From an uncultured Candidatus Saccharibacteria bacterium (GTDB taxonomy: Bacteria; Patescibacteriota; Minisyncoccia; Phycocordibacterales; PALSA-1337): a stretch of DNA of 64,000 nucleotides. The stretch spans positions 16,671-80,670 of the forward strand of contig CAYVEL010000001.1 of NCBI GenBank assembly GCA_964450345.1, given 5' to 3'. A program made the position numbers and the translations under genes. The notes beneath the pieces were generated by a model, which had not been told where the DNA came from, searched no databases, and saw only the letters and a list, made by a program, of their open reading frames with translations. This document shows positions 1 to 64,000 of this stretch, one piece after another. Position 1 is the first letter of the stretch, and each line of letters opens with the position of its first letter.

Positions 1-101
1 TCTATTTTTACATCATTAAGCAAAGAGGTAAAGGCGATTTTTTGTTCAGCTGGAACATGTGTAAGCGCACATGCAACATAGATTTTTAGAGGAGTTTTCA
101 T
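1..101 (-). CDS. partial hypothetical protein (N-terminal ~33 codons; gene continues past window edge)
   Basis: ATG at 99-101 on minus strand opens frame MKTPLKIYVACALTHVPAEQKIAFTSLLNDVKI with no stop before coordinate 1. Confidence 0.3.
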   Translation of the reverse strand, partial: MKTPLKIYVACALTHVPAEQKIAFTSLLNDVKI

Positions 102-522
102 ATATAAAATCTATCCTAAACTACAACCCCAGATTACGCAATGATGAAACCAAAATAAGATATTTTAAATAGCTTTTGCTTATTGAGTAATTAATTCAAT
201 ATGATATATTCAAAGTACTACTTCCCTTGAGTAAGGAACAGAAGTAGTCGTAGTTACTCAATCACCTGTGTTTTAGACGAAAAAATGAAGATCTCCAAAG
301 TAGTGGCAAGCGAAAGGAAGTAATTGCGGATCCACAATGCCGCAACGAAAACAAAAGATCTAATTTCCCCAGAGGCGGGAAACTAATCAACGTCAAAAAA
401 CTATATCTTAAAGATGACAGGTGGTTTTTTATTTATATACCAATGATGAGAATCGATCGCGGGTTCTTTTTGCTTCACTCGGAGCGAGACTGCGATCAGA
501 CTTTCGATTCCTGCCGGGCAAA

Positions 523-552
523 TAAAAAAGCGACTTTCGTCGCTTTTTTATT
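523..552. terminator. hairpin AAAAAAGCGACGAAAGTCGCTTTTTT flanked by A/T runs (bidirectional-looking, directly downstream of tRNA-Arg on minus strand)
   Basis: perfect GCGAC/GTCGC stem with T-run; seen in sequence. Confidence 0.6.
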
Positions 553-556
553 TATG

Positions 557-628
557 TGCCCCCGGCAGGAATCGAACCCACATCAATGCCTTAGAAGAGC
601 ACTGCTCTATCCATTGAGCTACGAGGGC
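557..628 (-). tRNA. tRNA-Arg (anticodon TCT)
   Basis: minus-strand cloverleaf GCCCTCG acceptor / D-arm GCTC-AATGGATA-GAGC / anticodon loop CTTCTAA (U33, TCT, A37) / T-loop GGTTCGATTCC; 7-bp acceptor pairs with CGGGGGC, discriminator A. Confidence 0.85.
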
Positions 629-713
629 ATATTGGCACAGGAATAAATCATAAATCATTTAGACTGTTTTGTAAAGTTCAGAGAAAACTTAGGGGCCTGT
701 ATAACACTTAAGT

Positions 714-1034
714 CTAAAGAGAAGGATCCGGTATCTTAGAATTCTTACCAGAAACAACATCAGTATATATCTGATTTTTAATAACCTGCCTAGATAACAC
801 ATCATCCATCCCCTTCTTATTTAGAGAGACATTATCTACTTGAACACTCTCAACACTTATTCTATCTTCTGACACAGAATTAAATAAACTTACAGAATAA
901 ATAATACAAGGAATTAAAATTAAAATGCAGGCATTAACTAAAATTATCCAATCTAAATCTGGATTTAGTCCAATATCAGAAAGGTTTATTTTTCTTGAGC
1001 TTCCTATTTTTTGTACAGAAAAATGTAATTTCAT
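714..1034 (-). CDS. small bitopic membrane protein, last gene of pilM/N/O-like operon (function unknown)
   Basis: 106-aa ORF with single central hydrophobic helix (WIILVNACILILIPCIIYSVSLF); 3-nt gap to upstream pilO-like gene. Confidence 0.45.
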   Translation of the reverse strand: MKLHFSVQKIGSSRKINLSDIGLNPDLDWIILVNACILILIPCIIYSVSLFNSVSEDRISVESVQVDNVSLNKKGMDDVLSRQVIKNQIYTDVVSGKNSKIPDPSL

Positions 1035-1037
1035 AAA

Positions 1038-1592
1038 TTATTTGCTTTTAGTTAGCACAGAGAAACTAATACCAGCACGCCACATCTGAACTTCATTTGG
1101 TTTAATTATTTCTGATCCAGTCTTATTGAATTGAACATTATTTAAAACAATCTTATAAGGAAGACTCTCTAGAGTTAAAACGAATCTGGTAACCTTATCC
1201 CAAGAACCAATAATATTTACATTGAAATCTAATTGTCCGACCAAAGCCTGCTGTTCATCTTTTTTAGTATTATCAGAAAGATTACCTATATCTAGCTTTA
1301 CCCCTACTAGGTCTGCCGTCTTTTCGATCTGCTCAATAAATTTAACAGTGTCGTTATAATCAACAAAAGACTGGTCAATTTTCTCTCTATCTCCCTTTGA
1401 ACTTAAACTCAAATTCTTAACACCTTTATAGTATTCAGACATTTTCTGCTTAGAAATCACATTGGTTATATTCGTATCAGCCTCAACTTTCATTGAAGAA
1501 ACCCTGTCTAAAAGAATGTAATTAAGAAATATAGATACTCCGAAGATACCTATTGATAAGACCAGTATTAATATGTATTTATTATTATTCAT
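1038..1592 (-). CDS. pilO: PilO-like type IV pilus assembly protein (bitopic, coiled-coil)
   Basis: N-terminal TM helix (YILILVLSIGIFGVSIFLNYIL) then periplasmic domain; position immediately after PilN-like gene in pilM-N-O order. Confidence 0.5.
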   Translation of the reverse strand: MNNNKYILILVLSIGIFGVSIFLNYILLDRVSSMKVEADTNITNVISKQKMSEYYKGVKNLSLSSKGDREKIDQSFVDYNDTVKFIEQIEKTADLVGVKLDIGNLSDNTKKDEQQALVGQLDFNVNIIGSWDKVTRFVLTLESLPYKIVLNNVQFNKTGSEIIKPNEVQMWRAGISFSVLTKSK

Positions 1593-1593
1593 A

Positions 1594-2127
1594 TTAGTAG
1601 TTTGTCTTTATTGTAAAAGAGAAGTTAATATTAGAGCTCTTAACAAAACCAGAAATGGGAACTGCTGGATCTCCGAACCTAGAATCAGCCTTCAATTTCT
1701 TAACAAAAGAATCTAAATCCTCTCTACTAGGAGCTAGAGCATCTCCAGAAATCACTATCTTTCCATCTGTGTCTCTTTTAGCAGAGACAGACTTAATCAC
1801 AATATTTTTCTTAAGAAGAATTAGATCCTTAATTGGTGCTGTTATAGAAATATCTTCCTTAACATTCAATTTATCTATTAATTCATTCGCATTTTTAATC
1901 TCAGAAATATACTTCTCCTCTTCTTCCCCAAGATTGTCTTTATCAGATTGTTTAAGTCTATTTTTTGCTTCATCCACCTTAACACTGCCATAAAAATAAG
2001 CTGGTAAATTAGAGAAAAAGAAAATTAGAGAAACAGCAGTAAGAGCAAAAAAACAAAGTGATACAAGCCTTAATCTGTATTGCGAAGTAATTATTTTCTT
2101 TTGTTGTTCTGGAATAAATGAAAACAT
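1594..2127 (-). CDS. pilN: PilN-like type IV pilus assembly protein
   Basis: N-terminal basic segment + single TM (LVSLCFFALTAVSLIFFFSNL) followed by coiled-coil; immediately downstream of pilM. Confidence 0.5.
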   Translation of the reverse strand: MFSFIPEQQKKIITSQYRLRLVSLCFFALTAVSLIFFFSNLPAYFYGSVKVDEAKNRLKQSDKDNLGEEEEKYISEIKNANELIDKLNVKEDISITAPIKDLILLKKNIVIKSVSAKRDTDGKIVISGDALAPSREDLDSFVKKLKADSRFGDPAVPISGFVKSSNINFSFTIKTNY

Positions 2128-2132
2128 ATATT

Positions 2133-3116
2133 TTATCTTCCTTTAATAGCTAAACCTATAGCTGTCGCAAACTTTAAAGATTCTTCCCTATTTATTTCTG
2201 GAGCCTGATGAGCGGTATCACAAATATTTACCCAGACATTCGCTACCTCTACAGTGGGTTTAGATACTTTTCTAAGTTTATCTACGAATTCACGATTATC
2301 AGCATTTCTACCACAAATAATTATAGTATCTATTTCCTTTGCTGGCTCTTTGCTATACCAATAAGATTCCACCATTTCAATCTCTCTAAACAAATAAGCT
2401 AGAGTATCTGGTTTTCCATCTATCATAAAGTTATCTGGAATTTCTTTATCTACTAAATTAATAGTAGAAGTGTATCGAACTATTCCGTCTGAAACTAAAA
2501 ATAGTCCGGCTGCGCGTTCGTTATAATCCACCACCACCTTATGACCCTTATCACCTCTATGGACTACTGCTCTAACTAGAGGTCTACCCTCCACTTCCAT
2601 GGAATGTGTAACGAAACCAGCCTCATTAATTACAGAACTGTAATCTTCTACTATTCTAGAATGCATAGCTGTTACTGATACGAAAACTTTTTCAGAATCC
2701 TTACCTCTCGTTTCGATAATATCAAATTCAAATAATGTCTCTGCGGGAGAAATTGGAATATTTTCTTCTAAAATAAATTCAATGTTTCTTTTTATTGTTT
2801 TATCATCTCCATTACCCACCTCAGCAGTGAAAAGAAAACTCTTTTCTTCAGGAAGAGATGCGTTTACATAGGGAGTAGGACTAATTTTTCTAAGCTTTTT
2901 TAAAGCTTCTACCATTTTTTGTCTATCTAAAATCTGTCCGGAATCCATGACACCCTTAGGGATTGGTACTTCTGCGTATTTACCTAAAACTAAACGTCCC
3001 CCCTTCTCTTTTATCTCTGTTAAAAACAAAGCTTCGTCGGTAATATCTAAACCGACCCAACTAATTTTCAGAAAATGTGGTGGAGGAAAAATTTTAGTTA
3101 GTGTATCTACGAGCAT
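2133..3116 (-). CDS. pilM: type IV pilus assembly ATPase-fold protein PilM
   Basis: 327 aa; N-terminal actin-like motif ISWVGLDITDEALFLTEIK...GKYAEVPIPKGVMDSGQI typical of PilM; followed by PilN/PilO-like bitopic genes. Confidence 0.7.
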   Translation of the reverse strand: MLVDTLTKIFPPPHFLKISWVGLDITDEALFLTEIKEKGGRLVLGKYAEVPIPKGVMDSGQILDRQKMVEALKKLRKISPTPYVNASLPEEKSFLFTAEVGNGDDKTIKRNIEFILEENIPISPAETLFEFDIIETRGKDSEKVFVSVTAMHSRIVEDYSSVINEAGFVTHSMEVEGRPLVRAVVHRGDKGHKVVVDYNERAAGLFLVSDGIVRYTSTINLVDKEIPDNFMIDGKPDTLAYLFREIEMVESYWYSKEPAKEIDTIIICGRNADNREFVDKLRKVSKPTVEVANVWVNICDTAHQAPEINREESLKFATAIGLAIKGR

Positions 3117-3133
3117 TGTAAATTAATTATACA

Positions 3134-3742
3134 CTACTTTACTGCTCTTTTTTCTTTGATTATGTGGAATATTGGAGGGAGTATCGAAAGCAATATAATT
3201 AGCGCGATTATCGGTAATAAATATTTATCAATATCCGGAATCATTCTACCGAGTGTAAATCCAGCCATTGTCACACCCACAATCCATATAAAACCACCGA
3301 CAATATTGTATCTTAAGAAGACACTATAATTCATTTTTCCTATACCAGCTAAAATCGGTGCGAAAGTTCTGACCACAGGCACGAATCTGGCTAATATTAT
3401 GGTCTTTTTACCATGTTTATCATAAAACTTCTGAGCTTGTTCTACGCGTTTTTTACTAAAAAATAATGATTCTTCTTTAGTGAAAAATTTCTGTCCCATC
3501 TTCCTACCGAAAGCATATCCAGTCGAATCTCCTAAAACAGCAGCGACAAAACCTACTATTAGCAAAACAGTTAAATCCAAATAACCCTTAGAAGCAAAAA
3601 GTCCGGCTGTGAACAAAAGAGAATCCCCGGGTAAGAAAAAACCAATAAGTAATCCAGACTCTGCAAAAATAGCAACTATAACCCCTACCAGACCGAGAGA
3701 TGAAATAATAAATTTTGGATCAAGTAAATCTGTAAGGTTCAT
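3134..3742 (-). CDS. dedA: DedA/VTT-family membrane protein
   Basis: motif FAESGLLIGFFLPGDSLLFTAG and polytopic hydrophobic profile characteristic of DedA/SNARE-associated family. Confidence 0.8.
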   Translation of the reverse strand: MNLTDLLDPKFIISSLGLVGVIVAIFAESGLLIGFFLPGDSLLFTAGLFASKGYLDLTVLLIVGFVAAVLGDSTGYAFGRKMGQKFFTKEESLFFSKKRVEQAQKFYDKHGKKTIILARFVPVVRTFAPILAGIGKMNYSVFLRYNIVGGFIWIVGVTMAGFTLGRMIPDIDKYLLPIIALIILLSILPPIFHIIKEKRAVK

Positions 3743-3782
3743 AAAGTTCTTTATCTATATTTTGTTTATTTTTTACTAAACT

Positions 3783-4151
3783 TTATTTAGCCTTAGTTCC
3801 TGCTGGAATATTAGAAGGTTCAAGTAAAGAAAAGGCACCCTCTGGAGTAGATACAGCCAGAATCATTCCGTTACTCTCTAGCCCTCTAATAGTACGAGGC
3901 TCTAGGTTAGTGACGAACATGCATGTTTTACCTACAAGCACTAGAGGATCAGGATAATATAGAGAAATTCCAGAAACTATCTGACGAGGAGCAGGAACTG
4001 TGCTTTTCTCCCCTGTTTCAGAAATCACCTCTTTAGTTTCATTAAAATCCACCACCAATCTAAGTAGCTTATCTGCATTAAGAACCTTTTCAGCACTCAA
4101 TATTTTACCGGCTGTAATTTCTACTTTAGAAAATTCGTCGTAATTAATCAT
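3783..4151 (-). CDS. tRNA-binding domain protein (CsaA/Trbp111/MetG C-terminal-like)
   Basis: 122 aa; FSKVEITAGKILSAEKV..ADKLLRLVVDFNE...RQIVSGISLYYPDPLVLVGKTCMFVTNLEPRTIRGLESNGMILA matches OB-fold tRNA-binding domain pattern. Confidence 0.7.
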   Translation of the reverse strand: MINYDEFSKVEITAGKILSAEKVLNADKLLRLVVDFNETKEVISETGEKSTVPAPRQIVSGISLYYPDPLVLVGKTCMFVTNLEPRTIRGLESNGMILAVSTPEGAFSLLEPSNIPAGTKAK

Positions 4152-4194
4152 ATTTATTTTATTTATTCTTTATATATTAAATTTAAATTTAAAT

Positions 4195-4593
4195 TTATTT
4201 CTTACCATTGTGATTATTAACTGTATCCATATAACTCTGAAGAATAATCGCGGCGGCGGAAGCATCAAGCATATGATTCTTTCCCTGCAATCTTTCAGCT
4301 TGCATACTAGTTAGAAATTCTGGATGAAAAACTGTTTTTAATTTTAAATCATTTTCGAGTTTAGCCTTAAAGTCTTTAACTTGTCCCATTATCTTATTCT
4401 CTTTTCCTGAATAATCGCGAGATTCACCAATAACTACAAGTTCAATATCATGATCAGAACAAAGCTCTCCTACTCTACTAACTAAACTCTTATTATTTTC
4501 AAAAACCTCGAAAGGAAAAGCTATAGTCTTAGCCTCATCTGAAAAAGCGAGCCCCACCCTCTTCTCTCCGAAATCTATACCTAAATATTTCAT
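4195..4593 (-). CDS. ruvX: Holliday-junction resolvase-like RNase YqgF/RuvX
   Basis: N-terminus MKYLGIDFGEKRVGLAFSDE and ~130-aa length typical of YqgF/RuvX. Confidence 0.85.
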   Translation of the reverse strand: MKYLGIDFGEKRVGLAFSDEAKTIAFPFEVFENNKSLVSRVGELCSDHDIELVVIGESRDYSGKENKIMGQVKDFKAKLENDLKLKTVFHPEFLTSMQAERLQGKNHMLDASAAAIILQSYMDTVNNHNGKK

Positions 4594-4715
4594 ATATTTC
4601 TATTATAACCGTAATGCTATCTAAAGGCTAAACCCCTAAAACCACGCCGTTCTAAAATCTAGCTTAACTCTTCCATTTTAAATAAAATATGATAATATAA
4701 CTTTCCATAAGATAT

Positions 4716-4805
4716 GGAGGAGTGCCAGAGTGGTCTAATGGAACAGTCTTGAAAACTGTCGCCTTCGCAAGGGGGCCGTGAGTTCGAATCTCACCTCCTC
4801 CGCCA
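4716..4805 (+). tRNA. tRNA-Ser (anticodon TGA), CCA encoded
   Basis: GGAGGAG acceptor, anticodon stem ACAGT/ACTGT with loop CTTGAAA, long variable arm, T-loop GAGTTCGAATCTC, 3' CTCCTCC-G-CCA. Confidence 0.85.
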
Positions 4806-5009
4806 AATTAAAAACAACTGACTTCTGTCAGTTGTTTTTAATTTCGGAGAATAGGTATGATGAGAAAGGCGGAGGTATATTGCGAGCAGAAGCGAGCAAT
4901 ACCGAGCCGGGACCGCGGAAATTTTCAAGCGGCAGCGAGAAAATTATCCGTGGTCGAATCTCACCACCAAACCCTAGACTTCCTCCCCATTAAGCGCGAC
5001 AATACACTA

Positions 5010-5477
5010 ATGAAAAAAGCCACCATAACCTTCTGTGTGAAAGACGACCAGGTCTTACTAGCCATGAAAAAAATCAGCTTCGGATCAGGAAAGCTTAATG
5101 GTTATGGAGGAAAAATCGAACTAAACGAAACTCCAGTAAACGCAGCAGTCCGTGAATTAAGAGAAGAATCTGGACTCATCGCTGACCCTAAAGACTTAAG
5201 ACAAGTAGCTCTAATTAATTTTTATTTTGCTGGAGAAGCTATTTTTGAATGCTATATTTTTATAACAAATAAATGGACTGGTGAAGCAATAGAAACTGAA
5301 GAGATGTCACTACCAAAATATTATCCAATCTCTAATCTCCCCTTCGACCAAATGTGGGCTGCTGATACAAAGTGGATTCCTCTGATCTTAAATGGCGAAA
5401 CAATAGCCGCTGATATAGACTTCAGTAAGGATGGAAAAGTCGTAAATAGGTTTGAATATAAGGCTAAAATCTTCTAA
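5010..5477 (+). CDS. NUDIX hydrolase (MutT-like)
   Basis: Nudix box GGKIELNETPVNAAVRELREESGL; start moved to internal MKKATITF (ORF-track start 4857 would overlap tRNA-Ser terminator region). Confidence 0.8.
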   Translation: MKKATITFCVKDDQVLLAMKKISFGSGKLNGYGGKIELNETPVNAAVRELREESGLIADPKDLRQVALINFYFAGEAIFECYIFITNKWTGEAIETEEMSLPKYYPISNLPFDQMWAADTKWIPLILNGETIAADIDFSKDGKVVNRFEYKAKIF

Positions 5478-5543
5478 TTTTATCCCTATAAATAAAGCAC
5501 TTTATATAGTATCATTGATATAAATTAAATTCATATCAAATCG

Positions 5544-8500
5544 ATGACTAAAAACATTGTGTACTGTTTTATAGCCGTGCTAGCAATACTAACTATTTCC
5601 AAAGCTAATATTGCGATGGCTTATGACACAGTCATGCCTCCTTGTTATGTATATAATTCATCCCTATATACTAGTGGTACACAAAACATAACTCTTTTCT
5701 TAAAAGACGGAACTACAAAATCTGCAACAATAGCAAATCAGTCTACTCCCACAATATTAAGTAAAATCGGTTTTACAGCTAATAAAACATATTCCAATGG
5801 ACAGACAACTACATGTGCTACAGAAGCTTGGTGGTCATATTATCCAAACTACTGGTTAGCCAACACATGGATAAATAAAGAAATAACTCTATCAAACAAT
5901 ACAAGCGTTACATTTGATGGCTTCCCTGTCTGGATTAAAGATATAGTTAACGAAATACCAACAAACAGTTACAGCACAGACGGATATGGTTCTTACTGGT
6001 TCGACATTGACCCTTTTGTATATAACGGAATCGGAGATTTAAAAAATATAGCCGATGAAGATGCCGTTATTAAAGATATCGACACCAATAAAAAAATAAA
6101 CTTCAAACTAGGAAGTTCTGTTTCATATGATGTATCTAATTACACAGTAGATCAATCTGTATGGCCAAATAAAGAATATGACTTAATGTCAGCCCCTGCT
6201 ACCAACTGTGCCCTACTATCGGGAAACGCATCTAGTGATTCAATCAAAGTGGTATTCATGAGAAATGATGACACCGACGGAGTTTCTGATTTCCTAGACC
6301 AGGCATTAAAAATGAGAGACGGTATGGTCTCGAGAGTAGAAAATCCAGCTATATATACTTTTTACGCAGACTTAAAAAAGTGGCCAAAATCTAGTTCGAT
6401 AAGTTCAAGCTGTGGAACTGCTAATCAGTATATTTATATACCAAATGAAACTTATGTAATCACAGTTGCTGGTGGAATAACAAAGACAGTAAATGATCCA
6501 ATATTCTCTTGGGTTGATGCGAATATTACTAAGCCAAACGGTTTCGATCCTACAATAAGAATTCCTTCTTGGGGACACAGCGTGGCTCACAATACAAATC
6601 TTCTTCGTAAATATATTGAGTTAGGATTAGCTAGTGGTAAAAAAGTATTAGTCTTAGGTCATTCTATGGGTTCCCTAATCGCATACAATGTAATTACTAA
6701 AGAATATCAGGGTCAACCAGTAGTTGGAGTATATATTGATCCACCATACGCAGAAGATATATACAATGTAGTATTTTCAAGAATGATACCTGGAGTTTCT
6801 ACATTATTTAACAATGCATTAGCTGGAGGTATAGCTACTGACCCTGGATCAGAAATATGGACTCAAGGTAGAGGTCTAGTAAAAATGTGGACTCATGACC
6901 CATTCGGTCACGCTACATGGGACTCTACGATCATAGCCAACCTTCAACATCTAGCTAATTTCGTAAACGGACCTAGACTAATTGCTTTAAATAATTCCAC
7001 AATATCCCCTACTATACCAAGTGCACAAACAGCAATGGTAGACGCTCCTATTATTAAAAATTATTCTGCTGACTATGTAGACGGAGGAACTCTTGCGCCG
7101 GGTAAAAATCTAAAAATATATGCCGACAATCTAAGTCAGTATGGTAATAATATCTACATAGAAAATAAAATAGACCCTTCTATATCGTATTCTTTCTACG
7201 GACTACTACCTACTGATAATTACCTAAACATCACGCTTCCAGATATGCCGGATATAACCACAGAAACAGAACCAGGAGATTACTATGTTTACATAAGCGG
7301 ACGTGATAGCGAATTTTCAACACCAATCACAATTACAATAGATAGCGAGACCACTATTCCAGCTCCTACTATTTCAACAATATCAGGTACAACAGTACAA
7401 GGTGGTACAGTTACAGTGACAGGATCTGGATTTAATATTGGTAAAAATAACGTACGATTAGTAGTAGCCAACCCATCTGGAACAGTGAACAGTTTCAGTC
7501 ATCAAGTAGCGAACGCGCTAAGTGCATTTTGGGAAATGACAAAATCATTCTTCACCACCTCAAAAGCTCATAGCCAGACAGCATCAGTAGTACCTTACTA
7601 TGTCACAACAGCAGATTCTATAGACGGAAGATCTATAACATTTTCAATTCCTAATGACATAGCTCCAGGAAAATATACTGTTCAAGTTTCTCAACCAAAT
7701 GGAACATGGAGTGACGGATCTGTTATATCAATAGAAAAATCTTCATCTGGAAATACAGGAAGTGGTAGCGGAACAGTCATAGATGCTTCAACACCTACAA
7801 TGATATATAGATGTGACAGTACTTATGGATATTCTTTCAGAGACGAGAACCCAAACAAGGCTAACAACTACTCATTATTTAAAGATAAATATCTTTGTTA
7901 CAAAGCGAATGGTCAATCTGAAAACCCCCTTGAAGTAGGTTTAATATGTACAGATAACGGATACACCCTATATAGAAATAACAAAACTTGTTTATCAACA
8001 AAAACAGGTATAGATATACCTGTAACAGGAGCTAAAGCAACATATACATGTTCTTTAAATTGGTCGAAAACAGCTGTTCCAAACTTCTGTGTTAATTACT
8101 TAGGAAAGTGGGACTATGCCAATGAAACTCTATCCTGTCCTATTGGATACAACCTACAAAACAACAAGTGTTATATAAATAACATTAAAGGTCTAACAGC
8201 AAAATCAACAGAACTAGGAAAAGTATCCATCAGCTGGGATAAAAATATAATTCTTTTTGCAAAGTCATTTGTCATAGAAAGAGCAATATCTTCAACTAGC
8301 CCATTTTCATCTATTGCAACAATAAACGCTTCTTCAACAAGCTATATTGATATCAATCTTCCATATGACACTTCGTATGCATACAGAGCAAAAGTAATCA
8401 GAACAAACGATCAATATTCTTCATCTTCAAATATCGCGAGCGTAACAGTAAAAGGATACTCTGCACCTGTAGTATCAAAAGGATCCACAGCAATAACCGC

Positions 8501-9434
8501 AACATCAATTCCTATAATCATTAAAAGCACCGAAAAAGTTCCTTACTTTAATGTGTACACCTCATCATCTACAACCCTAGTAGCCAAAGCTACATCAACA
8601 CTAACAATTAGTAATCTAAGCCCAACTACAAAATACTGCTTCGTAGCATCAGGATATGTAAATGATAATTACTCAACAAAACTATCAGCACCATATTGTG
8701 CAACAACCCTATCTCCTATTGCGCCCGTATCTCTATCAATCGCAAGCAATAGTAGCGGTAAAATAAAACTGGCTTGGAGTAATAATAACGCAAAAAGTTT
8801 CAATTATATTTCTATAGAAAGAAGTATTGGAACAACAACTAACTTCTCAGAAATAGGAAACTCAACATCAACATACTATATAGATTCAACAGTTAGTCCA
8901 AAAACAAATTACTACTATAGAGTAAGAATTTCATATCCTTTTGGTTTTAGTGCATATTCAAATATCAAGCCAGTAACAACAGGAAGCTGGACTGTAACAA
9001 CTAATACTGCTACAACATCAACAGTTGTATCTAAATTAGTAACCAAAACAGCAACATCAACAGACAGTACTCAAACTAATACGATCAATGAATCGAAAAC
9101 ATCAGTAACCACAGAAAACAACATAACAGTAACGCCTACCCCAACTCCTACTTCTACTCCTGTTCCAACATCAACCCCTACTCCAACCCCTACACCTACA
9201 ACAAGCTCAACAATAATTAAAAAAGCCACAATAAGCGGCTATACATGTCCCATTGGTTATACATATAACACCGTATCCAAAACATGTAAAACAAATAGCA
9301 CTCGTACAAACACTGAGAGCACAAACCACGCAACACCCACACAAGCGCCAACAATAGTAAGCCCTATTCCTATATACTCTTGTCCTTCTGGATACACACT
9401 AAATACAGTTACAGCAACCTGTAGTAAGCATTAA
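5544..9434 (+). CDS. giant secreted/surface protein: signal peptide + lipase-like alpha/beta-hydrolase segment (GHSMG) + 3 FN3-like repeats + Thr/Pro linker + repeated Cys motifs
   Basis: N-terminal signal peptide (MTKNIVYCFIAVLAILTISKANIAMA); WGHS...KKVLVLGHSMGSLIAY nucleophile-elbow motif near nt 6560-6680; FN3-like W...Y.Y repeats at ~8190-8990; TPTPTPTSTPVPTSTPTPTPTPTT linker ~9130-9215; CPxGY(T/N)xN..C motifs x3. Confidence 0.75.
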   Translation: MTKNIVYCFIAVLAILTISKANIAMAYDTVMPPCYVYNSSLYTSGTQNITLFLKDGTTKSATIANQSTPTILSKIGFTANKTYSNGQTTTCATEAWWSYYPNYWLANTWINKEITLSNNTSVTFDGFPVWIKDIVNEIPTNSYSTDGYGSYWFDIDPFVYNGIGDLKNIADEDAVIKDIDTNKKINFKLGSSVSYDVSNYTVDQSVWPNKEYDLMSAPATNCALLSGNASSDSIKVVFMRNDDTDGVSDFLDQALKMRDGMVSRVENPAIYTFYADLKKWPKSSSISSSCGTANQYIYIPNETYVITVAGGITKTVNDPIFSWVDANITKPNGFDPTIRIPSWGHSVAHNTNLLRKYIELGLASGKKVLVLGHSMGSLIAYNVITKEYQGQPVVGVYIDPPYAEDIYNVVFSRMIPGVSTLFNNALAGGIATDPGSEIWTQGRGLVKMWTHDPFGHATWDSTIIANLQHLANFVNGPRLIALNNSTISPTIPSAQTAMVDAPIIKNYSADYVDGGTLAPGKNLKIYADNLSQYGNNIYIENKIDPSISYSFYGLLPTDNYLNITLPDMPDITTETEPGDYYVYISGRDSEFSTPITITIDSETTIPAPTISTISGTTVQGGTVTVTGSGFNIGKNNVRLVVANPSGTVNSFSHQVANALSAFWEMTKSFFTTSKAHSQTASVVPYYVTTADSIDGRSITFSIPNDIAPGKYTVQVSQPNGTWSDGSVISIEKSSSGNTGSGSGTVIDASTPTMIYRCDSTYGYSFRDENPNKANNYSLFKDKYLCYKANGQSENPLEVGLICTDNGYTLYRNNKTCLSTKTGIDIPVTGAKATYTCSLNWSKTAVPNFCVNYLGKWDYANETLSCPIGYNLQNNKCYINNIKGLTAKSTELGKVSISWDKNIILFAKSFVIERAISSTSPFSSIATINASSTSYIDINLPYDTSYAYRAKVIRTNDQYSSSSNIASVTVKGYSAPVVSKGSTAITATSIPIIIKSTEKVPYFNVYTSSSTTLVAKATSTLTISNLSPTTKYCFVASGYVNDNYSTKLSAPYCATTLSPIAPVSLSIASNSSGKIKLAWSNNNAKSFNYISIERSIGTTTNFSEIGNSTSTYYIDSTVSPKTNYYYRVRISYPFGFSAYSNIKPVTTGSWTVTTNTATTSTVVSKLVTKTATSTDSTQTNTINESKTSVTTENNITVTPTPTPTSTPVPTSTPTPTPTPTTSSTIIKKATISGYTCPIGYTYNTVSKTCKTNSTRTNTESTNHATPTQAPTIVSPIPIYSCPSGYTLNTVTATCSKH

Positions 9435-9766
9435 TTTTTAAGGTATTTTTCTCCGTACTTCCTCATAACATCCACCACCCCAGCGAGATGTTTACCTTTC
9501 TCTGTCATTTTATATTCTACTTTTGGTGGCATGCCTCCAAAATCGTTTCTGTTAATTAAACCTTCTTCTTCCATAACCTTCAGTTTATTAGAAAGAGTTC
9601 TAGAACTGATTCCATCTAACCCACTAAGCAAATCACCAAAACGCTTTGATCCACCAAGCAGATCTCTGACAATCAAAATAATCCAGGTATCACCAATAAG
9701 TGATGCTACCCTGGCAATTGGACATGGAGCACAGAGCTTTTTGTATGTCTTTTCGCTTCTTAACAT
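9431..9766 (-). CDS. HxlR-family winged-helix transcriptional regulator
   Basis: CPIARVASLIGDTWIILIVRDLLGGSKRFGDLLSGLDGISSRTLSNKLKVMEEEGLINR...PPKVEYKMTEKG matches HxlR/MarR-like DUF24 pattern; divergent from nitroreductase. Confidence 0.85.
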   Translation of the reverse strand: MLRSEKTYKKLCAPCPIARVASLIGDTWIILIVRDLLGGSKRFGDLLSGLDGISSRTLSNKLKVMEEEGLINRNDFGGMPPKVEYKMTEKGKHLAGVVDVMRKYGEKYLKN

Positions 9767-9795
9767 AATTGATTATAAGATAACATATATCTCAA

Positions 9796-9814
9796 TACTT
9801 TACAAAGTAAAGTA
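9796..9814. promoter_or_regulatory. candidate operator: inverted repeat TACTTTAC-AAA-GTAAAGTA in HxlR/nitroreductase divergent promoter
   Basis: perfect 8-bp inverted repeat with 3-nt spacer seen in sequence. Confidence 0.35.
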
Positions 9815-9860
9815 AATAGAGGTATACTTACTCCATTGTTAATAATTAATTTTTATAAAT

Positions 9861-10493
9861 ATGCAAAAAATCATAGAATCTCTTAACTGGAGATACGCCA
9901 CAAAGAAATACGATTCATCAAAGAAGGTTTCTAAAGAAAATCTAGAAACCATTTTAGAATCTGCTCGCCTATCAGCTACGTCTTACGGATTACAACCTTT
10001 TAGAATGTTAGTAATCGAGGATCCTAAAGTAAGAGCAAAATTATCAGAACCAGCATATGGTCAGCCACAGATAACAGATGCCTCTAATCTAGTAGTGTTC
10101 GCAATCAGAAAGGATATCGATGCGAAGTATATAGAAAACTTTGTAAAAACAGTAGCTGAAACAAGAGGAATTCCAGTAGAATCTCTAGCTGGATATTCAG
10201 ATATGATGAAAGGATCATTACTTGGTCTTACACCAGAACAGAGAGACGCTTGGTCTGCTAAACAGGCATATATAGCTTTAGGCACTGCCCTATTAACCGC
10301 TGCTGACCTTAAAATAGACGCAACACCTATGGAAGGATTCGATCCAGCAAAAGTAGATGAGGTTTTAGGATTAAAAGAAAAAAATCTTGGCTCAGTGGTT
10401 ATCCTAGCTCTAGGATACAGATCTACAGAAGACGCTACAGCTAACTATAAAAAAGTTAGATTTAGCAAAGAAGAGATGATTCAGACAATCTAA
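9861..10493 (+). CDS. NAD(P)H nitroreductase family protein
   Basis: N-terminus LNWRYATKKYD, SATSYGLQPFRMLVIEDPKVRAKL and overall 210 aa typical of NfsB/nitroreductase fold. Confidence 0.85.
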   Translation: MQKIIESLNWRYATKKYDSSKKVSKENLETILESARLSATSYGLQPFRMLVIEDPKVRAKLSEPAYGQPQITDASNLVVFAIRKDIDAKYIENFVKTVAETRGIPVESLAGYSDMMKGSLLGLTPEQRDAWSAKQAYIALGTALLTAADLKIDATPMEGFDPAKVDEVLGLKEKNLGSVVILALGYRSTEDATANYKKVRFSKEEMIQTI

Positions 10494-10604
10494 ACAGTCA
10501 CAAAATAAAGACAGATAAAAACACTGGGAACTTCGCTTCTCAGTGTTTTTAGATATCAACGTCCTAAACCTGACATACATTGATAGTGTGTTAAAATATT
10601 AGAT

Positions 10605-11093
10605 ATGAATCCACATATTGAATGGGAAACACTAGAACTACACCCTGGTCCAAAAAACAACGACTGGTTCTGGGCCCTTGGAATTATTGCTGGAACAATA
10701 GCAATTCTCGCTTTTGTTTTTAATAATATTATTTTCGGAATTTTCGTAATAATAGCCGCTTTTAGTTTGGGTTTAATGATTAACGCTAGACCAAAAGCTC
10801 AATATTTAGCAATCACAAAAGAAGGAATGGTGGTGGAAGATAGACTCTATGCCTATGACAATCTAAGTCACTTTTATATAGAAGATTTCAGAGATGTTGA
10901 AAATGCACACCCCCTACTCCGTTCAAAGATATTAATCAGAACAAAATCAATAATGTATCCGGTACTCTACATTCCAATCCACGAAGAAATAGAATTAGAA
11001 AAGATCAGAAGCCTACTAAGTAAACATATTCCAGAAAAAAAGATCAGCGAACCACTATTAGTTAAACTATTTAAGAGATACATACTGTCATAA
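10605..11093 (+). CDS. hypothetical membrane protein (two TM helices, C-terminal soluble domain)
   Basis: ORF with hydrophobic segments WFWALGIIAGTIAILAFVF / IFGIFVIIAAFSLGLMI; followed by terminator. Confidence 0.5.
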   Translation: MNPHIEWETLELHPGPKNNDWFWALGIIAGTIAILAFVFNNIIFGIFVIIAAFSLGLMINARPKAQYLAITKEGMVVEDRLYAYDNLSHFYIEDFRDVENAHPLLRSKILIRTKSIMYPVLYIPIHEEIELEKIRSLLSKHIPEKKISEPLLVKLFKRYILS

Positions 11094-11096
11094 ACT

Positions 11097-11126
11097 AAAA
11101 GCCCTTAACAAAAGGGCTTTTTTCTG
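11097..11126 (+). terminator. rho-independent terminator AAAAGCCCTT-loop-AAGGGCTTTTTT
   Basis: GC stem + T-run immediately after stop of 10605-11093. Confidence 0.7.
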
Positions 11127-11144
11127 TTATGGTTATGTGCATTC

Positions 11145-11216
11145 GCACCCATCGTTCAATGGATAGGACAAAAGTTTGCGGAACTTTAAATCTAGGTTCG
11201 ATTCCTAGTGGGTGCA
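11145..11216 (+). tRNA. tRNA-Arg (anticodon GCG) - not covered by any ORF
   Basis: hand-folded cloverleaf: acceptor GCACCCA/TGGGTGC (7 bp), D-arm GTTC-AATGGATA-GGAC, anticodon stem AAAGT/ACTTT with loop TTGCGGA (U33, GCG, G37), T-arm CTAGG-TTCGATT-CCTAG, discriminator A; followed by hairpin terminator. Confidence 0.7.
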
Positions 11217-11230
11217 CCCGATAAAACAAA

Positions 11231-11258
11231 AAACACGCGCAAGCGTGTTTTTTGTTTT
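11231..11258 (+). terminator. hairpin ACACGCGCAAGCGTGT + T-run after tRNA-Arg(GCG)
   Basis: seen in sequence. Confidence 0.6.
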
Positions 11259-11383
11259 GTACATACTCAATCTAGGAATCGAAAGCCGGACTGAAGTCTC
11301 GATGTGAACGTAGTGAACAAGAGACGAGGGAGGCGGGGTCGCAGGGCTTTTTGCGGAGCAAAAAGAACCTGTGACCGATTCTC

Positions 11384-11422
11384 AAAAAAAACAAAACCCC
11401 AGTTAATTGGGGTTTTGTTTTT
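11384..11422 (-). terminator. rpsT terminator AAAACCCCAGTTAATTGGGGTTTT (palindromic, bidirectional)
   Basis: perfect CCCCA/TGGGG stem flanked by A/T runs just downstream of rpsT stop. Confidence 0.7.
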
Positions 11423-11439
11423 AAAATTTATTTAAAAGA

Positions 11440-11703
11440 TTACTTACTCTTCTTTATTAGAGCAGCTAATCTAGACTTCTTTCTTGAAGCATTTCCTGCC
11501 TTAATGAAATTTGTCTTAACAGCCTTGTCGAATGCTTTCTGAACTGTTGGGAAAAAAGCTTCAGCTTCTTTAACCTTCTTTTCAGATAGAAGTTTCTTTA
11601 GCTTCTTTTCTGCATTATCAATAGCCTTCTTTCTAGCAAGGTTAAACTCTTTCTTGCGTAAAGATGCTCTTAGGGCTTTCTTTGCTGATGATGTAATTGG
11701 CAT
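11440..11703 (-). CDS. rpsT: 30S ribosomal protein S20
   Basis: 87 aa Lys/Ala-rich MPITSSAKKALRASLRKK...IKAGNASRKKSRLAALIKK matching S20. Confidence 0.9.
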   Translation of the reverse strand: MPITSSAKKALRASLRKKEFNLARKKAIDNAEKKLKKLLSEKKVKEAEAFFPTVQKAFDKAVKTNFIKAGNASRKKSRLAALIKKSK

Positions 11704-11841
11704 ATGTTTAAGTTATGACAGATTAACATGATATTTAGAAAAGCACAAGCCAAAAGCACAAAATAACCTAGTCCTATCATATTAGATTAACTAAAATGCC
11801 CGAATTATGTTCATTTATTCATAAAGTGCTAAAATAACCAT

Positions 11842-12414
11842 ATGATTTCATACATAGAAGGAAAAGTTATCCGACAAGACGAAAAGAGCCTAGTGGTATT
11901 ATCTGGTGGCATTGGTTATAAGGTATTCACCACAAATGACACAATTATGTCTAACCCCGAGGGTAAATCTGTTTCTTTCTGGACTCACTTTGTGGTTAGA
12001 GAAGATACTCAGGATTTATATGGATTCTCTACTCAGGCTGATTTAGATACTTTCTCTATACTTTTAAATGTCTCTGGTATTGGACCTCGTACCGCTCTTA
12101 ATATATTATCCCTCGCCTCTCGTGAACTTATTGAACAGGCTATTATCACAGGTGAATCTGGACCTCTAGTAAAAATTGCTGGTGTTAGTAAGAAAAATGC
12201 GGAAAAAATTGTAATAGAACTTAAGGGTAAAGTTATTGGTGATGCTAAAAATAGAGGTGGTAATTTCGACAGTGCGGACGGCGACGTTATCGAGGCACTT
12301 AAATCTCTCGGCTACTCTCCTAATCAGGCACGTGATGCGTTGAAAGAAATTCCGAAGACTATTAAAGGCGCGAACGCTCGTATAAAAGAAGCTCTGAAAT
12401 TCTTAGGAAAATAA
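11842..12414 (+). CDS. ruvA: Holliday junction branch-migration complex subunit RuvA
   Basis: MISYIEGKV..GGIGYKVF...LYGFSTQADLDTFSILLNVSGIGPRTALNILS (HhH motifs) ...KIAGVSKKNAEKIVIELKGK and C-terminal domain III. Confidence 0.9.
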   Translation: MISYIEGKVIRQDEKSLVVLSGGIGYKVFTTNDTIMSNPEGKSVSFWTHFVVREDTQDLYGFSTQADLDTFSILLNVSGIGPRTALNILSLASRELIEQAIITGESGPLVKIAGVSKKNAEKIVIELKGKVIGDAKNRGGNFDSADGDVIEALKSLGYSPNQARDALKEIPKTIKGANARIKEALKFLGK

Positions 12415-12439
12415 TCCCGATAAATTTTAATAAAAAAAT

Positions 12440-12476
12440 AGGGCCCCGAGTTCTGCAACTCGTGGGCCTTATTTGC
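12440..12476 (+). terminator. rho-independent terminator after ruvA (GGGCCCCGAGTT..AACTCGTGGGCC + TTATTTG)
   Basis: seen in sequence. Confidence 0.55.
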
Positions 12477-12493
12477 GAAACCGCTGACGCCGA

Positions 12494-12895
12494 CTAATCG
12501 ACGTCTAGAGAAAAACCCAGCCGGAAATAGGCGGTATTTGGATCCACGACCACTTTAATAAAGATGTGATTGTCCGGTTCGTCACCAGCACCAATAACCA
12601 AACCCTCTTCGACGAAAAAACCATCTCCCTTAACCACTTCTGAGCCTGTTAAAACATGTATCATTTTGTATCCGGCAAGAATTACATAACTTGTAGCGAG
12701 CGCCAGTGCCCAACCACGCTCCTTACTCCCCCTGAAACGACAAGACAACATAGTTTCTTCGTTTTGATGCACATCCTTGTTGTCTTTTAACCCCGAAGGA
12801 TTGATGATTTCTACTTTACCGGCTTTTTCACGGATCAAAAAATCAAAAAGTGTTAAATCCTTAGTTGATTTTGCAACTTGCTTTCTTTTCGACAT
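12494..12895 (-). CDS. hypothetical protein (134 aa; start trimmed to MSKRKQ)
   Basis: ORF with no family I can assign; internal Met preferred over 169-aa extension. Confidence 0.45.
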   Translation of the reverse strand: MSKRKQVAKSTKDLTLFDFLIREKAGKVEIINPSGLKDNKDVHQNEETMLSCRFRGSKERGWALALATSYVILAGYKMIHVLTGSEVVKGDGFFVEEGLVIGAGDEPDNHIFIKVVVDPNTAYFRLGFSLDVD

Positions 12896-12905
12896 AAATA
12901 GAATT

Positions 12906-13094
12906 TTACTTTGGAGCAGTAGGTGCCGAGATCTGACTAACCGTCTTGTTCTCGACGTTTTGATTACTGCCGGCACGAATAACCGTGCAAATAAGTAAAA
13001 CAAAAAAGCAGATGACGAATGTAACTACCAAGAAAATAACAACGGCTTTAGTGTTGTCTTCTTTTTTCTCTACAGGAATACTCATAATGTTCAA
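12906..13094 (-). CDS. possible small single-pass membrane protein (62 aa)
   Basis: hydrophobic helix AVVIFLVVTFVICFFVLLICTVI; immediately upstream of 12494-12895 on same strand. Confidence 0.3.
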   Translation of the reverse strand: MNIMSIPVEKKEDNTKAVVIFLVVTFVICFFVLLICTVIRAGSNQNVENKTVSQISAPTAPK

Positions 13095-13267
13095 TTGAGT
13101 TTTTCTTTAGCTTTAAAAGTTCAATCGTCTCACCAGAGAAGATCTAGATTTTAGAGCCTCTGAAGTTTGATTTTGTTTCGTTTCAAACTATACAACGATA
13201 TACCGAGATACGTCAATAGATTAAAGCCTTATGATTTAAGCTAAAATTAATCTTATAAACACATAAA

Positions 13268-14554
13268 ATGAATAATTTAATAGAAAATACCCTGCGTTCT
13301 ACAGAAAAATTGATACCTAAAAAACTCTTCAATTTTTTTAACCCTACATATCACTATCTTATGGCTTTAACTGGGGCTATAATATACCGCTTCCCTTCTA
13401 AAAAGATCAGACTCATTGGTGTAACAGGAACAAAAGGTAAAAGTTCTACAGTAGAAATCCTGAGCGCAATACTAGAAGAAGCTGGTTATAAGACAGCTAT
13501 TACGAATACTATTCGTTTCAAGGTTGGAGACGAGAGCGAAGATAACATGTATAAAATGTCTATGCCTGGACGTTTTACCATGCAGAGATTCCTACGTAAG
13601 GCGGTGAATGCAAAATGTGATTTCGCTATAATCGAAATGACCAGCCAAGGTTCTATTACTTTCCGTCATAGGTTTATGGAAATGAGTGGTCTTATTTTTA
13701 CAAACATTTCTCCTGAACATATAGAGGCACACGGCTCATATGAGAATTATCGTGAAGCTAAATTAAATATTGCCAGACATATAAGCAGAACAAAGAAGAA
13801 AAGTACTACCCTCGTAGTGAACTCCGACGATAAAGAAGCTCCCCTATTTCTAGATGTTAAAGCTGATAAAAAAATAACATTTTCAATTAAAGACGCTTCT
13901 CCATATAATTTACTAAAGGAAGGTTCTGACTATAATTATTCAGGTCTTTTCATACATACTCAGTTATCTGGTCTGTTTAATCTATACAATATACTCGCTG
14001 CTTCTACTATGGCAGAATCACTAGGTGTTAAAGCAGATATTATTAAGAGAGCTGTAGAAAAGTTTAACGGTATCAGAGGAAGACTAGAGAAAGTTGATGC
14101 TGGTCAAGATTTCAATGTAATCGTGGACTATGCCCACACCGCTGATTCTCTAGAAAAAGTTTATCAGGTATACCAGAACACTAGAAAAATTTGTTTGCTT
14201 GGAAATACAGGTGGAGGAAGAGATAAATGGAAGAGAAAAGTTATGGCTCAAATAGCAGATAAGTATTGCGACGAGATAATTCTAGCCAATGAAGATCCAT
14301 ATGATGAGGATCCAATGAGTATTCTAAATGATATGAAAAATGCAGTACCAGATGGAGATGCTAAAATCATACTAGATAGAAGAGAGGCTATAAATAAGGC
14401 TATAAGCCTCGCCCACACCGGAGACACTGTTATTATCACAGGTAAAGGAACGGACCCATATATCATGGGACCAAATGGAACGAAGACTCCATGGAGCGAT
14501 GCGAGAGTAGCTAAGGAAGAGTTGGAAAAAGTTTTAAATAAGAAGAACAATTAA
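13268..14554 (+). CDS. murE: Mur ligase family protein, MurE-like (UDP-MurNAc-L-Ala-D-Glu:diamino-acid ligase), lacking long N-terminal domain
   Basis: P-loop IGVTGTKGKSST; IEMTSQGS...FTNISPEHIEAHGSYENYREAKLNI; DYAHTADSLEKVY; NEDPYDEDP (DNPR-like) motifs. Confidence 0.7.
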   Translation: MNNLIENTLRSTEKLIPKKLFNFFNPTYHYLMALTGAIIYRFPSKKIRLIGVTGTKGKSSTVEILSAILEEAGYKTAITNTIRFKVGDESEDNMYKMSMPGRFTMQRFLRKAVNAKCDFAIIEMTSQGSITFRHRFMEMSGLIFTNISPEHIEAHGSYENYREAKLNIARHISRTKKKSTTLVVNSDDKEAPLFLDVKADKKITFSIKDASPYNLLKEGSDYNYSGLFIHTQLSGLFNLYNILAASTMAESLGVKADIIKRAVEKFNGIRGRLEKVDAGQDFNVIVDYAHTADSLEKVYQVYQNTRKICLLGNTGGGRDKWKRKVMAQIADKYCDEIILANEDPYDEDPMSILNDMKNAVPDGDAKIILDRREAINKAISLAHTGDTVIITGKGTDPYIMGPNGTKTPWSDARVAKEELEKVLNKKNN

Positions 14555-14563
14555 TCAAAATAA

Positions 14564-14598
14564 TAAAATCCCAGAATTTTCTGGGGTTTTATTATTTT
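14564..14598 (+). terminator. rho-independent terminator AAAATCCCAGAATTTTCTGGGGTTTTATT
   Basis: seen in sequence after murE stop. Confidence 0.7.
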
Positions 14599-14608
14599 GA
14601 TTTAAAGA

Positions 14609-15595
14609 TTAATTTGATTTTAAAGTTTTAGTTGAATTCAAACGGCTCTCGAAAAAATTTACCAGACCTGCATAAGTCGAGCTAGCCATATTAGTTATAT
14701 ACTCGTCTCTAGTTTTAGGGTTAAGCATTAATGGTTCATAAATGTACGCATACTCAATAAGCACACCAAGTGAGTCTAAAGTATTATATCTGCCAATCGC
14801 TATTAGATCCTGATCTTCTACTACCCCGTCTTTTTCCTGTAAGTGATTACTTGTACTAGCTATTTTAGAAAGCTCTATCATTAAATCCTTACCTAGAGCC
14901 ACGCTTGCTTCAGAGTTAGAATATTGCTTCTCTGGTACGTATATAACAAAACCTTTAAATTTAGGCTTACCTGCTATCTTAGGATTATCATTAAAATGCA
15001 CATGTAGAACTAAGTCGTAATTATTCTCACTCGCCCATTTATTTATTCCATAAAGCTTAGTTGCCGAAGCAGATGGTGCTACACCATGAGCAGGACCATC
15101 TGTAATTATTTTTACTTTACCAGTTTGAGATAAAGCAATCATTTGAGAATTCATTAACTTTCTCCAAACATTAATCTCATCCCATTTATTAGTAAAATAA
15201 TTCTGAATCTCTGGAGCCCACTCTTTATCATCACGAGCAAGCTTAACATCAAAATGTCTATCTAAATCAAGATAAGAAAAAAGTCTCTTGGCTAGAACAA
15301 CGTTTAGTTCTCTTTCCTTCAAACCAGAATATTCTGTACCTCCGAAATTAGGTTCATGTCCTGGAACTATCAATACTTTTATTTTAGGAATCTTCTTAGG
15401 GTCTATTGGGAAAATATTTCTATCTACTGTTTTGTACTTAGAGATTAAATCGCTCGTTTTTGGCTTAACAGCAAAGAAAACAGAAGCTAAGTTCCCCCAC
15501 CCTCCGTCATGTGGTATATTCCTATTTGTAAGGTAAATAGAAAGCAAAAGAGCTATTACAGCAATAACAGTCAGGATCCAGTGCTTTAATTTCAT
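14609..15595 (-). CDS. membrane-anchored N-acetylmuramoyl-L-alanine amidase (Amidase_3-like)
   Basis: N-terminal TM; KVLIVPGHEPNFGGTEYSGLKERELNVVLAKRL...DVKLARDD resembles Amidase_3 Zn-site region. Confidence 0.6.
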   Translation of the reverse strand: MKLKHWILTVIAVIALLLSIYLTNRNIPHDGGWGNLASVFFAVKPKTSDLISKYKTVDRNIFPIDPKKIPKIKVLIVPGHEPNFGGTEYSGLKERELNVVLAKRLFSYLDLDRHFDVKLARDDKEWAPEIQNYFTNKWDEINVWRKLMNSQMIALSQTGKVKIITDGPAHGVAPSASATKLYGINKWASENNYDLVLHVHFNDNPKIAGKPKFKGFVIYVPEKQYSNSEASVALGKDLMIELSKIASTSNHLQEKDGVVEDQDLIAIGRYNTLDSLGVLIEYAYIYEPLMLNPKTRDEYITNMASSTYAGLVNFFESRLNSTKTLKSN

Positions 15596-15606
15596 TACTA
15601 TATTTT

Positions 15607-16554
15607 ATGCCAGAATTACCAGAAGTCCAAACTACAGTTAACGGTCTAAAGAGACTAATAGGAGAAAAAATCTCTGATATTTGGTCTGCTTATAATTCTA
15701 AATACTATAAAGGTAAGAAAACGGTTAAAGACCCAGCGTATTTTGAAATCTTTAAAAAATCTGTAATTGGTTCAAAAATTACGAATGTCGAGAGAAGAGC
15801 AAAATATATTTTAATAGAACTAGATAGTGACCAGACTATTGTTTGTCATATGAAAATGACTGGCCATTTTCTTTTAGGAAAATATATACGCTCCGATTCA
15901 GGCTGGACCGCTATCTCTCCAGCACCGCTCCGCGACCCCTTCAACCGCCATGTCAGGATGATGTTCACTTTTACTAAAAGTAAAAAGTTTCCGAATGATT
16001 CCGAAAATTTCGGAGCACAGCTCGCTTTCTGTGACACTAGAAAGTTCGGAAACTTCTTTTTAACTAAAGGCTCCATAGAAGATGCGAAAAATATCATAGA
16101 ATTTAAGAAAATCGGACCGGAACCACTCGATAAGAGTTTTACATTCGCTAAGTTCTCCGAAGCTTTGGAGGCTAAACCTAAGGGTAAAATAAAACCTACT
16201 CTTATGAATCAGGAGGTTATAGCTGGTATTGGAAATATCTATGCCGATGAAATACTATGGCGTGCCGGTGTACACCCAGAATCGACCACAGAGAAGATTA
16301 AGTCTGATAAATTAAAACTCATTTTCGAGGCAATGAAAGAAACCCTAGCCCATGGAATCTCTCTAGGCGGAGACTCTATGTCAGACTATAGAAACATCGA
16401 TGGAGAAAAAGGAGGATTTCAAGAGACTCATAAAGCCTATAGAAAAACCGGAGATAAATGCTCTAAGAAAAATTGTAGCGGTACAATAACCCGCAAAGTC
16501 ATAGCCACCAGAAGCTCTCACTTCTGTAATGTCCATCAAAAGTTATTTATCTAA
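15607..16554 (+). CDS. mutM: formamidopyrimidine-DNA glycosylase Fpg/MutM (Fpg/Nei family)
   Basis: N-terminal MPELPEV (catalytic Pro2/Glu3), C-terminal zinc finger CSKKNCSG...CNVHQ. Confidence 0.85.
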   Translation: MPELPEVQTTVNGLKRLIGEKISDIWSAYNSKYYKGKKTVKDPAYFEIFKKSVIGSKITNVERRAKYILIELDSDQTIVCHMKMTGHFLLGKYIRSDSGWTAISPAPLRDPFNRHVRMMFTFTKSKKFPNDSENFGAQLAFCDTRKFGNFFLTKGSIEDAKNIIEFKKIGPEPLDKSFTFAKFSEALEAKPKGKIKPTLMNQEVIAGIGNIYADEILWRAGVHPESTTEKIKSDKLKLIFEAMKETLAHGISLGGDSMSDYRNIDGEKGGFQETHKAYRKTGDKCSKKNCSGTITRKVIATRSSHFCNVHQKLFI

Positions 16555-17051
16555 ACATTCAAAATTCTAAACAGAGCAATTCCGAAAGAGACTGAAACAT
16601 TTAGCGACTCCTTCTTCCCCTTCATTGGTATTTCAGCGATTATGTCTGAGAGTTTTAACATATCCTTATCTACCCCCTCTACTTCATTTCCGAAAATAAT
16701 CAGAACTGGACTATCTATTTTTTCTAAATCAATATCTTTATAATCTACAGAATTTTCAGCCTGTTCGATTGCTATAATCTTATATCCTTCCTTCTTTAAT
16801 TTCTTAATTAATTTAATATTATCCTCCGCCACGGTCCAAGAAACATTATTCTCCGCTCCGAGCGCCACTTTCGCCAAGTCACTTCTCTTTCTATTAAACC
16901 TATCTAAAGGAGATGGAGTATATCCAGAAAGGTAAATCTTAGAAATACCAAGAGCGTCAGATGTTCTAAACATTGATCCGACATTGTGCACACTTCTTAT
17001 ATTATGAAGTAGTATTTCTACCGCCTTCTCTGTTTTCTCTATATTTTTCAC
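16551..17051 (-). CDS. SpoU/TrmH-family (SPOUT) RNA 2'-O-methyltransferase
   Basis: NVGSMFRTSDALGI...IFGNEVEGVDKDML...EIPMKGKKESLNVSVSFGIALFRIL SPOUT motifs. Confidence 0.85.
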   Translation of the reverse strand: MKNIEKTEKAVEILLHNIRSVHNVGSMFRTSDALGISKIYLSGYTPSPLDRFNRKRSDLAKVALGAENNVSWTVAEDNIKLIKKLKKEGYKIIAIEQAENSVDYKDIDLEKIDSPVLIIFGNEVEGVDKDMLKLSDIIAEIPMKGKKESLNVSVSFGIALFRILNV

Positions 17052-17126
17052 CCCGTCATAATAGCAGAAATTGAATTTTTAGCCATTTATGGTATGATTT
17101 TTCTCACCGTTCGTGAAAAGTGTTAT

Positions 17127-17202
17127 GCGCCCATAGCTCAGGCGGTAGAGCACCTGCCTTTTAAGCAGAGGGTCGCAGGTTCGAGTCCTGCTGGGCGCAC
17201 CA
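17127..17202 (+). tRNA. tRNA-Lys (anticodon TTT), CCA encoded
   Basis: GCGCCCA acceptor, D-arm GCTC-AGGCGGTA-GAGC, anticodon loop CTTTTAA, T-loop GGTTCGAGTCC, TGGGCGC-A-CCA. Confidence 0.85.
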
Positions 17203-17211
17203 AACAAAACT

Positions 17212-17266
17212 AAAAAGGCTGTTTTCTAGAGACTTATAATCGTCTCAAGAAAACAGCCTTTTTAGT
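17212..17266 (+). terminator. long hairpin AAAAAGGCTGTTTTC...GAAAACAGCCTTTTTAGTTTTTT
   Basis: seen in sequence downstream of tRNA-Lys; also lies downstream of minus-strand holA-like gene. Confidence 0.65.
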
Positions 17267-17282
17267 TTTTTGGAAAAATCGT

Positions 17283-18023
17283 TTAAATCTTTAGAATAAA
17301 ATTCTCAAGCGCCAGACTAAGCTCCACCCCCTCTTTTCTAGACTCATGATAATTCATTAGTAATTCAGTGAGTTTGTTTTTAATGTCTTTTGCTGGCCAT
17401 TTCTTTAAAGCGTTTTTTGATTTACTAAAGACGAATGGATTAAGTCCTGACTCTCCTGCTGTATTACAGCTTTCAGCTAGAGCCAGGGCTTTAAACTGCC
17501 AGAAGATAATTCCAGAAAGCTGTTCTGGTTCACTTCCCCTCTCAAGAGCTTCTCGATAAAGCATCCAAGCGCCAATATTATCTCTATTTAAAATTTTCTC
17601 AGTTAAACTAAAAACATTAAACTCATCCTTCTTAGCAGATTTCTCTTTGGATAATTCCTGGGTTTTTTCTGAATGCTTCTCAATTTTTGTTAAATCCTTC
17701 GCAGACAAATCTCCTTCTCTAACTATAAATATATTTTTTGATTCAGCGATTTTCTTAAGTTCTGAAGCACCAGATAGATCAGATTCTTTATGGAAAAGCA
17801 CCCCGTCCAGAAGCACGATAAACTTATTTTCAAAAAGACCCTGCCCTCCCACATATTCATCTATATTTAAACCAGCTAAATTCTCAGCATCAATACGCAC
17901 AAAAGCGCTATCAGGCTTCTTCAGTCTAAGTGTCTCAATAATTCCGTTAGTCTTCTCGACTATTTTCTCTCTGTCTGTTCCGTAAAATAAATAAATCACC
18001 CTTTGATTATATACCCAAAACAA
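17283..18023 (-). CDS. holA: DNA polymerase III delta subunit (HolA-like, short)
   Basis: IYLFYGTDREKI N-terminus and FSLTEKILNRDNIGAWMLYREALERGSEPEQLSGIIFWQFKAL resembling HolA domain III. Confidence 0.6.
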   Translation of the reverse strand: MFWVYNQRVIYLFYGTDREKIVEKTNGIIETLRLKKPDSAFVRIDAENLAGLNIDEYVGGQGLFENKFIVLLDGVLFHKESDLSGASELKKIAESKNIFIVREGDLSAKDLTKIEKHSEKTQELSKEKSAKKDEFNVFSLTEKILNRDNIGAWMLYREALERGSEPEQLSGIIFWQFKALALAESCNTAGESGLNPFVFSKSKNALKKWPAKDIKNKLTELLMNYHESRKEGVELSLALENFILKI

Positions 18024-18081
18024 AACACCAGGAACTCTGGTGTTTTGTCATTTATATTGTGTTTTAAAAACTACCCCAACT

Positions 18082-18831
18082 CTATTTCTTAACCTTCCCT
18101 TGATTAGCCACCGCTTCCATAGCCTTCTTAACAGTCTCTTCGTCTCCTATGAAATACTTCTTAATAAAGTTTAAATTATCATCTAGTTCGTAAACCATTG
18201 GAATTCCTGTTGGCATATTAAATTCTAGAATATCAGCCTCTGACATATTTTCGATATATTTAACAAGTGAACGAAGACTGTTTCCGTGTGCTGCAACAAT
18301 AATATTTTTTCCGGCTTCAAGTTCAGGTACTATCTCCTCTTTCCAGTAAGGTAGTGTTCTGGCAAGAGTATCTTTTAATGATTCTGATAGTGGAATTTCT
18401 TCTTTCTTTAAATCTTGATATAGAGGATCTTTTCCAGGATACATCTCATCGCTCTCACTTAGCTTTGGTGGTGGTACATCATAACTTCTTCTCCAAATTT
18501 TTACTTGATCTTCACCATACTTAACAGCTGTTTCTGCTTTATTTAGACCCTGAAGTGCACCATAGTGTCTCTCATTAAGCTTCCAAGATTTTCTAACTTC
18601 AATATTTTTCTCTCCTAATTCTTCGAGAACAATATCAAGAGTATGATTAGCTCTTAAAAGAACTGAAGTAAAAGCTAAATCAAAAGAATAACCGGCATTC
18701 TTTAAAGCCTTTCCTGCTTCATGAGCCTCCTTAATTCCTTTTTCTGATAAGTCGACATTCACCCAGCCACAGAATCTATTTTCCTGATTCCAAGCGCTTT
18801 CACCGTGTCTAATAAAAACTATTTTTTTCAT
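18082..18831 (-). CDS. gpmA: 2,3-bisphosphoglycerate-dependent phosphoglycerate mutase
   Basis: [25 protein letters not shown]...[12 protein letters not shown] histidine-phosphatase motifs. Confidence 0.9.
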
Positions 18832-18889
18832 ATTTTTAAAATTAATATTCGAATTATACCTAAAAAAGGCTTTTTAAAACAAGTCCTTT

Positions 18890-21307
18890 CTACATTTCTC
18901 CCCAACTATTCCCTATTTCATATTCTGCTTTACAAACTACCCCTTTAGTTAAATCTTTAGAAACTGTATTTTCCATAATATCTTTAATTTCCTTTGCTAT
19001 CTTTTCAGCAATATTTTCTTTAACCTCTAAAACTAGTTCGTCGTGCACTTGCATTAGTATCTTTACATCATCACTTAACTTTTCCTTAACTAGATACTCA
19101 TATATTTTAACCATAGCAAGCTTAACAATATCAGCCTCTGTTCCCTGTATTGGAGCATTAATAGCCATTCTCTCTGACATTGCTCTAATAAAAGGCACTT
19201 TGGAATTAATACCTTCGAAATATCTTCTGCGGCCGAATAAAGTTACCGCGTAACCTGTTCTGGCCGTCTCTGCTTTAACTTTTTCTAAATAATTAGCTAG
19301 ACCGTTAAATGTCTCGAAATAATTATTATAGAATTCCTGCGCCGCTTTTCTGTCTCCCCCAATATTCTGTTTCAAAGCATTAACACCCATTCCATACATC
19401 ACACCGAAGTTAATAACCTTTGCTTTATTTCTCATCTCTTTGGTAACTTCGCTTGCTGGAATTTTAAATACTCTCGCAGCTACTTCTGTATGAACGTCTC
19501 TATCTTCCCTAAAAATCTCTAACATGTTTTCGTCTTCAGAAAGAAAAGCTGCTACTCGAATCTCTATTTGTGAATAATCTAGGGAAACTATTTTAAAACC
19601 CTTTTCAGCAATAAACGCATTTCTAATTTTTCTACCCGCTTCGCTCTTAATAGGTATATTCTGTAAATTAGGATTAGAAGACGACATTCTACCAGTAGTA
19701 GTTCCTGTCTGTTCAAAATGAGCATGAATTCTGCCATCCAGAGTAACTAGAGTTGGTAATGTGTCTATATATGTATTAACAAGCTTTGATAGCTCTCTGT
19801 GATCTAAAATAAGGGAGATTATAGGATGCGAATCCTTCATCTTTTGTAATTCTGATTCTTTTGTAGACTTTGCGCCTGTAGCGGTTTTCTTTACCTTTGT
19901 ACCACCGAGCATCATCTTATCGAAAAGCACTTCCCCGAGCTGTTTAGGTGAAGCAATATTAAATTCTACTCCAGCCATTTCCCAGATCTTTTTCTCTAGA
20001 TTTTTAATTTCTGCGTGATATTCCTCTCCGAGTTTTTTTAAATATTCTGTGTCTACCTTAACCCCGTTCTTTTCCATTACTTCTACTACGGGAATGAGAG
20101 GAATTTCTATATCTTCATATACCTTAGAAATTCCTCTCGTCTTTATTTCTTCATTAATTACTCTTTCAGCTTCTTTAATATTTTCTGTGGCTGTAATTTT
20201 TAAAATATCCTCTGCTGTTGGATTTGTGTAGTTTGAATCCAGAAGCCATGCGCCGATCTGAAGTCTTTTAAAATCAGCTGTTGATATAGCTGAAATATCT
20301 ACATTAGCAGAAGTAATGCCGTCGGGAGATTCTATTCCTTCAGAATCTTTAGAGGATTTTTTAGCACTTTTCGGAGCAGGTTCTCCTTTTACAAAAGCTT
20401 TAACACGATCAATAAGAGAGCGAAATTCTAAGTCTCTGTATAGATTTTCTGTCTCTTCTACATTTACTGCTTCTCTCCAATTTTTTTCTGGAAGAACGAA
20501 GTCTATTGGTGCATCTCTTCTTATAGTAGCGAGAACTTTTGAGAACATTGCCTCATCCTCTCCCTTTTCTAGAAGCTCAATTACTCTATCTTTAAAACCA
20601 GCGTCTTTAAATTCTTTTCTATTCTTTTTTAATTTTCTATAAATATTATCTAGATCTCCAAACTTTAATATCAAATCAGTAGCGGTCTTTTCACCAATAC
20701 CAGAAATTCCAATAATATTATCAGAAGTATCTCCGCGTAGACCTTTATAATCCACTAAAAGTTTAGGTTCAAATCCGAAACGCTCTTTCACTCCATCTTC
20801 GTCATACAGAGTGGTTTCTTTAATCCCTTTTTTAGGTGTGTAAACCTGAATCCTCTTTCCTTCAATAAGCTGAAGAGTATCCATATCACCCGAAGCAATA
20901 ATAATATCTACATCAGGATATTTTTCCTTTACCTGTTCAACAATAGTTCCGAGCATATCATCAGCCTCAAATCCGGGCTTATCATATTCGGGAATTCCCC
21001 AAGCATGAAAAACATCTCTCGAACGCTTAATCTGAGAAATTAATTCTGGATCAGCTTTCTTTCTGCCCGCTTTGTATTCCTTATACACCTCATGTCTGTG
21101 AGTAGGCTGTGGAAGATCGTAACAAGCGACAATATAATCTGGATGAAGCTTATCTATAATATTCATTATCATCAGAGACAGACCATAGAGAGCACCAGTA
21201 GCCTCGCCTTTACTTGAGGCAAAATCTGGAAGCGCATGATAAGCACGATGAAGAATCGCGTGAGTATCTAAAAGCACCAGCTTTTTTCTGTTCTGTTCTT
21301 TAGCCAT
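18890..21307 (-). CDS. polA: DNA polymerase I (5'-3' exonuclease + polymerase domains)
   Basis: N-terminal LLDTHAILHRAYHALP 5'-3' exo; KVINFGVMYGMG and QVHDELVLEV polymerase motifs B/C. Confidence 0.95.
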   Translation of the reverse strand: MAKEQNRKKLVLLDTHAILHRAYHALPDFASSKGEATGALYGLSLMIMNIIDKLHPDYIVACYDLPQPTHRHEVYKEYKAGRKKADPELISQIKRSRDVFHAWGIPEYDKPGFEADDMLGTIVEQVKEKYPDVDIIIASGDMDTLQLIEGKRIQVYTPKKGIKETTLYDEDGVKERFGFEPKLLVDYKGLRGDTSDNIIGISGIGEKTATDLILKFGDLDNIYRKLKKNRKEFKDAGFKDRVIELLEKGEDEAMFSKVLATIRRDAPIDFVLPEKNWREAVNVEETENLYRDLEFRSLIDRVKAFVKGEPAPKSAKKSSKDSEGIESPDGITSANVDISAISTADFKRLQIGAWLLDSNYTNPTAEDILKITATENIKEAERVINEEIKTRGISKVYEDIEIPLIPVVEVMEKNGVKVDTEYLKKLGEEYHAEIKNLEKKIWEMAGVEFNIASPKQLGEVLFDKMMLGGTKVKKTATGAKSTKESELQKMKDSHPIISLILDHRELSKLVNTYIDTLPTLVTLDGRIHAHFEQTGTTTGRMSSSNPNLQNIPIKSEAGRKIRNAFIAEKGFKIVSLDYSQIEIRVAAFLSEDENMLEIFREDRDVHTEVAARVFKIPASEVTKEMRNKAKVINFGVMYGMGVNALKQNIGGDRKAAQEFYNNYFETFNGLANYLEKVKAETARTGYAVTLFGRRRYFEGINSKVPFIRAMSERMAINAPIQGTEADIVKLAMVKIYEYLVKEKLSDDVKILMQVHDELVLEVKENIAEKIAKEIKDIMENTVSKDLTKGVVCKAEYEIGNSWGEM

Positions 21308-21328
21308 AATTAGGCTAAGTATATCAGA

Positions 21329-21775
21329 CTAGTAATTTACTTCCCTCTTGTCTGTTTCCAGATGTTTAAACGTAATTTTATAAGCGTTTTTAGGAATTGA
21401 TAGAGCCACTTTCTCAGGCCATTCAATAAAAATAATGTTCTTTGAATCTTTAATTAAATCGTTCCATTTCAAAGCTTCCATTTCTGTATCACTGTTTAAT
21501 CTATAAGCATCAATATGAATCATTCTCTCCCATCTCTCATGATTTAATGAATGAATTCTTTCAATAATAAAAGTCGGACTAATCACTCGTCCTTCTGCTT
21601 TTAATTCTTTTGCAATATTCTGAACGAAAGTGGTTTTACCTGCACCCAAATCACCAGAAAGCGCCACCACTAAAGCACCCCTGTCTTCTGTTTTTAAATT
21701 ATTTTCTAGGAATGTTAAATACTCTGTAGCAAAATCCGCCATTTCTGAAGCGCTATTTATAACTTTCGAAATCAT
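21329..21775 (-). CDS. tsaE: tRNA threonylcarbamoyladenosine biosynthesis ATPase TsaE
   Basis: LSGDLGAGKTTFVQ Walker A, SPTF, HIDAYRL, IEWPE motifs. Confidence 0.85.
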   Translation of the reverse strand: MISKVINSASEMADFATEYLTFLENNLKTEDRGALVVALSGDLGAGKTTFVQNIAKELKAEGRVISPTFIIERIHSLNHERWERMIHIDAYRLNSDTEMEALKWNDLIKDSKNIIFIEWPEKVALSIPKNAYKITFKHLETDKREVNY

Positions 21776-21804
21776 ATTTATATACTAAAGGATTATAGAC
21801 AAAA

Positions 21805-21840
21805 AGAAAGCCCCGCGAACATGAAGTTCGCGGGGCCCAC
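21805..21840. terminator. GC-rich hairpin AAAGCCCCGCGAAC-ATGAA-GTTCGCGGGGCCC between convergent/tandem genes
   Basis: seen in sequence. Confidence 0.6.
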
Positions 21841-21860
21841 TATGAAACCAACATTAAACA

Positions 21861-22886
21861 TCAATTCGGATCGTGCAAATATGCGCCGTCCGTTGAGTTG
21901 AAACCATCACCGAGCTGCCACCGTTTTTTATACACCACAGGACGTTCATCCACGGATGTATTATTTTCGGTAACTTCTTCAGTGATAGTCGAAGAGTTCG
22001 AGCGGGGATCATAAGTCACACTCGTATTTCCATATCCCCCTTTTTCCCTGTAGATGTATCTTCCAGATGAACCATCATAAAAGGTGAAACTGCTTTGAGG
22101 AGGCTGAGGGGCCAGTTCGTTCCCACCAAGTTCACGAACCTGTCCAGAAACCACACGAGTCCTTGTGTGGGTGGATGATGAGTAAGAATTTTTATTTTCC
22201 TCCACCACCCCATTACCACGAACCACGGGCTCGTAATAATTTCCGCGACCGTCAGAATAACCAACAGTAACGCTCGCACTCGCAGAAACACCACCAGAGA
22301 AGCGAGATCCGCCGCTGCCACTCCAAGTGTATGGGGTCGTGCTACTCCAAGAGTAGTTACCACTTCCCCTCGACTCATAGTGATCACCACGACGATGTCC
22401 GCGAGGTGCCGGTTGGCTATTGTTTTCGTAAGCATCCGGATTACCCTGCACCACATAAACAATCTGCGGAGGCGGCGCCTGAGGAGGAACCTGCAAAGCT
22501 TCACCAGCACTGATCCGGCGAACCGCCTCAGCCCTTCCGTAGTTCCCAGAATTAACCGAAACATTGTTTGACGGAGCTAAAGCAGAAGCAGAATTGGTTT
22601 CAGAAACCACCGCCGGCGCAGAATTAGAAACGGGTGCCTGAACGGGTGCTGGAGCTTGTGTAGGCGTAGGTTTTGGAGCCGATACCGGAACAACAGGAGT
22701 CTGCATTCCTTCATGTGCCGAAGTCACAGGGACATCGGGACGCGTAGGAGGAGCCACTTGTTTCGTTCCAGTAAACTCCGATGGACGGTTACTAGAAAAC
22801 TTAACCGCCCGACCACCATCACCAATACAACCAACTAAAGTAATCGAGCAAACGATTACCACTGAATTAATGAATATTGTTTTCAT
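21861..22886 (-). CDS. Pro/Ala/Gly/Ser-rich lipoprotein (lipobox LVGC), conspicuously GC-rich
   Basis: signal peptide MKTIFINSVVIVCSITLVGC; low-complexity PTPTQAPAPVQAPV, GSGNYSWSS.. repeats; local GC clearly higher than neighbours. Confidence 0.6.
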   Translation of the reverse strand: MKTIFINSVVIVCSITLVGCIGDGGRAVKFSSNRPSEFTGTKQVAPPTRPDVPVTSAHEGMQTPVVPVSAPKPTPTQAPAPVQAPVSNSAPAVVSETNSASALAPSNNVSVNSGNYGRAEAVRRISAGEALQVPPQAPPPQIVYVVQGNPDAYENNSQPAPRGHRRGDHYESRGSGNYSWSSTTPYTWSGSGGSRFSGGVSASASVTVGYSDGRGNYYEPVVRGNGVVEENKNSYSSSTHTRTRVVSGQVRELGGNELAPQPPQSSFTFYDGSSGRYIYREKGGYGNTSVTYDPRSNSSTITEEVTENNTSVDERPVVYKKRWQLGDGFNSTDGAYLHDPN

Positions 22887-23101
22887 ATTTTAAAGACCAT
22901 TCGTTTCAATCATTTTTGGGTATCTTTTTCTGTTTTCACACACCAACAGGGTGTGTGAACTAACCGTGAATACCCCTTTTCTTATTTACTCATATTATAC
23001 CATATATATTAAAATAAATCAATAGGTTAAAACCCCTTAAAATAAGGGTAATTTCCACTAATTAACTGCCTATTCTATTCATAGTGTGATAAAATTTAGA
23101 C

Positions 23102-24769
23102 ATGTTAAATTTCGATGAGGATAAGCATAATAGTAGACTTAAAGATTTAAGAAAAAAGGAAGAGGAAGACCTAGCACAGATAATCGCTTCTAGGCATGGT
23201 CTTGGTTATGCTGATCTATCTAGCGTATCTATATCTGGAGACGCTCTAAAAACAGTGGACGAAAAAGATGCAAGAGAGGCAAACATTGCGCCCTTTACCC
23301 TAAAAGACAACAGATTAAAAGTAGCTATACTATCCCCCGCTGACGAAAAGACACAGATGGCATTAAAAGAATTAGAGAGAAAAGGTTACATAAACGAATT
23401 ATACGTCGCATCTACATTAAGCTTAGCTAGAGCTTGGGAAACATATAAAGAATTGAACAGCACACACGCAACATCCGCAGGATCTGTAAGTATTTCAAAT
23501 GATGAAATCGTTAAAGTTATCGATTCAAAACCTCACATAGAAGACATCCAGAAAAGCATCGCTGAGTTATTAGAAAACAAAAGTGGATACAGAACTTCTA
23601 GAATTCTTGAATATATTATCGCTGGAGCATTAGCTACAGAAGCATCAGACATACACATCGAACCAGAAGAAGGATACACTCGTGTTAGATATAGATTGGA
23701 TGGTGTACTTAACGATGTGGTACAGATTGATTTAATTACATATAACCTAATTCTTTCCAGAATTAAGCTTATTTCTGGCCTTAAACTAAACATTAAAAAA
23801 GATTCTCAGGACGGTCGTTTCAGTATTAAACTTCAAACAAAAAGCATAGAAGTGAGAACATCTATTCTTCCTGGTGCATACAGTGAATCAATCGTGATGA
23901 GAATTCTAAATCCAGATTCTATTGCTGTACCTTTCGAATCTCTTGGTATTGAACCGAAATTGATGGAAGTTTTCCTAAGAGAAATAGCTAGACCAGAAGG
24001 TATGATTCTTACCACAGGTCCAACAGGTTCTGGTAAGACCACCACTCTTTATGCTTTCCTAAGAAAGATTCATTCTCCTGATGTAAAAATAATCACCATC
24101 GAAGACCCTATTGAATATCACCTACCAGGAATAGTGCAGACACAAGTTAACGAGGAAGGTTACACATTCCTAGATGGTCTACGTGCAGCATTAAGACAAG
24201 ACCCTGAAATAATCATGGTCGGTGAAATTCGAGATTCAGAAACAGCAAAAATTGCTATTAACTCTGCCCAAACAGGTCACTTGGTTTTCTCAACACTACA
24301 CACGAATAGCGCCGCTGGTGCCTTCCCTCGTCTAATCGACCTAGGAGTTAACCCAAACGTTATTACTTCATCTATTAACTTAGTTATTGGTCAGAGACTA
24401 GTGAGATGTTTATGTAAATTCTGTAAAAAAGAAGTCCCTATCGAAGGTGAAACAAAAGCTCTTATAGATAGAATATATGCGAGAATCCCGGAAGATTTCA
24501 AAGGAGTTCAAACAGAAAAAATGTGGATGGCTGTAGGATGCTTAAAATGTAATAAAACAGGATACAAGAGCAGAACAGGAATACACGAAGTAATACTAAC
24601 AAAAGATTCTGCCGTAGAAGCCCAAATCGTAAGACAGGCCAGCGCTCGTGAAATAGCAGAAACCGCTAGATCACAAAAAATCCCCAACCTAGCTGAAGAT
24701 GGAATACTTAAAGTATTAAGTGGTACCACTTCCCTAGATGAGGTTCAAAGAGTAGTTGATATACAATAG
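23102..24769 (+). CDS. pilB: type IV pilus assembly ATPase PilB (GspE family)
   Basis: ASDIHIEPEE, Walker A LTTGPTGSGKTTTLYAFL, His box HLVFSTLHTNSAAGAF, C-terminal Cys4 CLCKFC..CLKCN. Confidence 0.9.
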   Translation: MLNFDEDKHNSRLKDLRKKEEEDLAQIIASRHGLGYADLSSVSISGDALKTVDEKDAREANIAPFTLKDNRLKVAILSPADEKTQMALKELERKGYINELYVASTLSLARAWETYKELNSTHATSAGSVSISNDEIVKVIDSKPHIEDIQKSIAELLENKSGYRTSRILEYIIAGALATEASDIHIEPEEGYTRVRYRLDGVLNDVVQIDLITYNLILSRIKLISGLKLNIKKDSQDGRFSIKLQTKSIEVRTSILPGAYSESIVMRILNPDSIAVPFESLGIEPKLMEVFLREIARPEGMILTTGPTGSGKTTTLYAFLRKIHSPDVKIITIEDPIEYHLPGIVQTQVNEEGYTFLDGLRAALRQDPEIIMVGEIRDSETAKIAINSAQTGHLVFSTLHTNSAAGAFPRLIDLGVNPNVITSSINLVIGQRLVRCLCKFCKKEVPIEGETKALIDRIYARIPEDFKGVQTEKMWMAVGCLKCNKTGYKSRTGIHEVILTKDSAVEAQIVRQASAREIAETARSQKIPNLAEDGILKVLSGTTSLDEVQRVVDIQ

Positions 24770-25080
24770 ATATTTACTACAGTGTCAATTGAAATATATC
24801 CTTAAAAGGTTATAGTTATAAGTAAGAGTTTGTTGAAAATAACAAAGCACATAAATCTCCAGGCAATACTTTAGAAGTGATCATCAAAAGTTGGGAAAAA
24901 GCCCGAGGATAACCCCAGTCACTCTGTCGAAACAGAAACCAGAACGTCCTTAAGTTAGTTCCTTAATACGCCTCTTACGAGGCGGAATCGTCTGGAGATT
25001 TATACGCTTGTTAATACTTGTTAACTAGCTTTTTATATTGTTAAGTGTTTCGTAGATTAGTTTAGCATAAACCCACATCA

Positions 25081-26121
25081 ATGTCAACCCCTAAAGGCCA
25101 AGAGAAGAGTTCCTCTCCCAAAGATGAAAATAACGGCCAAGAATATGGCTTTTTAGACCAGACACTACGACCATCGAAATGGGATGAATATATTGGTCAA
25201 GAAAACATAAAGAAGAATTTACATATTTTATTAACTGCAGCAAAACAGAGAAATCACCCTCCAGAACACATATTATTTTACGGTCCACCAGGTTTAGGTA
25301 AGACCACCCTCGCCCATTTGATAGCAAAAGAGACAGGAGCACAGATGAAAGTAACTTCTGGTCCTGCAATTTTAAAAGTTGGAGACCTTGCTTCAATTTT
25401 AACGAATTTATCTAACGGTGATATTTTATTTATTGATGAAATTCATAGACTAAACAAAACCATTGAAGAGGTTTTATATCCTGCTATGGAGTCTGGTGCT
25501 ATTGATATTATTATTGGTAAGGGTCCTTCTGCTAGAACTATCCAGCTCGAGCTTCCTAAATTCACACTTATCGCAGCCACCACTAGAATAGCGATGATTT
25601 CCTCCCCTCTTCGTTCTAGATTCTCTGGAGGAACATTTAGACTTGAATTTTATAATCAGAAAGAGATAGAGAGAATCATCGAAAGATCTGCAAAGATTCT
25701 TGGTGTTAAAATCGAACCAGAAGCTATGGAAGAAATCTCGAAAAGAAGCCGTTTTACACCTAGAACAGCAAACTATTTTCTAAAGAGATGCAGAGATTAT
25801 GCTCAAGTTAACGATAGACAGCTTGATAAAAAGTCTGTTGAAGAAGCTTTATCACTACTGCAAGTAGACCACAAAGGTTTAACAGAGAATGACAGAAAAC
25901 TACTACTAACCATGATAGAAAAATTTAAAGGTGGACCAGTAGGACTTAATACTATTGCGGCAGCACTATCAGAAGAAGAGGCTACTATTGAAGAATATAA
26001 TGAACCATATCTAATTCAGATCGGATTAATAGAGAGAACCCCACGCGGAAGAACTGTTACAGAACTTGGATACGCACACTTAAATATAGACGCTGATAAA
26101 TATATAAATAAAAAGAAATAA
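25081..26121 (+). CDS. ruvB: Holliday junction ATP-dependent helicase RuvB
   Basis: LRPSKWDEYIGQE, Walker A GPPGLGKTTLA, DEIHRL. Confidence 0.95.
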   Translation: MSTPKGQEKSSSPKDENNGQEYGFLDQTLRPSKWDEYIGQENIKKNLHILLTAAKQRNHPPEHILFYGPPGLGKTTLAHLIAKETGAQMKVTSGPAILKVGDLASILTNLSNGDILFIDEIHRLNKTIEEVLYPAMESGAIDIIIGKGPSARTIQLELPKFTLIAATTRIAMISSPLRSRFSGGTFRLEFYNQKEIERIIERSAKILGVKIEPEAMEEISKRSRFTPRTANYFLKRCRDYAQVNDRQLDKKSVEEALSLLQVDHKGLTENDRKLLLTMIEKFKGGPVGLNTIAAALSEEEATIEEYNEPYLIQIGLIERTPRGRTVTELGYAHLNIDADKYINKKK

Positions 26122-26176
26122 GCGAGAACAGTGGTTTATTTTAATAAGATAAAAACTTTAGTTTAAAAATAAAAAC

Positions 26177-26704
26177 ATGTCAGGACATAATAAATTTTCA
26201 AAAATTAAACACATAAAAGCTAAGACCGACGCTCAAAAAAGTAAGGCTTTCGCAAAGATCTCTAAACTTATTTCTGCTGAAGCAAAAAAATCTAATGGAA
26301 ACGTTAATTCTCCAGGTCTAAAAACAGCTATTGAAAAAGGACGTGCTGTTAATATGCCCAACGATACTATTGAGAGAGCTATTAAAAAAGCTACTGATAC
26401 AAACGTAGAAATGGAATCAGTGCAGTACGAAACATACGGACCAGGTGGTGTGGCTATTATTATTGAAGGACTAACAGACAACAGAAATAGAACTGCGCCT
26501 GAAATAAAGAATATTCTTAAGAATCACGGATTAGAATTAAGTAACCCAGGAAGCGCTTCATGGGCATTTACTAAAATAGACAATGTTCTAACACCACAGA
26601 CCACTATCCCCCTAGGAGAGGAAGATTCTAATAAACTTCTAGAAATAATCGAAGCACTAGAAGAACATGATGATGTTCAAGAAATCTACACAAACGCTGA
26701 ATAA
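26177..26704 (+). CDS. yebC: YebC/PmpR-family probable transcriptional regulator (short form)
   Basis: MSGHNKFSKIKHIKAKTDAQKSKAFAKI N-terminus and C-terminal DDVQEIYTNAE. Confidence 0.8.
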   Translation: MSGHNKFSKIKHIKAKTDAQKSKAFAKISKLISAEAKKSNGNVNSPGLKTAIEKGRAVNMPNDTIERAIKKATDTNVEMESVQYETYGPGGVAIIIEGLTDNRNRTAPEIKNILKNHGLELSNPGSASWAFTKIDNVLTPQTTIPLGEEDSNKLLEIIEALEEHDDVQEIYTNAE

Positions 26705-26709
26705 TTTCT

Positions 26710-27237
26710 ATGTTAAGAGATTCTAAAAATAATAATTTAGAAATAAGTAAATCTGAAAAACACTCTGTCGTACTAGGAATAGATCCTGGATATGAGAGGC
26801 TTGGAATTTGTATTGTCGAAAAAGATAAAGGCAAAAAAGAAACCTTGACCTTCTCTGACTGTATAAGAACAAACCCTAAAATGTCTTTCTCTGACAGGCT
26901 TTTAGAAATTGGTAATGCAATAGAAAGTATCATCGAAGAATTTGGTCCCACAGAGTTAGCTACAGAAAACCTATTCTTATCGATGAACCAAAAGACCGCA
27001 ATGAGAGTAGCTGAAACTCGTGGAGTTATATTATTTCTATCTAGAAAATACGGGCTAAGTATTAACGAATATACCCCAATGCAGATTAAACTAGCCATAA
27101 CCAGCTATGGTAAATCAGACAAAAAACAAATGATTAGTATGGTTCAAAAGCTAATAAAGATAGATAAGCCGGACGCTTTAGATGACGAATATGACGCTAT
27201 AGCGGTAGCACTCACCCACCTCGCAATTAAAAAATAG
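26710..27237 (+). CDS. ruvC: crossover junction endodeoxyribonuclease RuvC
   Basis: VLGIDPGYERLGICIV...ATENLFLSMNQKTAMRVAETRGVI...EYTPMQIKLAITSYGKSDKKQM...DDEYDAIAVALTH. Confidence 0.9.
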   Translation: MLRDSKNNNLEISKSEKHSVVLGIDPGYERLGICIVEKDKGKKETLTFSDCIRTNPKMSFSDRLLEIGNAIESIIEEFGPTELATENLFLSMNQKTAMRVAETRGVILFLSRKYGLSINEYTPMQIKLAITSYGKSDKKQMISMVQKLIKIDKPDALDDEYDAIAVALTHLAIKK

Positions 27238-27321
27238 TTTTCCACAATTAGACTGTGTTGCAAGACGTTTTCTCTTTTGGTACAAATAGCGCAATAATTA
27301 TTTAAATAATTTTTAGAGATT

Positions 27322-27543
27322 ATGCCAACAAAGAAAAAAGAGGTGACGAACAAAAAAGTTGCTGACAAAAATAAAAATGTAAAAAATTCAAAGGATTTGA
27401 AGAAGAAGCCTGCAGTAGTAACTCCAGAGGATGAGGAAGAAACTGATGCTGACACAAACCTTAATGTTATAGATCCGGAAGTATATGAGGAAGGAATGTT
27501 AGATGACGACATAGATCCTTTTGGAGACAAATACGAAGAATAA
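27322..27543 (+). CDS. small charged protein (Lys-rich N-terminus, acidic C-terminus), unknown function
   Basis: 73-aa ORF followed directly by strong terminator. Confidence 0.4.
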   Translation: MPTKKKEVTNKKVADKNKNVKNSKDLKKKPAVVTPEDEEETDADTNLNVIDPEVYEEGMLDDDIDPFGDKYEE

Positions 27544-27546
27544 TTA

Positions 27547-27585
27547 AAAGCGCTCGGCCTATACTTAGGCCGAGCGCTTTTAATT
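27547..27585. terminator. perfect hairpin AAAAGCGCTCGGCCTATACTTAGGCCGAGCGCTTTT (bidirectional; also downstream of tyrS)
   Basis: seen in sequence. Confidence 0.75.
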
Positions 27586-27604
27586 TTAAAACAAATTTTA
27601 GATT

Positions 27605-28858
27605 TTAATTTATATCTATCTTTATAAATCTTCTCTTACCAATCTTCCAGACTGCTGTTTTTTCTACTTTATAATCAAAAGACTTTATTGGCTCTCCCCC
27701 TATTTCTGAAACCGCACCCTCCTCTACCAATCTCTTAAATTCTCCTTTTGATTTAACTAGTCCTGACTCAGAAATTATATCTATTAATAATTTTCCTTTT
27801 GAGGACTTAATCACATCTATATTTTCTGGGGTCTCACCCTTTGAGAAAGTTCTCTCGAAAGCAGCAGATGCTTTATTAGCTTCTTCATTACCATGATAAA
27901 CAGATACTATTTCTTTTGCTAAATGAACCTTGTGAGCTTTTGGATTATCACCTTTCTTAAGTGATTCTTTTATTCTTTCAATTTCTTCTTCTGAAACATA
28001 GGTGCATAATTCAAAACCTGGAATAATTAGATTATCTCCCCAACTCATAACCTTGCCAAACATATCTGTAGGAGTCTGATCTAAACTAACCATATTACCT
28101 TCTGTCTTACCCATTTTTGCACCAGAAGAATCTGTAAGAAGCTTTGAAGTTATTACGAATTTGTCTTTATTTTTTAACATCTTAATAAGATCACGACCCA
28201 TTAACATATTAAAAGTCTGATCATTGCCTCCTATCTCTCCATCAACATCCATGGCCACAGAATCATAACCCTGCATTAGAGGATACATAAACTCATGAAT
28301 ATATACAGGTTTTCCTTCAGACACTCTCTTTTCGAACATATCTCTCTTCAACATTTGTTCAACAGTAACTAGAGAACTTAATTCTAGAACATCTGCGAAA
28401 GTCAGCTTTGCTAACCATTTTGAGTTATATTGTAATATAGCTGGATTTTCACCATCAAACTTAAGAAAGGCTTCCGCTTGTTTCTTATAGTGTCTAGCAT
28501 TTTCTAAAACCTGCTCTCTGGTTAATTTCTTTCTGGTAGCTTTCTTATCTGTAGGGTCACCGATCATTCCGGTAAAGTCACCGATAAGTAGAATAACCTT
28601 ATGACCAAGATCTTGAAATTCTTTAAGCTTCTTAAGCACAATAGCGTGCCCCAAGTGTAGTGTTGGTCCTGTTGGATCAACTCCTAAATATATTGTTTGA
28701 ATCTTACCAGACAAAAGTTTGGATTTTAAATAATCCTTACTAGGGTAAATATTCTCGACTCCCCTGTTTAGGAATCTATCTATTACTGCGGGGTCTGTAT
28801 TGACCACTGATTTTTTATTAAACCAAAACATATAGTAATAAATTACCATATTAGACAT
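27605..28858 (-). CDS. tyrS: tyrosine--tRNA ligase
   Basis: HIGH motif (PTLHLGH), KMSKS-type AKMGKT, C-terminal S4-like domain; ~417 aa. Confidence 0.85.
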   Translation of the reverse strand: MSNMVIYYYMFWFNKKSVVNTDPAVIDRFLNRGVENIYPSKDYLKSKLLSGKIQTIYLGVDPTGPTLHLGHAIVLKKLKEFQDLGHKVILLIGDFTGMIGDPTDKKATRKKLTREQVLENARHYKKQAEAFLKFDGENPAILQYNSKWLAKLTFADVLELSSLVTVEQMLKRDMFEKRVSEGKPVYIHEFMYPLMQGYDSVAMDVDGEIGGNDQTFNMLMGRDLIKMLKNKDKFVITSKLLTDSSGAKMGKTEGNMVSLDQTPTDMFGKVMSWGDNLIIPGFELCTYVSEEEIERIKESLKKGDNPKAHKVHLAKEIVSVYHGNEEANKASAAFERTFSKGETPENIDVIKSSKGKLLIDIISESGLVKSKGEFKRLVEEGAVSEIGGEPIKSFDYKVEKTAVWKIGKRRFIKIDIN

Positions 28859-28876
28859 ATATGGTAAAATTATAGA

Positions 28877-31420
28877 ATGAAACTGTTAACCAAAATCAAA
28901 CGTCGTTTTAAGGCACATTGGATAAGAAATGCCATTTTCTTAATCTTGTCCTTATTCGCTATTTTAGGTGGAATAGTCGCTTTATGGGCCACCACAATAG
29001 AAATACCAGACCTATCTTCTTTTAATGACAGACGTGTGGAACAATCAACTAAAATTTTCGATAAAACAGGAAAAGTGCTTTTGTACGATATTCATGCAAA
29101 CGCAAAAAGAACACTAGTAACATCTGAAAACATATCTGATAACGTTAAAAAAGCCACTGTAGCCATAGAAGACGATCAATTCTATTCGCACATAGGATTC
29201 AGACCAACCTCTATTATAAGAGCCTTCCTTAAAAATCTAACTTCTGGTGGCCTAGCTCAAGGAGGATCTACTATTACTCAACAAGTAATTAAAAATACAG
29301 TATTAACAACAGACAAGACTTTTACCAGAAAAATAAAAGAGATTATCCTTGCTCTTAAACTCGAAAAAGCTTTAACAAAAGATCAAATACTAACAACATA
29401 TCTAAACGAAACTCCTTATGGAGGTAACATTTATGGTATCGAGGAGGCTTCTAGACAGTTTTTTGGAAAAACAGCCAAAGAAGTTGATCTAGCTGAAGCT
29501 GCTTATTTAGCAGCTTTACCACAAGCGCCTTCATATTTCTCCCCTTTCGGAAAACATAAAGACAAATTAGATGATAGACAAAAACTTGTTCTATCTAGAA
29601 TGCTTGAAACCAAAGTTATAACTCAAAAAGAATACGACGAGGCTAAAAAAGAAGTTGTAAAATTTGAAACAAAAGCAGAAGGAAATATTCGAGCACCACA
29701 TTTCTCAATGATGGTACGTGATTATCTAATAGATAAATACGGCGAAGATAAGCTAATGAACAGTGGTCTTAAAGTAACCACCACTCTAGATTATGATCTG
29801 CAACAAAAAGCTGAAAAAATAGTTACAGACTACTCGAAATCATTAGAAGAAAACTTTAATGCCAGCAACACAGCAATGATTGCTATAGATCCTAAAAAAG
29901 GAGACATCTTGATGCTTGTTGGTTCTAAGGATTATTTCGATCAATCAATAGACGGTAACGTTAATATTGTTACAGCTCTAAGACAACCAGGTTCAACATT
30001 TAAACCTTTCGTATATGCTACAGCATGGTCAAAAGGATATACACCGGAAACAGTATTATTCGATGTTGAAACAGAATTCTCTTCAGAATGTAAACCTGAT
30101 GGAACACCTAAAAAAGAAGGCGACGACCCTACTAAAATATGTTACTCCCCTGTTAACTACGACGACATATTCGAGGGACCGATGCAAATGCGTAAAGCTC
30201 TAGCACAATCCAGAAACATACCTGCTGTTAAAACTCTTTATTTAGCAGGAACATATGATTCTATTAAATTAGCTAGAAAAATGGGAATCGATTCCCTAGG
30301 AGATCCTAATAGATACGGTCTAACATTAGTTCTAGGAGGAGGAGAAGTCTCTCTACTTCAATTAACAAATGCTTACGGAACATTCGCTAATGAAGGAGAT
30401 TATATTCCTTCTAGATACATATTAAAGGTTGAGGATTCTAATGGAAATATATTAGAAGAAGCGAAAGATGCTAAGCCAGAAAAAGTTCTTGATACTAATA
30501 TTGCCAGAGAAATATCAGATGCTTTATCAGATAAGAAAATAAGACTTGATTCTCTAAATAATTTATTAGGAAACGTATCCCAGCCACTCGCTGTTAAAAC
30601 AGGTACCACAAATGACTATAAAGATGTTTGGATTGTAGGATATTCTCCAAATATAGTTGTGGGAGCTTGGGCTGGTAAAAACGATAATACTCCTATGCAG
30701 AGAAAAGTAGCTGGAGTTATTATCTCCCCTGTTTGGTCCGCCTTCATGCACGAAGCTTTAAAAGACAAACCTGTAGTTAGCTTTAAATCTCCAGAAAAAA
30801 ATCCCGATGATCTAAAAGCAGTGCTAAGAGGTGTTTGGCAGGGTGGAATATCTTACTTTATAGATAAAATTTCTAAAAAAGTAGCCACTGAATATACTCC
30901 TGATTTAGCAAAACAAGAAGTTGTGTTTAACGGAATACACTCAATCCTATATTGGGTAGATAAAGATAATCCTAGAGGTGATATTCCTAAAGACCCATCT
31001 AAAGATTCACAGTTTGAAAACTGGGAATACGGTGTGAGAAATTGGGCTAAACAGTATATGGAAGAAAATCCTAGTTTTAAAGAAGCAAAATCAATATCTG
31101 TTCCTGAAGAAAAAGACGATGTTCATACAGCTGAAAATACACCTTCTGTTAAATTAGTAATAAAAGACAAAAAAGAATCTTACATTGCAAAAGATTCTCT
31201 GGAACTATCTATAGATGGTAAATTCCCAAATAAAATAGAAAAAGTTGAGTTTTATTTAAACAATGTATTACTTGGAAAAATATACAATGAGAAGGATACG
31301 TTAAAGATTAACCTATCTGACATACTGTCTACCCAAGAAAATAGTGAGCTAGGTGTAAGAATATATGATTCATTACTAAATACAGCTCAAGATTCAGTAG
31401 AAATTAAGATTAGCGACTAA
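28877..31420 (+). CDS. class A penicillin-binding protein (glycosyltransferase GT51 + transpeptidase)
   Basis: N-terminal TM; EDDQFYSHIGF and GGSTITQQ (GT51); STFKPF, SRN, KTGTT (transpeptidase). Confidence 0.9.
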   Translation: MKLLTKIKRRFKAHWIRNAIFLILSLFAILGGIVALWATTIEIPDLSSFNDRRVEQSTKIFDKTGKVLLYDIHANAKRTLVTSENISDNVKKATVAIEDDQFYSHIGFRPTSIIRAFLKNLTSGGLAQGGSTITQQVIKNTVLTTDKTFTRKIKEIILALKLEKALTKDQILTTYLNETPYGGNIYGIEEASRQFFGKTAKEVDLAEAAYLAALPQAPSYFSPFGKHKDKLDDRQKLVLSRMLETKVITQKEYDEAKKEVVKFETKAEGNIRAPHFSMMVRDYLIDKYGEDKLMNSGLKVTTTLDYDLQQKAEKIVTDYSKSLEENFNASNTAMIAIDPKKGDILMLVGSKDYFDQSIDGNVNIVTALRQPGSTFKPFVYATAWSKGYTPETVLFDVETEFSSECKPDGTPKKEGDDPTKICYSPVNYDDIFEGPMQMRKALAQSRNIPAVKTLYLAGTYDSIKLARKMGIDSLGDPNRYGLTLVLGGGEVSLLQLTNAYGTFANEGDYIPSRYILKVEDSNGNILEEAKDAKPEKVLDTNIAREISDALSDKKIRLDSLNNLLGNVSQPLAVKTGTTNDYKDVWIVGYSPNIVVGAWAGKNDNTPMQRKVAGVIISPVWSAFMHEALKDKPVVSFKSPEKNPDDLKAVLRGVWQGGISYFIDKISKKVATEYTPDLAKQEVVFNGIHSILYWVDKDNPRGDIPKDPSKDSQFENWEYGVRNWAKQYMEENPSFKEAKSISVPEEKDDVHTAENTPSVKLVIKDKKESYIAKDSLELSIDGKFPNKIEKVEFYLNNVLLGKIYNEKDTLKINLSDILSTQENSELGVRIYDSLLNTAQDSVEIKISD

Positions 31421-31670
31421 GTTTTATATCTATAATATCGAATCCTCCTTCTTTAATAGCCTCCATAATCTTATCTTTCTTTAAAATAACAGTATTTTTT
31501 TCAGCGCTTCTAATATTTAGGAGTGCTGTTTTTTGTTTTATGTTTATTTTGTCTGAATCTATATTTATCTTACAGATTTTTCTGAGAATAGCAGATAAAC
31601 CTATTCTGTTTATGTCAGCATCGTCTGTTATCTTCCTATACTTCTTTAGAAACCCCTCTATTTTCTGCAT
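31410..31670 (-). CDS. small protein downstream of dnaN, DUF721/DciA-like (tentative)
   Basis: 86 aa; LLNIRSAEKNTVILKKDKIMEAI...IIDIKL resembles DUF721 core; position after dnaN; start overlaps dnaN stop. Confidence 0.3.
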   Translation of the reverse strand: MQKIEGFLKKYRKITDDADINRIGLSAILRKICKINIDSDKINIKQKTALLNIRSAEKNTVILKKDKIMEAIKEGGFDIIDIKLSR

Positions 31671-32770
31671 TAGCGATTCATAGGCATTACCAAATAGAGA
31701 AAGCTAGTATCTCCATTACTTCTTAGGATAACAGGCCTCTGAGGTCCATTAAACGATAAATAGACACTGTCCGCATAAATAGATTGAAAAACATCTGATA
31801 AATATTTTTGATTGAAGTTCGCTGAGTAGTCCTCTCCTTCTACACTGGCACTTATTACGGTTTTATTCTCACCAACATCACTATTTTTTGTTGTCAGAGT
31901 AATTGTTTTATTTTTTACTGAAATAGATATGTTTGCTTGATTAAACTTATCTGTAAATAAAGTAGATACTTTTAAAGCATTTATCAAATCATGCTTTAGA
32001 GCCACAACTTCAGAAGATGTAGACTTCGGAATAATCTGTTTATAATCCGGGAATGAGCCGTTAATCAATCTTGAGACTAGATAAACACCTTCTTTTTCAA
32101 AGGTTATTTGGTTTTTATCAAAAGAAATATTAATATCCTGGTTTCCATTATCAAAAACCTTTATTATTTCGGGAACATTTTTAAAAGGTATTAACAAAGA
32201 AAGCTCTCCTTCTATGTCCACTGCCTTAAATCTCTTTTCTGATAATCTAAATGAATCTGTAGCAACAAACACTATATCGTTCTGGTCTTTATATATATAA
32301 ACACTAGAAAGTTCTGGTTTTATAGATGAAACAGAAGCTGAAAACCATACTGACTTAAAGCCAAGTGTTAATTCTTTAGAATTTATCTTAAAAGATGATC
32401 CTTCTGTAATTCTAGGGATAGCTGGGTAATCGTCTTTAGGATATGTCTTAATAACTGCATTGTTCTTATTTCCTTCTATTTTTAAATTACCATTATCTTC
32501 TTCTAGAATAATTGTTTTGTCGGCTGCTATACCTGATATATATGAATTAAAGATAGCTGAAGGAACTACCACCTCACCTTCTTTAATAACTTTTACTGGA
32601 ATATCGAGTTCTATTCCTATGTCTAGGTTTGTAGATTTAATCTTCAAAGAGTTTCCTGTCGCACTCAAATGTAAACCAGAGAGTATCGGTAGATTTAGAT
32701 TCTTACCGGTCATACGTTCACTTAGGCTAATCGCCTCTTGAAGTTTTTCTCTAACGCATTCGATTTTCAT
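31670..32770 (-). CDS. dnaN: DNA polymerase III beta sliding clamp
   Basis: 366 aa, MKIECVREKLQEAISLSERMTGKNLNLPILSGLHL N-terminus, three-domain length, downstream of dnaA. Confidence 0.9.
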   Translation of the reverse strand: MKIECVREKLQEAISLSERMTGKNLNLPILSGLHLSATGNSLKIKSTNLDIGIELDIPVKVIKEGEVVVPSAIFNSYISGIAADKTIILEEDNGNLKIEGNKNNAVIKTYPKDDYPAIPRITEGSSFKINSKELTLGFKSVWFSASVSSIKPELSSVYIYKDQNDIVFVATDSFRLSEKRFKAVDIEGELSLLIPFKNVPEIIKVFDNGNQDINISFDKNQITFEKEGVYLVSRLINGSFPDYKQIIPKSTSSEVVALKHDLINALKVSTLFTDKFNQANISISVKNKTITLTTKNSDVGENKTVISASVEGEDYSANFNQKYLSDVFQSIYADSVYLSFNGPQRPVILRSNGDTSFLYLVMPMNR

Positions 32771-33007
32771 ATTCTTTATATATAAGAGAATTATTTTTAA
32801 TTAATAGAAGTGTGGATATGTGGAGAACTTTTTATATCTTTATTTATTAAGGGTTTTTTCTTTATAAGTTTTTAACATTTTGTTGATAACTACTTTATAA
32901 AATTTGATAACTTTTGCTTTTTTGTTTTTATACACTTTTTATTAGTAGTTTTTCAGTAGGTTTTCCCATACTTTTCCACAAGGATTCTAACAGGTTACCA
33001 ACAGGTT
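32771..33007. promoter_or_regulatory. dnaA-dnaN intergenic AT-rich region with DnaA boxes (candidate oriC/DUE)
   Basis: TGTGGATAT at ~32811 and TTTTCCACA at ~32975 (1-mismatch DnaA boxes), long A/T tracts. Confidence 0.55.
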
Positions 33008-34363
33008 TTAAACATTCATCATCGCTCTAAGCTGGCCGATCTCCTTACTTAACTCCGTATCTGTTTTAATATCGTTTTTAATTTTCTCACAAGAATGGAT
33101 GACTGTAGTATGGTCTCTTCCACCAAGCTTCTCTCCTATTGAAGGGAATGAAACATTAAAATCTTCTCTTAGAATATACATAACTACTTGGCGAGGTTTA
33201 ACCACTTCTTTCTTTCTGGTTTTATCGTAAATACTTTCTTCTTCTATATTATAAAACTGAGCAACGGTCTTAACAATCTCTTTAATAGCAACGTTTTTCC
33301 TAGGTCTAGCTGTGTCTCTTACGATGTTTTTAATATCAATAATACTCAAAGGGCGACCCTTAATCTGTGTTTGTATGACAATACTATTTAAAACACCTTC
33401 AAGCTCTCTTATATTCCCTGTAACTGTTTCAGAAAGGTAATCAATAACATCTTGGTTTAATATTAGATTGTAAGTTTTTGCCTTTGATTGAAGGATGGCT
33501 GATCTAGACTGAGCGTCTGGTGAAGGAATATCAATAATCATTCCAGCTCCGAATCTAGACTTTAGACGGTCTTCCAGATTCTGAATATAGTTAGGATGTT
33601 TATCTGAAGAAAAGATAATCTGCTTAAAATTGTCGTATAAATGATTAAACAAATGGAAAAGCTCTTCCTGGAATTTATCCTTTCCAGAGAAAAATTGAAT
33701 ATCATCTACAATTAAAAGATCATATTTTCTATACTTTTCTTTAAACTGGGCCATTCTACTGTTTTGAATAGCATCCCAACACTCAGTTCCGAATTTTTCA
33801 GAGGTTAAATAGAATACTTTCTTATTTGGAAAATGTTTTTTAACATGATTACCTATAGCTTGGGTTAAATGGGTCTTCCCTATTCCGGTATTACCGTAAA
33901 TAAATAGAGGGTTATAAACTTTTCCTGGATTTTTAATAACAGCTTGAGCTGCTGCGTGGGCAATTTCATTAAAAGGACCAATAACAAAGTTTTCAAATGT
34001 ATATCTAGGGTTTAGATTGTCTTCTTTATTAACATAAAGCTCGTTTAGAGGTAGTTCATTATACATATGAGCCTTTATCGCTGCAGCAGATGTTTCGCAC
34101 TTCTTGGGGTCTTTTTGCTCGTTGATGACATATTCTAGACCACGAACAGCATCATTGTGATTTCTTAGTATTCTTAAGATTGAATTATGAAACTTCTTCC
34201 AAAGCCACTCTTTTATGAATGTGCTTGGAACATTCAGATAAACTATACCGTCTTCTACTCTGTGGATGTTGGTGTCTTTAAACCACATCAAATAATCACT
34301 CTTAGAAAGGGTTAGTTCTATTTCTGTGCGAACATTTTCCCATAGTTTATTGTGGTCGTGCAT
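33008..34363 (-). CDS. dnaA: chromosomal replication initiator DnaA
   Basis: Walker A IYGNTGIGKTHL, box VII, C-terminal DnaA signature GGRDHTTVIHS; start set at MHDHNKLWENV (ORF-track 501-aa version runs into rpmH and DnaA-box cluster). Confidence 0.9.
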   Translation of the reverse strand: MHDHNKLWENVRTEIELTLSKSDYLMWFKDTNIHRVEDGIVYLNVPSTFIKEWLWKKFHNSILRILRNHNDAVRGLEYVINEQKDPKKCETSAAAIKAHMYNELPLNELYVNKEDNLNPRYTFENFVIGPFNEIAHAAAQAVIKNPGKVYNPLFIYGNTGIGKTHLTQAIGNHVKKHFPNKKVFYLTSEKFGTECWDAIQNSRMAQFKEKYRKYDLLIVDDIQFFSGKDKFQEELFHLFNHLYDNFKQIIFSSDKHPNYIQNLEDRLKSRFGAGMIIDIPSPDAQSRSAILQSKAKTYNLILNQDVIDYLSETVTGNIRELEGVLNSIVIQTQIKGRPLSIIDIKNIVRDTARPRKNVAIKEIVKTVAQFYNIEEESIYDKTRKKEVVKPRQVVMYILREDFNVSFPSIGEKLGGRDHTTVIHSCEKIKNDIKTDTELSKEIGQLRAMMNV

Positions 34364-34511
34364 TTGTTTTGTAAGTTGGAAATAATTATATACCTGTGGA
34401 TAGAATTTAGAACTTGTGGAATACTTAAAAATATGTTGAGAAGCTGTTAATAACCTGTGGACACAAGAAAATTTGATTTTTTGCAAATAATGTTCTAAAC
34501 TCTTATTCATC
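34364..34511. promoter_or_regulatory. dnaA upstream region with three DnaA-box-like TGTGGA elements
   Basis: TGTGGATAG, TGTGGAATA, TGTGGACAC within ~90 bp. Confidence 0.55.
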
Positions 34512-34658
34512 ATGTCGTTTACTTATAGTCCAAACAAAAAGAAGAGAGCACAGGCACACGGTTTTCTAATGAGAACAAGAACAAGCAAGGGTAGAAAGGT
34601 TCTCGCAAGAAGACGTGCTAAGGGAAGAAAGTCCCTTACTGTTTCTGCTGGTAGATAA
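34512..34658 (+). CDS. rpmH: 50S ribosomal protein L34 (not in ORF track, <60 aa)
   Basis: translation [48 protein letters not shown]; TAATG overlap with rnpA. Confidence 0.85.
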
Positions 34659-35011
34659 TGTTAAAATCCTCAAAAAGGCTTAGTAGAGCGTCTTTTGAGA
34701 AGGTTTTTACCGGAGGAAAGATAGTTAGAACTAAAAATTTTAATTTTCGAATTCTAAAAGACCCTACCCTACAGGGTCTTTTCGCGGTATCTGTCTCTAA
34801 GAAAGACTTTAAGACAGCTGTGTCCAGAAATAAAAACAAAAGAAGAGTTTACTCTATTATTAGAGAAATTAATAAAGAAAACAGAGAATGTTCTGTAATG
34901 AGTAAAAACAACACTACACAATCAATATCAGCAATAGTCTTTGTAAAAAAGACTGCGGAGTTAGAAAAATACTCCTTATTAAAGACTGAAATAGCTGATA
35001 TACTTAAATAA
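34658..35011 (+). CDS. rnpA: ribonuclease P protein component
   Basis: basic 117-aa protein LKSSKRLSRASFEKVFTGGKIV...AVSRNKNKRRV; rpmH-rnpA-yidC synteny. Confidence 0.8.
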   Translation: MLKSSKRLSRASFEKVFTGGKIVRTKNFNFRILKDPTLQGLFAVSVSKKDFKTAVSRNKNKRRVYSIIREINKENRECSVMSKNNTTQSISAIVFVKKTAELEKYSLLKTEIADILK

Positions 35012-35016
35012 CTAAC

Positions 35017-35751
35017 ATGTACACAACATATATATATAAACCACTATACAATGGCTTTATTTACTTAATGGACGCTTTTCCTTGGATGGATGCCGGTATT
35101 GCTATTATAGTATTTACTTTAATTATTAAGTTTGTTCTATTCCCTCTTTCTAAGAAAGCTATCGTTACGCAGTTAATGTTAAAGAAGGTGGAACCTGAAA
35201 TTAAGGCAATTAAAGATAAGAATAAGGGTAATAACCAGGCTGTGGCCGTTGAAACAATGGCTCTTTATAAGAAATATGGAATAAATCCACTGGCGAATTT
35301 CTTTTTGTTACTTATTCAGCTACCTATTTTGTTTGCTTTATACTCTGTGTTTATGAAGGCTGGTTTACCTGATATAAAAATTGATTTTCTATATAGTTTC
35401 GTAAGTGTTCCTACTGTTAATATGAATTTTCTAGGATTTCTAGACATAGGAAAACCAAATGTCATTGCTGCTATCATTGCTTCTGTATGTCAGTATATTC
35501 AGATAAATATTTCATTACCTAAGATTGATAAGAAGAATTATGATCCTAGTGATATGTCACAGGCTATAGCAAAAGGAATGAATACCAATATGAAGTACTT
35601 CTTCCCTGTTATTATTCTTCTGATATCTATTAAACTTGCATCAGCTATCGCTTTATATTGGATTGTAAGTAGCTTGTTTATGATTGGTCAGGAGCTTTTG
35701 GTTAAGAGAAGACTAGAAAAGCAGTTAGCAGAGAATGGAAATTTAAAATAA
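35017..35751 (+). CDS. yidC: membrane protein insertase YidC/Oxa1 (short, monoderm type)
   Basis: polytopic; position after rnpA; 244 aa. Confidence 0.8.
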   Translation: MYTTYIYKPLYNGFIYLMDAFPWMDAGIAIIVFTLIIKFVLFPLSKKAIVTQLMLKKVEPEIKAIKDKNKGNNQAVAVETMALYKKYGINPLANFFLLLIQLPILFALYSVFMKAGLPDIKIDFLYSFVSVPTVNMNFLGFLDIGKPNVIAAIIASVCQYIQINISLPKIDKKNYDPSDMSQAIAKGMNTNMKYFFPVIILLISIKLASAIALYWIVSSLFMIGQELLVKRRLEKQLAENGNLK

Positions 35752-35771
35752 TTAAATAAGACTTAAAATAA

Positions 35772-35806
35772 TAAAACCCCACAAATTTGTGGGGTTTTAT
35801 TATTTT
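35772..35806. terminator. hairpin AAAACCCCACAAATTTGTGGGGTTTT (bidirectional)
   Basis: seen in sequence. Confidence 0.7.
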
Positions 35807-35814
35807 AGTTAAAT

Positions 35815-37062
35815 CTATTTAATTTCCAATGACCAGAGAGATAGGTCGTTTTTGTTTTGGAAAATAAGATACTGTTCTTTAGGGTCTGTGAATATATTGA
35901 TTACGTCTATTGTTACTCCAGCTAAAGCGGTTGGATTTCCTAGTTCTTTTACTGAATCGTCTTTGGTGTCATAGCTCCATAGTCTATCATCTAATGAAAT
36001 TAAACCCTTGAACCATTCTTCTGGATATATACCCGATTTAAATTCTACAGGTATACCACAATATAGAACATTCTGATCTCTACTTCCCCAAGTACATTTT
36101 TCTGCCATTGTTCTAATAGGGGTATCTGTTATTTTTGATGTCTTTACATCATAGATTTTTACTTCGTATGTGCCATTGTTTATTGAAGAGAATGCGATCT
36201 TTGTATAATTTTTGTTTGGAAGTGTTTCAAGAGAGACTCCTTTTTGTATTAACTTTAAACCAGAGTTTGAACCTATTGTGTATAAATAAGATGATCCTGA
36301 TCCATAAGCACTAGCTTTTGTTGTTAGGATTAGAGTATTTTTTTCTGGCCAAGTTATATTCCAATATTTGTAAGGGTCTTTTAGTAAGGTCTCTGTTTTG
36401 TTTGTTTTTATATTCTTTTTATATACAGTTATTCCTTCGTCAGATACTATACTGTAAACAAATGATGGATCTTTAAGGTCTGGAGATGCTATAACAGTGT
36501 CAGAGTTATTCTCTATATTAATCATTTTAGACAAAAATGGAGATTCGTCGCTAGTAGATGAAGAAGTGTTTTTTGTTAAAGATATAACCCTATCAGCTAT
36601 AGTATTTTTATTTTCTAGATATTTTATAAAATAAGTCATTCCGTCTGGTGACCAGATAGCCTCGTATAAATCTGGTATTGTTTTGTTTAATATTTTAACA
36701 ACAGAAGCACCGTCTGTTTTTGTTTCGTAAACATGTCCTCTTCCCCTTTCCACATATCTGATTATTGTTGAACTCGCTGATGTTGTGGCGATTGTTCCTG
36801 CTACGGGATCAGCAGATATTAATCTTAGTCTTGGTAAATTTGCCTGGATAGGGTCATCTATTGGTATTGTGCTTGTTGATACGGGTCTTTTTCCTCCATT
36901 AACAGAACTTATAGGAAATGGAGAGAAGCCATTTTTTTTACCACCGTTATTTTCTTCGGTTGTTGGAAGTGTTTTTATGAACGAGAAGTATATAACTATT
37001 GCAATTGTTATTATTGCAAGTATTGCTCCTAGTATTAGTATGTTTTTGGCTTTTTTATCCAT
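35815..37062 (-). CDS. membrane-anchored beta-propeller (TolB/WD40-like) protein; last gene of T4SS-like operon
   Basis: N-terminal TM, repeated beta-strand-rich blocks (YSIVSDEGITVY, WSPDGMTYF, LYCGIPV) suggestive of propeller; 27-nt gap to upstream gene. Confidence 0.4.
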   Translation of the reverse strand: MDKKAKNILILGAILAIITIAIVIYFSFIKTLPTTEENNGGKKNGFSPFPISSVNGGKRPVSTSTIPIDDPIQANLPRLRLISADPVAGTIATTSASSTIIRYVERGRGHVYETKTDGASVVKILNKTIPDLYEAIWSPDGMTYFIKYLENKNTIADRVISLTKNTSSSTSDESPFLSKMINIENNSDTVIASPDLKDPSFVYSIVSDEGITVYKKNIKTNKTETLLKDPYKYWNITWPEKNTLILTTKASAYGSGSSYLYTIGSNSGLKLIQKGVSLETLPNKNYTKIAFSSINNGTYEVKIYDVKTSKITDTPIRTMAEKCTWGSRDQNVLYCGIPVEFKSGIYPEEWFKGLISLDDRLWSYDTKDDSVKELGNPTALAGVTIDVINIFTDPKEQYLIFQNKNDLSLWSLEIK

Positions 37063-37089
37063 TTTGATTTTAAAACTTTTCTTTAAAGA

Positions 37090-38115
37090 TTATTTTGTTG
37101 TCGATGCGGTATTAGTTTTTGTTGTCAGTATGTCTCGCATTCTTTTTGCGTCACTCGCAATCTTTTCTTCTATCGCCTTTTGAGTGAAAGCAACAATCTC
37201 ATCTTCAGCGTCTTTGATCGCTTTTATTTGTGCTGCGTCTAAGGCTTGAGATTGTGTGGCGTTTTCCATTTTTGCTTTTACCATATCGCTAAATCCGTTG
37301 TTCTTACTATTAAATGTTTCTAGTACTTGGGAAGCTAATTTTCCCTGATTTGAAGCATATGTTAGTTCAAGATTTGTAGAATTAATTGTTTGTAGAGCGA
37401 AGGTTTTTTGTGCGTCTAGTTGAGCATTGTAAGCATTTTGAAACAATTGAGAATTCAATTCAGTTAGTTGTTTTTCTATTTCTGTTGCTTTAGAGTAGTC
37501 GCCACTTTTTATTGCCGCTTCCTTCTCTGCTGCTAGACTGCTGTACTCTGTTTTTAGGGCATTGAAATCTTTATTGTAAGACTGAATATTTGAAATTAGC
37601 TGTGCTTGTGATGTAGAGAAATTACCTTCGTAATCATAGGCTTTTAGATATTGTGGCATTGCTAATGTGTCGAAATTCGCTTTGAAATTAACATACCTTG
37701 GGTCTATGTAGTAAAGAACTATGTAAGAACATAGAACCATTAATAGTCCGTATATAGCGTTCTGTACGTAGGCTCTTCCCTCAGATGTTCCACTGAATGA
37801 GTCTGTTGTGGCTAGTTTAAAACCTCCCCAAGATATCATGATTACTGCTAGAGCGATTCCAATTCCAATTCCTAATCTGTAAATCTGTACTAAGTAAGCC
37901 CCGAACTGGTCCTGTTTATATGAGGTCACATTTGTTCCGTCAGTACATGATCCATTGGTTACCTCCCCTGAATTTCCTGCACATGGTAGTGGTTCTAGAA
38001 GTTTATATTCTATTCTAGAGTCTGTTGTCTCTGCTTTAACATCACTACTGATGAAAGCTACAGACATTAAAATCATAAAGCTTAGAATTATGATTGTATA
38101 TATATTTCTATTCAT
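37090..38115 (-). CDS. VirB2/TrbC-like pilin-domain protein fused to long coiled-coil
   Basis: signal peptide, then two closely spaced hydrophobic helices (LGIGIGIALAVIMISWGGF / AIYGLLMVLCSYIVLYYI) as in TrbC/VirB2, then ~200-aa Q/A/K-rich coiled-coil. Confidence 0.4.
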   Translation of the reverse strand: MNRNIYTIIILSFMILMSVAFISSDVKAETTDSRIEYKLLEPLPCAGNSGEVTNGSCTDGTNVTSYKQDQFGAYLVQIYRLGIGIGIALAVIMISWGGFKLATTDSFSGTSEGRAYVQNAIYGLLMVLCSYIVLYYIDPRYVNFKANFDTLAMPQYLKAYDYEGNFSTSQAQLISNIQSYNKDFNALKTEYSSLAAEKEAAIKSGDYSKATEIEKQLTELNSQLFQNAYNAQLDAQKTFALQTINSTNLELTYASNQGKLASQVLETFNSKNNGFSDMVKAKMENATQSQALDAAQIKAIKDAEDEIVAFTQKAIEEKIASDAKRMRDILTTKTNTASTTK

Positions 38116-38116
38116 T

Positions 38117-39133
38117 CTATTGGTTTAGATTAATCCCTACTCCAGCATGTGCTTCTTGTAATAGATGGCCAGAGTTATTAATAGTTACAGATACTTGAGT
38201 CTGTCCTGTGTCGCTGGTTTTTGGTTTTAGAACAATTATTTTTTTTGTTTTTAATTCTGGATATTCTGTATAACCTATATTCCAATTGTATGATAGAAGA
38301 TTATTTAGAAAATCATTTTTATTAAAATAGAAAGGCTCTGCTTCTACTGCTACCTCATTAGCCTTTATTGATAATAAATTCGGTATTGCTTTGTTCCACA
38401 TTGTTCCGAAAATTGGATTCTTTTCATATAAGATAACTTGTGATTCCATTGGTTCAAATACAAGAGATTCTGTTCCTGTCATACCATGGTCTGGAGAAGT
38501 TACTTCTACTGAGACCTCCATATCTCTTCCTAGAAAATTTCCTGGTACTGATACCGAGGACTTCCCTCTTCCTGATTGATCTTGCAAGACCTCAGAGTTC
38601 TTCTTCCATTTAAAGACTAGGTCTTTAGAAGGAATAGCCTTTCCTTCAACGATGAAAGATGGGACAGCCACTAATTCAATATTATTTTGCTGAGTATATA
38701 GTGGAATTCCTTTATAAAATGGTGGAACTGTAGAGTTTGATGACCATAGAAGACTAACGTCTGCTGGTGTAATTTTATATACTCTTTCTACGTTCACACC
38801 TGCACTTGTTGTAATTGATATTTTTATTACACTAGTTTTTCCAGCTTGAGGAGCATTAAAAGTAAATTCTCTTAATCCTTTACCGCTCTTAATAAGCGCT
38901 CCGTTATTAAAGATTTTTACATCAGAGCTGTTTATGTCTAAGGGTGTGTAACTTGTAAGCTTAACAGTAACTAATTGCTCTGGTTTAGGAAGTTCTGGAT
39001 CAATATCTACCTGCAATGAGCCAGCTATACCTTGGTTTATATAGTCTGTTTCTGCTTTAGAGATTGAGAAATTTATGAAAAATAAAACAACTAAAGCTAT
39101 ATAAAAAAACGCTTTTTTATAGTTCGTTACCAT
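38117..39133 (-). CDS. secreted/anchored beta-rich protein of T4SS-like operon, unknown function
   Basis: N-terminal hydrophobic leader FFYIALVVLFFINFSISKA; no recognisable motif. Confidence 0.45.
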   Translation of the reverse strand: MVTNYKKAFFYIALVVLFFINFSISKAETDYINQGIAGSLQVDIDPELPKPEQLVTVKLTSYTPLDINSSDVKIFNNGALIKSGKGLREFTFNAPQAGKTSVIKISITTSAGVNVERVYKITPADVSLLWSSNSTVPPFYKGIPLYTQQNNIELVAVPSFIVEGKAIPSKDLVFKWKKNSEVLQDQSGRGKSSVSVPGNFLGRDMEVSVEVTSPDHGMTGTESLVFEPMESQVILYEKNPIFGTMWNKAIPNLLSIKANEVAVEAEPFYFNKNDFLNNLLSYNWNIGYTEYPELKTKKIIVLKPKTSDTGQTQVSVTINNSGHLLQEAHAGVGINLNQ

Positions 39134-39202
39134 TAAGTAATTCTAGCACAAAAATATGGTTATAAGGCCATTAAAATTCATATTTTTGTGGATATTTAAT
39201 GC

Positions 39203-39544
39203 CTATTTAGGCGATATGCTAGGTTTAATAGAAGCGGTTGTTGGTATTTTAACACCAAGCTTGTCTTCAGCTTTCACAAACATAATTATGGCTATTATTC
39301 CTACTGTTGTTTCTGGTAGAACTTCTAATACTGGTATCAGACCAATAGTAATAGACGCTAGATTTGTTGCTAATTTTTTTCCACTGAATACAGAGATTCC
39401 TTTTAGATAGAAAAATACATTTAGAGCCACCCATCCGATTGCGGTTACAATACTTCCTATTGCGGGTATCCAGTTTAATAAATCCATTATCACCGCTACG
39501 GTCACTAGTCCTCCAATAGCCATTTTACTCAGACGGTCATTCAT
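39203..39544 (-). CDS. small polytopic membrane protein (3 TM) of T4SS-like operon
   Basis: hydrophobic segments; stop overlaps nothing, start overlaps VirB4 stop (39544). Confidence 0.45.
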   Translation of the reverse strand: MNDRLSKMAIGGLVTVAVIMDLLNWIPAIGSIVTAIGWVALNVFFYLKGISVFSGKKLATNLASITIGLIPVLEVLPETTVGIIAIIMFVKAEDKLGVKIPTTASIKPSISPK

Positions 39545-41358
39545 TATCTTGATGATTGAGCGAAATCGTCCTTCGCCTGTTTAATAGCTAACATCTGTTC
39601 TGGTTTTGTAGATATTAGCTGATCTTCCGCATAAGAAGCCTCGATTTTAATAGCTACGTGCTTCATTCCTACGAAGAAGATGCCCTCTCCTACTCCTGAT
39701 TCTAGAAGTAAGTATTTCTCTTCGTCTGTTAGGTTAAAGATTGTTTGAATCTTATCTACTGCGGTCGGAGATTGTTTAAGTAGAATCTGAATAGAAGAGT
39801 TTGTAACAATAGGTGTTCCATATGGTGACTTTAGGAAGTCGTCCACGTCTTGTGTGATTGTAGCCATTCCTAGCCAGTACTTTCTACCTCTCTTAGCAAT
39901 CATAAGAAGGAATGAAGCTGTATCTTCAGTTTTCATCATCCACCATGCCTCGTCGATAACAAGTAATCTCTTCTTTTTAACTCTCTTAACAGCATTCCAG
40001 ATGTGGTGTGTAACTATATACATGGCTACAGGTTTAAGCTCCTCCTCCATGTCTTTAATACAGAAGACTACGAATTTCTTGTTTATATCAATGTTTGAAG
40101 GTTTGTTTACGAAACCAGACCATGTACCACGAGTGAACTTAGATAGTCTTTGTACTAATGATTCAGCACCCTCCATTCCAGCTAGTACAAGTTCAAAGTC
40201 AGAAAGTAGAGGTGGTTCTATATTAACGAAATCAGATTCAGGTGTAATATCCTTAAGAGCGTAAGTCTCTGTTATTGCTCGGTCGATGATAGCATCTTCT
40301 TCCTTTGTTAGACCTCCGAACATAATTCTAAATAGTCCTACAAGGTTAATGATGTGTGATCTTAGAACATCTGATCTAGCTTCGTCTGGAGCAGGAGCTG
40401 GTAAGTCGAATGGATTAATATGGTTATCAGAGTTAAGAGATATGTTTATGAATCTACCTCCTGTAGTTTCTGCCATGTCTCTATACTCACCTTCTGGATC
40501 CACTACTATTACCTCTGTATCGAACATCAGTGTTCTAAGGATTTCTAGTTTTGTACAATATGATTTACCAGAACCAGATTTAGCGAATGTTACAGAGTTG
40601 TAGTTTTCTAGACTGAATCTGTCGAATAGAACAAGGCTGGAATTGTGTCTGTTTATACCATATAGAATACCTTTTTCGTCAGTAAGGTCGAATGATACGA
40701 ATGGGAATATGCTAGATAGAGGTGAAGAGTTTAGTTTTGAATGAATATTTAGTTCATCACTACAGATAGGTAGAATACTCTTATAACCTTGTTCTTGCTG
40801 GAATAAAGCAGGTTTAACATACACTAGTTTAGCCTCAAGAATAGACTTAATTTCAGACTCCATTTTATCAAGTTCAGATTCGTTGCTTGCGTATAGTGTT
40901 ATGTAAACTCCTACTTCAAACATTTTTTCTTGAGCCTGCATTAAACTGTCTCTAAGATTTTCTAGATCTTGGTATGCAGTGTCTAGCATTGGGTCACGAA
41001 CCAGTCCCCTCTTCTCTCTGTCACCTATCTGGCTTTGTACCTCAGCTACTTTCTTTTGGAAATTTTTAAGTATCGAAGCTGTGTCGATTGGATGTATAAA
41101 AATAGAAACGTTAAAAACTTTATCTAGATTTATTATTGGAGCGAACCAGCTATCTGTTAGGAATCTTGGGTATGAGATTACGAAGAAAGTTCTAGCTACT
41201 TTTTCTCCGAGATGTAATTCCTTTGGTGTTATCTTTAAAGCTGAAGGAGCAATAATGTCCTGCAGTTCAAGCATTCCAGAATTATATATTTCATCAGGTA
41301 AAACAGCTGTTATGGCTGTGTTATTTTTTTTACCAAATAAGTTTGAAAAAAATCCCAT
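39544..41358 (-). CDS. VirB4/TrbE/TraE-family conjugation-type ATPase (ATPase portion)
   Basis: Walker A FAKSGSGKSY; Walker B RLLVIDEAWWMM; ...RKYWLGMATITQDVDDF... arrangement typical of VirB4. Confidence 0.8.
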   Translation of the reverse strand: MGFFSNLFGKKNNTAITAVLPDEIYNSGMLELQDIIAPSALKITPKELHLGEKVARTFFVISYPRFLTDSWFAPIINLDKVFNVSIFIHPIDTASILKNFQKKVAEVQSQIGDREKRGLVRDPMLDTAYQDLENLRDSLMQAQEKMFEVGVYITLYASNESELDKMESEIKSILEAKLVYVKPALFQQEQGYKSILPICSDELNIHSKLNSSPLSSIFPFVSFDLTDEKGILYGINRHNSSLVLFDRFSLENYNSVTFAKSGSGKSYCTKLEILRTLMFDTEVIVVDPEGEYRDMAETTGGRFINISLNSDNHINPFDLPAPAPDEARSDVLRSHIINLVGLFRIMFGGLTKEEDAIIDRAITETYALKDITPESDFVNIEPPLLSDFELVLAGMEGAESLVQRLSKFTRGTWSGFVNKPSNIDINKKFVVFCIKDMEEELKPVAMYIVTHHIWNAVKRVKKKRLLVIDEAWWMMKTEDTASFLLMIAKRGRKYWLGMATITQDVDDFLKSPYGTPIVTNSSIQILLKQSPTAVDKIQTIFNLTDEEKYLLLESGVGEGIFFVGMKHVAIKIEASYAEDQLISTKPEQMLAIKQAKDDFAQSSR

Positions 41359-41362
41359 ATTA

Positions 41363-41998
41363 TTATAATTGAATTGGCTTCTCTGTTTCGCCGGGGTTAA
41401 ATATCTTATAGAACAGTTCTACTACTTCTTCTGTTCCTAGTTGAGCAACTTTAAGTCCGCTTCTTGTAAGTCCTTGCACAACCACGTTTGCTCTTTGTTC
41501 TAGCTGACTTCTATTCTCTTCAAAAATGTCTATTTTTGCACTAGCGTCATCTTTATTAGAGTGGGGAAACATCTTAAGAATTGAGCTACCACCCTCTCCT
41601 AATGCTGGTGGTGTATAAGGAACTATAATAAAGAAACTCTTACTCATGATGCTTGTCTGTTCGGTGAAGGCCTTTATGAATTCAACATATTCTCTAACTT
41701 GAATTTTCATTAATTCAGAAGTTTGCTCTTTATAACGCTCTTCAAGTAGTGCTAAATATGGCCTAATATCTAGTTTTTTTGACTGAACTAGTATCTGTAC
41801 AGAAAAATCTAAAGAGTTTAGAAAATTTTGGAATTGTGAGATTATACCGTTTTGTTCGTCAGTAGATTTAAGAGCAAAGTTTAGAGAAGATCCCATAAGA
41901 ACTAATCTCATGGCACCATCTTTAAGTATTACAATACCATCTCTAACTTCTTTGATGGGTACGAAACTTTGTGAGCTGTTAACGTTTACTGTAGACAT
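41363..41998 (-). CDS. VirB4 N-terminal-like domain protein (CagE_TrbE_VirB-like), separate ORF 4 nt upstream of ATPase ORF
   Basis: VPIKEVRDGIVILKDGAMRLVLMGSSLNFALKSTDEQNGIISQFQNFLNSL pattern like N-terminal region of VirB4 proteins. Confidence 0.4.
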   Translation of the reverse strand: MSTVNVNSSQSFVPIKEVRDGIVILKDGAMRLVLMGSSLNFALKSTDEQNGIISQFQNFLNSLDFSVQILVQSKKLDIRPYLALLEERYKEQTSELMKIQVREYVEFIKAFTEQTSIMSKSFFIIVPYTPPALGEGGSSILKMFPHSNKDDASAKIDIFEENRSQLEQRANVVVQGLTRSGLKVAQLGTEEVVELFYKIFNPGETEKPIQL

Positions 41999-42438
41999 TA
42001 TCTTGTTTGGTTTTTATTTTGATCTTTATTTATTCCTTCGTGTATATCTAGACTCCAAGCAAGGTCTCTTAGCTTGCTTTCAGAAAGTCTAGGTACATTT
42101 AATGGATTTGATGAACTTATATTTCCCACTGATTTAACTGGCGTTTTAACTACTTTGTCTACTTTCTTCCAAAGATATAATTTGCTTCCTTTGTAATAAT
42201 TGAATGCTGCTTCTAGAGTAAAAATCATGGGTCTCTTATTTACCTGATAGAAGGCTATAGCAAAAGAAAAAGCTACTACAAATATTATCAAAGGTAATGA
42301 TATTATTTTGTAAGGTATAAATAAATATAATATAAAAGATAAACCAGCACCTCCTGCTAAGTATATTCCTTGCTTAAGGGTAAAATAACTAAAAAGCTTA
42401 TCCTCTACTTCTATGAATTGAGGAACCTGATAGTTCAT
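41998..42438 (-). CDS. VirB3-like small membrane protein (two TM hairpin)
   Basis: 146 aa, hairpin GIYLAGGAGLSFILYLFIPY / ISLPLIIFVVAFSFAIAFY, located immediately upstream of VirB4 genes. Confidence 0.4.
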   Translation of the reverse strand: MNYQVPQFIEVEDKLFSYFTLKQGIYLAGGAGLSFILYLFIPYKIISLPLIIFVVAFSFAIAFYQVNKRPMIFTLEAAFNYYKGSKLYLWKKVDKVVKTPVKSVGNISSSNPLNVPRLSESKLRDLAWSLDIHEGINKDQNKNQTR

Positions 42439-42452
42439 GAGTATATTTTACA

Positions 42453-43049
42453 CTAATTTAATGGTTCGCGATACGGATCAACTGTGTAATTTGTGTTTTT
42501 AACTGTACTTACTGTGGATTCCTTCAGATTTGATTCCACAACAGTTAGATTATGTTCCGTTTGATTTGCTATAGGGGTAACTATCGGAGCACTATTTATA
42601 GGTGTTTCTATTGTTTTAACAGGAGTTTGGGTTGGTGTTGTTGCGGTATTTACTGGAGTATTATTTATTACAGGGGCTACTGGTGCTTGGGTAGTATTTG
42701 GGTCTTTTGCCAAATTTGGTATTTCTGCGTCTGTTTTCTCACCCTCACCCATTTCGTAGTTGTAAGACATTAGAATTCTAGTTTTAAGAGGTTCTAGAAT
42801 CGCTGTATTAATGTCGGGGAGCATTTTAATAACGGTCTCCTCATCTACTTCTACTGATTCTATTATGTTTCCAACTAATTCAGACTTCTGAATATTTCCA
42901 TACACATAATTCTTTATAATCGCAATTAAGTTTCCTATCTGATTTATGTTTAAGTTGAATTTTTCTCCAACCTTAACAACGGTGTCATTAAATTCACTAG
43001 ACACTAAGTATTGTATTACTTCTGGTTTTATTATAGTTCTTGTATCCAT
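42453..43049 (-). CDS. hypothetical soluble protein with Thr/Pro/Val-rich C-terminus
   Basis: ORF in operon; no family assigned. Confidence 0.4.
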   Translation of the reverse strand: MDTRTIIKPEVIQYLVSSEFNDTVVKVGEKFNLNINQIGNLIAIIKNYVYGNIQKSELVGNIIESVEVDEETVIKMLPDINTAILEPLKTRILMSYNYEMGEGEKTDAEIPNLAKDPNTTQAPVAPVINNTPVNTATTPTQTPVKTIETPINSAPIVTPIANQTEHNLTVVESNLKESTVSTVKNTNYTVDPYREPLN

Positions 43050-43055
43050 ATTTTT

Positions 43056-45188
43056 TTAAATTCCCCAGTTTGCCTTATTTTTTGGATCTGAGACGTACTG
43101 ATATCCTGGTATTGGAACAGGTGGATTTCCAGCTTCAAATGCTGCTAACTGAGTACCTATGTCTTTAGCTTGCTCGGTACCACCTATTGCCTGCTCTAGT
43201 TTCTTTAATGAATTAGTATCAAGTAATTTAGCAATCTTAGCTTCCTTGTAGTATGGTTTTCCATTAGAGTCATTTGTAAATAATAGATCTCTTAACTCTT
43301 CTCCTTCTAGTGCTTTGAAGTTGTCGACTATTTCTTTATGTGGTTTACCGCTTACACCAGATAAGCCCTCAGCAATACCCTTGATTCTAGCTTCTTGTGC
43401 AGCAACAAAATCCTTGTAATCTGTCTTCTCGTCTTTTTCTTTATTATTAAAGTATTTCTTACCTATAATAGCTGCTAGTGTAGGGTTATCCTTAACATCA
43501 CTTAACTTAATTTCAGAACGTTCTTTTTCTGATAATGCACCAATTCTATCTGATAGACCCTTACTTAGTTTATCCATCTCAGATTGAATTCCATTATTTT
43601 CAGCTGTTTGATATGCAGCTAAGAAGTCTTTAGCGGTCTCTTTTGCGGCATTAATATTCTCAGCGCGCTCTCTATCGTTTTTAATATTTTTCTCTAGTTC
43701 TGCTTCAGACTTAGAATCTTTATATATTCCCTTCTGTTCGTAAGATTTCTTTAATGAGTCAGCAATAGGTCTAACTGTTTCAGCAAAAGCACCATTGTAT
43801 TTTGTTGCGCTGTCGATTTTTCCAGATATAGTCTGGTTTACAGCTCTAGAAGCACCTTTTGTTAATAATGCATTAGTAAATGATTTTTTATCTGTTGCTG
43901 CCTTTCCAAATCTTGTCTTAGCTAAGTCTGCCATAATACCTGTACCGCCCGCAGAATTTTCAAGTCTTGTAGCGAATTTCTGACCCGCTGCTTGGCCTGT
44001 TTCACTAGCAAGGGTTCCGAGGCTACGATTAACAAATCTAGCATTGTTACCCATACTGAATCTTTCTTTACCAGACTCTGCCATTTTTATAATTCTATCT
44101 CCACCCCACTCTCCTAGTGACGTACCTTTCTTTAGTGCTGCCATATAGAAACCCATCACTATTGCATATGTAACTATTGTAGAAACTAGTTCTCTTATTA
44201 CTTTTTCGAATTCTGATCCACTACTCTTTCCTGTGATTAGAGCTAATTGTTTTGATAATGCACTGTCTGTTCCGGATCCTACTAGTATTGCTAGACCTAC
44301 GTAAAGTAGAAGCATGAACATTGGAGCAAATAGAGCCGCATTTATAAATTTATTCCAAAGACTTCTTCCTTCTTTTGTAAGATCCCCAAGGAATTCTAAG
44401 TTTATGAAATTAAATGCAAGTACTGGGCTAGCAGCTAACATTCCAATCAATACTAATGTTCTAATCATGAATAGTGCTGCACCTGCAAAAAATAATACGG
44501 CTGTAATTAATTGTATTGAACCATTGAAAATTGCTAAGGTGTATTGCTGGAAACCTGTAGATAGAATTTTTGCAGCAGACCAACCACCAGAAGACTTTAA
44601 TGCGTCACCATTCATCTTTGTTAAGTTCATTAGCACATCAGATAAACCTCCACTAAAAGTGGAGTTGGCAGGGATAATTGCATTATATATACCTAATGCG
44701 AACATATTTGTGGCATCTATTATTAATTTCACTATAACGAAGCTGAAGTTAATAAAAAAGCCGGCAATTATAATGCCAATAATAAGTTCCCCGACCTGAC
44801 TCATTTTTGCCTTACCAATGATAACTTTAATTGAAGTAAATAAGAGCAAGAATATAAAGAACATTGATATAACATCTCTTATTACTACCCACGCCTGCCC
44901 TATTCCACTCATTCCATTTATTATCGTAGAGATTCTAAGACTGAAATCTATAGCCATGTTAAGAGCATAACCAGCTATTGAAAGTATGAAAGAAGTTATT
45001 GCTAAATATAAACCTAGTATAAACTGTATTAGTGCATCTGGTCTGAAAAATGTTGTCCAACTGACTTCTGTGGCTTGACTGGTAGCTGCTATAGCAGAAT
45101 TCGCAAAGAAAAATACAGCTAAAATAGCTATTGAAGTTAAAGCTATTTTAATTGATAGGTTTTTCTTATTAATAATTCTGCTAAACAT
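43056..45188 (-). CDS. VirB6/TrbL-like large polytopic membrane protein with long hydrophilic C-terminal domain
   Basis: signal-like N-terminus, >=6 hydrophobic helices in first ~380 aa, then charged coiled-coil-rich region ending in NPPVPIPGYQY. Confidence 0.45.
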   Translation of the reverse strand: MFSRIINKKNLSIKIALTSIAILAVFFFANSAIAATSQATEVSWTTFFRPDALIQFILGLYLAITSFILSIAGYALNMAIDFSLRISTIINGMSGIGQAWVVIRDVISMFFIFLLLFTSIKVIIGKAKMSQVGELIIGIIIAGFFINFSFVIVKLIIDATNMFALGIYNAIIPANSTFSGGLSDVLMNLTKMNGDALKSSGGWSAAKILSTGFQQYTLAIFNGSIQLITAVLFFAGAALFMIRTLVLIGMLAASPVLAFNFINLEFLGDLTKEGRSLWNKFINAALFAPMFMLLLYVGLAILVGSGTDSALSKQLALITGKSSGSEFEKVIRELVSTIVTYAIVMGFYMAALKKGTSLGEWGGDRIIKMAESGKERFSMGNNARFVNRSLGTLASETGQAAGQKFATRLENSAGGTGIMADLAKTRFGKAATDKKSFTNALLTKGASRAVNQTISGKIDSATKYNGAFAETVRPIADSLKKSYEQKGIYKDSKSEAELEKNIKNDRERAENINAAKETAKDFLAAYQTAENNGIQSEMDKLSKGLSDRIGALSEKERSEIKLSDVKDNPTLAAIIGKKYFNNKEKDEKTDYKDFVAAQEARIKGIAEGLSGVSGKPHKEIVDNFKALEGEELRDLLFTNDSNGKPYYKEAKIAKLLDTNSLKKLEQAIGGTEQAKDIGTQLAAFEAGNPPVPIPGYQYVSDPKNKANWGI

Positions 45189-45231
45189 TGGTTTTTATAT
45201 TATCTCACCTTTCCGAACTTTTTTGTACTAT

Positions 45232-46758
45232 TTAATTCTGTAAACAAGCCGAATTGTAATTTGAAAGCAGTCTTCTATATCCGATTATTTTATCTGTTAC
45301 TTCTTTCGATAATGCTTGGGCTTTAGTTACATCGTTTGGTGAATGTAGTGAATATGAGAATGATGTAGCTTGCTGAGCAATATACTTAAAGTCTTCAATA
45401 GTCTTCTTTGAATCTACTTGAACGTAATAATTATCTATCTGATCCATTAGTGCGGCTGTTGAATTATAAGATGCGCTAATTTGTGTGAAGTATGTAGATA
45501 TCTCGTTATCTAAAGTAGATTTTATCTGAGAGTATACAGTGTTGTAGTTTAGAGCTCTTGTTTTACAATTTTCTAATATAGTAAGAGCGTTTTCATAGTC
45601 TGATTTTATAGCAAATAGAGAGTTATACATTTGCATGTATTCATTGTAGTATTTCTCCTCACCTGCCTTAATCATATCTAAGAATTCGTACATCGACTCT
45701 TTGTTTGCGTACGTAGATTCATTTAACTGCTGTTCTTCTAATTGAGCACCTCTACTATTCCAGTAGTTATTTTGATCAGAAGTACCACTACCGCTTACTG
45801 AAGAAACTCCGGCAGTAACGACTTGTTGTATTAATTGTGATACAGCTGCATTTATAATTTCGTCGAATTCATCAGCTAATTCTAATTGTCTGAAACCACT
45901 ACCTAGAGATGTAGAAAGGGTATCGTTAACAACTGCTCCTGGTGTTGTGATAGAACAGTCTGAAGCTGATCTTGTTGTTGCTGCTGAGCTGCTAGATGTT
46001 ATTGGACTTATGTAAGATGTTGCTCCTGTAGAACTGTTTTTACATTTCTCAATTGATAAGAAACCTTTTCCTTGTCCTAGTTCATTATTTTTCTTAACAA
46101 TTTTATTAGCTACTCTAGCATCAAGTTCTGTTTTTGCGGTTAGGAATGCTCCGTAAGTATTATTTTGAGGATATTGTGATACCTGAATAAAATTACTCCA
46201 TCCTCCTCCCTGTTCGAATGAGCCACCTAATGATTTTACATTTTGTCCGTTTATACTGATGTTATTTGGTATGTTCTGAATATTATTAACAACCTGACTC
46301 AATGTACAAGAAACTTTTCTCTTGAATGGTGAATAAGATAGCTGTAATGCTAGACGAATATCTATACCCATTGAGCTACATAGAAAGTTTAGGTCTGGGT
46401 CGTTTTCAATAAATGAACCAATTTGCTCATCTATCATGTCAGTGAAGAATTGACTTGGATTTGATAGGAATGTTGGACTGCCTTTGAAACCGGAGTTTAT
46501 CCAGTCAACAATGCTTTGGGTCATGTACTTAAGCATCATCTTCATTGCTGCTGTACCTATAGAGTTTAGTGTTATTGGAGTACACTGACCAAACATGGAC
46601 ATCACACCACAAGTCTTTTTATCGTGTGCTGAACCTGTTGGTATGCTTTGTGCTGCTTGGGCGTATATTATTGTCGGCGATGCTGTAAAACCTAAAATGC
46701 TTACGAGCATGGTAATCGCAAAAAGTTTTTTTGTGATTGAATTACTAAAATATTTCAT
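45232..46758 (-). CDS. secreted Cys-containing protein of T4SS-like operon, unknown function
   Basis: signal peptide KLFAITMLVSILGFTASPTIIYAQA; 508 aa. Confidence 0.45.
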   Translation of the reverse strand: MKYFSNSITKKLFAITMLVSILGFTASPTIIYAQAAQSIPTGSAHDKKTCGVMSMFGQCTPITLNSIGTAAMKMMLKYMTQSIVDWINSGFKGSPTFLSNPSQFFTDMIDEQIGSFIENDPDLNFLCSSMGIDIRLALQLSYSPFKRKVSCTLSQVVNNIQNIPNNISINGQNVKSLGGSFEQGGGWSNFIQVSQYPQNNTYGAFLTAKTELDARVANKIVKKNNELGQGKGFLSIEKCKNSSTGATSYISPITSSSSAATTRSASDCSITTPGAVVNDTLSTSLGSGFRQLELADEFDEIINAAVSQLIQQVVTAGVSSVSGSGTSDQNNYWNSRGAQLEEQQLNESTYANKESMYEFLDMIKAGEEKYYNEYMQMYNSLFAIKSDYENALTILENCKTRALNYNTVYSQIKSTLDNEISTYFTQISASYNSTAALMDQIDNYYVQVDSKKTIEDFKYIAQQATSFSYSLHSPNDVTKAQALSKEVTDKIIGYRRLLSNYNSACLQN

Positions 46759-47735
46759 ATATTTTTATACCAAAAAAATCCGGCATCTGTTGTTTTAAAA
46801 CTAATGTTTTTACTGAATAATTTCTTAGCTATTTCATTTAAAATTCCGTTCTGTTTTTCTGTTATCGCCCCCTGATTTTTCATAGCGGTCAGTGCTTTAA
46901 GGGGATCTTTATCTAAGGCACTTAATTTAACCATCGACTGTCTATTTTCATAAAGATTATTAAGGAAATCTACATGTGAAGATACTAATGATTCAGGAAC
47001 TGTGACAGCGAGTACATCCCTCTCCATTCTAGAGTATATACTGATAGCATTTTTTGCTGCAGATGAAAAAGCAATGACATCGTTTTCAGAATTCATTACA
47101 TTGGGAAATGGATTTTTTATATATTCGTTTTGGTATTTAATATATATTTGAGCTAGTATATTTCCGTATATTTGGAAAGATAACTCCGAATCAGGTATTG
47201 ATTTTACGGAAGATTTTTTATACATCTCTACTGGTATAGAAGCGCTATTTACTTCTACGCTGTAAAGTAATTCATTAATTAAATCTTGTTGACTTGCTTT
47301 ATCTCCAGATAAATTAGCCTGTTTTAATTCAATAAATTTAGCGAAAAAGTTTCTTGAGAATTGTTCGGTGTCTGTTAAGTTTTCAGATTCTTTATTTGTG
47401 CTAGATGCTGTTTTTGAATCCGAAACTACTTTGTCATTTGGTCCTTTTTTAAGTGGATCTCTGTTTGCTTGGACTTCATCATAGTCACTGGTTCCATCTC
47501 CATCTGTATCTACGAGTTTTTTATCAGTACCACGGACATCTTCTTCCCAATCTTTAAGTCCATCTCCGTCAGTATCAACAGAATCTGATTCTGTTTGTAT
47601 TAATGATGAACCCGCAAGAATTTGTGTATTGGTATAAGAGTATTCTTTCTGTCTAGAAATCAATACGGTAATAGCTACTAGTACAATTACTATCGAGAAA
47701 ATAATAGAAAATGTAATTTTTTTGTTAATTTTCAT
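46755..47735 (-). CDS. membrane-anchored protein with thrombospondin type-3-like Ca-binding repeats; first gene of operon
   Basis: N-terminal TM; DTDGDGLKDWEED...DTDGDGTSDYDE DxDxDG repeats. Confidence 0.5.
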   Translation of the reverse strand: MKINKKITFSIIFSIVIVLVAITVLISRQKEYSYTNTQILAGSSLIQTESDSVDTDGDGLKDWEEDVRGTDKKLVDTDGDGTSDYDEVQANRDPLKKGPNDKVVSDSKTASSTNKESENLTDTEQFSRNFFAKFIELKQANLSGDKASQQDLINELLYSVEVNSASIPVEMYKKSSVKSIPDSELSFQIYGNILAQIYIKYQNEYIKNPFPNVMNSENDVIAFSSAAKNAISIYSRMERDVLAVTVPESLVSSHVDFLNNLYENRQSMVKLSALDKDPLKALTAMKNQGAITEKQNGILNEIAKKLFSKNISFKTTDAGFFWYKNI

Positions 47736-47806
47736 TAAGGTGATTATATTCTATCAGAATTTATCTGCTATGTTTTATTTTTTGTGAATAAGTTAGAATA
47801 TAGGTA

Positions 47807-48190
47807 ATGAGAAAATATCTTATTATATTTTTTATAGCAACTACCCTATTTTTAGCTAGTCCATCAAAATCGATGGCGCAGTTAGCTAAGTATTTCGGAG
47901 GACATGTATATGTACAGTTGTACTGTACCTGTTCAGCAAATTATTGGCTGTTTATGATGCCTTTATATCTTAACTCGTCCGTTTCTACAGCCGGAGCTTT
48001 GCTTTGGGTTCCTGGACAAAGTATGGCTTATGCAAACAATATTAATCCTCCAACACCTATGACATGGCTACTTGGTGAATATCAAGAGAATAATGGTAAT
48101 GGTTGTAAAATGGTTTCTGGACCAACCTGTGTTGAAATACCATCGATGGGAACCATAAAGAGAGCCGGAATCAGTTATCCAGGGATGTAA
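47807..48190 (+). CDS. small secreted Cys-rich protein (127 aa)
   Basis: signal peptide MRKYLIIFFIATTLFLASPSKSMA; 6 Cys; own terminator. Confidence 0.45.
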   Translation: MRKYLIIFFIATTLFLASPSKSMAQLAKYFGGHVYVQLYCTCSANYWLFMMPLYLNSSVSTAGALLWVPGQSMAYANNINPPTPMTWLLGEYQENNGNGCKMVSGPTCVEIPSMGTIKRAGISYPGM

Positions 48191-48213
48191 TTTTAGTTTT
48201 CGATAGATTTTAA

Positions 48214-48246
48214 ACAAAAAGCCTTATTAAATAAGGCTTTTTGTTA
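48214..48246. terminator. hairpin AAAAAGCCTTATTAAATAAGGCTTTTT shared by convergent genes
   Basis: seen in sequence; overlaps rsmA stop. Confidence 0.65.
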
Positions 48247-49012
48247 TTTCGATCCATTTTTCTAGAGGTATATTTTCGGATCTCTCTTTCGGATTAAGAC
48301 CGATTTCTAGCCATTTTTTAGCTAAGTTGCTGTTATTAAAGCCTTTCTGAACATTATTTATGGCAAACTTTCTCTTACTAGAAAAGGCTAATTTTATTAC
48401 TTCAAAAAATACTTTTTCTTCGTTTTCGTCTTTAAAATTGGCCTTGTTTATGTTTTTTATGGATAAAATAGCACTATCTACATCTGGTGCTGGGTTAAAT
48501 GCCCCAGCTTTTACAATTCTCTCAAGTTTAGGTAAACCAAATGCTTTGACGCTCAGTGACAAAATGCTTTCTTTTGTATCTGTAACTCTTTTTGCTACTT
48601 CTTTCTGAACCATAATCACAATGTTTATAGGTTGATGCTTTGATTCCAGGAATTTTCTGATTATTTGACCAGTTATATAGTATGGAATGTTTGCGATTAA
48701 CTTATAAGGTCTATTCCCTACTATTGATGTAATATCTGTTTCTAAAATATCTGCTTCTGTAATACTAAACATTTTCATATTTAATTTTTCAGAAAACTTT
48801 TCACGAAGAGGTTCTATTAATCTACTATCTTTTTCTATGGCGATAACTAGCGCTCCAGCATTTAGAAGTTTTTCTGTAAGATTTCCTGTTCCTGGTCCTA
48901 TCTCCACCACTATATCTCCAGGTTTTATTTCTCCAGCAATAATAATATCGTTAAGGGCCTTCTCTTCTACAAGAAAGTTTTGTCCTAAAGATTTTTTTGC
49001 TTGGATTTTCAT
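48227..49012 (-). CDS. rsmA: 16S rRNA (adenine1518/1519-N6)-dimethyltransferase RsmA/KsgA
   Basis: LGQNFL, EIGPGTGNLT, NIPYYIT motifs. Confidence 0.9.
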   Translation of the reverse strand: MKIQAKKSLGQNFLVEEKALNDIIIAGEIKPGDIVVEIGPGTGNLTEKLLNAGALVIAIEKDSRLIEPLREKFSEKLNMKMFSITEADILETDITSIVGNRPYKLIANIPYYITGQIIRKFLESKHQPINIVIMVQKEVAKRVTDTKESILSLSVKAFGLPKLERIVKAGAFNPAPDVDSAILSIKNINKANFKDENEEKVFFEVIKLAFSSKRKFAINNVQKGFNNSNLAKKWLEIGLNPKERSENIPLEKWIEITKSLI

Positions 49013-49022
49013 AATCTATTTT

Positions 49023-50966
49023 TTAGAAATCTATAAATATTGCTTTTACTCCTGTTGGTTCTTCTACCTCTTCTTTTTCTAACAATGCTCCGTCTAGATC
49101 TCCTATAAATTCTGACGGATCATTATATCTTTCAGATCCAAAGATAGTTCTAATTCTTGAGAAAAGCAAGAATACTTTTTTCTTTGCTCTCGTTATCGCT
49201 ACATAGAAGAGTCTACGTTCTTCTTCTGATTCTGCTTCACTCGTAGCATCGTCGCCTGTTCTATTATATGGGAATAAATCTTTTTCTAGTCCGGTTATGA
49301 ATACATAATCAAACTCTAGACCCTTAGAAGCATGAACGGTCATAATCTTTACAGCGTTTGAGGTCTCTTCCATTTCATCTTGATCTGTAGCTAGTGCAGC
49401 ATCTTCTATTAATTTCTCTATTCCGAATGGTGGCTTAATAGCATCGTACTTGCTGGCTAGGCTGGCTAACTCCCATACGTTTTCCAGAGCTTCTAAATCA
49501 TCCATCTTGCCCTGTCTTAAGAATGTTTCCATTCCAGATTCTCTAATAGCACTGGCTACTGCTTCGGAAGCTTTCTTTTCGTAAATAGAAGTTTTTATTC
49601 TTCTTAATATTTCGAAAAATTCATGAACTTTAATTTTTGCTGAATCGTTTAGATCGTTTTGGTTTCCTGCTATTAGTTTTGCGAGTGTTACCTTACCTAT
49701 TCCTCTTGTTGGGACGTTTATGATTCTGGTTATGTCAGATGTACTACTTTCATTCATTGATGCACGCAAGTAAGAGAGAATGTCCTTAACCTCTTTTCGT
49801 TCGAAGAATCTCGTGCCTAGAACTTGATACGGAACACTTTTTCTAATTAAAGATTCTTCTAGTAATCTTGACTGAAAATTTGCTCGATAAAGTATGGCGA
49901 TGTTTTTTGGTTCTACCCCCTTCTCGATCAAGTCATTTATTTTGTCTGCAACACTTCTCGCTTCATCTTTATCAGTAAGATTTTCTATCAAAGATATTTT
50001 TTCTCCGACAGTGTTTTGAGTGAATAATCTTTTTTCTTTTCTTAGTAAATTTTTAGAGATTATTTTATTTGCTGCCTCAAGAATATTTTTTGTTGAACGA
50101 TAGTTTTCTTCTAGTAAAACTACTTTTGCATCAGGATAATCTTTTTCGAAATCTAGTATATTTTGAAGGTTAGCTCCTCTCCAACTGTAAATAGTTTGGT
50201 CTGCATCACCTACAACACATATGTTTCTATTTTTTTGAGCTAATGCTCTAGCGATCTCATATTGGGTTTTATTGGTATCTTGGTACTCGTCTATGTGTAT
50301 GTACTTCCATATATTAGAGTAGTACTCTTTGACATTACTATTGTATTTAAGTAGAGAGGCTGTCTTTAGAAGTAAGTCGTCAAAATCTAAGCTGTTGTCT
50401 CTTTTTAAGATCTTTTCATATTCTGGCCAGACCTTTTTAGCTACTTGTCCTATTAAGTCTTTTCCGTCTGGATTATAGCCTGTCCATTCAAGCATCTCTC
50501 CTTTTGCACGGCTGATTGTATTCAGAATTGCGTTTGGTTCTATTTCTTTAACATTAGCGCCCACTATTTCCATGGCTTCTTTTACAGCTCTCTTTGAGTC
50601 TGCTCTATCAAATATTGAGTAATTTCTATTAAGACCTATTAATTGGGCGTTTTCTCTTAATATGTGCACTCCTAATGAGTGAAAAGTAGCCATAAAAGGC
50701 ATGCTTTGGTTAGAAACTGGGAAATTTAAACGTTTCTCGTTCTTAATTAATGAGGTTATTCTCTCCCTCATTTCTTTTGCTGACTTATTTGTGAATGTGA
50801 TAGCTAAAATAGACTCAGGATTAGCCCCTTTTAGGATTATTTCTAGTATTCTGTGTGAAATTGTCTTGGTTTTTCCAGCTCCTGCACCTGCTACGATTAA
50901 AAGTGGTCCGTCTATTGTAGAAACGGCTTCTTTCTGTCTTTCGTTTAGTGAATCTGTGTGTATCAT
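49023..50966 (-). CDS. pcrA: UvrD/PcrA-family ATP-dependent DNA helicase
   Basis: LNERQKEAV, Walker A AGAGAGKT, DEYQDTN, helicase motifs through C-terminus. Confidence 0.9.
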   Translation of the reverse strand: MIHTDSLNERQKEAVSTIDGPLLIVAGAGAGKTKTISHRILEIILKGANPESILAITFTNKSAKEMRERITSLIKNEKRLNFPVSNQSMPFMATFHSLGVHILRENAQLIGLNRNYSIFDRADSKRAVKEAMEIVGANVKEIEPNAILNTISRAKGEMLEWTGYNPDGKDLIGQVAKKVWPEYEKILKRDNSLDFDDLLLKTASLLKYNSNVKEYYSNIWKYIHIDEYQDTNKTQYEIARALAQKNRNICVVGDADQTIYSWRGANLQNILDFEKDYPDAKVVLLEENYRSTKNILEAANKIISKNLLRKEKRLFTQNTVGEKISLIENLTDKDEARSVADKINDLIEKGVEPKNIAILYRANFQSRLLEESLIRKSVPYQVLGTRFFERKEVKDILSYLRASMNESSTSDITRIINVPTRGIGKVTLAKLIAGNQNDLNDSAKIKVHEFFEILRRIKTSIYEKKASEAVASAIRESGMETFLRQGKMDDLEALENVWELASLASKYDAIKPPFGIEKLIEDAALATDQDEMEETSNAVKIMTVHASKGLEFDYVFITGLEKDLFPYNRTGDDATSEAESEEERRLFYVAITRAKKKVFLLFSRIRTIFGSERYNDPSEFIGDLDGALLEKEEVEEPTGVKAIFIDF

Positions 50967-51292
50967 TCGATAATTATAGCATTTTATAACTGTGGATTAC
51001 GTGTGGACTAGGGCTTAGATTTATAAAGTTTTTTGAGATGTTGGTTTTGATTTATTTTGCAATAAAGCACAAAACCTGACAAGGTTTGTGTTTGACAAAA
51101 AGTTTTAATTGTTGTTATCAACAGGATGTTAAGAATGCTTATTGACTTATCTGGTATACCGTATATCCTAAGAATATGTTCGCTAGGTCTTGCGAATGTG
51201 AATGGCTCAACTAGGCCCTAAAATATATAAAAAACAACAGAAAGACTAATTCCAGTGTTCTATTTCTGCACCCCGAAACGATTGACCAATTT

Positions 51293-52384
51293 ATGAAATT
51301 ATATTCTAATTCTACAGTAAAAAATAATAAAATTATTAGAGGTTTTCTGTCCCTTGTAGTTTTATCTGCTGTCTCTATTCCTACCACCGCTTCTGCTTCG
51401 GTGTTTTCTATTTTTGGTGATGTTTTTACTAATAAATCAGTAGGTGCTGCACAGATGTCATTAAATTCTCAGAACATACAGTTATTAGAGGCACCAATAA
51501 ACGCAGATCCTCTAGTTTTAACTAAGGAGGCTGATATTGTTATGACTAATTCGTCAGTACTAGATTCTGAAGCGGGTCCATCGGGTTCTAGTGCGGATGT
51601 GTTAGAGGCTAAGAGTATAAATGGACAGATTTCAGTATATACCGTTAAGAAAGGCGATAATATATCTAGTATTGCTAAATTATATGGTGTTTCAGTTAAT
51701 ACTATTCTTTGGGCAAATAACTTATCTAAGGGCGTTGCCTTAAAAGAGGGACAAGATCTAATTATCTTGCCTATTTCTGGTATAAACCATGTTGTTAAGA
51801 ACGGAGAGACTCTTTCTGGAATCGTTAAGAAGTATGGTGCTGATATGGATGAAGTTTTAGCTTATAACGATTTAACCGTTAATTCTGTTTTAAAGTTGGG
51901 AGATGAGATTTTGATGCCAGACGTTGATATCGCAGAGCCTACTGCCGTAGCTTCTAAAACAAATTCTTCAACAGCTGGTACATCTAGATATCTTGGTGGA
52001 AGTGGTCCTTATTATCCTGGATATTATGCAATGCCTATATACGGTGCTCATAAGACACAAGATACTCATGGATGGAATGGTATAGATTTCGGTGCTCCAA
52101 TAGGAACTTATATCTATGCTGCTGCTGATGGTGTTGTGACTGTTAGTACAATGAATGGAGGATGGAATAAGGGTTATGGTAACTATGTGGTTATTAATCA
52201 TCCAAATGGAACTCAGACTCTGTATGGTCATGCTACAGCTGTATTCGTAAAGTATGGTGACTCAGTGAAAAAGGGTCAGGTTATCGCATCGGTCGGTTCT
52301 ACTGGTAAGTCTACTGGTCCTCACCTACACTTTGAAGTTAGAGGAGCTGCAAACCCATTTAGTAAGAAGTATTTAGGATACTAA
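51293..52384 (+). CDS. LysM-LysM-M23 peptidoglycan endopeptidase
   Basis: two LysM (YTVKKGDNISSIAKLYGVSVNTILWAN; HVVKNGETLSGIVKKYGADMDEVLAYN) + M23 HxxxD..HLHFEV. Confidence 0.9.
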   Translation: MKLYSNSTVKNNKIIRGFLSLVVLSAVSIPTTASASVFSIFGDVFTNKSVGAAQMSLNSQNIQLLEAPINADPLVLTKEADIVMTNSSVLDSEAGPSGSSADVLEAKSINGQISVYTVKKGDNISSIAKLYGVSVNTILWANNLSKGVALKEGQDLIILPISGINHVVKNGETLSGIVKKYGADMDEVLAYNDLTVNSVLKLGDEILMPDVDIAEPTAVASKTNSSTAGTSRYLGGSGPYYPGYYAMPIYGAHKTQDTHGWNGIDFGAPIGTYIYAAADGVVTVSTMNGGWNKGYGNYVVINHPNGTQTLYGHATAVFVKYGDSVKKGQVIASVGSTGKSTGPHLHFEVRGAANPFSKKYLGY

Positions 52385-53847
52385 TTAAATTTATTTATAT
52401 TTTTACGATATTGTAACGCCTCTAGAATATGAGGTGTTTTTATTTCAATACTATTTTCTAGAGCTGCTATTGTTTTAGATACTGAAATTATATTTTTAAT
52501 CTCTCGTGTAGACATATTAAAAATTTGGCTAGCATCTAGTATTATTTTTTTAGAATTTTCGTTTAATGATATTTCTTTTCTTAGTCTTATTCTAGCTGAA
52601 TATATTTTATGTTTGATATCGTCTGTTGAGATTTCATTAGATGATTTACACTGTATGATTTTTTCATTATTAATATCATTCATTTCTACCCAAATAGATA
52701 TTCTATTTGATATCGGTCCAGATATTTTGTTCTTATATTCATTCAATGTTTTACTATCACATGTACATGTTCTATCTCTTGAACCGTAAAATCCACACTT
52801 ACAAGGATTCATTCCTGCAATTAATATGAAATCAGAAGGATATTTAAAGTTAAAGCTGGATCTATTAATCTCTATATATTTATCTTCCATCGGTTGTCTC
52901 AATGACTCTATAGATCTAGACTCAAACTCTAAAAATTCATCAAGAAATAAAATACCATTATGAGCTAAAGTTATAGCACCAATATTGTTTGCCCCTCCTA
53001 TTATCGAAGCGTATGAAGCAGAATGGTGCGGGGATATAAAAGGGATTTTTATTTTCTCGTCTTCTAGATTATTGATAGAGTTTATCTTCAGTATTTCTAG
53101 GCTTTCTTGATAGTTTGGTTCAGGTAGTAATTCTATAGATGATCTTGCTAACGTAGTCTTACCACTTCCCGATCTTCCCCATAAGGCCATATGATGTTTG
53201 CCTGTTAAAGATATAATTAAAGCTCTTTTTGCGAATTCATTTCCGATAATCTTTGAAAACATTTTTTCAGAATCAGGATCTTTATTTTTAACTATTTCAG
53301 TTAATTGTTCCGATGTTTTTAATATGTTTGTATTTAAGTATTCAACACACTCATTTAAAGAGCTTACTGGTATTATTTCTATATCTATATTTTTATAAAT
53401 CGTACTGTAGTTAGCTTTAGGGATTATTATCTTTTTGTAGTGTGATTCTTTTGCTTTTAAAACTGCTAAGAATACCCCTTTTGTTTTTATTAGCTCGCCA
53501 TTTAAATTAAGTTCACCTATAAATATAGCATCTTCGATATTTGTTTTAATAATATTCTTTGTAGCTAGATATGCTATCGCTATGGGCAAATCAAACAAAG
53601 ATCCTTCTTTTTTAATTGAAGCGGGTGATAATGATACTGTGATTTTATTATTAAATTGTTTTGGTGGTCCATACCCAGAATTTTTAATAGCAGAAGATAC
53701 TCGGTCTTTGGCTTCTTTAATGGATCTATCTGTCATGCCAACTATATTAAAAGAGTGAAAACCTTTTGAGATATCTATTTCTATTTTGATTAGCTCACCT
53801 AAATTGTTTAAGTTTGGTTGGATGCTTGCTACTTTAAAATAATTCAT
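52381..53847 (-). CDS. comM: YifB/ComM Mg-chelatase-like AAA+ ATPase
   Basis: N-terminal Lon-like domain SLFDLPIAIAYL, Walker A GRSGSGKTT, C-terminal domain; 488 aa. Confidence 0.85.
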   Translation of the reverse strand: MNYFKVASIQPNLNNLGELIKIEIDISKGFHSFNIVGMTDRSIKEAKDRVSSAIKNSGYGPPKQFNNKITVSLSPASIKKEGSLFDLPIAIAYLATKNIIKTNIEDAIFIGELNLNGELIKTKGVFLAVLKAKESHYKKIIIPKANYSTIYKNIDIEIIPVSSLNECVEYLNTNILKTSEQLTEIVKNKDPDSEKMFSKIIGNEFAKRALIISLTGKHHMALWGRSGSGKTTLARSSIELLPEPNYQESLEILKINSINNLEDEKIKIPFISPHHSASYASIIGGANNIGAITLAHNGILFLDEFLEFESRSIESLRQPMEDKYIEINRSSFNFKYPSDFILIAGMNPCKCGFYGSRDRTCTCDSKTLNEYKNKISGPISNRISIWVEMNDINNEKIIQCKSSNEISTDDIKHKIYSARIRLRKEISLNENSKKIILDASQIFNMSTREIKNIISVSKTIAALENSIEIKTPHILEALQYRKNINKFN

Positions 53848-53904
53848 TAGAAAATTATATTTCTTTATGGTTAAAGAAATATAGGAGAATTATAAAATCT
53901 AAAT

Positions 53905-53936
53905 AAAATAAAACCCCTTTAAGGGGTTTTATTTTA
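53905..53936. terminator. hairpin AAAACCCCTTTAAGGGGTTTTATTTT
   Basis: seen in sequence. Confidence 0.7.
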
Positions 53937-54311
53937 TTAAATTACTTTAGTGCTTACGCTATCTTTTTTACACAATTTAGCTGCTGGGTTCGCTATTAGT
54001 TTAGCTTCCTCTATTTTTCCTCCGCAAGCTTCACAAATACCGTAGGTTCCCTTATCTATTTTTAGTAGTGCACTCTTTACTTCGTTAAATTGAGTTTCTA
54101 ATTGCTTCAAGATACCACTATTACCTTCAAAATGCTCTATCTTATCTGCTAATTCATTGTCGTCGGCAGAATCAATATCCATATTCTCAGGAACTGGTTC
54201 CCAGTCAGATGGATTGTCGGGGTTAATTCTACCCACAGTTTTGAGTTCCTCTTCGAGGTTCTTTAACTCATCCTGTAACAGTTTTTTGAACTGTTCATTG
54301 CTCTTTTTCAT
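53937..54311 (-). CDS. DksA/TraR C4-type zinc-finger protein
   Basis: coiled-coil N-terminus and C-terminal CEACGGKIEEAKLIANPAAKLC zinc finger. Confidence 0.65.
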   Translation of the reverse strand: MKKSNEQFKKLLQDELKNLEEELKTVGRINPDNPSDWEPVPENMDIDSADDNELADKIEHFEGNSGILKQLETQFNEVKSALLKIDKGTYGICEACGGKIEEAKLIANPAAKLCKKDSVSTKVI

Positions 54312-54335
54312 GGGGCTATGCTATCACATTTTACA

Positions 54336-55667
54336 CTATCTTACAATCTTCCTTTTGTTGTATGAATTTACCACTGCTCTAAGGGTTTCTTCGTTTGTTG
54401 TGATGACTAAATTATCCTGATCTATAAAGCTATAAAGAATAATAGTGTCTTCCTCAGACGGTCCTTTTTTTAGTGCTCTTACATCCTTATTTTCTATCAA
54501 TTCATCTGTGAAATTTTTGAGACTGTATTCGCCTGTGTTTGATGAGCTTAGAATTCCACTTTCAGATACGAATAAAGGTGTAAATTCCATTCTCATATCA
54601 TTTTCGAAGCGAAGCATAGCGGCTAATGCACCTTGGAAAAAAGATACTTTAGATATTATGAATGGACTGTTTTTGACTCCATTACTATAAACTCCTAGCA
54701 TGAAGTCGCCTTTTAATGATGAATATAGTTGCTCGGGGATTTTAATATCAGACATCTCTAAAAAAGTCTGTATTGATATATCTGAACCACCATCTCTCAT
54801 TGAGCTGTCTTTTCTAAAGTAAATATTTCTAATTTTATCTTTTGCTAAAGTTGCTCCTATAGCAGAGATTAGTTTAGTGGTCTCTATTTTATCAGATATA
54901 CCTACGATAAATTTTTTGTTTTCATCAGCGGGTATTATTGTAGAAACATTTTCTACTGGTTCAATTTTTTTAGCTGGTTCATTATTAGCTAATGTACTTA
55001 TAGAATATAGATAGTATCCCCCATATCCACCGCCTGCCAGGAATAATAGGATGAATAATCCCATTAATAAATTTTTCCAAGGAAAAGAGAAGTTTTTAGG
55101 TATCTCTTCACTGTTTACTATTGTCTGATCATAGACTGCTTGCTCTAGTATTTGGTTTTGTGTTGGAATCTGGCTATTAAGTTCCTGTTCTCTTCTGTAT
55201 GTGCTACCATCTAGATTATTTTGGATCATTCTACCAATACCTATTTTATTTGGTTCGGTGTTTTGGGCTTCTGTTGCATTAATTTTGACTTGATTTTCTG
55301 ATATGTTTAATTTCGACTCAAAATTTTCTACACTAGAATTATTAAGATTACTAAATGGTTTGGCATCAGGAATTAAGCTACTTTTTATTACAGGTTCTAT
55401 CTTTGGACTTGGTTTATATTCCGATCTTGGTTGAAGTGGTCTTTGAATAGGTTTAGTAAAACCTTGGTTTCTTGGTGTATTTGATATTGATTGAGTTCCA
55501 GAATGAGCTTCGCTTTCAGCAATTGCAATCTTAATTTTAGACATGTTCTTAGATTGCATGGCGTCTCGCATGTCTTCTTCTAGTGTTCTTATAGGTCTAA
55601 TCTTAGGATCCTGTGGATTAGGAGTTATTGGGTTTGTGTTTGGGTTTTGTGGATTATTGGTATCCAT
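54336..55667 (-). CDS. hypothetical bitopic protein (Pro/Asn/Gln-rich cytoplasmic N-terminus, one TM, extracytoplasmic C-domain)
   Basis: TM LLMGLFILLFLAGGGYGGYYLY; no family assigned. Confidence 0.45.
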   Translation of the reverse strand: MDTNNPQNPNTNPITPNPQDPKIRPIRTLEEDMRDAMQSKNMSKIKIAIAESEAHSGTQSISNTPRNQGFTKPIQRPLQPRSEYKPSPKIEPVIKSSLIPDAKPFSNLNNSSVENFESKLNISENQVKINATEAQNTEPNKIGIGRMIQNNLDGSTYRREQELNSQIPTQNQILEQAVYDQTIVNSEEIPKNFSFPWKNLLMGLFILLFLAGGGYGGYYLYSISTLANNEPAKKIEPVENVSTIIPADENKKFIVGISDKIETTKLISAIGATLAKDKIRNIYFRKDSSMRDGGSDISIQTFLEMSDIKIPEQLYSSLKGDFMLGVYSNGVKNSPFIISKVSFFQGALAAMLRFENDMRMEFTPLFVSESGILSSSNTGEYSLKNFTDELIENKDVRALKKGPSEEDTIILYSFIDQDNLVITTNEETLRAVVNSYNKRKIVR

Positions 55668-55675
55668 TTATTTTT

Positions 55676-57889
55676 TTATAACTTAGGTGTGTTTTGAAGA
55701 TTGTTTTCACTTACTGCTGGCTGTGTTGGGGTTGGTGTACTCTGAGTTGGTCCTGTTACAGTTGCTACTGTTTTTGAAATTATTGGTTTAATAAAATCTT
55801 TATCGGCTTGCTTAATAGATAGACTATATCTTCCTCTCTCGTCCTTCTCCTTTATTATAACAGGAATTTTCTGTCCTACCTGTAAATATTTAGAAACAAC
55901 ATCTACTCTGAATGGTGCTATTTCTGAAATATGGACTAGACCTTCGGTGTCATAACCTATTTTAACGAATGCACCGAATTCCATAATCTTTGTAACTACT
56001 CCTTCGAATCTCTCTCCCGCCTTGTATTCTCTGGTCATTCCGTTAATTATTGTGTAAGCTTTTTCTGCTGTACCATTTTTACCTGTAATAAATACTGTTC
56101 CGTCATCGTTTATATCAATAGCCTCTACCCCTGTTTCCTCTTTGATTCCTTTAATCATTTTTCCTCCAGGACCGATAACTAGGCCAATCATATCCTGTTT
56201 GATTTTTAGAGTTAGAATCTTTGGAGCAAATACAGAAATATCTTTTCTTGCTTCTGGAATTGCTTTCTCTATTACGTCTAGAATTTGGAATCTTGCAGAT
56301 TTAGCTTTTTCAAAAGCTTCTCCTAGTATTGATACTGGAATTCCGTCTACTTTAACGTCCATCTGAATAGCTGTTACTCCTTCTCTTGTTCCTGCAACTT
56401 TGAAATCCATATCACCGTAATGATCTTCTGGACCCTGAATATCTGTTAGAACTTTATATTCTTTATCATTTCTAATCATTACTCCAGATGAAATTCCAGC
56501 TACAGGTCTCTTAATAGGAACACCTGCATCTAATAGAGCTAGTGTCGATCCACACACTGAACCCATTGAAGTAGAACCGTTTGATGAAACAGCTTCAGAT
56601 ACTACTCTTATTGTATAAGGGAATATTTCCTTTGCTGGAATCATTGGTGTTAAAGCCTTCTCAGCTAGAGCACCGTGACCAATTGATCTTCTACTTGGGT
56701 TTCCTGTTTTACCCGTCTCTCCTGTTGAGAATGGAGGGAAATTATACTGGTGTATATAGCGCTTTCCATCACCATTTTCTGTACCCTCTGTTACTTGAGC
56801 ATCTCCTGGAGCTCCTAGTGTTAGGATGGACATAATGTGAGTCTGGCCTCTATAGAATATTCCACTACCGTGTAGAAGTGATGATATACCACCTGCTTGT
56901 GCATACAATGGTCTAATTTCATCGAGCCTTCTACCATCAGCTCTTTTACCATTATCGATTGCTTGATCGTGAATGAATTGATTCACTTCTTCTTCAAAAA
57001 GTTCATCAGCTCTGATCTCGCTCTCTTCTGGAAGTTTTTCTGTTACTAGATTTGACCAAATTCTTCTAAGTTCTTCTATGCTATCTCCCCCAGGGATATT
57101 ACTTAATATGTATTTTTCAAACTGATTTTTAATTTCTGAAGTGAAAAGATTTTTAAGAGCATCACTTATTATTGGCTGAGGTATTGAGATTTTTGCTTTT
57201 CCAATTTCTTTAATTACTTGTTTTTGGAATGCTTGGATTTTTTCTATTTCACTAGAAGCGAATTCCATAGCAGAAATAATATCTGATTCTTTAGCTTCAT
57301 TACCACCAAGCTCAATCATGTTTATTTTTCCATCCTTACCACAGGCTACTAGTTCAAAATCAATGTCAGCAGATTCTCTAATTTCTTTTAGAGGATTTAC
57401 TATTAGTTCGTTCGAACCTTTCTTCTTTAGAATTCTAACAGCGGTTACTGGACCGTTCCAAGGAATATGAGATGTTCCTATAGCTAAAGATGCTCCTAGT
57501 ACACCCATGATATCAGGTGCCTCACTGTTTACTGCTACTGTGGATACTATTACCTGTATTTCATTTCTTATCCAATTATCAAATAATGGACGAATAGTTC
57601 TGTCGATTATTCTTCCAGAAAGTACAGCTTCTTCAGAAGGTTTACCTTCTCTTCTAGTGTATCTATTTCCTAGAATCTGACCTGAAGCATAGAATTTTTC
57701 TTCAAATTCAACAGTAAGAGGTAGAAAATCAGTCCCTTCTTTTGCTGATTGAGACATTACAGCGGTAGCTAAGATAACGCTTTCGCCATACTTCACCATT
57801 ACTGAACCATGAGCATTCCCTGCTAAATCACTAAAAACAGCGGTAAGCTCTTTGCCTCCGATAATTGTTTTAAATTCTTTCTTATTCAT
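55676..57889 (-). CDS. pnp: polyribonucleotide nucleotidyltransferase (PNPase)
   Basis: two RNase PH-like domains, KH (GPGGKMIKGIKEETG) and S1 domains; 737 aa. Confidence 0.95.
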   Translation of the reverse strand: MNKKEFKTIIGGKELTAVFSDLAGNAHGSVMVKYGESVILATAVMSQSAKEGTDFLPLTVEFEEKFYASGQILGNRYTRREGKPSEEAVLSGRIIDRTIRPLFDNWIRNEIQVIVSTVAVNSEAPDIMGVLGASLAIGTSHIPWNGPVTAVRILKKKGSNELIVNPLKEIRESADIDFELVACGKDGKINMIELGGNEAKESDIISAMEFASSEIEKIQAFQKQVIKEIGKAKISIPQPIISDALKNLFTSEIKNQFEKYILSNIPGGDSIEELRRIWSNLVTEKLPEESEIRADELFEEEVNQFIHDQAIDNGKRADGRRLDEIRPLYAQAGGISSLLHGSGIFYRGQTHIMSILTLGAPGDAQVTEGTENGDGKRYIHQYNFPPFSTGETGKTGNPSRRSIGHGALAEKALTPMIPAKEIFPYTIRVVSEAVSSNGSTSMGSVCGSTLALLDAGVPIKRPVAGISSGVMIRNDKEYKVLTDIQGPEDHYGDMDFKVAGTREGVTAIQMDVKVDGIPVSILGEAFEKAKSARFQILDVIEKAIPEARKDISVFAPKILTLKIKQDMIGLVIGPGGKMIKGIKEETGVEAIDINDDGTVFITGKNGTAEKAYTIINGMTREYKAGERFEGVVTKIMEFGAFVKIGYDTEGLVHISEIAPFRVDVVSKYLQVGQKIPVIIKEKDERGRYSLSIKQADKDFIKPIISKTVATVTGPTQSTPTPTQPAVSENNLQNTPKL

Positions 57890-58065
57890 TTTTTATTAGT
57901 CCTCCAAATGTTAGGTTTCAAAAGTATTTGGTACTATCGCAATAGCTTTTTGAGGCTTTTGTGATATTCCCTTCTATCACTTTTAAAAACTACATATTTG
58001 GAGGATGGTTAATTATTAACTTCTTGATTTTAACAGAAAAGTTAAATTAATTAAAGCTTTTTAAA

Positions 58066-58118
58066 TGGGAAATAAAAAGCGAAAATCGGCCAGTTTTAAG
58101 GGCCGATTTTCGCTTATC
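58066..58118 (-). terminator. hairpin GCGAAAATCGGCC...GGCCGATTTTCGC + T-run (minus orientation) between NYN gene and pnp
   Basis: seen in sequence. Confidence 0.6.
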
Positions 58119-58166
58119 TGATAATTAGACTTATCAGGATCTGTAAACTAAATTAAATTGTTGATT

Positions 58167-58778
58167 TTACTTATCCTTTCTATCTTTCTTATCTGTATTA
58201 TTTTGTATATTTGGTCTCTTTCTATTGTTCTTATTGATCGGGTTAAAGTTTCTGTTCTGAATATAAGGTTTCTGGCCAATTAGATAACGATCTGTATCAA
58301 GGTCTAAATCAAAGAATTCATCACAAGATTCTATTAATTTACTTGAAGTAGACTTACCAAATGAAACTACTTCTACCTGACATCCACTGTGCATCTGTAA
58401 GTATTCTACTAGTGGAACGAAGTCTCCGTCTCCTGTTAATAGAATTATTGTATCTAGTTTTGGAGCCATTTTAATAGCGTCTACTGCTAGACCGACATCC
58501 CAGTCTGCTTTTTTTGATCCTCCAGAAAATATCTGAAGATCTTTTGTCTTTGTTTCAATACCTACTTTTGCTAAAGCATCGAAAAAGTTCTGTTCCTCAC
58601 CACTTTCTGTTGAGATTACGTAAGCAATTGCACGTACTAATGCACGTTCTGCTACCGCATCTTTAACTATATCTCCGAAATTTACCTTTGAATTATAAAG
58701 GTTTCTAGCCGTATGATATAGATTTTGTGTATCGATGAAGACACCGACACGCTGTTCTTTATGTTTAATTATAGACAT
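58167..58778 (-). CDS. NYN-domain (LabA-like) predicted RNase
   Basis: VGVFIDTQNLY...DVGLAVDAIKMA...LLTGDGDFVPLV NYN/PIN-like acidic residues. Confidence 0.75.
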   Translation of the reverse strand: MSIIKHKEQRVGVFIDTQNLYHTARNLYNSKVNFGDIVKDAVAERALVRAIAYVISTESGEEQNFFDALAKVGIETKTKDLQIFSGGSKKADWDVGLAVDAIKMAPKLDTIILLTGDGDFVPLVEYLQMHSGCQVEVVSFGKSTSSKLIESCDEFFDLDLDTDRYLIGQKPYIQNRNFNPINKNNRKRPNIQNNTDKKDRKDK

Positions 58779-58989
58779 ATAAATATTAGATTAAAATTTA
58801 TGTAAAAATTCTGAAAACTCGCACTTCGCACATTGTTTATAAAAACCACGCTTATGAATAAAAATTCATTAAATTCTTTTTGACAAAGATAATTAAAATT
58901 TAAAAAATAAACTTAACTTAGAATTTAACTAATTTAGAGTTTTAAAAAATGTAACTCTATAACTAATTTAAATTATACTACTAATCCTC

Positions 58990-59022
58990 TCTAAAACAGA
59001 ACCGCCTAGTGGCGGTTCGTGT
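58990..59022 (-). terminator. hairpin GAACCGCCTAGTGGCGGTTC just downstream of rpsO (possible attenuator/processing site)
   Basis: seen in sequence. Confidence 0.5.
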
Positions 59023-59027
59023 AAAGA

Positions 59028-59306
59028 TTACTTTTTCTTAAGTTCAAGCTTCTTTGTGATAGCTTGGTATCTTTTTGGAGAATTTTTAAGTAAATAGTTA
59101 AGATGTGACTGTCTGTCTGCTACTAAACCTAGAAGACCTCTTCTTGAGTGGTTATCTGCAGCATGTTTCTTAAGATGACGAGTCAATTCCTCGATTCTTT
59201 CGGTGATTATAGCGATCTGAATCTCAGAAGATCCGGTATCTTTATCGTGAATACCGACGTTCTTTATGATCTTTGTTTTCTTTGTCTTTGAAAGCATGAT
59301 TGGCAC
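59028..59306 (-). CDS. rpsO: 30S ribosomal protein S15
   Basis: DTGSSEIQIAIITERIEELTRHLKKHAADNHSRRGLLGLV. Confidence 0.9.
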   Translation of the reverse strand: MPIMLSKTKKTKIIKNVGIHDKDTGSSEIQIAIITERIEELTRHLKKHAADNHSRRGLLGLVADRQSHLNYLLKNSPKRYQAITKKLELKKK

Positions 59307-59442
59307 ATAATAGCATAAAACGGTTTAACATGCAAGTAGCTTATCTATTCAGAGAGTATGGCTTATTAAATACATGATTAGATACACATTAAGCGACATA
59401 TATGACTCTTTCAAAACAGATTAAAAAGTATATACTTAAGTC

Positions 59443-60378
59443 ATGTCGCAAAACATAGAAGAAATGAAGAAACAGTTCTTAGAGTATGTTGAAATAGAAA
59501 AAGGACGTAGTCTAAAAACTGTTGAAAACTATGAGCATTATCTATCTGTTTTCCTAGATTTCGCCAAGATTAAGAGTCCAGAACAGATTACCGACTCCCT
59601 ATTAAGAGAGTATAGATTGTGGCTTAATAGAAGAGAATCTGGTTCAAAAAAAGACGGCATTAAAGAAACTTTAAAAAGAAAGACTCAAAATTATTATCTT
59701 ATTGCTCTAAGGTCTTTTCTTAAATATATGTCAAAACGTGGCTTAAATACTATGCCTGGTGAGCGAATTGAACTCGCTAAGGTTCCTGAAAGATCACTAG
59801 ATTTGATATCTCTACCAGAATTGGGTCGTATAATTGCTGCCCCAGATACTTCTAATCTTAGAGGTTTAAGAGATAGAGCTATTTTAGAGACCTTATTTTC
59901 TACTGGTTTACGTGTTTCTGAATTATGTGGTTTACCTAGAGAGCTTGATTTAAGTCATGATGAATTCTCTGTTCGCGGTAAAGGCGATAAAATTAGAGTA
60001 GTGTTCATGTCAGAAGATGCTAAAACTGCCATAAAAGCTTATTTAGCTAAACGAGATGATATGGATGATGCAATGTTTGTTCAAATAAACAACAAAAAAC
60101 TGGCTGAAGATAAGGATAAAACACTCAGATTGACTCCTAGATCAGTAGAGAGAATAGTAAAATATTATGCAATCAAAGCGGGTGTTTCAAAAAAGGTCAC
60201 TCCCCACGTTCTTAGACATTCGTTTGCTACTGATTTGCTTAGAAACGGTGCGGATCTACGCTCGGTACAAATGTTACTAGGTCACGCTAATATCGGAACA
60301 ACGCAGATATATACACATATAACAGACAGTGAACTTAGAGACGTGCATAAGAAGTTTCACGGGAAAAGTAAGATTTAA
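59443..60378 (+). CDS. tyrosine site-specific recombinase, XerC/XerD-like
   Basis: N-terminal SAM-like domain; RHSFATDLLRNGADLRSVQMLLGHANIGTTQIYTH catalytic region. Confidence 0.8.
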   Translation: MSQNIEEMKKQFLEYVEIEKGRSLKTVENYEHYLSVFLDFAKIKSPEQITDSLLREYRLWLNRRESGSKKDGIKETLKRKTQNYYLIALRSFLKYMSKRGLNTMPGERIELAKVPERSLDLISLPELGRIIAAPDTSNLRGLRDRAILETLFSTGLRVSELCGLPRELDLSHDEFSVRGKGDKIRVVFMSEDAKTAIKAYLAKRDDMDDAMFVQINNKKLAEDKDKTLRLTPRSVERIVKYYAIKAGVSKKVTPHVLRHSFATDLLRNGADLRSVQMLLGHANIGTTQIYTHITDSELRDVHKKFHGKSKI

Positions 60379-60454
60379 GCTATTAAAATATAAGCAAAAA
60401 TATAAAAATGGATTTAAAAATCCATTTTTATGTTTTTTGTGTTAAATTTAGTGT

Positions 60455-61249
60455 ATGAAAATCATTTGTTGGAATGTTAACGGAATTCGCGCTTTGGTAA
60501 AAAAGGGCGCATTTGATTGGTTAATTAACGAATCTCCAGACATTTTCTGCTTTCAGGAGACCAAAGCCCATCCAGAACAATTAGACGATTCCGTTAAGAA
60601 TTTAGAAGGTTACACATCATATTTTGACCATTCTAAGGTAAAAAAGGGATATAGTGGTGTAGCCGTATATACTAAAAGTAAACCAGAAAAGGTGGAATAT
60701 GGTATGGGTATTCCAGAATTTGATGAAGAAGGACGTATGCTTGCTTTATTTTTTGGTGGCGATGCCTTCTCTGGTCAGATGAGTAGTCCATTTTTGTTTG
60801 TTAACTGTTACTTCCCCAATGGTGGCGGTGGTCCAGAAAGATTAGATTATAAAATGCGTTTTTATGATGCATTCCTAAAATATGTTGAAAAATATACACA
60901 AAAAGGTATTCCTGTTATATTTTGTGGTGATGTTAATACTGCTCATAAAGAAATCGACTTAGCTAGACCGAAAGAGAATGAAAAAAATACCGGCTTCTTG
61001 CCTATGGAAAGAGCCTGGATTGATGAAGTTGTTAAGCTTGGTTATGTAGATACATTTAGAAAATTTTATCCGAATTTAGAAAATAAATTTTCTTGGTGGG
61101 ATATGAAAACTTTTGCACGAGAAAGAAATGTTGGTTGGAGAATTGATTACTTTTTTGCAAATAAGTTTGCTATAGATAAAATAAAAAATGCAAAAATTCA
61201 CGAAAAGATTTTAGGAAGTGATCATTGCCCTATTTCTATAGATATATAA
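60455..61249 (+). CDS. xthA: exodeoxyribonuclease III / AP endonuclease
   Basis: MKIICWNVNGIRA...FCFQETK...C-terminal SDHCP. Confidence 0.9.
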   Translation: MKIICWNVNGIRALVKKGAFDWLINESPDIFCFQETKAHPEQLDDSVKNLEGYTSYFDHSKVKKGYSGVAVYTKSKPEKVEYGMGIPEFDEEGRMLALFFGGDAFSGQMSSPFLFVNCYFPNGGGGPERLDYKMRFYDAFLKYVEKYTQKGIPVIFCGDVNTAHKEIDLARPKENEKNTGFLPMERAWIDEVVKLGYVDTFRKFYPNLENKFSWWDMKTFARERNVGWRIDYFFANKFAIDKIKNAKIHEKILGSDHCPISIDI

Positions 61250-61263
61250 AATATGGCTTATAA

Positions 61264-61283
61264 TAAAGACTTTTATGTCTTTT
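61264..61283 (+). terminator. short hairpin AAAGACTTTTATGTCTTT + T-rich tail after xthA
   Basis: seen in sequence. Confidence 0.4.
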
Positions 61284-61293
61284 AAATAGTAAG

Positions 61294-61325
61294 AACAAAA
61301 TGTCCTTTATAAAGGACATTTTGTT
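61294..61325. repeat. 32-bp perfect palindrome AACAAAATGTCCTTTATAAAGGACATTTTGTT
   Basis: seen in sequence; followed by perfect DnaA box TTATCCACA (61333-61341) and two direct TGTCCTTTA copies (61346-61364). Confidence 0.8.
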
Positions 61326-61747
61326 TACAGAGTTATCCACATAATTGTCCTTTACATGTCCTTTATATAAAAATATAATTATCTGCAGGTAAGACGGATT
61401 AGTGACATGTGGTCACTGAGGATGTCTCAGATCTTTAAATAATTTTTTTGAGGGTTAGTGGTTATCCCTCAATCTCAGTTCTAAAAGATTCGAGCTCTCA
61501 AGCGAGAATCGATGTAGAGATCTGTTCGGCAAATTGGACACAATGGCTTTCCCAATAATATTTTTTTGAAAGACCAGAATAGTGTCTCACGAATAGATTC
61601 TCGTAGTTTGAATCGTCCTGATGTTTAGGCTTAAATGCTTTAACTGCCTGATTGCCAGGAGGATTCCTTGTAAGTTTGCTAGCCCTTGCTAGCTGTTAGT
61701 TTAGTTCTTTTGATCTTTTGTTCCTTGTTCTTTTTGTTTCGACGCGT

Positions 61748-61782
61748 AAGGCCCTTCGAGAAGAAGGGCCTTTGTTATTTCT
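61748..61782 (+). terminator. strong plus-strand terminator GGCCCTTCGAGAAGAAGGGCC + TTTGTTATTT
   Basis: 8-bp GC-rich stem with T-run only in plus orientation; no upstream ORF. Confidence 0.65.
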
Positions 61783-61838
61783 AATATTTATTAAGCAATA
61801 AGCTTTTACTATGAGGGGGTGATTTAATAGTAAAAACC

Positions 61839-63323
61839 TTATTTTACCTTGAATTTTCCACGTATTTTAGCTATTTCCTCCTCCTCTTTTTCTTGTTTTT
61901 TAGCTTTTCCCTTATCTGATAGTTCTTTTAGGGTAGTTATGTCTAATGTATTGAGTTTTAAAGCTTTTCCTTCCAGGTACTCTGCTGTATTAAGATTCGG
62001 ATCTTCTAAAACTTCTTCCATTAACGCATTAAGTATTAAGCCTATTTTTGGTCCAGGTGTTTCCCGTGTAACCTCCATTATTCGGGAACCATCGATTTTC
62101 AGCATACCTACAGTAACAGGTGCTCTTAAAGCTTCTTCTATCATTGATTGATATTTTCTGAACCTATATGGTTCTTCTTTCGGTCTTCCTGTTCCTATTC
62201 TGTCACAGATTCTTACATACATAAGGTCCCAAATGTTTTCACGCCCAACATTTGCAACCATTCTTCTTACCGCGGATAGGGTTATTTGTTCTGGATCAGA
62301 GAAAAACATGTGCCATCTTACTAGCTTTGTTACCTTTTCGATTGTTTTCACGGGAAACTTAAGTCTATCAAGGACTTTCTTTGTTACACGTGAACCAACA
62401 ACTTCGTGACCGAAAAACGTATTTTCTCCTGTTTCATGTGAAAATCTCTTTGTTTCTGGCTTTGATATATCGTGAAATAGGGCAGTAAGTCTTATTTCTA
62501 AGCTATATTCCTTATCAGCAGCGTGTTGGAGGCTCTTAAGTAGATGTTCCCATACGCTATAAATATGAGCTCCTTTTTGCGTAACACCTATACCGGTCTC
62601 TAGTTCTGGTATGAAATACTTAAGTAATCCTGTTTCATGTGAAAGAATAAGGCCGTCCATAGGTCTTGGTGACATTATTATCTTTATGAACTCGTCCCTT
62701 ATTCTCTCTGCTGAAATCTTTGAAATAAGGCTAGAATTAGCAATTATGGCCTTTTTTGTATCGATGTTTAACGTGAAACCAAGTTCAGACGAGAATCTGA
62801 TAGCTCTTAGCATTCTTAAGGCGTCTTCTCTGAACCTATCCTCTGCTTTTCCTACGGTTCTTATAGTTTTGTCCATTAGATCTTTTCTTCCGTTATATAG
62901 ATCAGTTATTTCCGCGCTATTGTCCTTTATAGAGAGCGCTAGCGCATTCATGGTAAAATCCCTTCGTCCAAGATCATCTTCCAGCTTATCGCTAAATTTG
63001 ACGTCTTTAGGGTGTCTATAATCTTCGTACTGACCTTCGATTCTGAATGGAGTTACTTCTACAATATTTTTTTCATTGTTTTCATCTACTACTCCGACTG
63101 TTCCAAAAGTATTTTCATAGAATGTTCTAGGGAATAGGGCTACTATTTGTTCAGGTGTTGCGCTAGTTGTAATATCCCAGTCTTTTGGTTCTCTTTTAAT
63201 TAAGACATCTCTAACACAACCACCTACTAAGTAAGCTTTATAGCCATTTTTCTCTAAAGTATTTAAAACCTTTATAGACAGTTCTGGTATTGTTATTTTA
63301 CGTCCAAAAAGATCGATTTCCAT
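61839..63323 (-). CDS. cca: CCA-adding enzyme / tRNA nucleotidyltransferase with HD domain
   Basis: LVGGCVRDVLI...DWDITT head domain, HD domain; start trimmed to MEIDLFGRK because upstream extension is translation of tRNA-Arg gene. Confidence 0.85.
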   Translation of the reverse strand: MEIDLFGRKITIPELSIKVLNTLEKNGYKAYLVGGCVRDVLIKREPKDWDITTSATPEQIVALFPRTFYENTFGTVGVVDENNEKNIVEVTPFRIEGQYEDYRHPKDVKFSDKLEDDLGRRDFTMNALALSIKDNSAEITDLYNGRKDLMDKTIRTVGKAEDRFREDALRMLRAIRFSSELGFTLNIDTKKAIIANSSLISKISAERIRDEFIKIIMSPRPMDGLILSHETGLLKYFIPELETGIGVTQKGAHIYSVWEHLLKSLQHAADKEYSLEIRLTALFHDISKPETKRFSHETGENTFFGHEVVGSRVTKKVLDRLKFPVKTIEKVTKLVRWHMFFSDPEQITLSAVRRMVANVGRENIWDLMYVRICDRIGTGRPKEEPYRFRKYQSMIEEALRAPVTVGMLKIDGSRIMEVTRETPGPKIGLILNALMEEVLEDPNLNTAEYLEGKALKLNTLDITTLKELSDKGKAKKQEKEEEEIAKIRGKFKVK

Positions 63324-63354
63324 TGATTTTATTGTTATTTTAAGGGTTAAATTG

Positions 63355-63427
63355 TGCGCCCGGCAGGACTTGAACCTACAACCCCTTGGTCCGAAGCCAA
63401 GTGCTCTATCCATTGAGCCACGGGCGC
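63355..63427 (-). tRNA. tRNA-Arg (anticodon TCG)
   Basis: GCGCCCG acceptor, D-arm GCTC-AATGGATA-GAGC, anticodon stem CTTGG/CCAAG with loop CTTCGGA, T-loop GGTTCAAGTCC, CGGGCGC-A. Confidence 0.85.
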
Positions 63428-63623
63428 TTAATTAGAATAATAGCTTGATTTATTGTTTTTTTCTAGTGTAATTTTGTTTTGAGATACTACTCTTTTATAT
63501 TTAAAAATATGTTTAAGGTAAAATTTTGCCCAATAAAGTTTGCATTTGCTATTGTTTTGGTGCATAATATTCGGAGCCAGATTCTACTTTTGTAAGTTTG
63601 ATTTGGTTATATGTTAGATATAA

Positions 63624-63694
63624 GCGGGTATGGTTTAGTGGTAGCATGCGTCCTTGCCAAGGACGAGGTGGGAGTTCGATTCTCCCTACCCGCA
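63624..63694 (+). tRNA. tRNA-Gly (anticodon GCC)
   Basis: GCGGGTA acceptor, anticodon stem CGTCC/GGACG loop TTGCCAA, T-arm GGGAG-TTCGATT-CTCCC, TACCCGC-A. Confidence 0.85.
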
Positions 63695-63923
63695 CATTAT
63701 TTTGTTCGATAGTTTGGAATATTTCTTTTTCTTTATTAAACTCATTCTTTTGATTGTTTGAGTGGTTGTTTTTGTCTTAAACAAACCTTATCAGACCTAA
63801 GTTATACAAGTCTGGTCTTTGATATTGTTTTAAATAAAATACAATGTCTTTGAATTTATTTGAGCTAACAGGGAGGCTTCTGTCTAATTGAAAACTATAT
63901 TTTTCAACATTATTATGAATAAC

Positions 63924-63976
63924 TGTGGATAACTATGGGGATATTGTTTATAAAGGACATATTTTTATAAAGGAAA
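63924..63976. promoter_or_regulatory. perfect DnaA box TGTGGATAA plus ATAAAGGACA motifs (same motif family as 61294-61364)
   Basis: seen in sequence. Confidence 0.4.
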
Positions 63977-64000
63977 CTCAATTAGACCTTGAAAAATAAG

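Follow-up and report, generated by a model that had tools for sequence, protein, structure and literature searches.

Gene content of the locus

The window, by which we mean the whole 64,000-nt stretch of DNA that was analyzed, carries two adjacent ORFs, here termed ORF1 and ORF2, within a cluster of T4SS genes. Conservation is given throughout for a comparison set of 80 related Patescibacteria species genomes, one locus each, all of them independent assemblies. The features of the locus are as follows:

31670-32770: dnaN (Pfam DNA_pol3_beta)
33008-34513, minus strand: dnaA (Pfam Bac_DnaA)
35017-35751: yidC (Pfam 60KD_IMP)
37090-39133, minus strand: two genes downstream of the pair (338 aa and 341 aa), both products with a signal or membrane-anchor segment at the N-terminus
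39203-39544, minus strand: small membrane protein, 113 aa; its start codon shares 1 nt with the ORF2 stop codon
39544-41358, minus strand: ORF2, short VirB4 ATPase, 604 aa, ATG start
39949-39966, minus strand: Walker B motif LLVIDE, ORF2 aa 465-470 (motif search)
40561-40584, minus strand: Walker A motif AKSGSGKS, ORF2 aa 259-266 (motif search)
41359-41362, minus strand: intercistronic spacer 'taat', 4 nt, after tandem TAA TAA stops
41363-41998, minus strand: ORF1, TrsD-like, 211 aa, ATG start; corresponding to the first half of the VirB4/TraC N-terminal domain, here detached
41998-42438, minus strand: PrgI-family (VirB3-like) membrane protein, 146 aa (Pfam PrgI, E = 2.4e-7, above cut-off)
42453-43049, minus strand: protein of unknown role within the operon, 198 aa, poorly conserved (detected in 22/80 loci)
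43056-45188, minus strand: polytopic membrane protein, candidate VirB6-like, 710 aa, with multiple hydrophobic segments

An earlier, sequence-only reading of this DNA had described two ORFs separated by 4 nt and together ~815 aa long, and the ORF listing of the window returns them at the same coordinates (211 + 604 = 815 aa), in different frames. That reading left their strand unstated; both lie on the minus strand. Read on that strand, the junction runs ...CAA TTA TAA TAA T ATG GGA..., with the ORF1 stop codon (TAA, 41365-41363) directly followed by a second in-frame TAA, and with the ORF2 ATG (41358-41356) in the +1 frame relative to ORF1. Upstream of this ATG the ORF2 frame stays open for 20 codons, as far as a TAG at 41421-41419, and direct reading of the junction found no conserved sequence in these 20 codons. 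A Shine-Dalgarno-like motif was not found at the usual distance upstream of the ORF2 ATG.

The gene of the PrgI-family protein, which has a hydrophobic hairpin, ends on the ORF1 start codon, its stop overlapping that codon by 1 nt (a gap of -1 nt), and it precedes the ORF1 homologue in 78 of the 80 loci. Farther upstream, the gene of the 710-aa polytopic protein is kept on the same strand in 67/80 loci; the protein has no Pfam match, and its position and topology make it a candidate VirB6-like channel subunit. On the other side of the pair, the 113-aa protein gave no significant family match in Pfam or NCBIfam, while the genes of the 338-aa and 341-aa proteins are conserved in 61-71 of 80 loci, the latter protein with a weak match to Pfam T4SS_pilin (E = 0.0024, under its cut-off). 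dnaA lies ~1.3 kb from the end of the T4SS cluster, and the positions of dnaA, dnaN and yidC indicate that the cluster adjoins the replication-origin region. Among the 28 ORFs scanned, none has a relaxase or VirD4 (coupling protein) domain.

Assignment of ORF1 and ORF2 to VirB4

ORF2 matches the VirB4-like model of the CD1110 family (NF045971) over model positions 179-734 of 752 (E = 5.5e-114; 382 bits, above the curated cut-off of 325) and the VirB4_plasma model (NF045975) over positions 270-893, and it scores under the cut-offs of TIGR00929 (113 vs 643) and of the TraC-F-type model (170 vs 567). Its Pfam matches are P-loop_TraG (E = 3.6e-27), AAA_10 and DUF87, and the VirB4 C-terminal domain of PDB 4AG5 aligns to ORF2 aa 225-581 (E = 6.5e-40). 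Judged by these scores, the similarity of ORF2 to VirB4 is far beyond chance, and the 4AG5 alignment, together with the AKSGSGKS and LLVIDE motifs, bears out the earlier proposal that ORF2 carries the Walker A/B ATPase core.

ORF1 is predicted to be soluble, having no hydrophobic segments, and its matches to full-length VirB4 models are confined to their N-terminal part: positions 3-111 of 752 in NF045971 (E = 1.8e-5) and positions 101-233 of 894 in NF045975 (E = 3.5e-12). The alignment of both ORFs to full-length VirB4 models, which the sequence-only reading had recommended, thus yields complementary, non-overlapping matches, and the similarity of 41363-41998 to the VirB4 N-terminus, whose lack that reading would have counted against itself, is found with both models. 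Its assignment of ORF1 to the VirB4 N-terminal region stands, but its CagE_TrbE_VirB label does not carry over, the weak Pfam matches to CagE_TrbE_VirB and TraC_F_IV being located in ORF2 and not in ORF1.

ORF2 comprises the second half of the N-terminal domain (~aa 1-224) followed by a RecA-like C-terminal ATPase domain, so that the VirB4 N-terminal domain is incomplete on the ORF2 chain and divided between the two genes. Because ORF2 retains ~224 aa ahead of the ATPase domain that aligns with 4AG5, the split point is placed by these alignments inside the VirB4/TraC N-terminal domain and not at the boundary between N-terminal domain and ATPase. The earlier description of an N-terminal-domain ORF followed by an ATPase ORF therefore holds for the split itself, but not for its boundary.

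Other searches with ORF1 returned less. The local Pfam library gave zero matches at E up to 1; PF26593 is assigned to all ORF1 homologues in the precomputed annotation of the protein database, while the local Pfam copy reported no match to it. A PDB sequence search with the single ORF1 sequence found zero matches, and one with a 53-sequence ORF1 profile found chance matches only (E > 0.2) and no VirB4 chain, so that the link to solved VirB4 structures is one of fold comparison. The link between ORF1 and VirB4 as a whole draws on three sources: matches to NCBIfam models, the fused homologues and comparison of folds.

The fused homologues belong to the same family and are colinear with ORF1-ORF2, but form one polypeptide. 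In Candidatus Colwellbacteria, three MAGs encode a protein of 797 aa in which ORF1 is followed by ORF2: aa 8-214 correspond to ORF1 (41% identity) and aa 225-796 to ORF2 residues 27-597 (54% identity), without the conserved 26-residue N-terminal peptide of stand-alone ORF2. In the 858-aa protein of Myxococcus stipitatus plasmid pYRE, aa 17-211 match the ORF1 profile with a probability of 96.8%, and a single Pfam TraC_F_IV N-terminal domain (aa 44-398) spans the split point. At the level of sequence, these rare colinear fusions confirm that ORF1 and ORF2 are the halves of one protein.

Full-length VirB4/TraC/TrwK proteins (the CD1110 family, R388 TrwK and F TraC) have the Walker A/B C-terminal domain in common with ORF2 and the fold of the N-terminal domain in common with the split pair, and their association with VirB3-like membrane proteins, and with VirB6-like ones if the 710-aa candidate is counted, is likewise shared with the cluster in the window. 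They carry N-terminal domain and ATPase on one chain of ~750-900 aa, whereas in the window the first ~210 residues are a separate gene product.

Conservation of the split and competing explanations

The sequence-only reading had suggested looking for a conserved split in relatives, and the split is present in 80/80 of the Patescibacteria species loci. In every one of them the ORF1 and ORF2 homologues are adjacent, usually no more than 10 nt apart, the first being closed by a stop codon and the second opening with an ATG of its own at residue 1. The commonest spacer is +4 nt (14 loci), alongside -4 (11 loci), +1 (11) and +5 (9), within a full range of -4 to +507 nt; the relative frames 0, +1 and +2 occur at 16, 34 and 30 loci (n = 80), and all three stop codons are used as ORF1 terminators. 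At two of the 80 loci an extra gene stands between the homologues, namely 23S_rRNA_IVP at locus L056 and a remnant of it at L037.

Homologue lengths follow the same pattern. The best 120 homologues of ORF1 are all stand-alone proteins of 209-242 aa, those of ORF2 all stand-alone proteins of 598-622 aa, and full VirB4 length is reached by only 1 of the best 150 representatives (50%-identity clusters). The closest homologues are all in Patescibacteria MAGs, the nearest in Paceibacteria and Taylorbacteria MAGs. Identity across species is 61-69% for ORF1, with many invariant columns, and 73-81% for ORF2, whose stand-alone homologues share a conserved N-terminal peptide, M-[SG]-[IF]-[FL]-[SD]-K-L-F-G-K-K. 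Across the 80 loci no other gene of the cluster is as well conserved as these two, and on these values both are under strong purifying selection.

Three explanations compete with a pair of separate genes whose products rebuild a VirB4-like subunit. The one that survives best holds that ORF1 derives from the VirB4 N-terminus but is now an independent accessory factor (an adaptor, chaperone or assembly factor) that does not rebuild the VirB4 fold with ORF2. In Gracilibacteria, most TrsD homologues are reported not to neighbor virB4 (Quinonero-Coronel et al., 2025; PMC12102498), so that a function for which TrsD need not be made alongside VirB4 is conceivable. We nevertheless consider this explanation unlikely, since ORF1 supplies exactly the segment that is missing from ORF2, the fusions run colinear with the pair, one Pfam model of the N-terminal domain reaching across the two parts, the genes are neighbors at all 80 loci, mostly within 10 nt, and no other pair in the cluster is as conserved.

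Production of a fused full-length VirB4, by programmed +1 ribosomal frameshifting (a programmed frameshift was one option of the sequence-only reading) or by readthrough of the stop, would suit the +1 frame of ORF2 and the 20 open codons ahead of its ATG, but ORF1 is closed by tandem stop codons, the relation between the frames varies among the relatives (+1 in 34, +2 in 30, and in 16 the same frame with stop codons in between), spacers extend to 507 nt, an unrelated gene is inserted at two loci, and each of the 80 ORF2 homologues has its own ATG aligned to residue 1. Varied frames, long spacers and inserted genes make a conserved slippery motif impossible, and we regard this option as excluded for practical purposes. 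An equally negligible chance attaches to one ~815-codon virB4 having been broken by an indel that arose in sequencing or assembly, or by a recent frameshift (pseudogenization), as that reading had also allowed: the two ORFs are indeed only 4 nt apart, in different frames and of a summed length normal for VirB4, but ORF1 closes with tandem TAA TAA, the conserved ORF2 ATG opens a conserved N-terminal peptide, the 20 preceding codons of its frame lack conserved sequence, both halves are strongly conserved, the best 120 homologues of each are all of split length, and the same split recurs in all 80 related species, in independent assemblies with differing spacers and frames. Of the options that reading had left standing, the genuine two-gene arrangement is the one that the 80 species genomes and the homologue lengths favor.

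Relation to TrsD systems and proposed function

An arrangement of this kind has been described. Quinonero-Coronel et al. (2025; PMC12102498) catalogued TrsD beside virB4 across Patescibacteria, in clusters often near dnaA, and found no T4SS component more abundant than TrsD beside virB4 in this group; they describe it as a remote homologue of the VirB4 N-terminus without an assigned function. They also list the T4SS genes, including the TrsD homologue, as essential in Candidatus Southlakia epibionticum, the one genetically tractable relative. As in the window, the Patescibacteria pair consists of a ~210-aa gene directly upstream of a ~600-aa virB4, preceded by a PrgI/VirB3-like gene, and the T4SS is chromosomal, near dnaA and without a relaxase, as is the cluster here among the 28 ORFs scanned. 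Nothing substantive distinguishes the window from that catalogue, of which it is one more instance. The Patescibacteria TrsD calls in the literature use the CONJScan TrsD HMM, while our TrsD assignment relies on the description in PMC12102498. For the statement that TrsD is homologous to the VirB4 N-terminus, that paper cites Guglielmini et al. (2014); the word 'TrsD' is absent from the main text of the latter (PMC4027160). A paper on the pELF plasmid (PMC13492992) was considered as a parallel and set aside, the TraC/TraD pair there being unrelated.

In plasmid pSK41 of S. aureus, trsC (a small membrane protein), trsD (227 aa) and trsE (672 aa) follow the same order as in the window, an order found in other plasmids of monoderm bacteria as well. 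ORF2 aligns with pSK41 TrsE from residue 20/14 onward (E = 6e-29), starting at the very N-terminus, so that the break point is equivalent. For the TrsD of pSK41/pGO1 (MPF_FATA, pGO1 subclass), sequence similarity to ORF1 is marginal: ORF1 scores 20.5 bits (E = 3.3e-4) against NF041427, the TrsD/TraD family of conjugative transfer proteins, and does not reach the cut-off of 200, and when the ORF1 family was compared by hhalign with TrsD of pSK41, a single sequence, the probability was a non-significant 2.9%. Homology of ORF1 to the staphylococcal TrsD is thus remote at best. The setting is nonetheless of the TrsD type, with a soluble protein of ~200-230 aa between a VirB3-like gene and a short (~600-670 aa) VirB4. 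pSK41 itself is conjugative and encodes both a relaxase and a VirD4-like coupling protein, whereas the cluster in the window is chromosomal and has neither gene among the ORFs scanned.

Taken together, these comparisons lead us to read ORF1 and ORF2 as a genuine and widely conserved two-gene VirB4 of a chromosomal Patescibacteria (CPR) T4SS, in the arrangement already known as TrsD plus VirB4. We propose that they are separate, co-transcribed genes, in a cluster that resembles the MPF_FATA type of monoderm bacteria, and that their products rebuild a VirB4-like subunit of the T4SS; to this explanation as a whole we assign a probability of roughly 0.87. ORF1 would be the TrsD-like equivalent of the first ~210 residues of full-length VirB4, and ORF2 a short VirB4 that has the Walker A/B ATPase domain and, ahead of it, the second half of the N-terminal domain; each ORF is probably translated from its own ATG. 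The mode of ORF2 translation initiation is one that we infer: the gaps across the PrgI, ORF1, ORF2 and 113-aa genes are -1, +4 and -1 nt, a tight spacing that suggests translational coupling, which would give roughly equal amounts of product. The two products may be expected to associate non-covalently and so restore a whole VirB4-like subunit; docked on the PrgI/VirB3-like and VirB6-like membrane proteins, this subunit would energize the secretion apparatus. The colinear fusions and the known VirB4-VirB3 contacts argue for such rebuilding and docking.

It is doubtful, if conceivable, that the split is a selected feature of monoderm-type T4SSs and not a neutral fission, with the TrsD-like half binding the PrgI/VirB3-like anchor and then recruiting or releasing the ATPase. 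If so, a separable TrsD-like subunit would let Patescibacteria regulate the assembly of a secretion system essential for epibiotic life, and the N-terminal peptide of the stand-alone ATPase, which the Colwellbacteria fusion lacks, would be a docking element.

With the split already known, the present analysis is an incremental clarification and not a discovery. To the account in PMC12102498 it adds, from sequence comparison, that ORF2 lacks exactly the portion equivalent to TrsD and that rare re-fused forms exist. Seen as the first half of the N-terminal domain that the short VirB4 lacks, TrsD, a protein without an assigned function, would gain a concrete, testable role. For annotation, a short VirB4 with a ~210-aa 'hypothetical protein' upstream is not to be taken for a frameshifted pseudogene, and merging the TrsD-like gene and the short virB4 as a 'repair' would be wrong. 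This applies to Patescibacteria and to many plasmids of Bacillota and Actinomycetota; plasmids of Geobacillus and Miltoncostaea have the same order of genes, VirB3-like, then TrsD-like, then short VirB4.

A VirB4 encoded by two genes

In this Patescibacteria type IV secretion system (T4SS), VirB4 is encoded by two genes, for a TrsD-like protein and a short VirB4, an arrangement that is genuine, ancient and conserved and that has already been described in the literature. To this known picture we add small points: the exact complementarity of ORF1 and ORF2, a break within the N-terminal domain, rare and perhaps re-fused forms, and a conserved N-terminal peptide of the stand-alone ATPase. Both open reading frames are present, 4 nt apart, just as in the sequence-only reading; they lie on the minus strand, and motif searches located the Walker A/B ATPase core that it had assigned to ORF2:

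41363-41998 (-): ORF1, TrsD-like, 211 aa
39544-41358 (-): ORF2, short VirB4 ATPase, 604 aa
41281-41358 (-): ORF2 N-terminal region, aa 1-26, with a conserved peptide
ORF2 aa 259-266 (-): Walker A, AKSGSGKS
ORF2 aa 465-470 (-): Walker B, LLVIDE

At the junction (coding strand, ...CAA TTA TAA TAA T ATG GGA...), ORF1 terminates in two in-frame TAA codons back to back, with a 4-nt spacer between its stop codon and the ATG of ORF2; ORF2 is read in the +1 frame, and a TAG 20 codons before that ATG closes this frame.

A scan of species-representative genomes identified 80 Patescibacteria loci with homologues of ORF1 (61-69% identity) and ORF2 (73-81%). A stop codon ends the ORF1 homologue in every locus (TAA in 46, TGA in 18, TAG in 16), and all 80 ORF2 homologues start from an ATG of their own that aligns with residue 1. 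Spacers extend up to +507 nt, with +4 (14 loci), -4, an ATGA overlap (11), +1 (11) and +5 (9) the most frequent; the two homologues stand in relative frame 0 at 16 loci, +1 at 34 and +2 at 30. A complete gene for a 23S_rRNA_IVP four-helix bundle lies between the TrsD-like gene and virB4 at one locus (L056:911-1282), and a remnant of such a gene at another (L037:4686-5061), so that spacers reach ~500 nt and the two cistrons can be uncoupled. The best 120 homologues of each protein are likewise stand-alone (209-242 aa for ORF1, 598-622 aa for ORF2), and when ORF1 homologues are clustered at 50% identity, just one of the 150 best representatives has full VirB4 length.

Collectively, these data exclude the other explanations offered by the sequence-only reading, and of its three options leave the two-gene arrangement. 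Programmed frameshifting, and readthrough with it, is ruled out by the use of all three frames, by spacers of up to +507 nt and by the separate ATG in 80/80 loci, while a sequencing error or recent frameshift mutation is incompatible with a split found in all 80 loci and with the lengths of the stand-alone homologues. Across the 80 loci, no other gene of the entire cluster is conserved as well as ORF1 and ORF2, and ORF1 has many invariant columns in an alignment of 53 sequences; judged by these comparisons, both are strongly constrained.

Complementary halves and the place of the break

The proposal that VirB4 is split, with ORF1 as its N-terminal region, is borne out by complementary model matches and colinear fusions as well as by the 80/80 conserved split. 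ORF2 scores 382 bits against NCBIfam NF045971 (VirB4-like conjugal transfer ATPase, CD1110 family; curated cut-off 325 bits), covering only positions 179-734 of 752, and ORF1 matches positions 3-111. NF045975 gives the same pattern, with ORF1 on positions 101-233 and ORF2 on 270-893. The TrsD/TraD family model NF041427 matches ORF1 weakly (E = 3.3e-4, far under its cut-off), and by curated thresholds ORF1 falls outside that subfamily; it occupies the TrsD position and plausibly has the TrsD role. Precomputed protein-database annotation lists PF26593 for every ORF1 homologue among the best 120; ORF1 itself had no match in the local Pfam-A copy even at E up to 1.

The sole full-length representative is a 797-aa protein of Ca. 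Colwellbacteria, of the same length in three MAGs (P0206, P0271, P0272) and colinear with ORF1 then ORF2: its aa 8-214 align with ORF1 residues 9-207 (41% identity) and its aa 225-796 with ORF2 residues 27-597 (54%). Also colinear is an 858-aa fusion on the Myxococcus stipitatus plasmid pYRE (L083:3956-6532), in which the ORF1 profile falls on aa 17-211 and one TraC_F_IV model covers aa 44-398. At the level of sequence, these fused forms confirm that ORF1 and ORF2 are halves that belong together. Such single-polypeptide TrsD-VirB4 fusions, which may be ancestral or secondary re-fusions, are rare, known from Patescibacteria and a Myxococcota plasmid. In many homologues of ORF1 (P0140, P0156, P0164, P0169, P0187 and others) the C-terminus is extended by 100-230 residues, for a total of 296-443 aa.

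ORF2 residues 225-581 align with the known structure of the VirB4 C-terminal domain (4AG5), so ORF2 retains ~224 residues of the N-terminal domain; weak Pfam matches to TraC_F_IV and CagE_TrbE_VirB both fall in ORF2, at aa 118-199. Since TraC_F_IV also spans both halves of the Myxococcus fusion, these alignments place the break inside the N-terminal domain, bisecting it, and not between that domain and the ATPase. All 80 stand-alone ORF2 homologues share the N-terminal peptide M-[SG]-[IF]-[FL]-[SD]-K-L-F-G-K-K, which the Colwellbacteria fusion lacks, because its alignment begins at ORF2 residue 27; the peptide may have a role in docking or initiation that is particular to the split form.

Operon, assembly and known systems

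The operon encodes, in order, a 710-aa polytopic membrane protein, a 198-aa protein, a PrgI/VirB3-like protein (Pfam PrgI), ORF1, ORF2, a 113-aa membrane protein, and proteins of 338 and 341 aa, the last with a weak T4SS_pilin match. From the 710-aa to the 113-aa gene packing is tight (intergenic distances 6, 14, -1, 4 and -1 nt), with 1-nt stop/start overlaps at 41998 (PrgI/ORF1) and 39544 (ORF2/113-aa gene). No Shine-Dalgarno motif is recognisable at the usual distance for any gene of the operon, the upstream regions being just A/T-rich. The two cistrons would be translated separately, and because spacers are very short or overlapping and such motifs are lacking, coupling of the PrgI, ORF1, ORF2 and 113-aa genes by termination and reinitiation is suggested. 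VirB4 interacts with VirB3, which anchors it at the inner membrane (PMC12102498); the ORF1 and ORF2 products may join non-covalently to form a VirB4-like unit, with the PrgI/VirB3-like protein as its anchor.

The same order occurs in Staphylococcus aureus pSK41 (trsC, trsD of 227 aa, trsE of 672 aa), where ORF2 aligns with TrsE from the very N-terminus and the break point is therefore equivalent, and again on plasmids of Geobacillus and Miltoncostaea, where PrgI is followed by a homologue of ORF1 (318-337 aa; L082:3887-4843 and L084:3935-4948) and then by a DUF87 ATPase of ~640-660 aa. A survey of Patescibacteria T4SS (Quinonero-Coronel et al., 2025; PMC12102498) reported 2,272 TrsD homologues, 1,664 of them virB4-associated, listed the Ca. 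S. epibionticum homologue as essential, and described clusters usually without a relaxase and often near dnaA. The window cluster agrees with the TrsD + virB4 clusters of that survey in every respect tested, including proximity to dnaA; neither relaxase nor VirD4 was found among the window ORFs scanned.

Genomic surroundings

The cluster ends ~1.3 kb from three adjoining genes, which place it at the presumed replication origin:

31670-32770 (-): dnaN
33008-34513 (-): dnaA
35017-35751 (+): yidC

GC skew changes sign at about 33.5-34 kb, and G+C content is 35%. The remainder of the window encodes housekeeping functions, among them PolA, RuvB, PNPase, a class I aminoacyl-tRNA synthetase, a Mur ligase, a CCA-adding-type enzyme and a PilB-like T2SSE ATPase. 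This PilB/GspE-type ATPase, with an MshEN domain (23102-24769, +), indicates type IV pilus machinery. A LysM + Peptidase_M23 protein is encoded ~4 kb past the cluster (51293-52384, +); proteins of this type may act as VirB1-like cell-wall hydrolases in Patescibacteria (PMC12102498). A 1296-aa ORF (5544-9434, +) has only a weak alpha/beta-hydrolase match, and two genes lie upstream of the T4SS operon (45232-47735, -), one for a 508-aa protein without a family match, the other for a 326-aa protein that contains a bacterial TSP3 repeat.

Follow-up and report, generated by a model that had tools for sequence, protein, structure and literature searches.

Introduction

Promoters regulated by DnaA let the status of the replication initiator feed into transcription, and those of Escherichia coli dnaA, mioC and nrdAB and of Bacillus subtilis dnaA and sda are the closest described counterparts of the locus reported here. 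In each, as here, a consensus DnaA box lies upstream of or within a sigma-70 promoter, and the mioC promoter shares an origin-proximal position as well. The module that we describe departs from these in that its box, to which DnaA binding is predicted, lies 3-4 bp from an array of a second 9-mer, that its product is a non-coding RNA (ncRNA), and that it belongs to uncultivated bacteria of the Parcubacteria group (candidate phyla radiation, Patescibacteria).

Second regulators whose sites are interleaved with DnaA boxes include CtrA at the Caulobacter Cori, Spo0A with its 0A-boxes (TGTCGAA) at B. subtilis oriC, MtrA in Mycobacterium tuberculosis, HP1021 in Helicobacter pylori and AdpA in Streptomyces. 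The sites described here are similar in that short motifs abut or overlap the boxes (with a 0-4 nt gap in the left of two clusters and a 3-nt overlap in the right), and in that sites of the factor are also found at ordinary promoters (loci L062 and L083). They differ in that those of the window, by which we mean the whole 64-kb stretch of DNA that was analysed, are outside the skew-defined origin, with no 9-mer in the dnaA-dnaN spacer, and in that the factor is putative. The boxes of the OmpR/PhoB family (the Pho box CTGTCAT-N4-CTGTCAT, WalR TGTWAH-N5-TGTWAH, and ArcA) are also alike, being direct repeats that start with TGT(C), have a period of 11-12 bp, and lie over the -35 element about 7 nt upstream of the -10. 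The 9-mer studied here has a different sequence, however, and occurs in inverted and abutting copies, and the near-consensus -35 element argues against a need for an activator.

DnaA-box clusters outside oriC, such as datA, DARS and those of B. subtilis, have a parallel in the right cluster, in which one perfect and two degenerate boxes lie about 31 kb from the skew-defined oriC. Unlike those clusters, however, it comprises no more than three boxes, overlaps with the 9-mer and, in relatives, has parS as its neighbour, and any role for it in titration or nucleotide exchange would be hypothetical. The RefZ-binding motifs of B. subtilis are similar in that site-like words lie in reading frames at conserved near-origin positions, whereas it is codon bias that points to the words found here in cca. 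Candidate phyla radiation bacteria are almost entirely uncultivated, and no cis-regulatory module or binding site of a transcription factor is known to us to have been characterised in Parcubacteria; our literature search found no relevant report on a DnaA box in Parcubacteria or on the 9-mer itself. The composite arrangement matches nothing in Rfam or in the literature searched, and in kind would be DnaA-linked cis-regulation with a second, putative factor.

Results

Organization of the left cluster and its predicted promoter

Two clusters of DnaA boxes and 9-mers lie on either side of cca (Table 1). The original prediction of a perfect 32-bp palindrome in the left cluster was borne out both by reading of the sequence and by a repeat finder. 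The core of the palindrome is an inverted, abutting pair of the 9-mer (61301-61309 on the plus strand and 61310-61318 on the minus strand), flanked by ACAAAA/TTTTGT. A consensus DnaA box does follow, although at a distance of 7 nt and not the 8 nt first given, and the tandem motifs reported beyond the box are two exact copies of the 9-mer. The second cluster is also as described, with TGTGGATAA, TAAAGGACA (63951-63959) and TAAAGGAAA all present. The 9-mer variant at 61276, the copies in cca, the -35 and -10 hexamers and two degenerate DnaA boxes in the right cluster had been missed; the variant is of the form TGTCYTTTA, which is common among relatives.

The hexamers TTTACA and TATAAT, 17 nt apart, score 11/12 and constitute the top consensus match for a promoter between 61000 and 64000. 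This promoter faces the non-coding stretch of about 400 nt between xth and cca, with a terminator at the end of it. Copy 1 of the 9-mer supplies the -35 element, copy 2 fills the spacer, and the palindrome, with its inverted pair, lies upstream, at about -92 to -61 relative to the inferred start. The two tandem copies are 11 bp apart start-to-start and are therefore on roughly one face of the helix.

Table 1. Positions of genes and sequence elements in the window
Feature	Position	Strand	Remarks
dnaA	33008-34513		dnaA and dnaN at 31.7-34.5 kb
XerC-like tyrosine recombinase	59443-60378	+	Gene order
Exonuclease III (xth)	60455-61249	+	Gene order
9-mer variant TGTCTTTTA	61276-61284	+	C-to-T variant of TGTCCTTTA
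Palindrome AACAAAATGTCCTTTATAAAGGACATTTTGTT	61294-61325	No strand	32 bp, perfect
Consensus DnaA box TTATCCACA	61333-61341	+	9/9 match; about -53 to -45 from inferred start
9-mer copy 1 TGTCCTTTA	61346-61354	+	3' half plus CA forms the -35 hexamer TTTACA
Sigma-70-type promoter	61351-61379	+	-35 TTTACA 61351-61356, 17-nt spacer, -10 TATAAT 61374-61379
9-mer copy 2 TGTCCTTTA	61357-61365	+	Inside promoter spacer; 11 bp start-to-start from copy 1
Inferred ncRNA	61386-61785	+	About 400 nt; 5' end inferred; no ORF of 40 aa or more
Intrinsic terminator of ncRNA	61748-61782	+	10-bp stem with 6 G-C pairs (61748-61772), then T-rich tail
cca	61839-63323	-	Gene order; then tRNA-Arg (-), tRNA-Gly (+), right cluster
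cca-embedded one-mismatch copy TGTCCATTA	62870-62878	+ (antisense of cca)	One mismatch
cca-embedded exact 9-mer	62921-62929	+ (antisense of cca)	Exact TGTCCTTTA
'Type B' array	63924-63959	-	TGTCCTTTA overlapping three head-to-tail DnaA-like boxes
Right-cluster box 3 TTATCCACA	63924-63932	-	Exact consensus (TGTGGATAA on plus strand)
Right-cluster box 2 ATATCCCCA	63936-63944	-	Pattern nTAYCCMCA
Right-cluster box 1 TTATAAACA	63945-63953	-	TTATACACA in many relatives
Degenerate 9-mer TTTCCTTTA	63968-63976	-	Reads TAAAGGAAA on plus strand

The palindrome is likely an upstream operator pair and, in the window genome, plausibly also the intrinsic terminator of xth. On the plus strand TTTTGTTT comes after its 9-bp core stem (TGTCCTTTA/TAAAGGACA), although the terminator scanner called the minus strand only, and the T-tract is not conserved, being missing from the relative L005.

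Non-random distribution of the motifs

Exact TGTCCTTTA is present in six copies in the 64-kb window where 0.95 are expected, a number reached in none of 100 shuffles, and all six lie within 61301-63959. One-mismatch variants are not enriched in the window (26, with 25.7 expected). Exact TTATCCACA boxes number only two in the 64 kb, one in each cluster and each beside a 9-mer. In relatives (80 cca-anchored loci from other species, 1.25 Mb in all) the 9-mer occurs 245 times with 14.8 expected and the exact box 113 times with 14.7 expected, and 48 boxes are within 45 nt of a 9-mer. The concern that the motif might be widespread through AT-rich chance thus does not hold, as the shuffles and the conservation described below rule out noise of this kind as its source; nor is the 9-mer common everywhere, since one-mismatch forms are at background and exact copies are confined to 2.7 kb of the window. 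The suspected association with DnaA boxes is seen in the window and in relatives alike.

Conservation of the module

We scanned metagenomes by DNA pattern only (box, 1-5 nt, 9-mer, 1-9 nt, 9-mer), using no gene information, and recovered at least 120 loci. Among the matches listed, xth and/or cca lie beside the module in 111 of the at least 120 loci, with a module-to-cca distance of 280-610 nt in most loci that have such neighbours. The nine loci with no detectable neighbour are mostly short contigs, and the ones inspected keep the promoter, the non-coding stretch and the terminator. Viral contigs scanned with the same pattern gave no matches, and a phage or mobile origin of the module was rejected on these grounds. 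The module is found in genomes labelled with many candidate Parcubacteria-group names and from many environmental samples; among species-representative genomes the nearest homologue of the window cca, 67% identical, is in a 'Candidatus Taylorbacteria' assembly. A lookup of the window cca protein found no record. The window population is present in the samples SRR10083311, SRR10083249, SRR10083250 and SRR10083298.

The spacing of the elements varies little. Among the matches listed, the gap from the box to copy 1 is 3-4 nt in 97 of 105 modules and that between the two copies is 2-3 nt in 90 of 105, so that tandem direct repeats overlap the -35 element with a period of 11-12 bp, which is the geometry of OmpR/PhoB boxes. 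When the 118 distinct modules among the matches listed are considered, CA follows copy 1 to give a TTTACA -35 in 101, a TAnnnT -10 follows copy 2 in 112, with a -35/-10 spacer of 16-18 nt in 106 of these 112, and in 68 the 40 nt preceding the box include an inverted 9-mer. The full inverted pair that makes the palindrome is present in only 13 of these 118 listed modules (11%), and we therefore regard the long palindrome as a local elaboration. Such conservation and fixed spacing, in the 118 modules among the matches listed, strongly support the proposal that a candidate protein-binding motif is shared by sites beside DnaA boxes.

The 9-mer and the exact box recur jointly both downstream and upstream of cca in the 80 cca-anchored loci, and exact matches to both are found downstream of cca in only 18 of 72 cca-anchored species representatives. 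Similar modules also lie elsewhere: in L062 and L083 a box, three 9-mer variants, TATAAT and a leader hairpin precede signal-peptide-like products, and in L171 the module precedes an ORF resembling a membrane protein. These placements suggest that the factor binding the 9-mer probably has a small regulon beyond the ncRNA locus.

A predicted non-coding RNA downstream of the promoter

About 460 nt between the left cluster and cca contain no ORF of 40 aa or more, and the terminator lies about 370 nt downstream of the promoter. The predicted fold of the segment 61384-61795 (412 nt) is better than those of shuffled versions (z = -3.2), and the predicted RNA carries a CUGAGGAU motif and G(U/A)UCUUU boxes. 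The bodies of the RNAs diverge, to the extent that blastn matched the window version to none of about 200 related loci. The ncRNAs nonetheless have in common a 5' hairpin, with compensatory changes between the window and L005, a CNGAGGA motif, GTTCTTT boxes on one strand only and concentrated at +15 to +75, and terminators. An alignment was made for a subgroup only, the 5' domains being too heterogeneous for a single covariance model; it contains long conserved blocks and a CUCCUUU-containing segment. Inspection by eye places this segment in a loop, which is closed by a helix that lies inside the terminator stem; only three short helices came out of the automatic consensus fold.

At E <= 1, Rfam returned no family for the window ncRNA and none in 28 related loci, and a known RNA family was accordingly rejected for the downstream transcript. 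RNase P RNA is detected elsewhere in L062, so the ncRNA is not RNase P. We treat it as a putative, unclassified ncRNA whose promoter appears to be far more constrained than its body.

Candidate binding proteins

Domain IV of the window DnaA aligns to 1j1v (the E. coli DnaA DNA-binding domain) and to 8btg (a full-length DnaA entry), and the GGRDHTTVIH recognition helix is conserved. With a canonical domain IV, the exact boxes are expected to be DnaA sites. The 9-mer, in contrast, agrees with the DnaA consensus at no more than 3/9 positions in one orientation or 5/9 in the opposite one, and it presumably breaks positions that DnaA requires, and we judged it unlikely to be a variant DnaA site; because of this poor match a second protein, here called X, is more likely. 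The X site appears to behave like a monomer-sized unit that may be used in several arrangements, as it is found head-to-tail with a period of 11-12 bp, head-to-head with no gap, and 0-4 bp from a DnaA box. A Pfam scan of 38 window ORFs gave only a YebC-family and a DksA-type protein, with no obvious candidate for X and no cognate response regulator among them.

The right cluster and parS

On the minus strand the right cluster reads TGTCCTTTATAAACAATATCCCCATAGTTATCCACA, in which the 9-mer overlaps the first box by 3 nt. This type B pattern was matched in 30 loci, mostly upstream of cca. The window end at 64000 truncates the cluster, and an exact 35-mer scan of metagenomes for the sequence beyond this point gave no match. 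Among relatives, a canonical parS (TGTTTCACGTGAAACA) is found 65-165 nt past the cluster, with a YraN/UPF0102-family gene after it; both would be expected shortly after position 64000 in the window genome. Of 53 loci, 30 have the parS core upstream of cca. The right cluster is best read as a putative sister array for DnaA and X that in relatives lies beside parS. Inspection by eye showed no conserved AT-rich unwinding element and no DnaA-trio pattern beside its boxes.

Copies of the 9-mer within cca

Relatives carry up to three exact copies of TAAAGGACA on the sense strand of cca, in two reading frames. Across 133 distinct genes, GAC encodes 62 of 64 Asp residues at the third site (39% gene-wide) and AAG encodes 55 of 80 Lys residues there (34% gene-wide), and where the second site encodes Lys-Gly, 39 of 40 genes hold an exact 9-mer. 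The copies are strongly strand-biased, with about 170 in the sense and 3 in the antisense orientation among the same 133 genes. The bias in codons and in strand points to selection on the nucleotide word itself, so that by this evidence the word is kept in cca through synonymous codons, and copies within cca imply that X sites would matter beyond the promoter.

Position relative to the origin

Every gene between 0.7 and 32.8 kb, through dnaN, has a negative GC3 skew (mean about -0.27 up to 31.4 kb), and nearly all of those from dnaA at 33.0 kb to 63.4 kb have values above or close to zero (mean about +0.12). A split at 31-33 kb fits best and coincides with the dnaN-dnaA spacer, which has four one-mismatch DnaA boxes, two of them overlapping by one base. 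No 9-mer is present in this spacer, and none is near dnaA in L066, the one relative with a near-complete dnaA in the locus. The flip at 31-33 kb thus places the origin, as defined by skew, at dnaA-dnaN, 28-31 kb from the module, and the module locus is outside it, on the rightward replichore; an origin at the right cluster is contradicted by the skew of the window.

The GC skew does not change sign at the module locus, and in relatives there is a partial shift at the right cluster only. Their GC3 skew rises from -0.12 to +0.04 across this cluster (side effect +0.077, t = 8.6, 27 of 29 loci), a shift that is about 40% of the size of the window flip and fades with distance, and that is suggestive only, because the same orthologous genes flank every locus and the loci are not independent tests.

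Discussion

We lean, on balance, toward reading the left cluster as the promoter-operator (61294-61379) of a conserved unclassified ncRNA, with a DnaA box and sites for the putative factor X. Among the explanations first offered, an operator of a regulator controlling the ncRNA fits best, with the 9-mers overlapping a conserved -35 element and spacer, and a DnaA-titrating or regulatory locus stands as a possibility for the three-box array on the right. RNA polymerase with the primary sigma factor would use TTTACA and TATAAT, start near 61386, and stop at the intrinsic terminator. DnaA would bind the consensus box, centred near -49, and X, a putative DNA-binding protein whose existence and identity we infer, would bind the 9-mer, with two head-to-tail sites that cover the -35 element together with the spacer; the inverted pair some 30-50 bp farther upstream would stabilize the binding. 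Because the core hexamers are already near consensus, X may be a repressor that occludes the promoter, and DnaA, 3-4 bp from the first X site, could modulate access and so couple output of the RNA to DnaA status. That 11-bp direct repeats over the -35 element have the same geometry at promoters with PhoB/OmpR-type activators counts against regarding repression as settled. As the pairing of X and DnaA sites recurs at 63924-63976 and X sites are present in cca, the promoter would form one end of a 2.7-kb binding domain near the origin.

The 9-mers within cca and the three-box array beside parS are unexplained by promoter control and hint at a wider chromosomal role. The two clusters and the copies in cca might accordingly be a chromosomal replication or segregation element and not a transcription switch, which we regard as unlikely. 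They could be the halves of a bipartite origin flanking cca, or a cluster of DnaA boxes like datA or those of B. subtilis that is coupled to parS; X would then modulate how DnaA assembles, with the ncRNA promoter either incidental or serving for transcriptional activation. That the two clusters are inverted copies of one unit, as found by the repeat finder, is in keeping with this, yet the left one has a precise promoter geometry. Three head-to-tail DnaA-like boxes are typical of an oligomerisation array, and canonical parS is 65-165 nt away in most parS-bearing relatives, although no conserved unwinding element or DnaA-trio was recognised by eye beside the boxes. Retention of the cca 9-mers by codon choice counts in favour of it, as promoter control leaves this unexplained. 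The rise in GC3 skew across the right cluster in 27 of 29 loci would also agree, but it is only about 40% as large as the window flip, fades, and reflects the same orthologous genes at each locus, and in the window the flip at 31-33 kb leaves all of 33-64 kb on one replichore. A wider form of this idea, similarly doubtful, is that in the Parcubacteria group (Paceibacteria-like bacteria) a cca-centred nucleoprotein domain of about 2.5-3.8 kb, with two inverted DnaA-box/9-mer arrays, parS, and sites in cca written in codons, might allow a lineage-specific protein acting with or against DnaA to control replication initiation or segregation of the origin; it could be the origin itself in some members, and the promoter and ncRNA would be a part of the control.

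Two further explanations concern the RNA and recombination. The 9-mer could act in RNA, with the xth 3' UTR (UGUCCUUUA, including the terminator hairpin) or the GUUCUUU boxes of the ncRNA pairing with UAAAGGACA repeats in the cca mRNA and thereby controlling cca. These repeats resemble a Shine-Dalgarno sequence. In its favour, nearly every copy in cca has the sense orientation (about 170 to 3), and these copies exactly complement the 9-mers of the promoter region. The strand-specific GTTCTTT boxes could pair with AAAGGAC through one G-U pair, and 28 nt of the ncRNA (61697-61724) match the antisense strand of the region of the cca sites at 82% identity. A direct comparison in 72 loci was negative, however: predicted duplexes of the ncRNA with cca are no better there than in other windows of cca, and the site region never gives the best one; its median energy of -31.1 is weaker than the -34.1 that is the median of the other-window means. 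The U-tract that follows the window palindrome would suit such a role for the xth 3' UTR, but the palindrome occurs in 13 of 118 modules among the matches listed; moreover, the promoter 9-mers are upstream of the inferred start, at a fixed distance from the -35, the -10 and the DnaA box, and in the right cluster, which is intergenic, the motif points the opposite way. We consider pairing of this type improbable. Recombination, which was also among the explanations first put forward, finds little place in these data, and we hold it to be the least probable of those considered, with very little likelihood. The palindrome can be read as a 28-bp, dif-like 11-6-11 site (CAAAATGTCCT TTATAA AGGACATTTTG) for the XerC-like recombinase, and inverted units of 14-20 nt flank 61.3-63.97 kb and could be the repeats of an invertible 2.6-kb segment. 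Although a xerC-like gene is near the module, on the same side of it, in most loci, a conserved 28-bp site is absent from most modules; the full palindrome is present in 11% of the modules listed (13 of 118), whereas the direct repeats and box are near-universal. The ncRNA module is opposite to the cca/xth orientation in at least 10 of the at least 120 loci, and one cca-yraN is inverted, but the locus is 28-31 kb from the origin and away from the terminus, copies inside cca and beside DnaA boxes are atypical of dif sites, and there are no viral or mobile-element hits. We know of no resemblance of the palindrome to known dif consensus sequences.

The composite site spans about 90 bp, and in over 100 environmental loci its spacing varies by no more than one or two bases. 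On the promoter-operator reading it ties the universal initiator DnaA to a putative factor and an unclassified ncRNA, and it could be used as a probe for fishing the factor in vitro. It is also the marker of a conserved block (xerC-xth-ncRNA-cca-tRNA-parS-yraN) about 30 kb from the skew-defined origin, and the 9-mers in cca are a clear case of a DNA word held in a housekeeping gene by codon choice. Were the wider reading true, the domain would represent a new layer of replication or segregation control in reduced genomes.

Two other observations concern the palindrome. Perfect zero-spacer palindromes of at least 32 nt are only two in the 64-kb window, the other being a 44-mer at 35764-35807 that lies between convergent genes. 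The window xth protein is matched in four short Logan contigs only, which break off 37 or 74 nt after the stop codon of xth, either shortly before the palindrome or within it.

A predicted ncRNA family between xth and cca

The stretch between xth and cca is predicted to encode an ncRNA in the window, and related transcripts of about 250-420 nt are predicted downstream of the module (the DnaA box, 9-mers and promoter) at L005-L204, the related loci from other genomes and metagenomes. Members of this family have a terminator and carry G(U/A)UCUUU boxes close to the 5' end; in the window ncRNA, positions 61703-61735 hold a tandem run of four. The family is unclassified and has no Rfam match. Alignment of one subgroup reveals conserved blocks and a segment containing CUCCUUU that is similar to the anti-Shine-Dalgarno sequence; by eye this segment lies in a loop, and the automatic consensus fold did not reproduce that loop. 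In the middle of the ncRNA, this aligned subgroup (L110, L121, L133, L139 and others) has GTTCCACGTGAAAGC, in which 13 of 16 positions agree with the parS consensus; it could form a hairpin in the RNA or be a weak DNA site resembling parS.

The 9-mer within cca and the question of antisense pairing

The 9-mer TAAAGGACA, the site of a putative DNA-binding factor X, is retained at up to three positions within the coding sequence in the cca genes of 133 related loci. Two different frames are involved, and nearly all copies are on the sense strand. Non-preferred codons preserve the word (GAC in 62 of 64 cases, AAG in 55 of 80), which is present in exact form in 39 of the 40 Lys-Gly cca genes. A repeat comparison matched ncRNA positions 61697-61724 with the cca antisense strand at 62864-62891 (28 nt, 82% identity), at the embedded 9-mer region. 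A general duplex test gave no support for pairing between the ncRNA and cca, and repeats as good as this match are found elsewhere in the region.

Additional modules and rearrangement of the block

Three related loci (L062, L083 and L171) contain extra copies of the module, each composed of a DnaA box, three copies of TGTCNTTTA, TATAAT and a short leader hairpin. The products of the downstream genes have signal-peptide-like or membrane-like N-termini, and one appears by eye to contain a peptidoglycan-binding domain. The placement of extra modules ahead of such genes suggests that factor X has a small regulon.

Among the 120 listed metagenome loci that match the DNA pattern alone, at least 10 have the promoter-plus-ncRNA unit reversed between cca and xth. 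Some species-representative loci, L010 and L011 among them, show the same reversal (others listed with a reversed unit are L089, L103, L145, L164, L169, L170, L182, L191, L196 and L204). At L138 the cca-to-yraN segment is inverted. It follows from these arrangements that recombination has occurred at the block boundaries in the course of evolution.

The right cluster, a three-box array of DnaA-like boxes, is flanked in relatives by a canonical parS (TGTTTCACGTGAAACA) and then by a YraN/UPF0102 nuclease-family gene, with parS about 130-165 nt from the array in L007, L012, L015, L057, L059, L069, L079 and others. The window ends (64000) just before the expected position of parS and the yraN-family gene.

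The dnaN-dnaA spacer and palindromes

The dnaN-dnaA spacer is the likely oriC. Within the window, GC3 skew switches from about -0.27 to +0.12 exactly at this spacer, which contains four DnaA boxes with one mismatch each. Two of these share one base (ATATCCACA and TTCTCCACA, 32811-32827, - strand) and are followed by AT-rich sequence ahead of dnaN; the 9-mer is absent from the spacer. Between 35.8 and 57.9 kb every window gene lies on the - strand, so replication from a dnaN-dnaA origin would meet these genes head-on.

Coordinates of features (window positions unless a locus is named)
Feature	Position	Strand	Remark
dnaN	31670-32770	-	
dnaN-dnaA spacer	32771-33007		candidate oriC
dnaA	33008-34513	-	
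44-bp perfect palindrome	35764-35807		between convergent yidC and the next gene
ncRNA	61386-61785	+	inferred transcript, xth-cca interval
cca-embedded 9-mer region	62870-62929		
Extra modules, L062	5806, 17536, 19310, 20061		
Extra modules, L083	17137, 19664		
Extra module, L171	3092		

The 44-bp palindrome, TAAAATAATAAAACCCCACAAATTTGTGGGGTTTTATTATTTTA, looks like a bidirectional terminator. Four Logan contigs with the exact xth of the window (L001-L004) all stop 37 or 74 nt past the xth stop codon, just before or within the 32-bp palindrome, which would be consistent with the palindrome having broken the assembly graph.

Follow-up and report, generated by a model that had tools for sequence, protein, structure and literature searches.

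What is encoded between the convergent xthA and cca genes? We addressed this question in a 64,000-nucleotide stretch of DNA (the window), following a sequence-only reading which proposed that the region holds a transcript-sized structured ncRNA that ends at a plus-strand terminator and is not recognisable as tmRNA, RNase P RNA or SRP RNA. We find that the observation is real and that its interpretation is supported: the gap holds a previously uncatalogued structured RNA gene, and promoter-anchored loci in the same position number more than one hundred in class Paceibacteria. What the RNA does is inferred from sequence alone, as set out below.

A non-coding gap with its own predicted promoter and terminator

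xthA (Exo_endo_phos) lies at 60455–61249 on the plus strand and cca (PolyA_pol + HD) at 61839–63323 on the minus strand, so that the two genes converge. The 589 nt between them (61250–61838) hold no ORF longer than 36 aa and form the longest stretch in the window free of ORFs of 60 aa or more. The next longest stretches are 587 nt (tRNAs, cut by the window edge), 442 nt and 346 nt. A terminator, AAGGCCCTTC-GAGAA-GAAGGGCCTT plus TGTTATTTCT, lies at 61748–61772, one of 4 terminator-like sites in 1.7 kb against 0.9 expected. No U-run follows it on the minus strand, so it faces the plus strand. We also found a promoter-like site that the sequence-only reading had missed, matching the consensus at 11 of 12 positions. 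It predicts a start near 61387, in agreement with the left boundary given by that reading.

The smaller claims of that reading held only in part. Of the hairpins it listed, GTGAC...GTCAC (the top of P1) and GAGGG...CCCTC (P2) are real and covary in relatives, whereas CTGAG...CTCAG is present in the sequence but not conserved, its bases forming the 3' strand of P1. The small terminator assigned to xthA exists at 61265–61282 but is weak, with 2 G-C pairs, and was not called by the terminator scan. The more striking element there is a 32-nt perfect palindrome. In addition, in the closest relatives the RNA ends at hairpin P5. Roughly the last 110 nt up to the strong terminator are an extension specific to this genome.

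The upstream control region comprises the following features.
61294–61325 (no strand assigned): 32-nt perfect palindrome AACAAAATGTCCTTTA|TAAAGGACATTTTGTT, made of two inverted TGTCCTTTA sites; probably an operator pair and possibly also the xthA terminator.
61333–61341 (plus): perfect DnaA box TTATCCACA, 4 bp upstream of the TGTCCTTTACA repeat that carries the -35 hexamer.
61346–61367 (plus): two direct TGTCCTTTA repeats 11 bp apart (61346–61354 and 61357–65), covering the -35 hexamer and the spacer; inferred site of an unidentified DNA-binding factor.
61351–61379 (plus): sigma-70-type promoter, -35 TTTACA (61351–56), 17-bp spacer, -10 TATAAT (61374–79), with a predicted start near A61387 in a conserved CAG.

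The RNA itself comprises the following features.
61387–61782 (plus): predicted RNA, long form of about 395 nt, with bounds taken from the promoter and terminator; a short form ending after P5, near 61675, would be about 290 nt and would correspond to the full RNA of the closest relatives.
61393–61426 (plus): P1 hairpin, with a sequence-conserved asymmetric internal loop (GGAUU / GAGGAU, tandem G.A type) and a covarying upper stem.
61429–61442 (plus): boxA-like element 1, AGAUCUUUAAAUAA, followed by a U-run (61443–49).
61450–61470 (plus): P2 hairpin GAGGG-UUAGUGGUUAU-CCCUC, with the conserved loop UUA(A/G)UGGUUA.
61476–61487 (plus): degenerate second boxA-like element (CAGUUCUAAAAG); the orthologues have G(U/C)UCUUU here in alignments A1, A2 and A4.
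61487–61510 (plus): P3 hairpin GAUUCGAGC...GCGAGAAUC, with an internal tandem G.A mismatch, predicted only, from the single-sequence fold and reading of the sequence.
61517–61602 (plus): P4, a long irregular hairpin capped by the conserved loop CCCAA(U/A)(A/C)AUUUU (61551–61568).
61610–61666 (plus): P5, homologue of the relatives' terminator hairpin; its inner hairpin AGGC/GCCU displays the invariant loop UGCUUUAAC (61636–61644), which is boxA-like element 3, and in the window its U-tract has decayed to CCUUGUAAGUUUG.
61678–61693 (plus): P6, small hairpin GCUAGC-CCUU-GCUAGC, in the genome-specific extension, with no counterpart in related loci L205, L206, L207 or L005.
61704–61735 (plus): array of four tandem GWUCYUU motifs (GUUCUUUU GAUCUUUU GUUCCUU GUUCUUUUU), predicted to be single-stranded and left unpaired by the fold.
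61748–61782 (plus): strong intrinsic terminator, a 10-bp stem with 6 G-C pairs, a GAGAA loop and the tail UGUUAUUUCU.

Neither a coding remnant nor a catalogued RNA

We first asked whether the region could be a decayed pseudogene or a small-protein gene. The only 36-aa ORF (61448–61558, TTG start) is broken by a 1-nt insertion in L205, the 84%-related locus, and the insertion is compensated within stem P2. Six-frame Pfam scans returned no hit in any frame, and conservation follows stems and loops rather than codons. We regard a coding explanation as remote.

We next asked whether the RNA belongs to a catalogued family. Rfam 15 at gathering thresholds on the whole window and 8 relatives, together with permissive E-values on 61200–61900 and 8 more relatives, yielded only tRNAs, and ARAGORN found no tmRNA. 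Within 61200–61900 the best hit scored 24 bits against a 50-bit threshold, and it falls on the palindrome. A highly diverged housekeeping RNA (RNase P RNA above all, or else tmRNA, 6S or SRP RNA) was nonetheless worth considering, as 300–400 nt fits RNase P RNA or tmRNA, rnpA is present at 34658–35011, no RNase P RNA is seen in the 64 kb, and L205 happens to contain GAAAGUCCC. However, none of these models gave a hit even at E <= 10 in the window or at E <= 1 in eight relatives. The GAAAGUCC-like string is absent in L005, L207 and the window, and it forms the 3' strand of the P4 apical stem. Orthologous loci in other clades encode RNAs of only about 150–230 nt, and there is no closing 5'–3' stem of the kind seen in 6S RNA. 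This reading is very unlikely. Literature searches on ncRNA in Patescibacteria or Parcubacteria, and on oriC and NusB, returned no relevant prior description.

A conserved promoter module between xthA and cca

Searching with the RNA body by nhmmer recovered only the 5' part of L005, and nothing in 141 promoter-anchored sequences. The body is too diverged for sequence search, so we turned to synteny and structure. Without any pattern bias, nhmmer found the promoter module, including the DnaA box, next to cca in 5 other genomes (L005, L071, L010, L015 and L007). An 18-base promoter pattern then retrieved 120 metagenome loci, nearly all lying between xthA and cca. Among 42 species-level loci with cca-xthA synteny, 20 (strict pattern) to 32 (relaxed pattern) carry the module. 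In all we compared about 150 related loci.

The DnaA box is one of only two perfect boxes in the 64 kb, and is invariant in alignment A1 of the orthologues. It lies 2–6 bp from the repeat in more than 100 loci, and dnaA itself is encoded in the window (33008–34513). Binding of DnaA and the direction of its effect are inferred from the site. Exact copies of TGTCCTTTA occur only here, at 62921 and at 63951. The repeats are conserved in more than 100 loci, and in some clades the second copy is inverted (TGTCCTTTACA-N7-TAAAGGACA). The -35 and -10 columns are invariant in five orthologues and recognisable in more than 100 loci. Upstream, TGTC(C/T)TTTATAAAGGACA is conserved in sequence in L005, L205, L206, L007, L071 and L210. 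Four Logan contigs from the xthA side end at or just before the palindrome, and the exact cca protein (494 or 524 aa) was not on record in the contig index searched.

These sites raise the possibility that the locus matters mainly as DNA, or as a transcription event. It would be an origin- and centromere-proximal control region whose DnaA-gated transcription acts like mioC or gidA next to E. coli oriC, or titrates DnaA, with the RNA product secondary. The only two perfect DnaA boxes flank cca (61333 and 63924), five parS-like sites lie inside cca against 0.35 expected, and DnaA-box clusters occur upstream of cca in several relatives. Gene orientation from 35.8 to 59.3 kb also suggests that replication forks arrive from the right end of the window. 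Against this, the RNA promoter has a single box and not the cluster expected of an origin, so we rejected oriC at this position. Clusters lie elsewhere, at 32811–32980 and from 63924 onward, the dnaA-dnaN spacer 29 kb away has its own four boxes, and GC skew does not place an origin here. Together with the evidence below for selection on the RNA itself, this makes a DNA-level role very unlikely as the main explanation.

Helices maintained by compensatory change

The plus strand folds better than its shuffles (z = -3.8; 0 of 100 shuffles), but the minus strand does so even more strongly (z = -5.1), so folding energy alone does not identify the strand. Covariation was more informative. RNAalifold on 6 orthologues gave 30 pairs, 16 of them with compensatory changes, and many G.U pairs, which fit only the plus strand. 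On the alignment fitted to the model, 100% of 88 cells pair and 10 of 16 pairs change on both sides. The covariation score is 0.625, against 0.27 for shuffles (0 of 500 reach it) and 0.12–0.18 for slid controls. These counts rest on six sequences, two of them near-identical, and the latter on an alignment fitted to the structure. An independent GC-rich subfamily gave 26 pairs, 18 of them compensatory.

Individual helices bear this out. In helix 2 of P1, four of six pairs change on both sides (GUGAC/GUCAC versus GCGAAA/UUUCGC, GGUGA/UCACC). In P2 all six pairs show changes on both sides, 100% of cells are paired, and the loop is conserved (invariant but for the A/G position given above). P4 was folded separately in each orthologue and gave the same long hairpin with the same apical loop on stems of different sequence (GGCUUUC/GAAAG.CC, GGCCUUC/GAAGG.CC, UCUUC/GAAGA), its loop columns being conserved in alignments A1 and A2. 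The inner stem of P5 also covaries (AGGC/GCCU, GGAA/UUCC, CGGAC/GUCCG, GGAAA/UUUCC). In contrast, the pairing of boxA-like element 1 with a downstream AAAGAUU, seen in the single-sequence fold, is not conserved in relatives.

Models built without the window (R1 and R2) recover 61386–61487 (85 bits, E about 1e-21) and 61602–61670. The latter is the hit of R1, built from 4 relatives only, at 46.4 bits (E = 3e-11), the next hit scoring 23 bits. However, R2 found nothing convincing in about 200 other loci, which confines the window-type fold to a Taylorbacteria-like group. That the wider set is one family thus rests on position, promoter, motif and terminator, not on a shared fold. Relatives end at a P5-type hairpin plus a U-tract, and a long terminator hairpin recurs across the wider family.

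The constant position next to cca prompted us to ask whether the RNA is a substrate, mimic or regulator of the CCA-adding enzyme. The RNA stays next to cca in more than 100 loci, even where the RNA gene is inverted, and by our own reading the P2 loop (AGUGGUUA) fits the A14..G18G19..A21 pattern of a tRNA D-loop. Yet ARAGORN and the Rfam tRNA and tmRNA models find nothing here, there is no T-arm and no acceptor stem, and the 3' end is a terminator hairpin. A GGU(U)A loop after the motif is not enriched across the family (29 of 90 against 23 expected). cca converges on the RNA gene and is not co-transcribed with it, and xthA is an equally constant neighbour. We consider this reading very unlikely.

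A repeated boxA-like motif

The third feature shared across the wider family is a single-stranded G(U/A)UCUUU motif near the 5' end, often repeated, that resembles the rRNA-leader boxA, the NusB/S10 binding site. The pattern G[CTA]TC[CT]TT occurs 157 times on the sense strand of 99 non-redundant RNAs, whereas its reverse complement occurs 15 times and shuffles give about 20. Of the 99 RNAs, 90 have at least one copy, 49 at least two and 16 at least three. The motif is promoter-proximal, with 100 of the 157 copies within 75 nt of the start, and in the consensus fold it is unpaired and follows a hairpin. Its distance from the promoter varies from 57 to 184 nt, tracking the size of P1, which argues for an RNA-level rather than a DNA-level role. 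The window's RNA holds 5 GWTCYTT matches on the plus strand, against about 0.18 expected by our calculation from the window-wide density, plus the related UGCUUUAAC in the P5 loop.

The window's AGATCTTTAAATA matches 8 of the 10 specified positions of the gamma-proteobacterial boxA consensus GYTCTTTAANA (PMC5725501) and L205 matches 9 of 10, while the family-wide core is G(U/A/C)UC(U/C)UU, compared with a boxA core of (U/G)GCUC(U/C)UU. The motif also resembles E. coli UGCUCUUUAACA and Aquifex GGCUCCUUGGCA, and the terminator loop of the GC-rich subfamily carries UGCUCCUU, which equals boxA positions 1–8. Scans of viral contigs for a paceibacterial rRNA leader gave only 16S leaders from other phyla, serving as analogies and not as proof. 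In these, on unrelated contigs, the same GATCTTT/GTTCTTT forms lie after a hairpin, which is followed by GTTCTTTGAGAA or GATCTTTGAACA. No 16S 5' end lies within 2.5 kb in any locus, and no locus examined carries an rRNA signature. NusB was not found among 20 small or mid-size ORFs of the window, nor by tblastn of the DNA searched with E. coli NusB, which is uninformative for a 64-kb sample.

Several properties of the motif caution against equating it with boxA. It is short and pyrimidine-rich, and could equally be a base-pairing seed or the site of another protein. The window's first copy has A at position 2 (GAUCUUU), and the P5-loop copy is 2 nt shorter than boxA. Moreover, a boxA inside the terminator loop cannot serve antitermination of the same transcript, so that part of any boxA model needs a second function.

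The main alternative is that the RNA is a trans-acting base-pairing sRNA, whose conserved CU-rich elements (GUUCUUU, UGCUUUAAC, UGCUCCUUUU and CCUCCAC in different subfamilies) would be seeds that pair with purine-rich stretches of mRNAs, including Shine-Dalgarno regions, to control translation or stability. The similarity to boxA would then be coincidental. A conserved 5' motif, a variable body and an intrinsic terminator are typical of such sRNAs, and terminator-hairpin loops of other subfamilies carry anti-SD-like CUCCUUU or CCUCC. However, the window's own subfamily has no CCUCC-type loop, its invariant loops being UGCUUUAAC, UUAGUGGUUA and CCCAAACAUUUU, and the complement of GUUCUUU (AAAGAAC) is not a Shine-Dalgarno sequence. 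Tandem repeats 8–11 nt apart suit protein binding better than seed pairing, and the RNA is long and elaborately folded for a seed-type sRNA. We consider this alternative possible but unlikely.

A model for the RNA

Combining these observations, we propose that the region is an independent gene for a structured, non-coding, probably stable RNA, one member of a fast-evolving family that sits between xthA and cca throughout class Paceibacteria. The conserved promoter geometry, covarying helices, conserved loops, intrinsic terminator, absence of coding potential and absence of any match to a catalogued RNA family are shown by the data. Expression, the start and end points, protein binding and function are predicted or inferred, as is the mechanism that follows.

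In this model, transcription starts near 61387, and because TGTCCTTTA repeats cover the -35 and spacer and a perfect DnaA box flanks the promoter, output is probably set by DnaA and an unidentified TGTCCTTTA-binding protein. The nascent RNA would form P1 and then expose a single-stranded G(U/A)UCUUU(A/G)A element, the layout of an rRNA-leader boxB-boxA signal. We propose that this element loads NusB-S10, with NusA and NusG, onto RNA polymerase, which would protect this long untranslated transcript from Rho and help it fold, as happens for rRNA and CRISPR arrays. The body would then fold into P2, P4 and P5, with loops conserved in sequence, and transcription would stop at the terminator hairpin. 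The released RNA would still display further copies of the CU-rich motif, in the window one in the P5 loop and four in tandem before the terminator. We infer that these are its working surface, most likely binding the same protein that reads the 5' copy.

We are highly confident that this is a real structured RNA gene, and moderately confident in the combined statement. That the motif acts as a boxA/Nus site is tentative, somewhat less likely than not, and that the RNA acts in trans by holding protein is unlikely on present evidence. A more speculative and likewise improbable extension is that the RNA is a DnaA-gated decoy for NusB and S10. When DnaA and the TGTCCTTTA-binding factor permit, the cell would make a stable RNA studded with boxA-like sites that soaks up NusB-S10 and so tunes rRNA antitermination and ribosome assembly. 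In bacteria with very few regulators, this would couple the state of chromosome replication to ribosome production.

Paceibacteria (Parcubacteria) are among the most abundant and least understood bacteria, with genomes below 1 Mb, few transcription factors and almost no experimentally defined regulatory RNA. The locus offers a class-wide RNA gene that annotation pipelines miss, a sharply defined promoter module that can be used to find the gene and search for its regulator, and a boxA-like motif on an RNA that is neither rRNA nor a CRISPR transcript, which would widen the reach of Nus-factor signals. If the motif copies do bind NusB-S10, this would be the first RNA proposed to titrate the antitermination machinery. 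Even if they do not, the family gives a concrete target for Northern blots or RNA-seq in the few cultured Paceibacteria co-cultures, and a landmark for the origin-proximal region alongside the parS-like cluster in cca and the flanking DnaA boxes.

Comparison with known systems

The closest parallel is the rRNA-operon leader antitermination signal (boxB hairpin, boxA, boxC; read by NusB-S10, NusA, NusG and SuhB). In both, a strong promoter is followed by a hairpin and then a single-stranded G(C/U)UCUUU(A/G)A element within the first 100 nt or so of an untranslated, highly structured transcript, and in some subfamilies a G-rich stretch (GGGUAG) follows in the position of boxC. Here, however, no rRNA follows, the transcript is predicted to end after 150–600 nt at an intrinsic terminator, and the motif recurs, including in the terminator-hairpin loop and, in this genome, as a four-copy array. 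Any Nus-factor binding is by analogy. boxA elements upstream of CRISPR arrays and of suhB (PMC7665894, PMC5725501) provide a precedent for boxA protecting or regulating transcripts other than rRNA, in particular long untranslated ones exposed to Rho. Those are leaders of arrays or mRNAs with a single boxA each, whereas here the motif belongs to a free-standing RNA gene and is repeated.

Protein-sequestering RNAs (CsrB/RsmZ with GGA repeats; 6S RNA) likewise are structured stable RNAs with several copies of one short motif exposed in loops and single-stranded stretches, with copy number expanding in particular lineages. The motif here is CU-rich rather than GGA, there is no CsrA-type context and no 6S-like rod with a central bubble, and a partner protein is only postulated. 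DnaA-controlled promoters near replication origins (E. coli mioC and gidA; P. aeruginosa gidAB-parAB, PMC13438810) share a consensus DnaA box abutting the core promoter, in a neighbourhood with parS-like sites and a further DnaA-box module, but here there is only one box and the product is a conserved structured RNA, not a protein. Finally, like the orphan large structured RNAs known only from comparative genomics (OLE, ROOL, GOLLD, raiA motif), this RNA was discovered from an ORF-free, conserved, covarying intergenic region, is restricted to one clade and has no assigned biochemical function. It matches none of them in sequence or structure (Rfam 15), its body evolves much faster, and its locus and promoter are unusually fixed.

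A promoter-to-terminator unit between xthA and cca

The genes xthA (60455-61249, plus strand; Exo_endo_phos) and cca (61839-63323, minus strand; PolyA_pol, RNA-binding and HD domains) converge on a 589-nt spacer. No ORF in this spacer exceeds 36 aa, and it is the longest stretch in the 64-kb window free of ORFs of 60 aa or more. A plus-strand terminator lies at 61748-61772 with a U-rich tail, where the sequence-only reading had placed it, and because no U-run follows it on the minus strand, it faces the plus strand. The observation of an ORF-free region ending in a plus-strand terminator is therefore confirmed. That reading had not noted a promoter-like site matching 11 of 12 consensus positions, TTTACA-17-TATAAT at 61351-61379, which predicts a start near 61387 and a transcript of about 395 nt. 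The plus strand folds better than shuffled controls (z = -3.8), but so does the minus strand (z = -5.1), so folding energy alone does not settle the strand.

The longest cca ORF (61839-63413, 524 aa, as in the NCBI-derived protein P0001) overlaps the tRNA-Arg gene at 63354-63427. The start at 63323, giving 494 aa, matches the 84%-identical cca protein P0002 and is probably correct.

We next asked whether the region encodes a known RNA or a coding remnant. Rfam 15 at curated thresholds finds only six tRNAs in the window. At E <= 10, the 61200-61900 stretch gives only chance-level hits to unrelated sRNA and miRNA models, ARAGORN finds no tmRNA, and Rfam searches of sixteen related loci give nothing either. 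These searches speak against the rival reading of a diverged housekeeping RNA. Six-frame translations hit no Pfam family, and the only notable ORF (36 aa, TTG start) is destroyed in the closest relative by a 1-nt insertion that is compensated within an RNA stem, which speaks against the rival reading of a pseudogene.

Organism and synteny

The cca protein retrieves 80 species-level loci, all Patescibacteria of the Paceibacteria/Parcubacteria type, including Taylorbacteria, Nomurabacteria, Zambryskibacteria, Kaiserbacteria and others. The best of these loci is 67% identical. An nhmmer search with the spacer found, without any prior assumption, a conserved block just beyond cca in five of the related loci (L005, L071, L010, L015 and L007). 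The block reads TGTCCTTTATAAAGGACA ... GTTATCCACA N3-5 TGTCCTTTACA TGTCCTTTATA ... TATAAT ... CAG, and corresponds to 61294-61390 of the window.

We then scanned metagenome contigs with only TTATCCACA-N(2-6)-GTCCTTTAC, which returned at least 120 loci. Mapping by tblastn showed that nearly all lie between xthA and cca, with the promoter reading either toward the 3' end of cca (85 cases) or, inverted, toward the 3' end of xthA (19 cases). The promoter module therefore travels with the RNA gene, not with its neighbours. The distance from the DnaA box to the end of the converging gene has a median of 395 nt and a range of 165-1413 nt. Of 42 species-level loci with cca-xthA synteny, 20 (strict pattern) to 32 (relaxed pattern) carry the module, while two have only about 100 nt between the genes and so lack the RNA. 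The position beside cca is also where a rival reading arises, that of a tRNA-like partner of the CCA-adding enzyme.

The DnaA-box and TGTCCTTTA regulon is not limited to the RNA. In two Elulimicrobiales-type genomes, the same promoter module (DnaA box, TGTCCTTTAC, TGTCTTTTATAAAATGTCGTTTATAAT) precedes a short hairpin and then a protein-coding gene with an MKK... signal-peptide-like start (related loci L062, about 1814, minus strand, and L083, about 1529, minus strand, and 13137, plus strand). Among the few regulator-like genes in the window are a DksA/TraR-type zinc-finger protein (53937-54311), an HxlR-family regulator (9431-9766) and a YebC-family protein (26177-26704), none of which could be linked to the TGTCCTTTA sites.

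Conserved structure

The RNA body diverges quickly. A protein search for closer cca relatives gave loci L205 (84% identical cca), L207 (70%), L206 (68%), and L005 and L208 (67%). In L208, an IS200/IS605-type Y1 transposase gene (3675-4046) occupies the place of xthA next to the RNA gene. The spacers of these relatives align with the window from the promoter to hairpin P5. RNAalifold on the six sequences predicts 30 pairs, 16 of them with changes on both sides, together with many G.U pairs, which would be A.C on the other strand and so support the plus strand.

Covariance models built without the window recover it. A model of the 5' domain, built from L205 and L207 only, finds 61386-61487 at 85 bits (E about 1e-21), and a model of the 3' hairpin, built from four relatives, finds 61602-61670 at 46 bits (E about 3e-11). 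The next hits are ordinary terminators at 23 bits or less. On the model-fitted alignment, all 88 cells pair and 10 of 16 pairs change on both sides. The covariation score is 0.625, against 0.27 in shuffles (0 of 500 reach it) and 0.12-0.18 when partners are slid, although this rests on six sequences, two of them near-identical, and on an alignment fitted to the structure. The central domain P4 folds into the same long hairpin in each orthologue when folded alone, always carrying the same apical loop, CCCAA(A/U)(C/A)AUUUU, on stems of different sequence.

A separate GC-rich subfamily of 18 sequences has its own conserved fold, with 26 pairs, 18 of them compensatory. The locus therefore encodes a structured RNA in more than one clade. 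The 5'-domain model (R2) finds nothing convincing in about 200 other loci, and the wider set is thus a family by position, promoter, motif and terminator, not by a shared fold. Together, these results support the sequence-only interpretation of the region as a structured ncRNA.

Anatomy of the locus

Features of the locus, read along the plus strand:
61294-61325, operator-like perfect 32-nt palindrome
61333-61341, DnaA box
61346-61367, two TGTCCTTTA repeats over the -35 hexamer and spacer
61374-61379, -10 hexamer
near 61387, predicted start
61393-61426, hairpin P1, with a sequence-conserved GA-rich internal loop
61429-61442, boxA-like element AGAUCUUUAAAUAA, followed by a U-run
61450-61470, hairpin P2, loop UUAGUGGUUA
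61476-61487, degenerate second motif
61487-61510, hairpin P3, predicted only
61517-61602, hairpin P4
61610-61666, hairpin P5, whose inner hairpin shows the invariant loop UGCUUUAAC
61678-61693, small hairpin
61704-61735, four tandem GWUCYUU motifs
61748-61782, strong terminator

In L205, L206, L207 and L005, P5 is followed by a U-tract and is the terminator. In the window this tract has decayed, and the transcript should therefore continue through the small hairpin and the four tandem motifs to the strong terminator. P1 and P3 both contain tandem G.A/A.G-type internal loops. The P1 loop (GGAUU / GAGGAU) is invariant in the orthologues, which suggests a protein-binding or tertiary-contact motif. 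At the palindrome, four Logan contigs from different runs that encode the identical xthA (L001-L004) all end at window position 61286 or 61323, probably because the assembly graph breaks there.

A repeated motif resembling boxA

Across 99 non-redundant family members, G[CTA]TC[CT]TT occurs 157 times on the sense strand, whereas the reverse complement occurs 15 times and shuffles give about 20. Ninety RNAs have at least one copy, 49 at least two and 16 at least three, and 100 of the 157 copies lie within 75 nt of the start. The distance of the motif from the promoter ranges from 57 to 184 nt, depending on the size of the preceding hairpin. A DNA operator would keep a fixed distance, so this points to an RNA-level role. 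In the window, the RNA carries 5 matches where, by our calculation, about 0.18 are expected from the window-wide density. A seed-pairing sRNA is a rival reading of such a motif.

The motif resembles boxA, the NusB-S10 binding site of rRNA leaders. The gamma-proteobacterial boxA consensus is GYTCTTTAANA (PMC5725501). The Aquifex 12-mer is GGCUCCUUGGCA, and from the differences reported at positions 1, 6 and 9 we derive the E. coli sequence as UGCUCUUUAACA; eight nucleotides are read by the protein pair (PMC3177189). The terminator loop of the GC-rich subfamily carries UGCUCCUU, identical to positions 1-8 of those sequences. No rRNA leader or nusB gene from a Paceibacterium was recovered in our searches, and the identification of the motif as boxA therefore remains an inference. 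On unrelated contigs, which we infer from the promoter type to be Bacteroidota, 16S leaders show the same order of promoter, hairpin, then GTTCTTTGAGAA or GATCTTTGAACA. boxA is also known to protect untranslated CRISPR transcripts from Rho (PMC7665894).

Chromosomal context

The only two perfect DnaA boxes in the window flank cca. A second conserved module, TGTCCTTTA..ATATCCCCA..GTTATCCACAG, lies upstream of tRNA-Arg and cca at 63924-63976 (minus strand), running off the window end. The same arrangement, with 3-6 DnaA-type boxes, lies 0.4-1.6 kb upstream of cca in the related loci L015, L021, L031, L035, L043 and L045, and is a candidate oriC or DnaA-titration site. In addition, five parS-like sites (TGTTTCACGTGAAACA with 2-3 mismatches) cluster inside the cca coding region at 62058-62780, against about 0.35 expected in the whole window. 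Relatives carry near-perfect parS sites (GTTTCACGTGAAAC, GTTCCACGTGGAAC) in the spacer between the RNA gene and cca, or inside cca. The cca locus may be the ParB loading region.

The genes dnaN, dnaA and rnpA lie 29 kb away, at 31670-35011, with four one-mismatch DnaA boxes in the dnaA-dnaN spacer (32811-32980). All genes from 35815 to 59297 are on the minus strand, pointing leftward, as if forks arrive from the right end of the window. GC skew does not resolve where oriC is, but the RNA gene is in any case origin-proximal. This context bears on the rival reading of the locus as an origin-linked transcription unit.

Proposed mechanism and relation to known RNAs

Our analysis establishes a conserved promoter-to-terminator unit, selection on RNA pairing and on loop sequences, a strand-specific, promoter-proximal and repeated CU-rich motif, and a DnaA box and TGTCCTTTA repeats fixed to the core promoter. 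We are highly confident that the RNA gene exists. What this unit does is inferred from sequence. In our model, DnaA and a second factor would gate transcription, the 5' motif would load Nus factors and shield the untranslated RNA from Rho, and the extra copies on the finished RNA would bind protein. We hold the boxA/Nus reading only tentatively, at slightly less than even likelihood. A copy inside the terminator loop cannot help transcription of the same RNA, which is the main reason to suspect a role in trans, possibly as a decoy, although we consider the decoy idea unlikely.

No Rfam 15 family matches this RNA, and full-text literature searches found no description of it or of its promoter module. 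It is a new RNA family of a familiar general kind, a clade-specific structured ncRNA. What is unusual is the combination of an rRNA-leader-like signal carried on a short free-standing RNA, the multiplicity of the motif, and a DnaA-box promoter.
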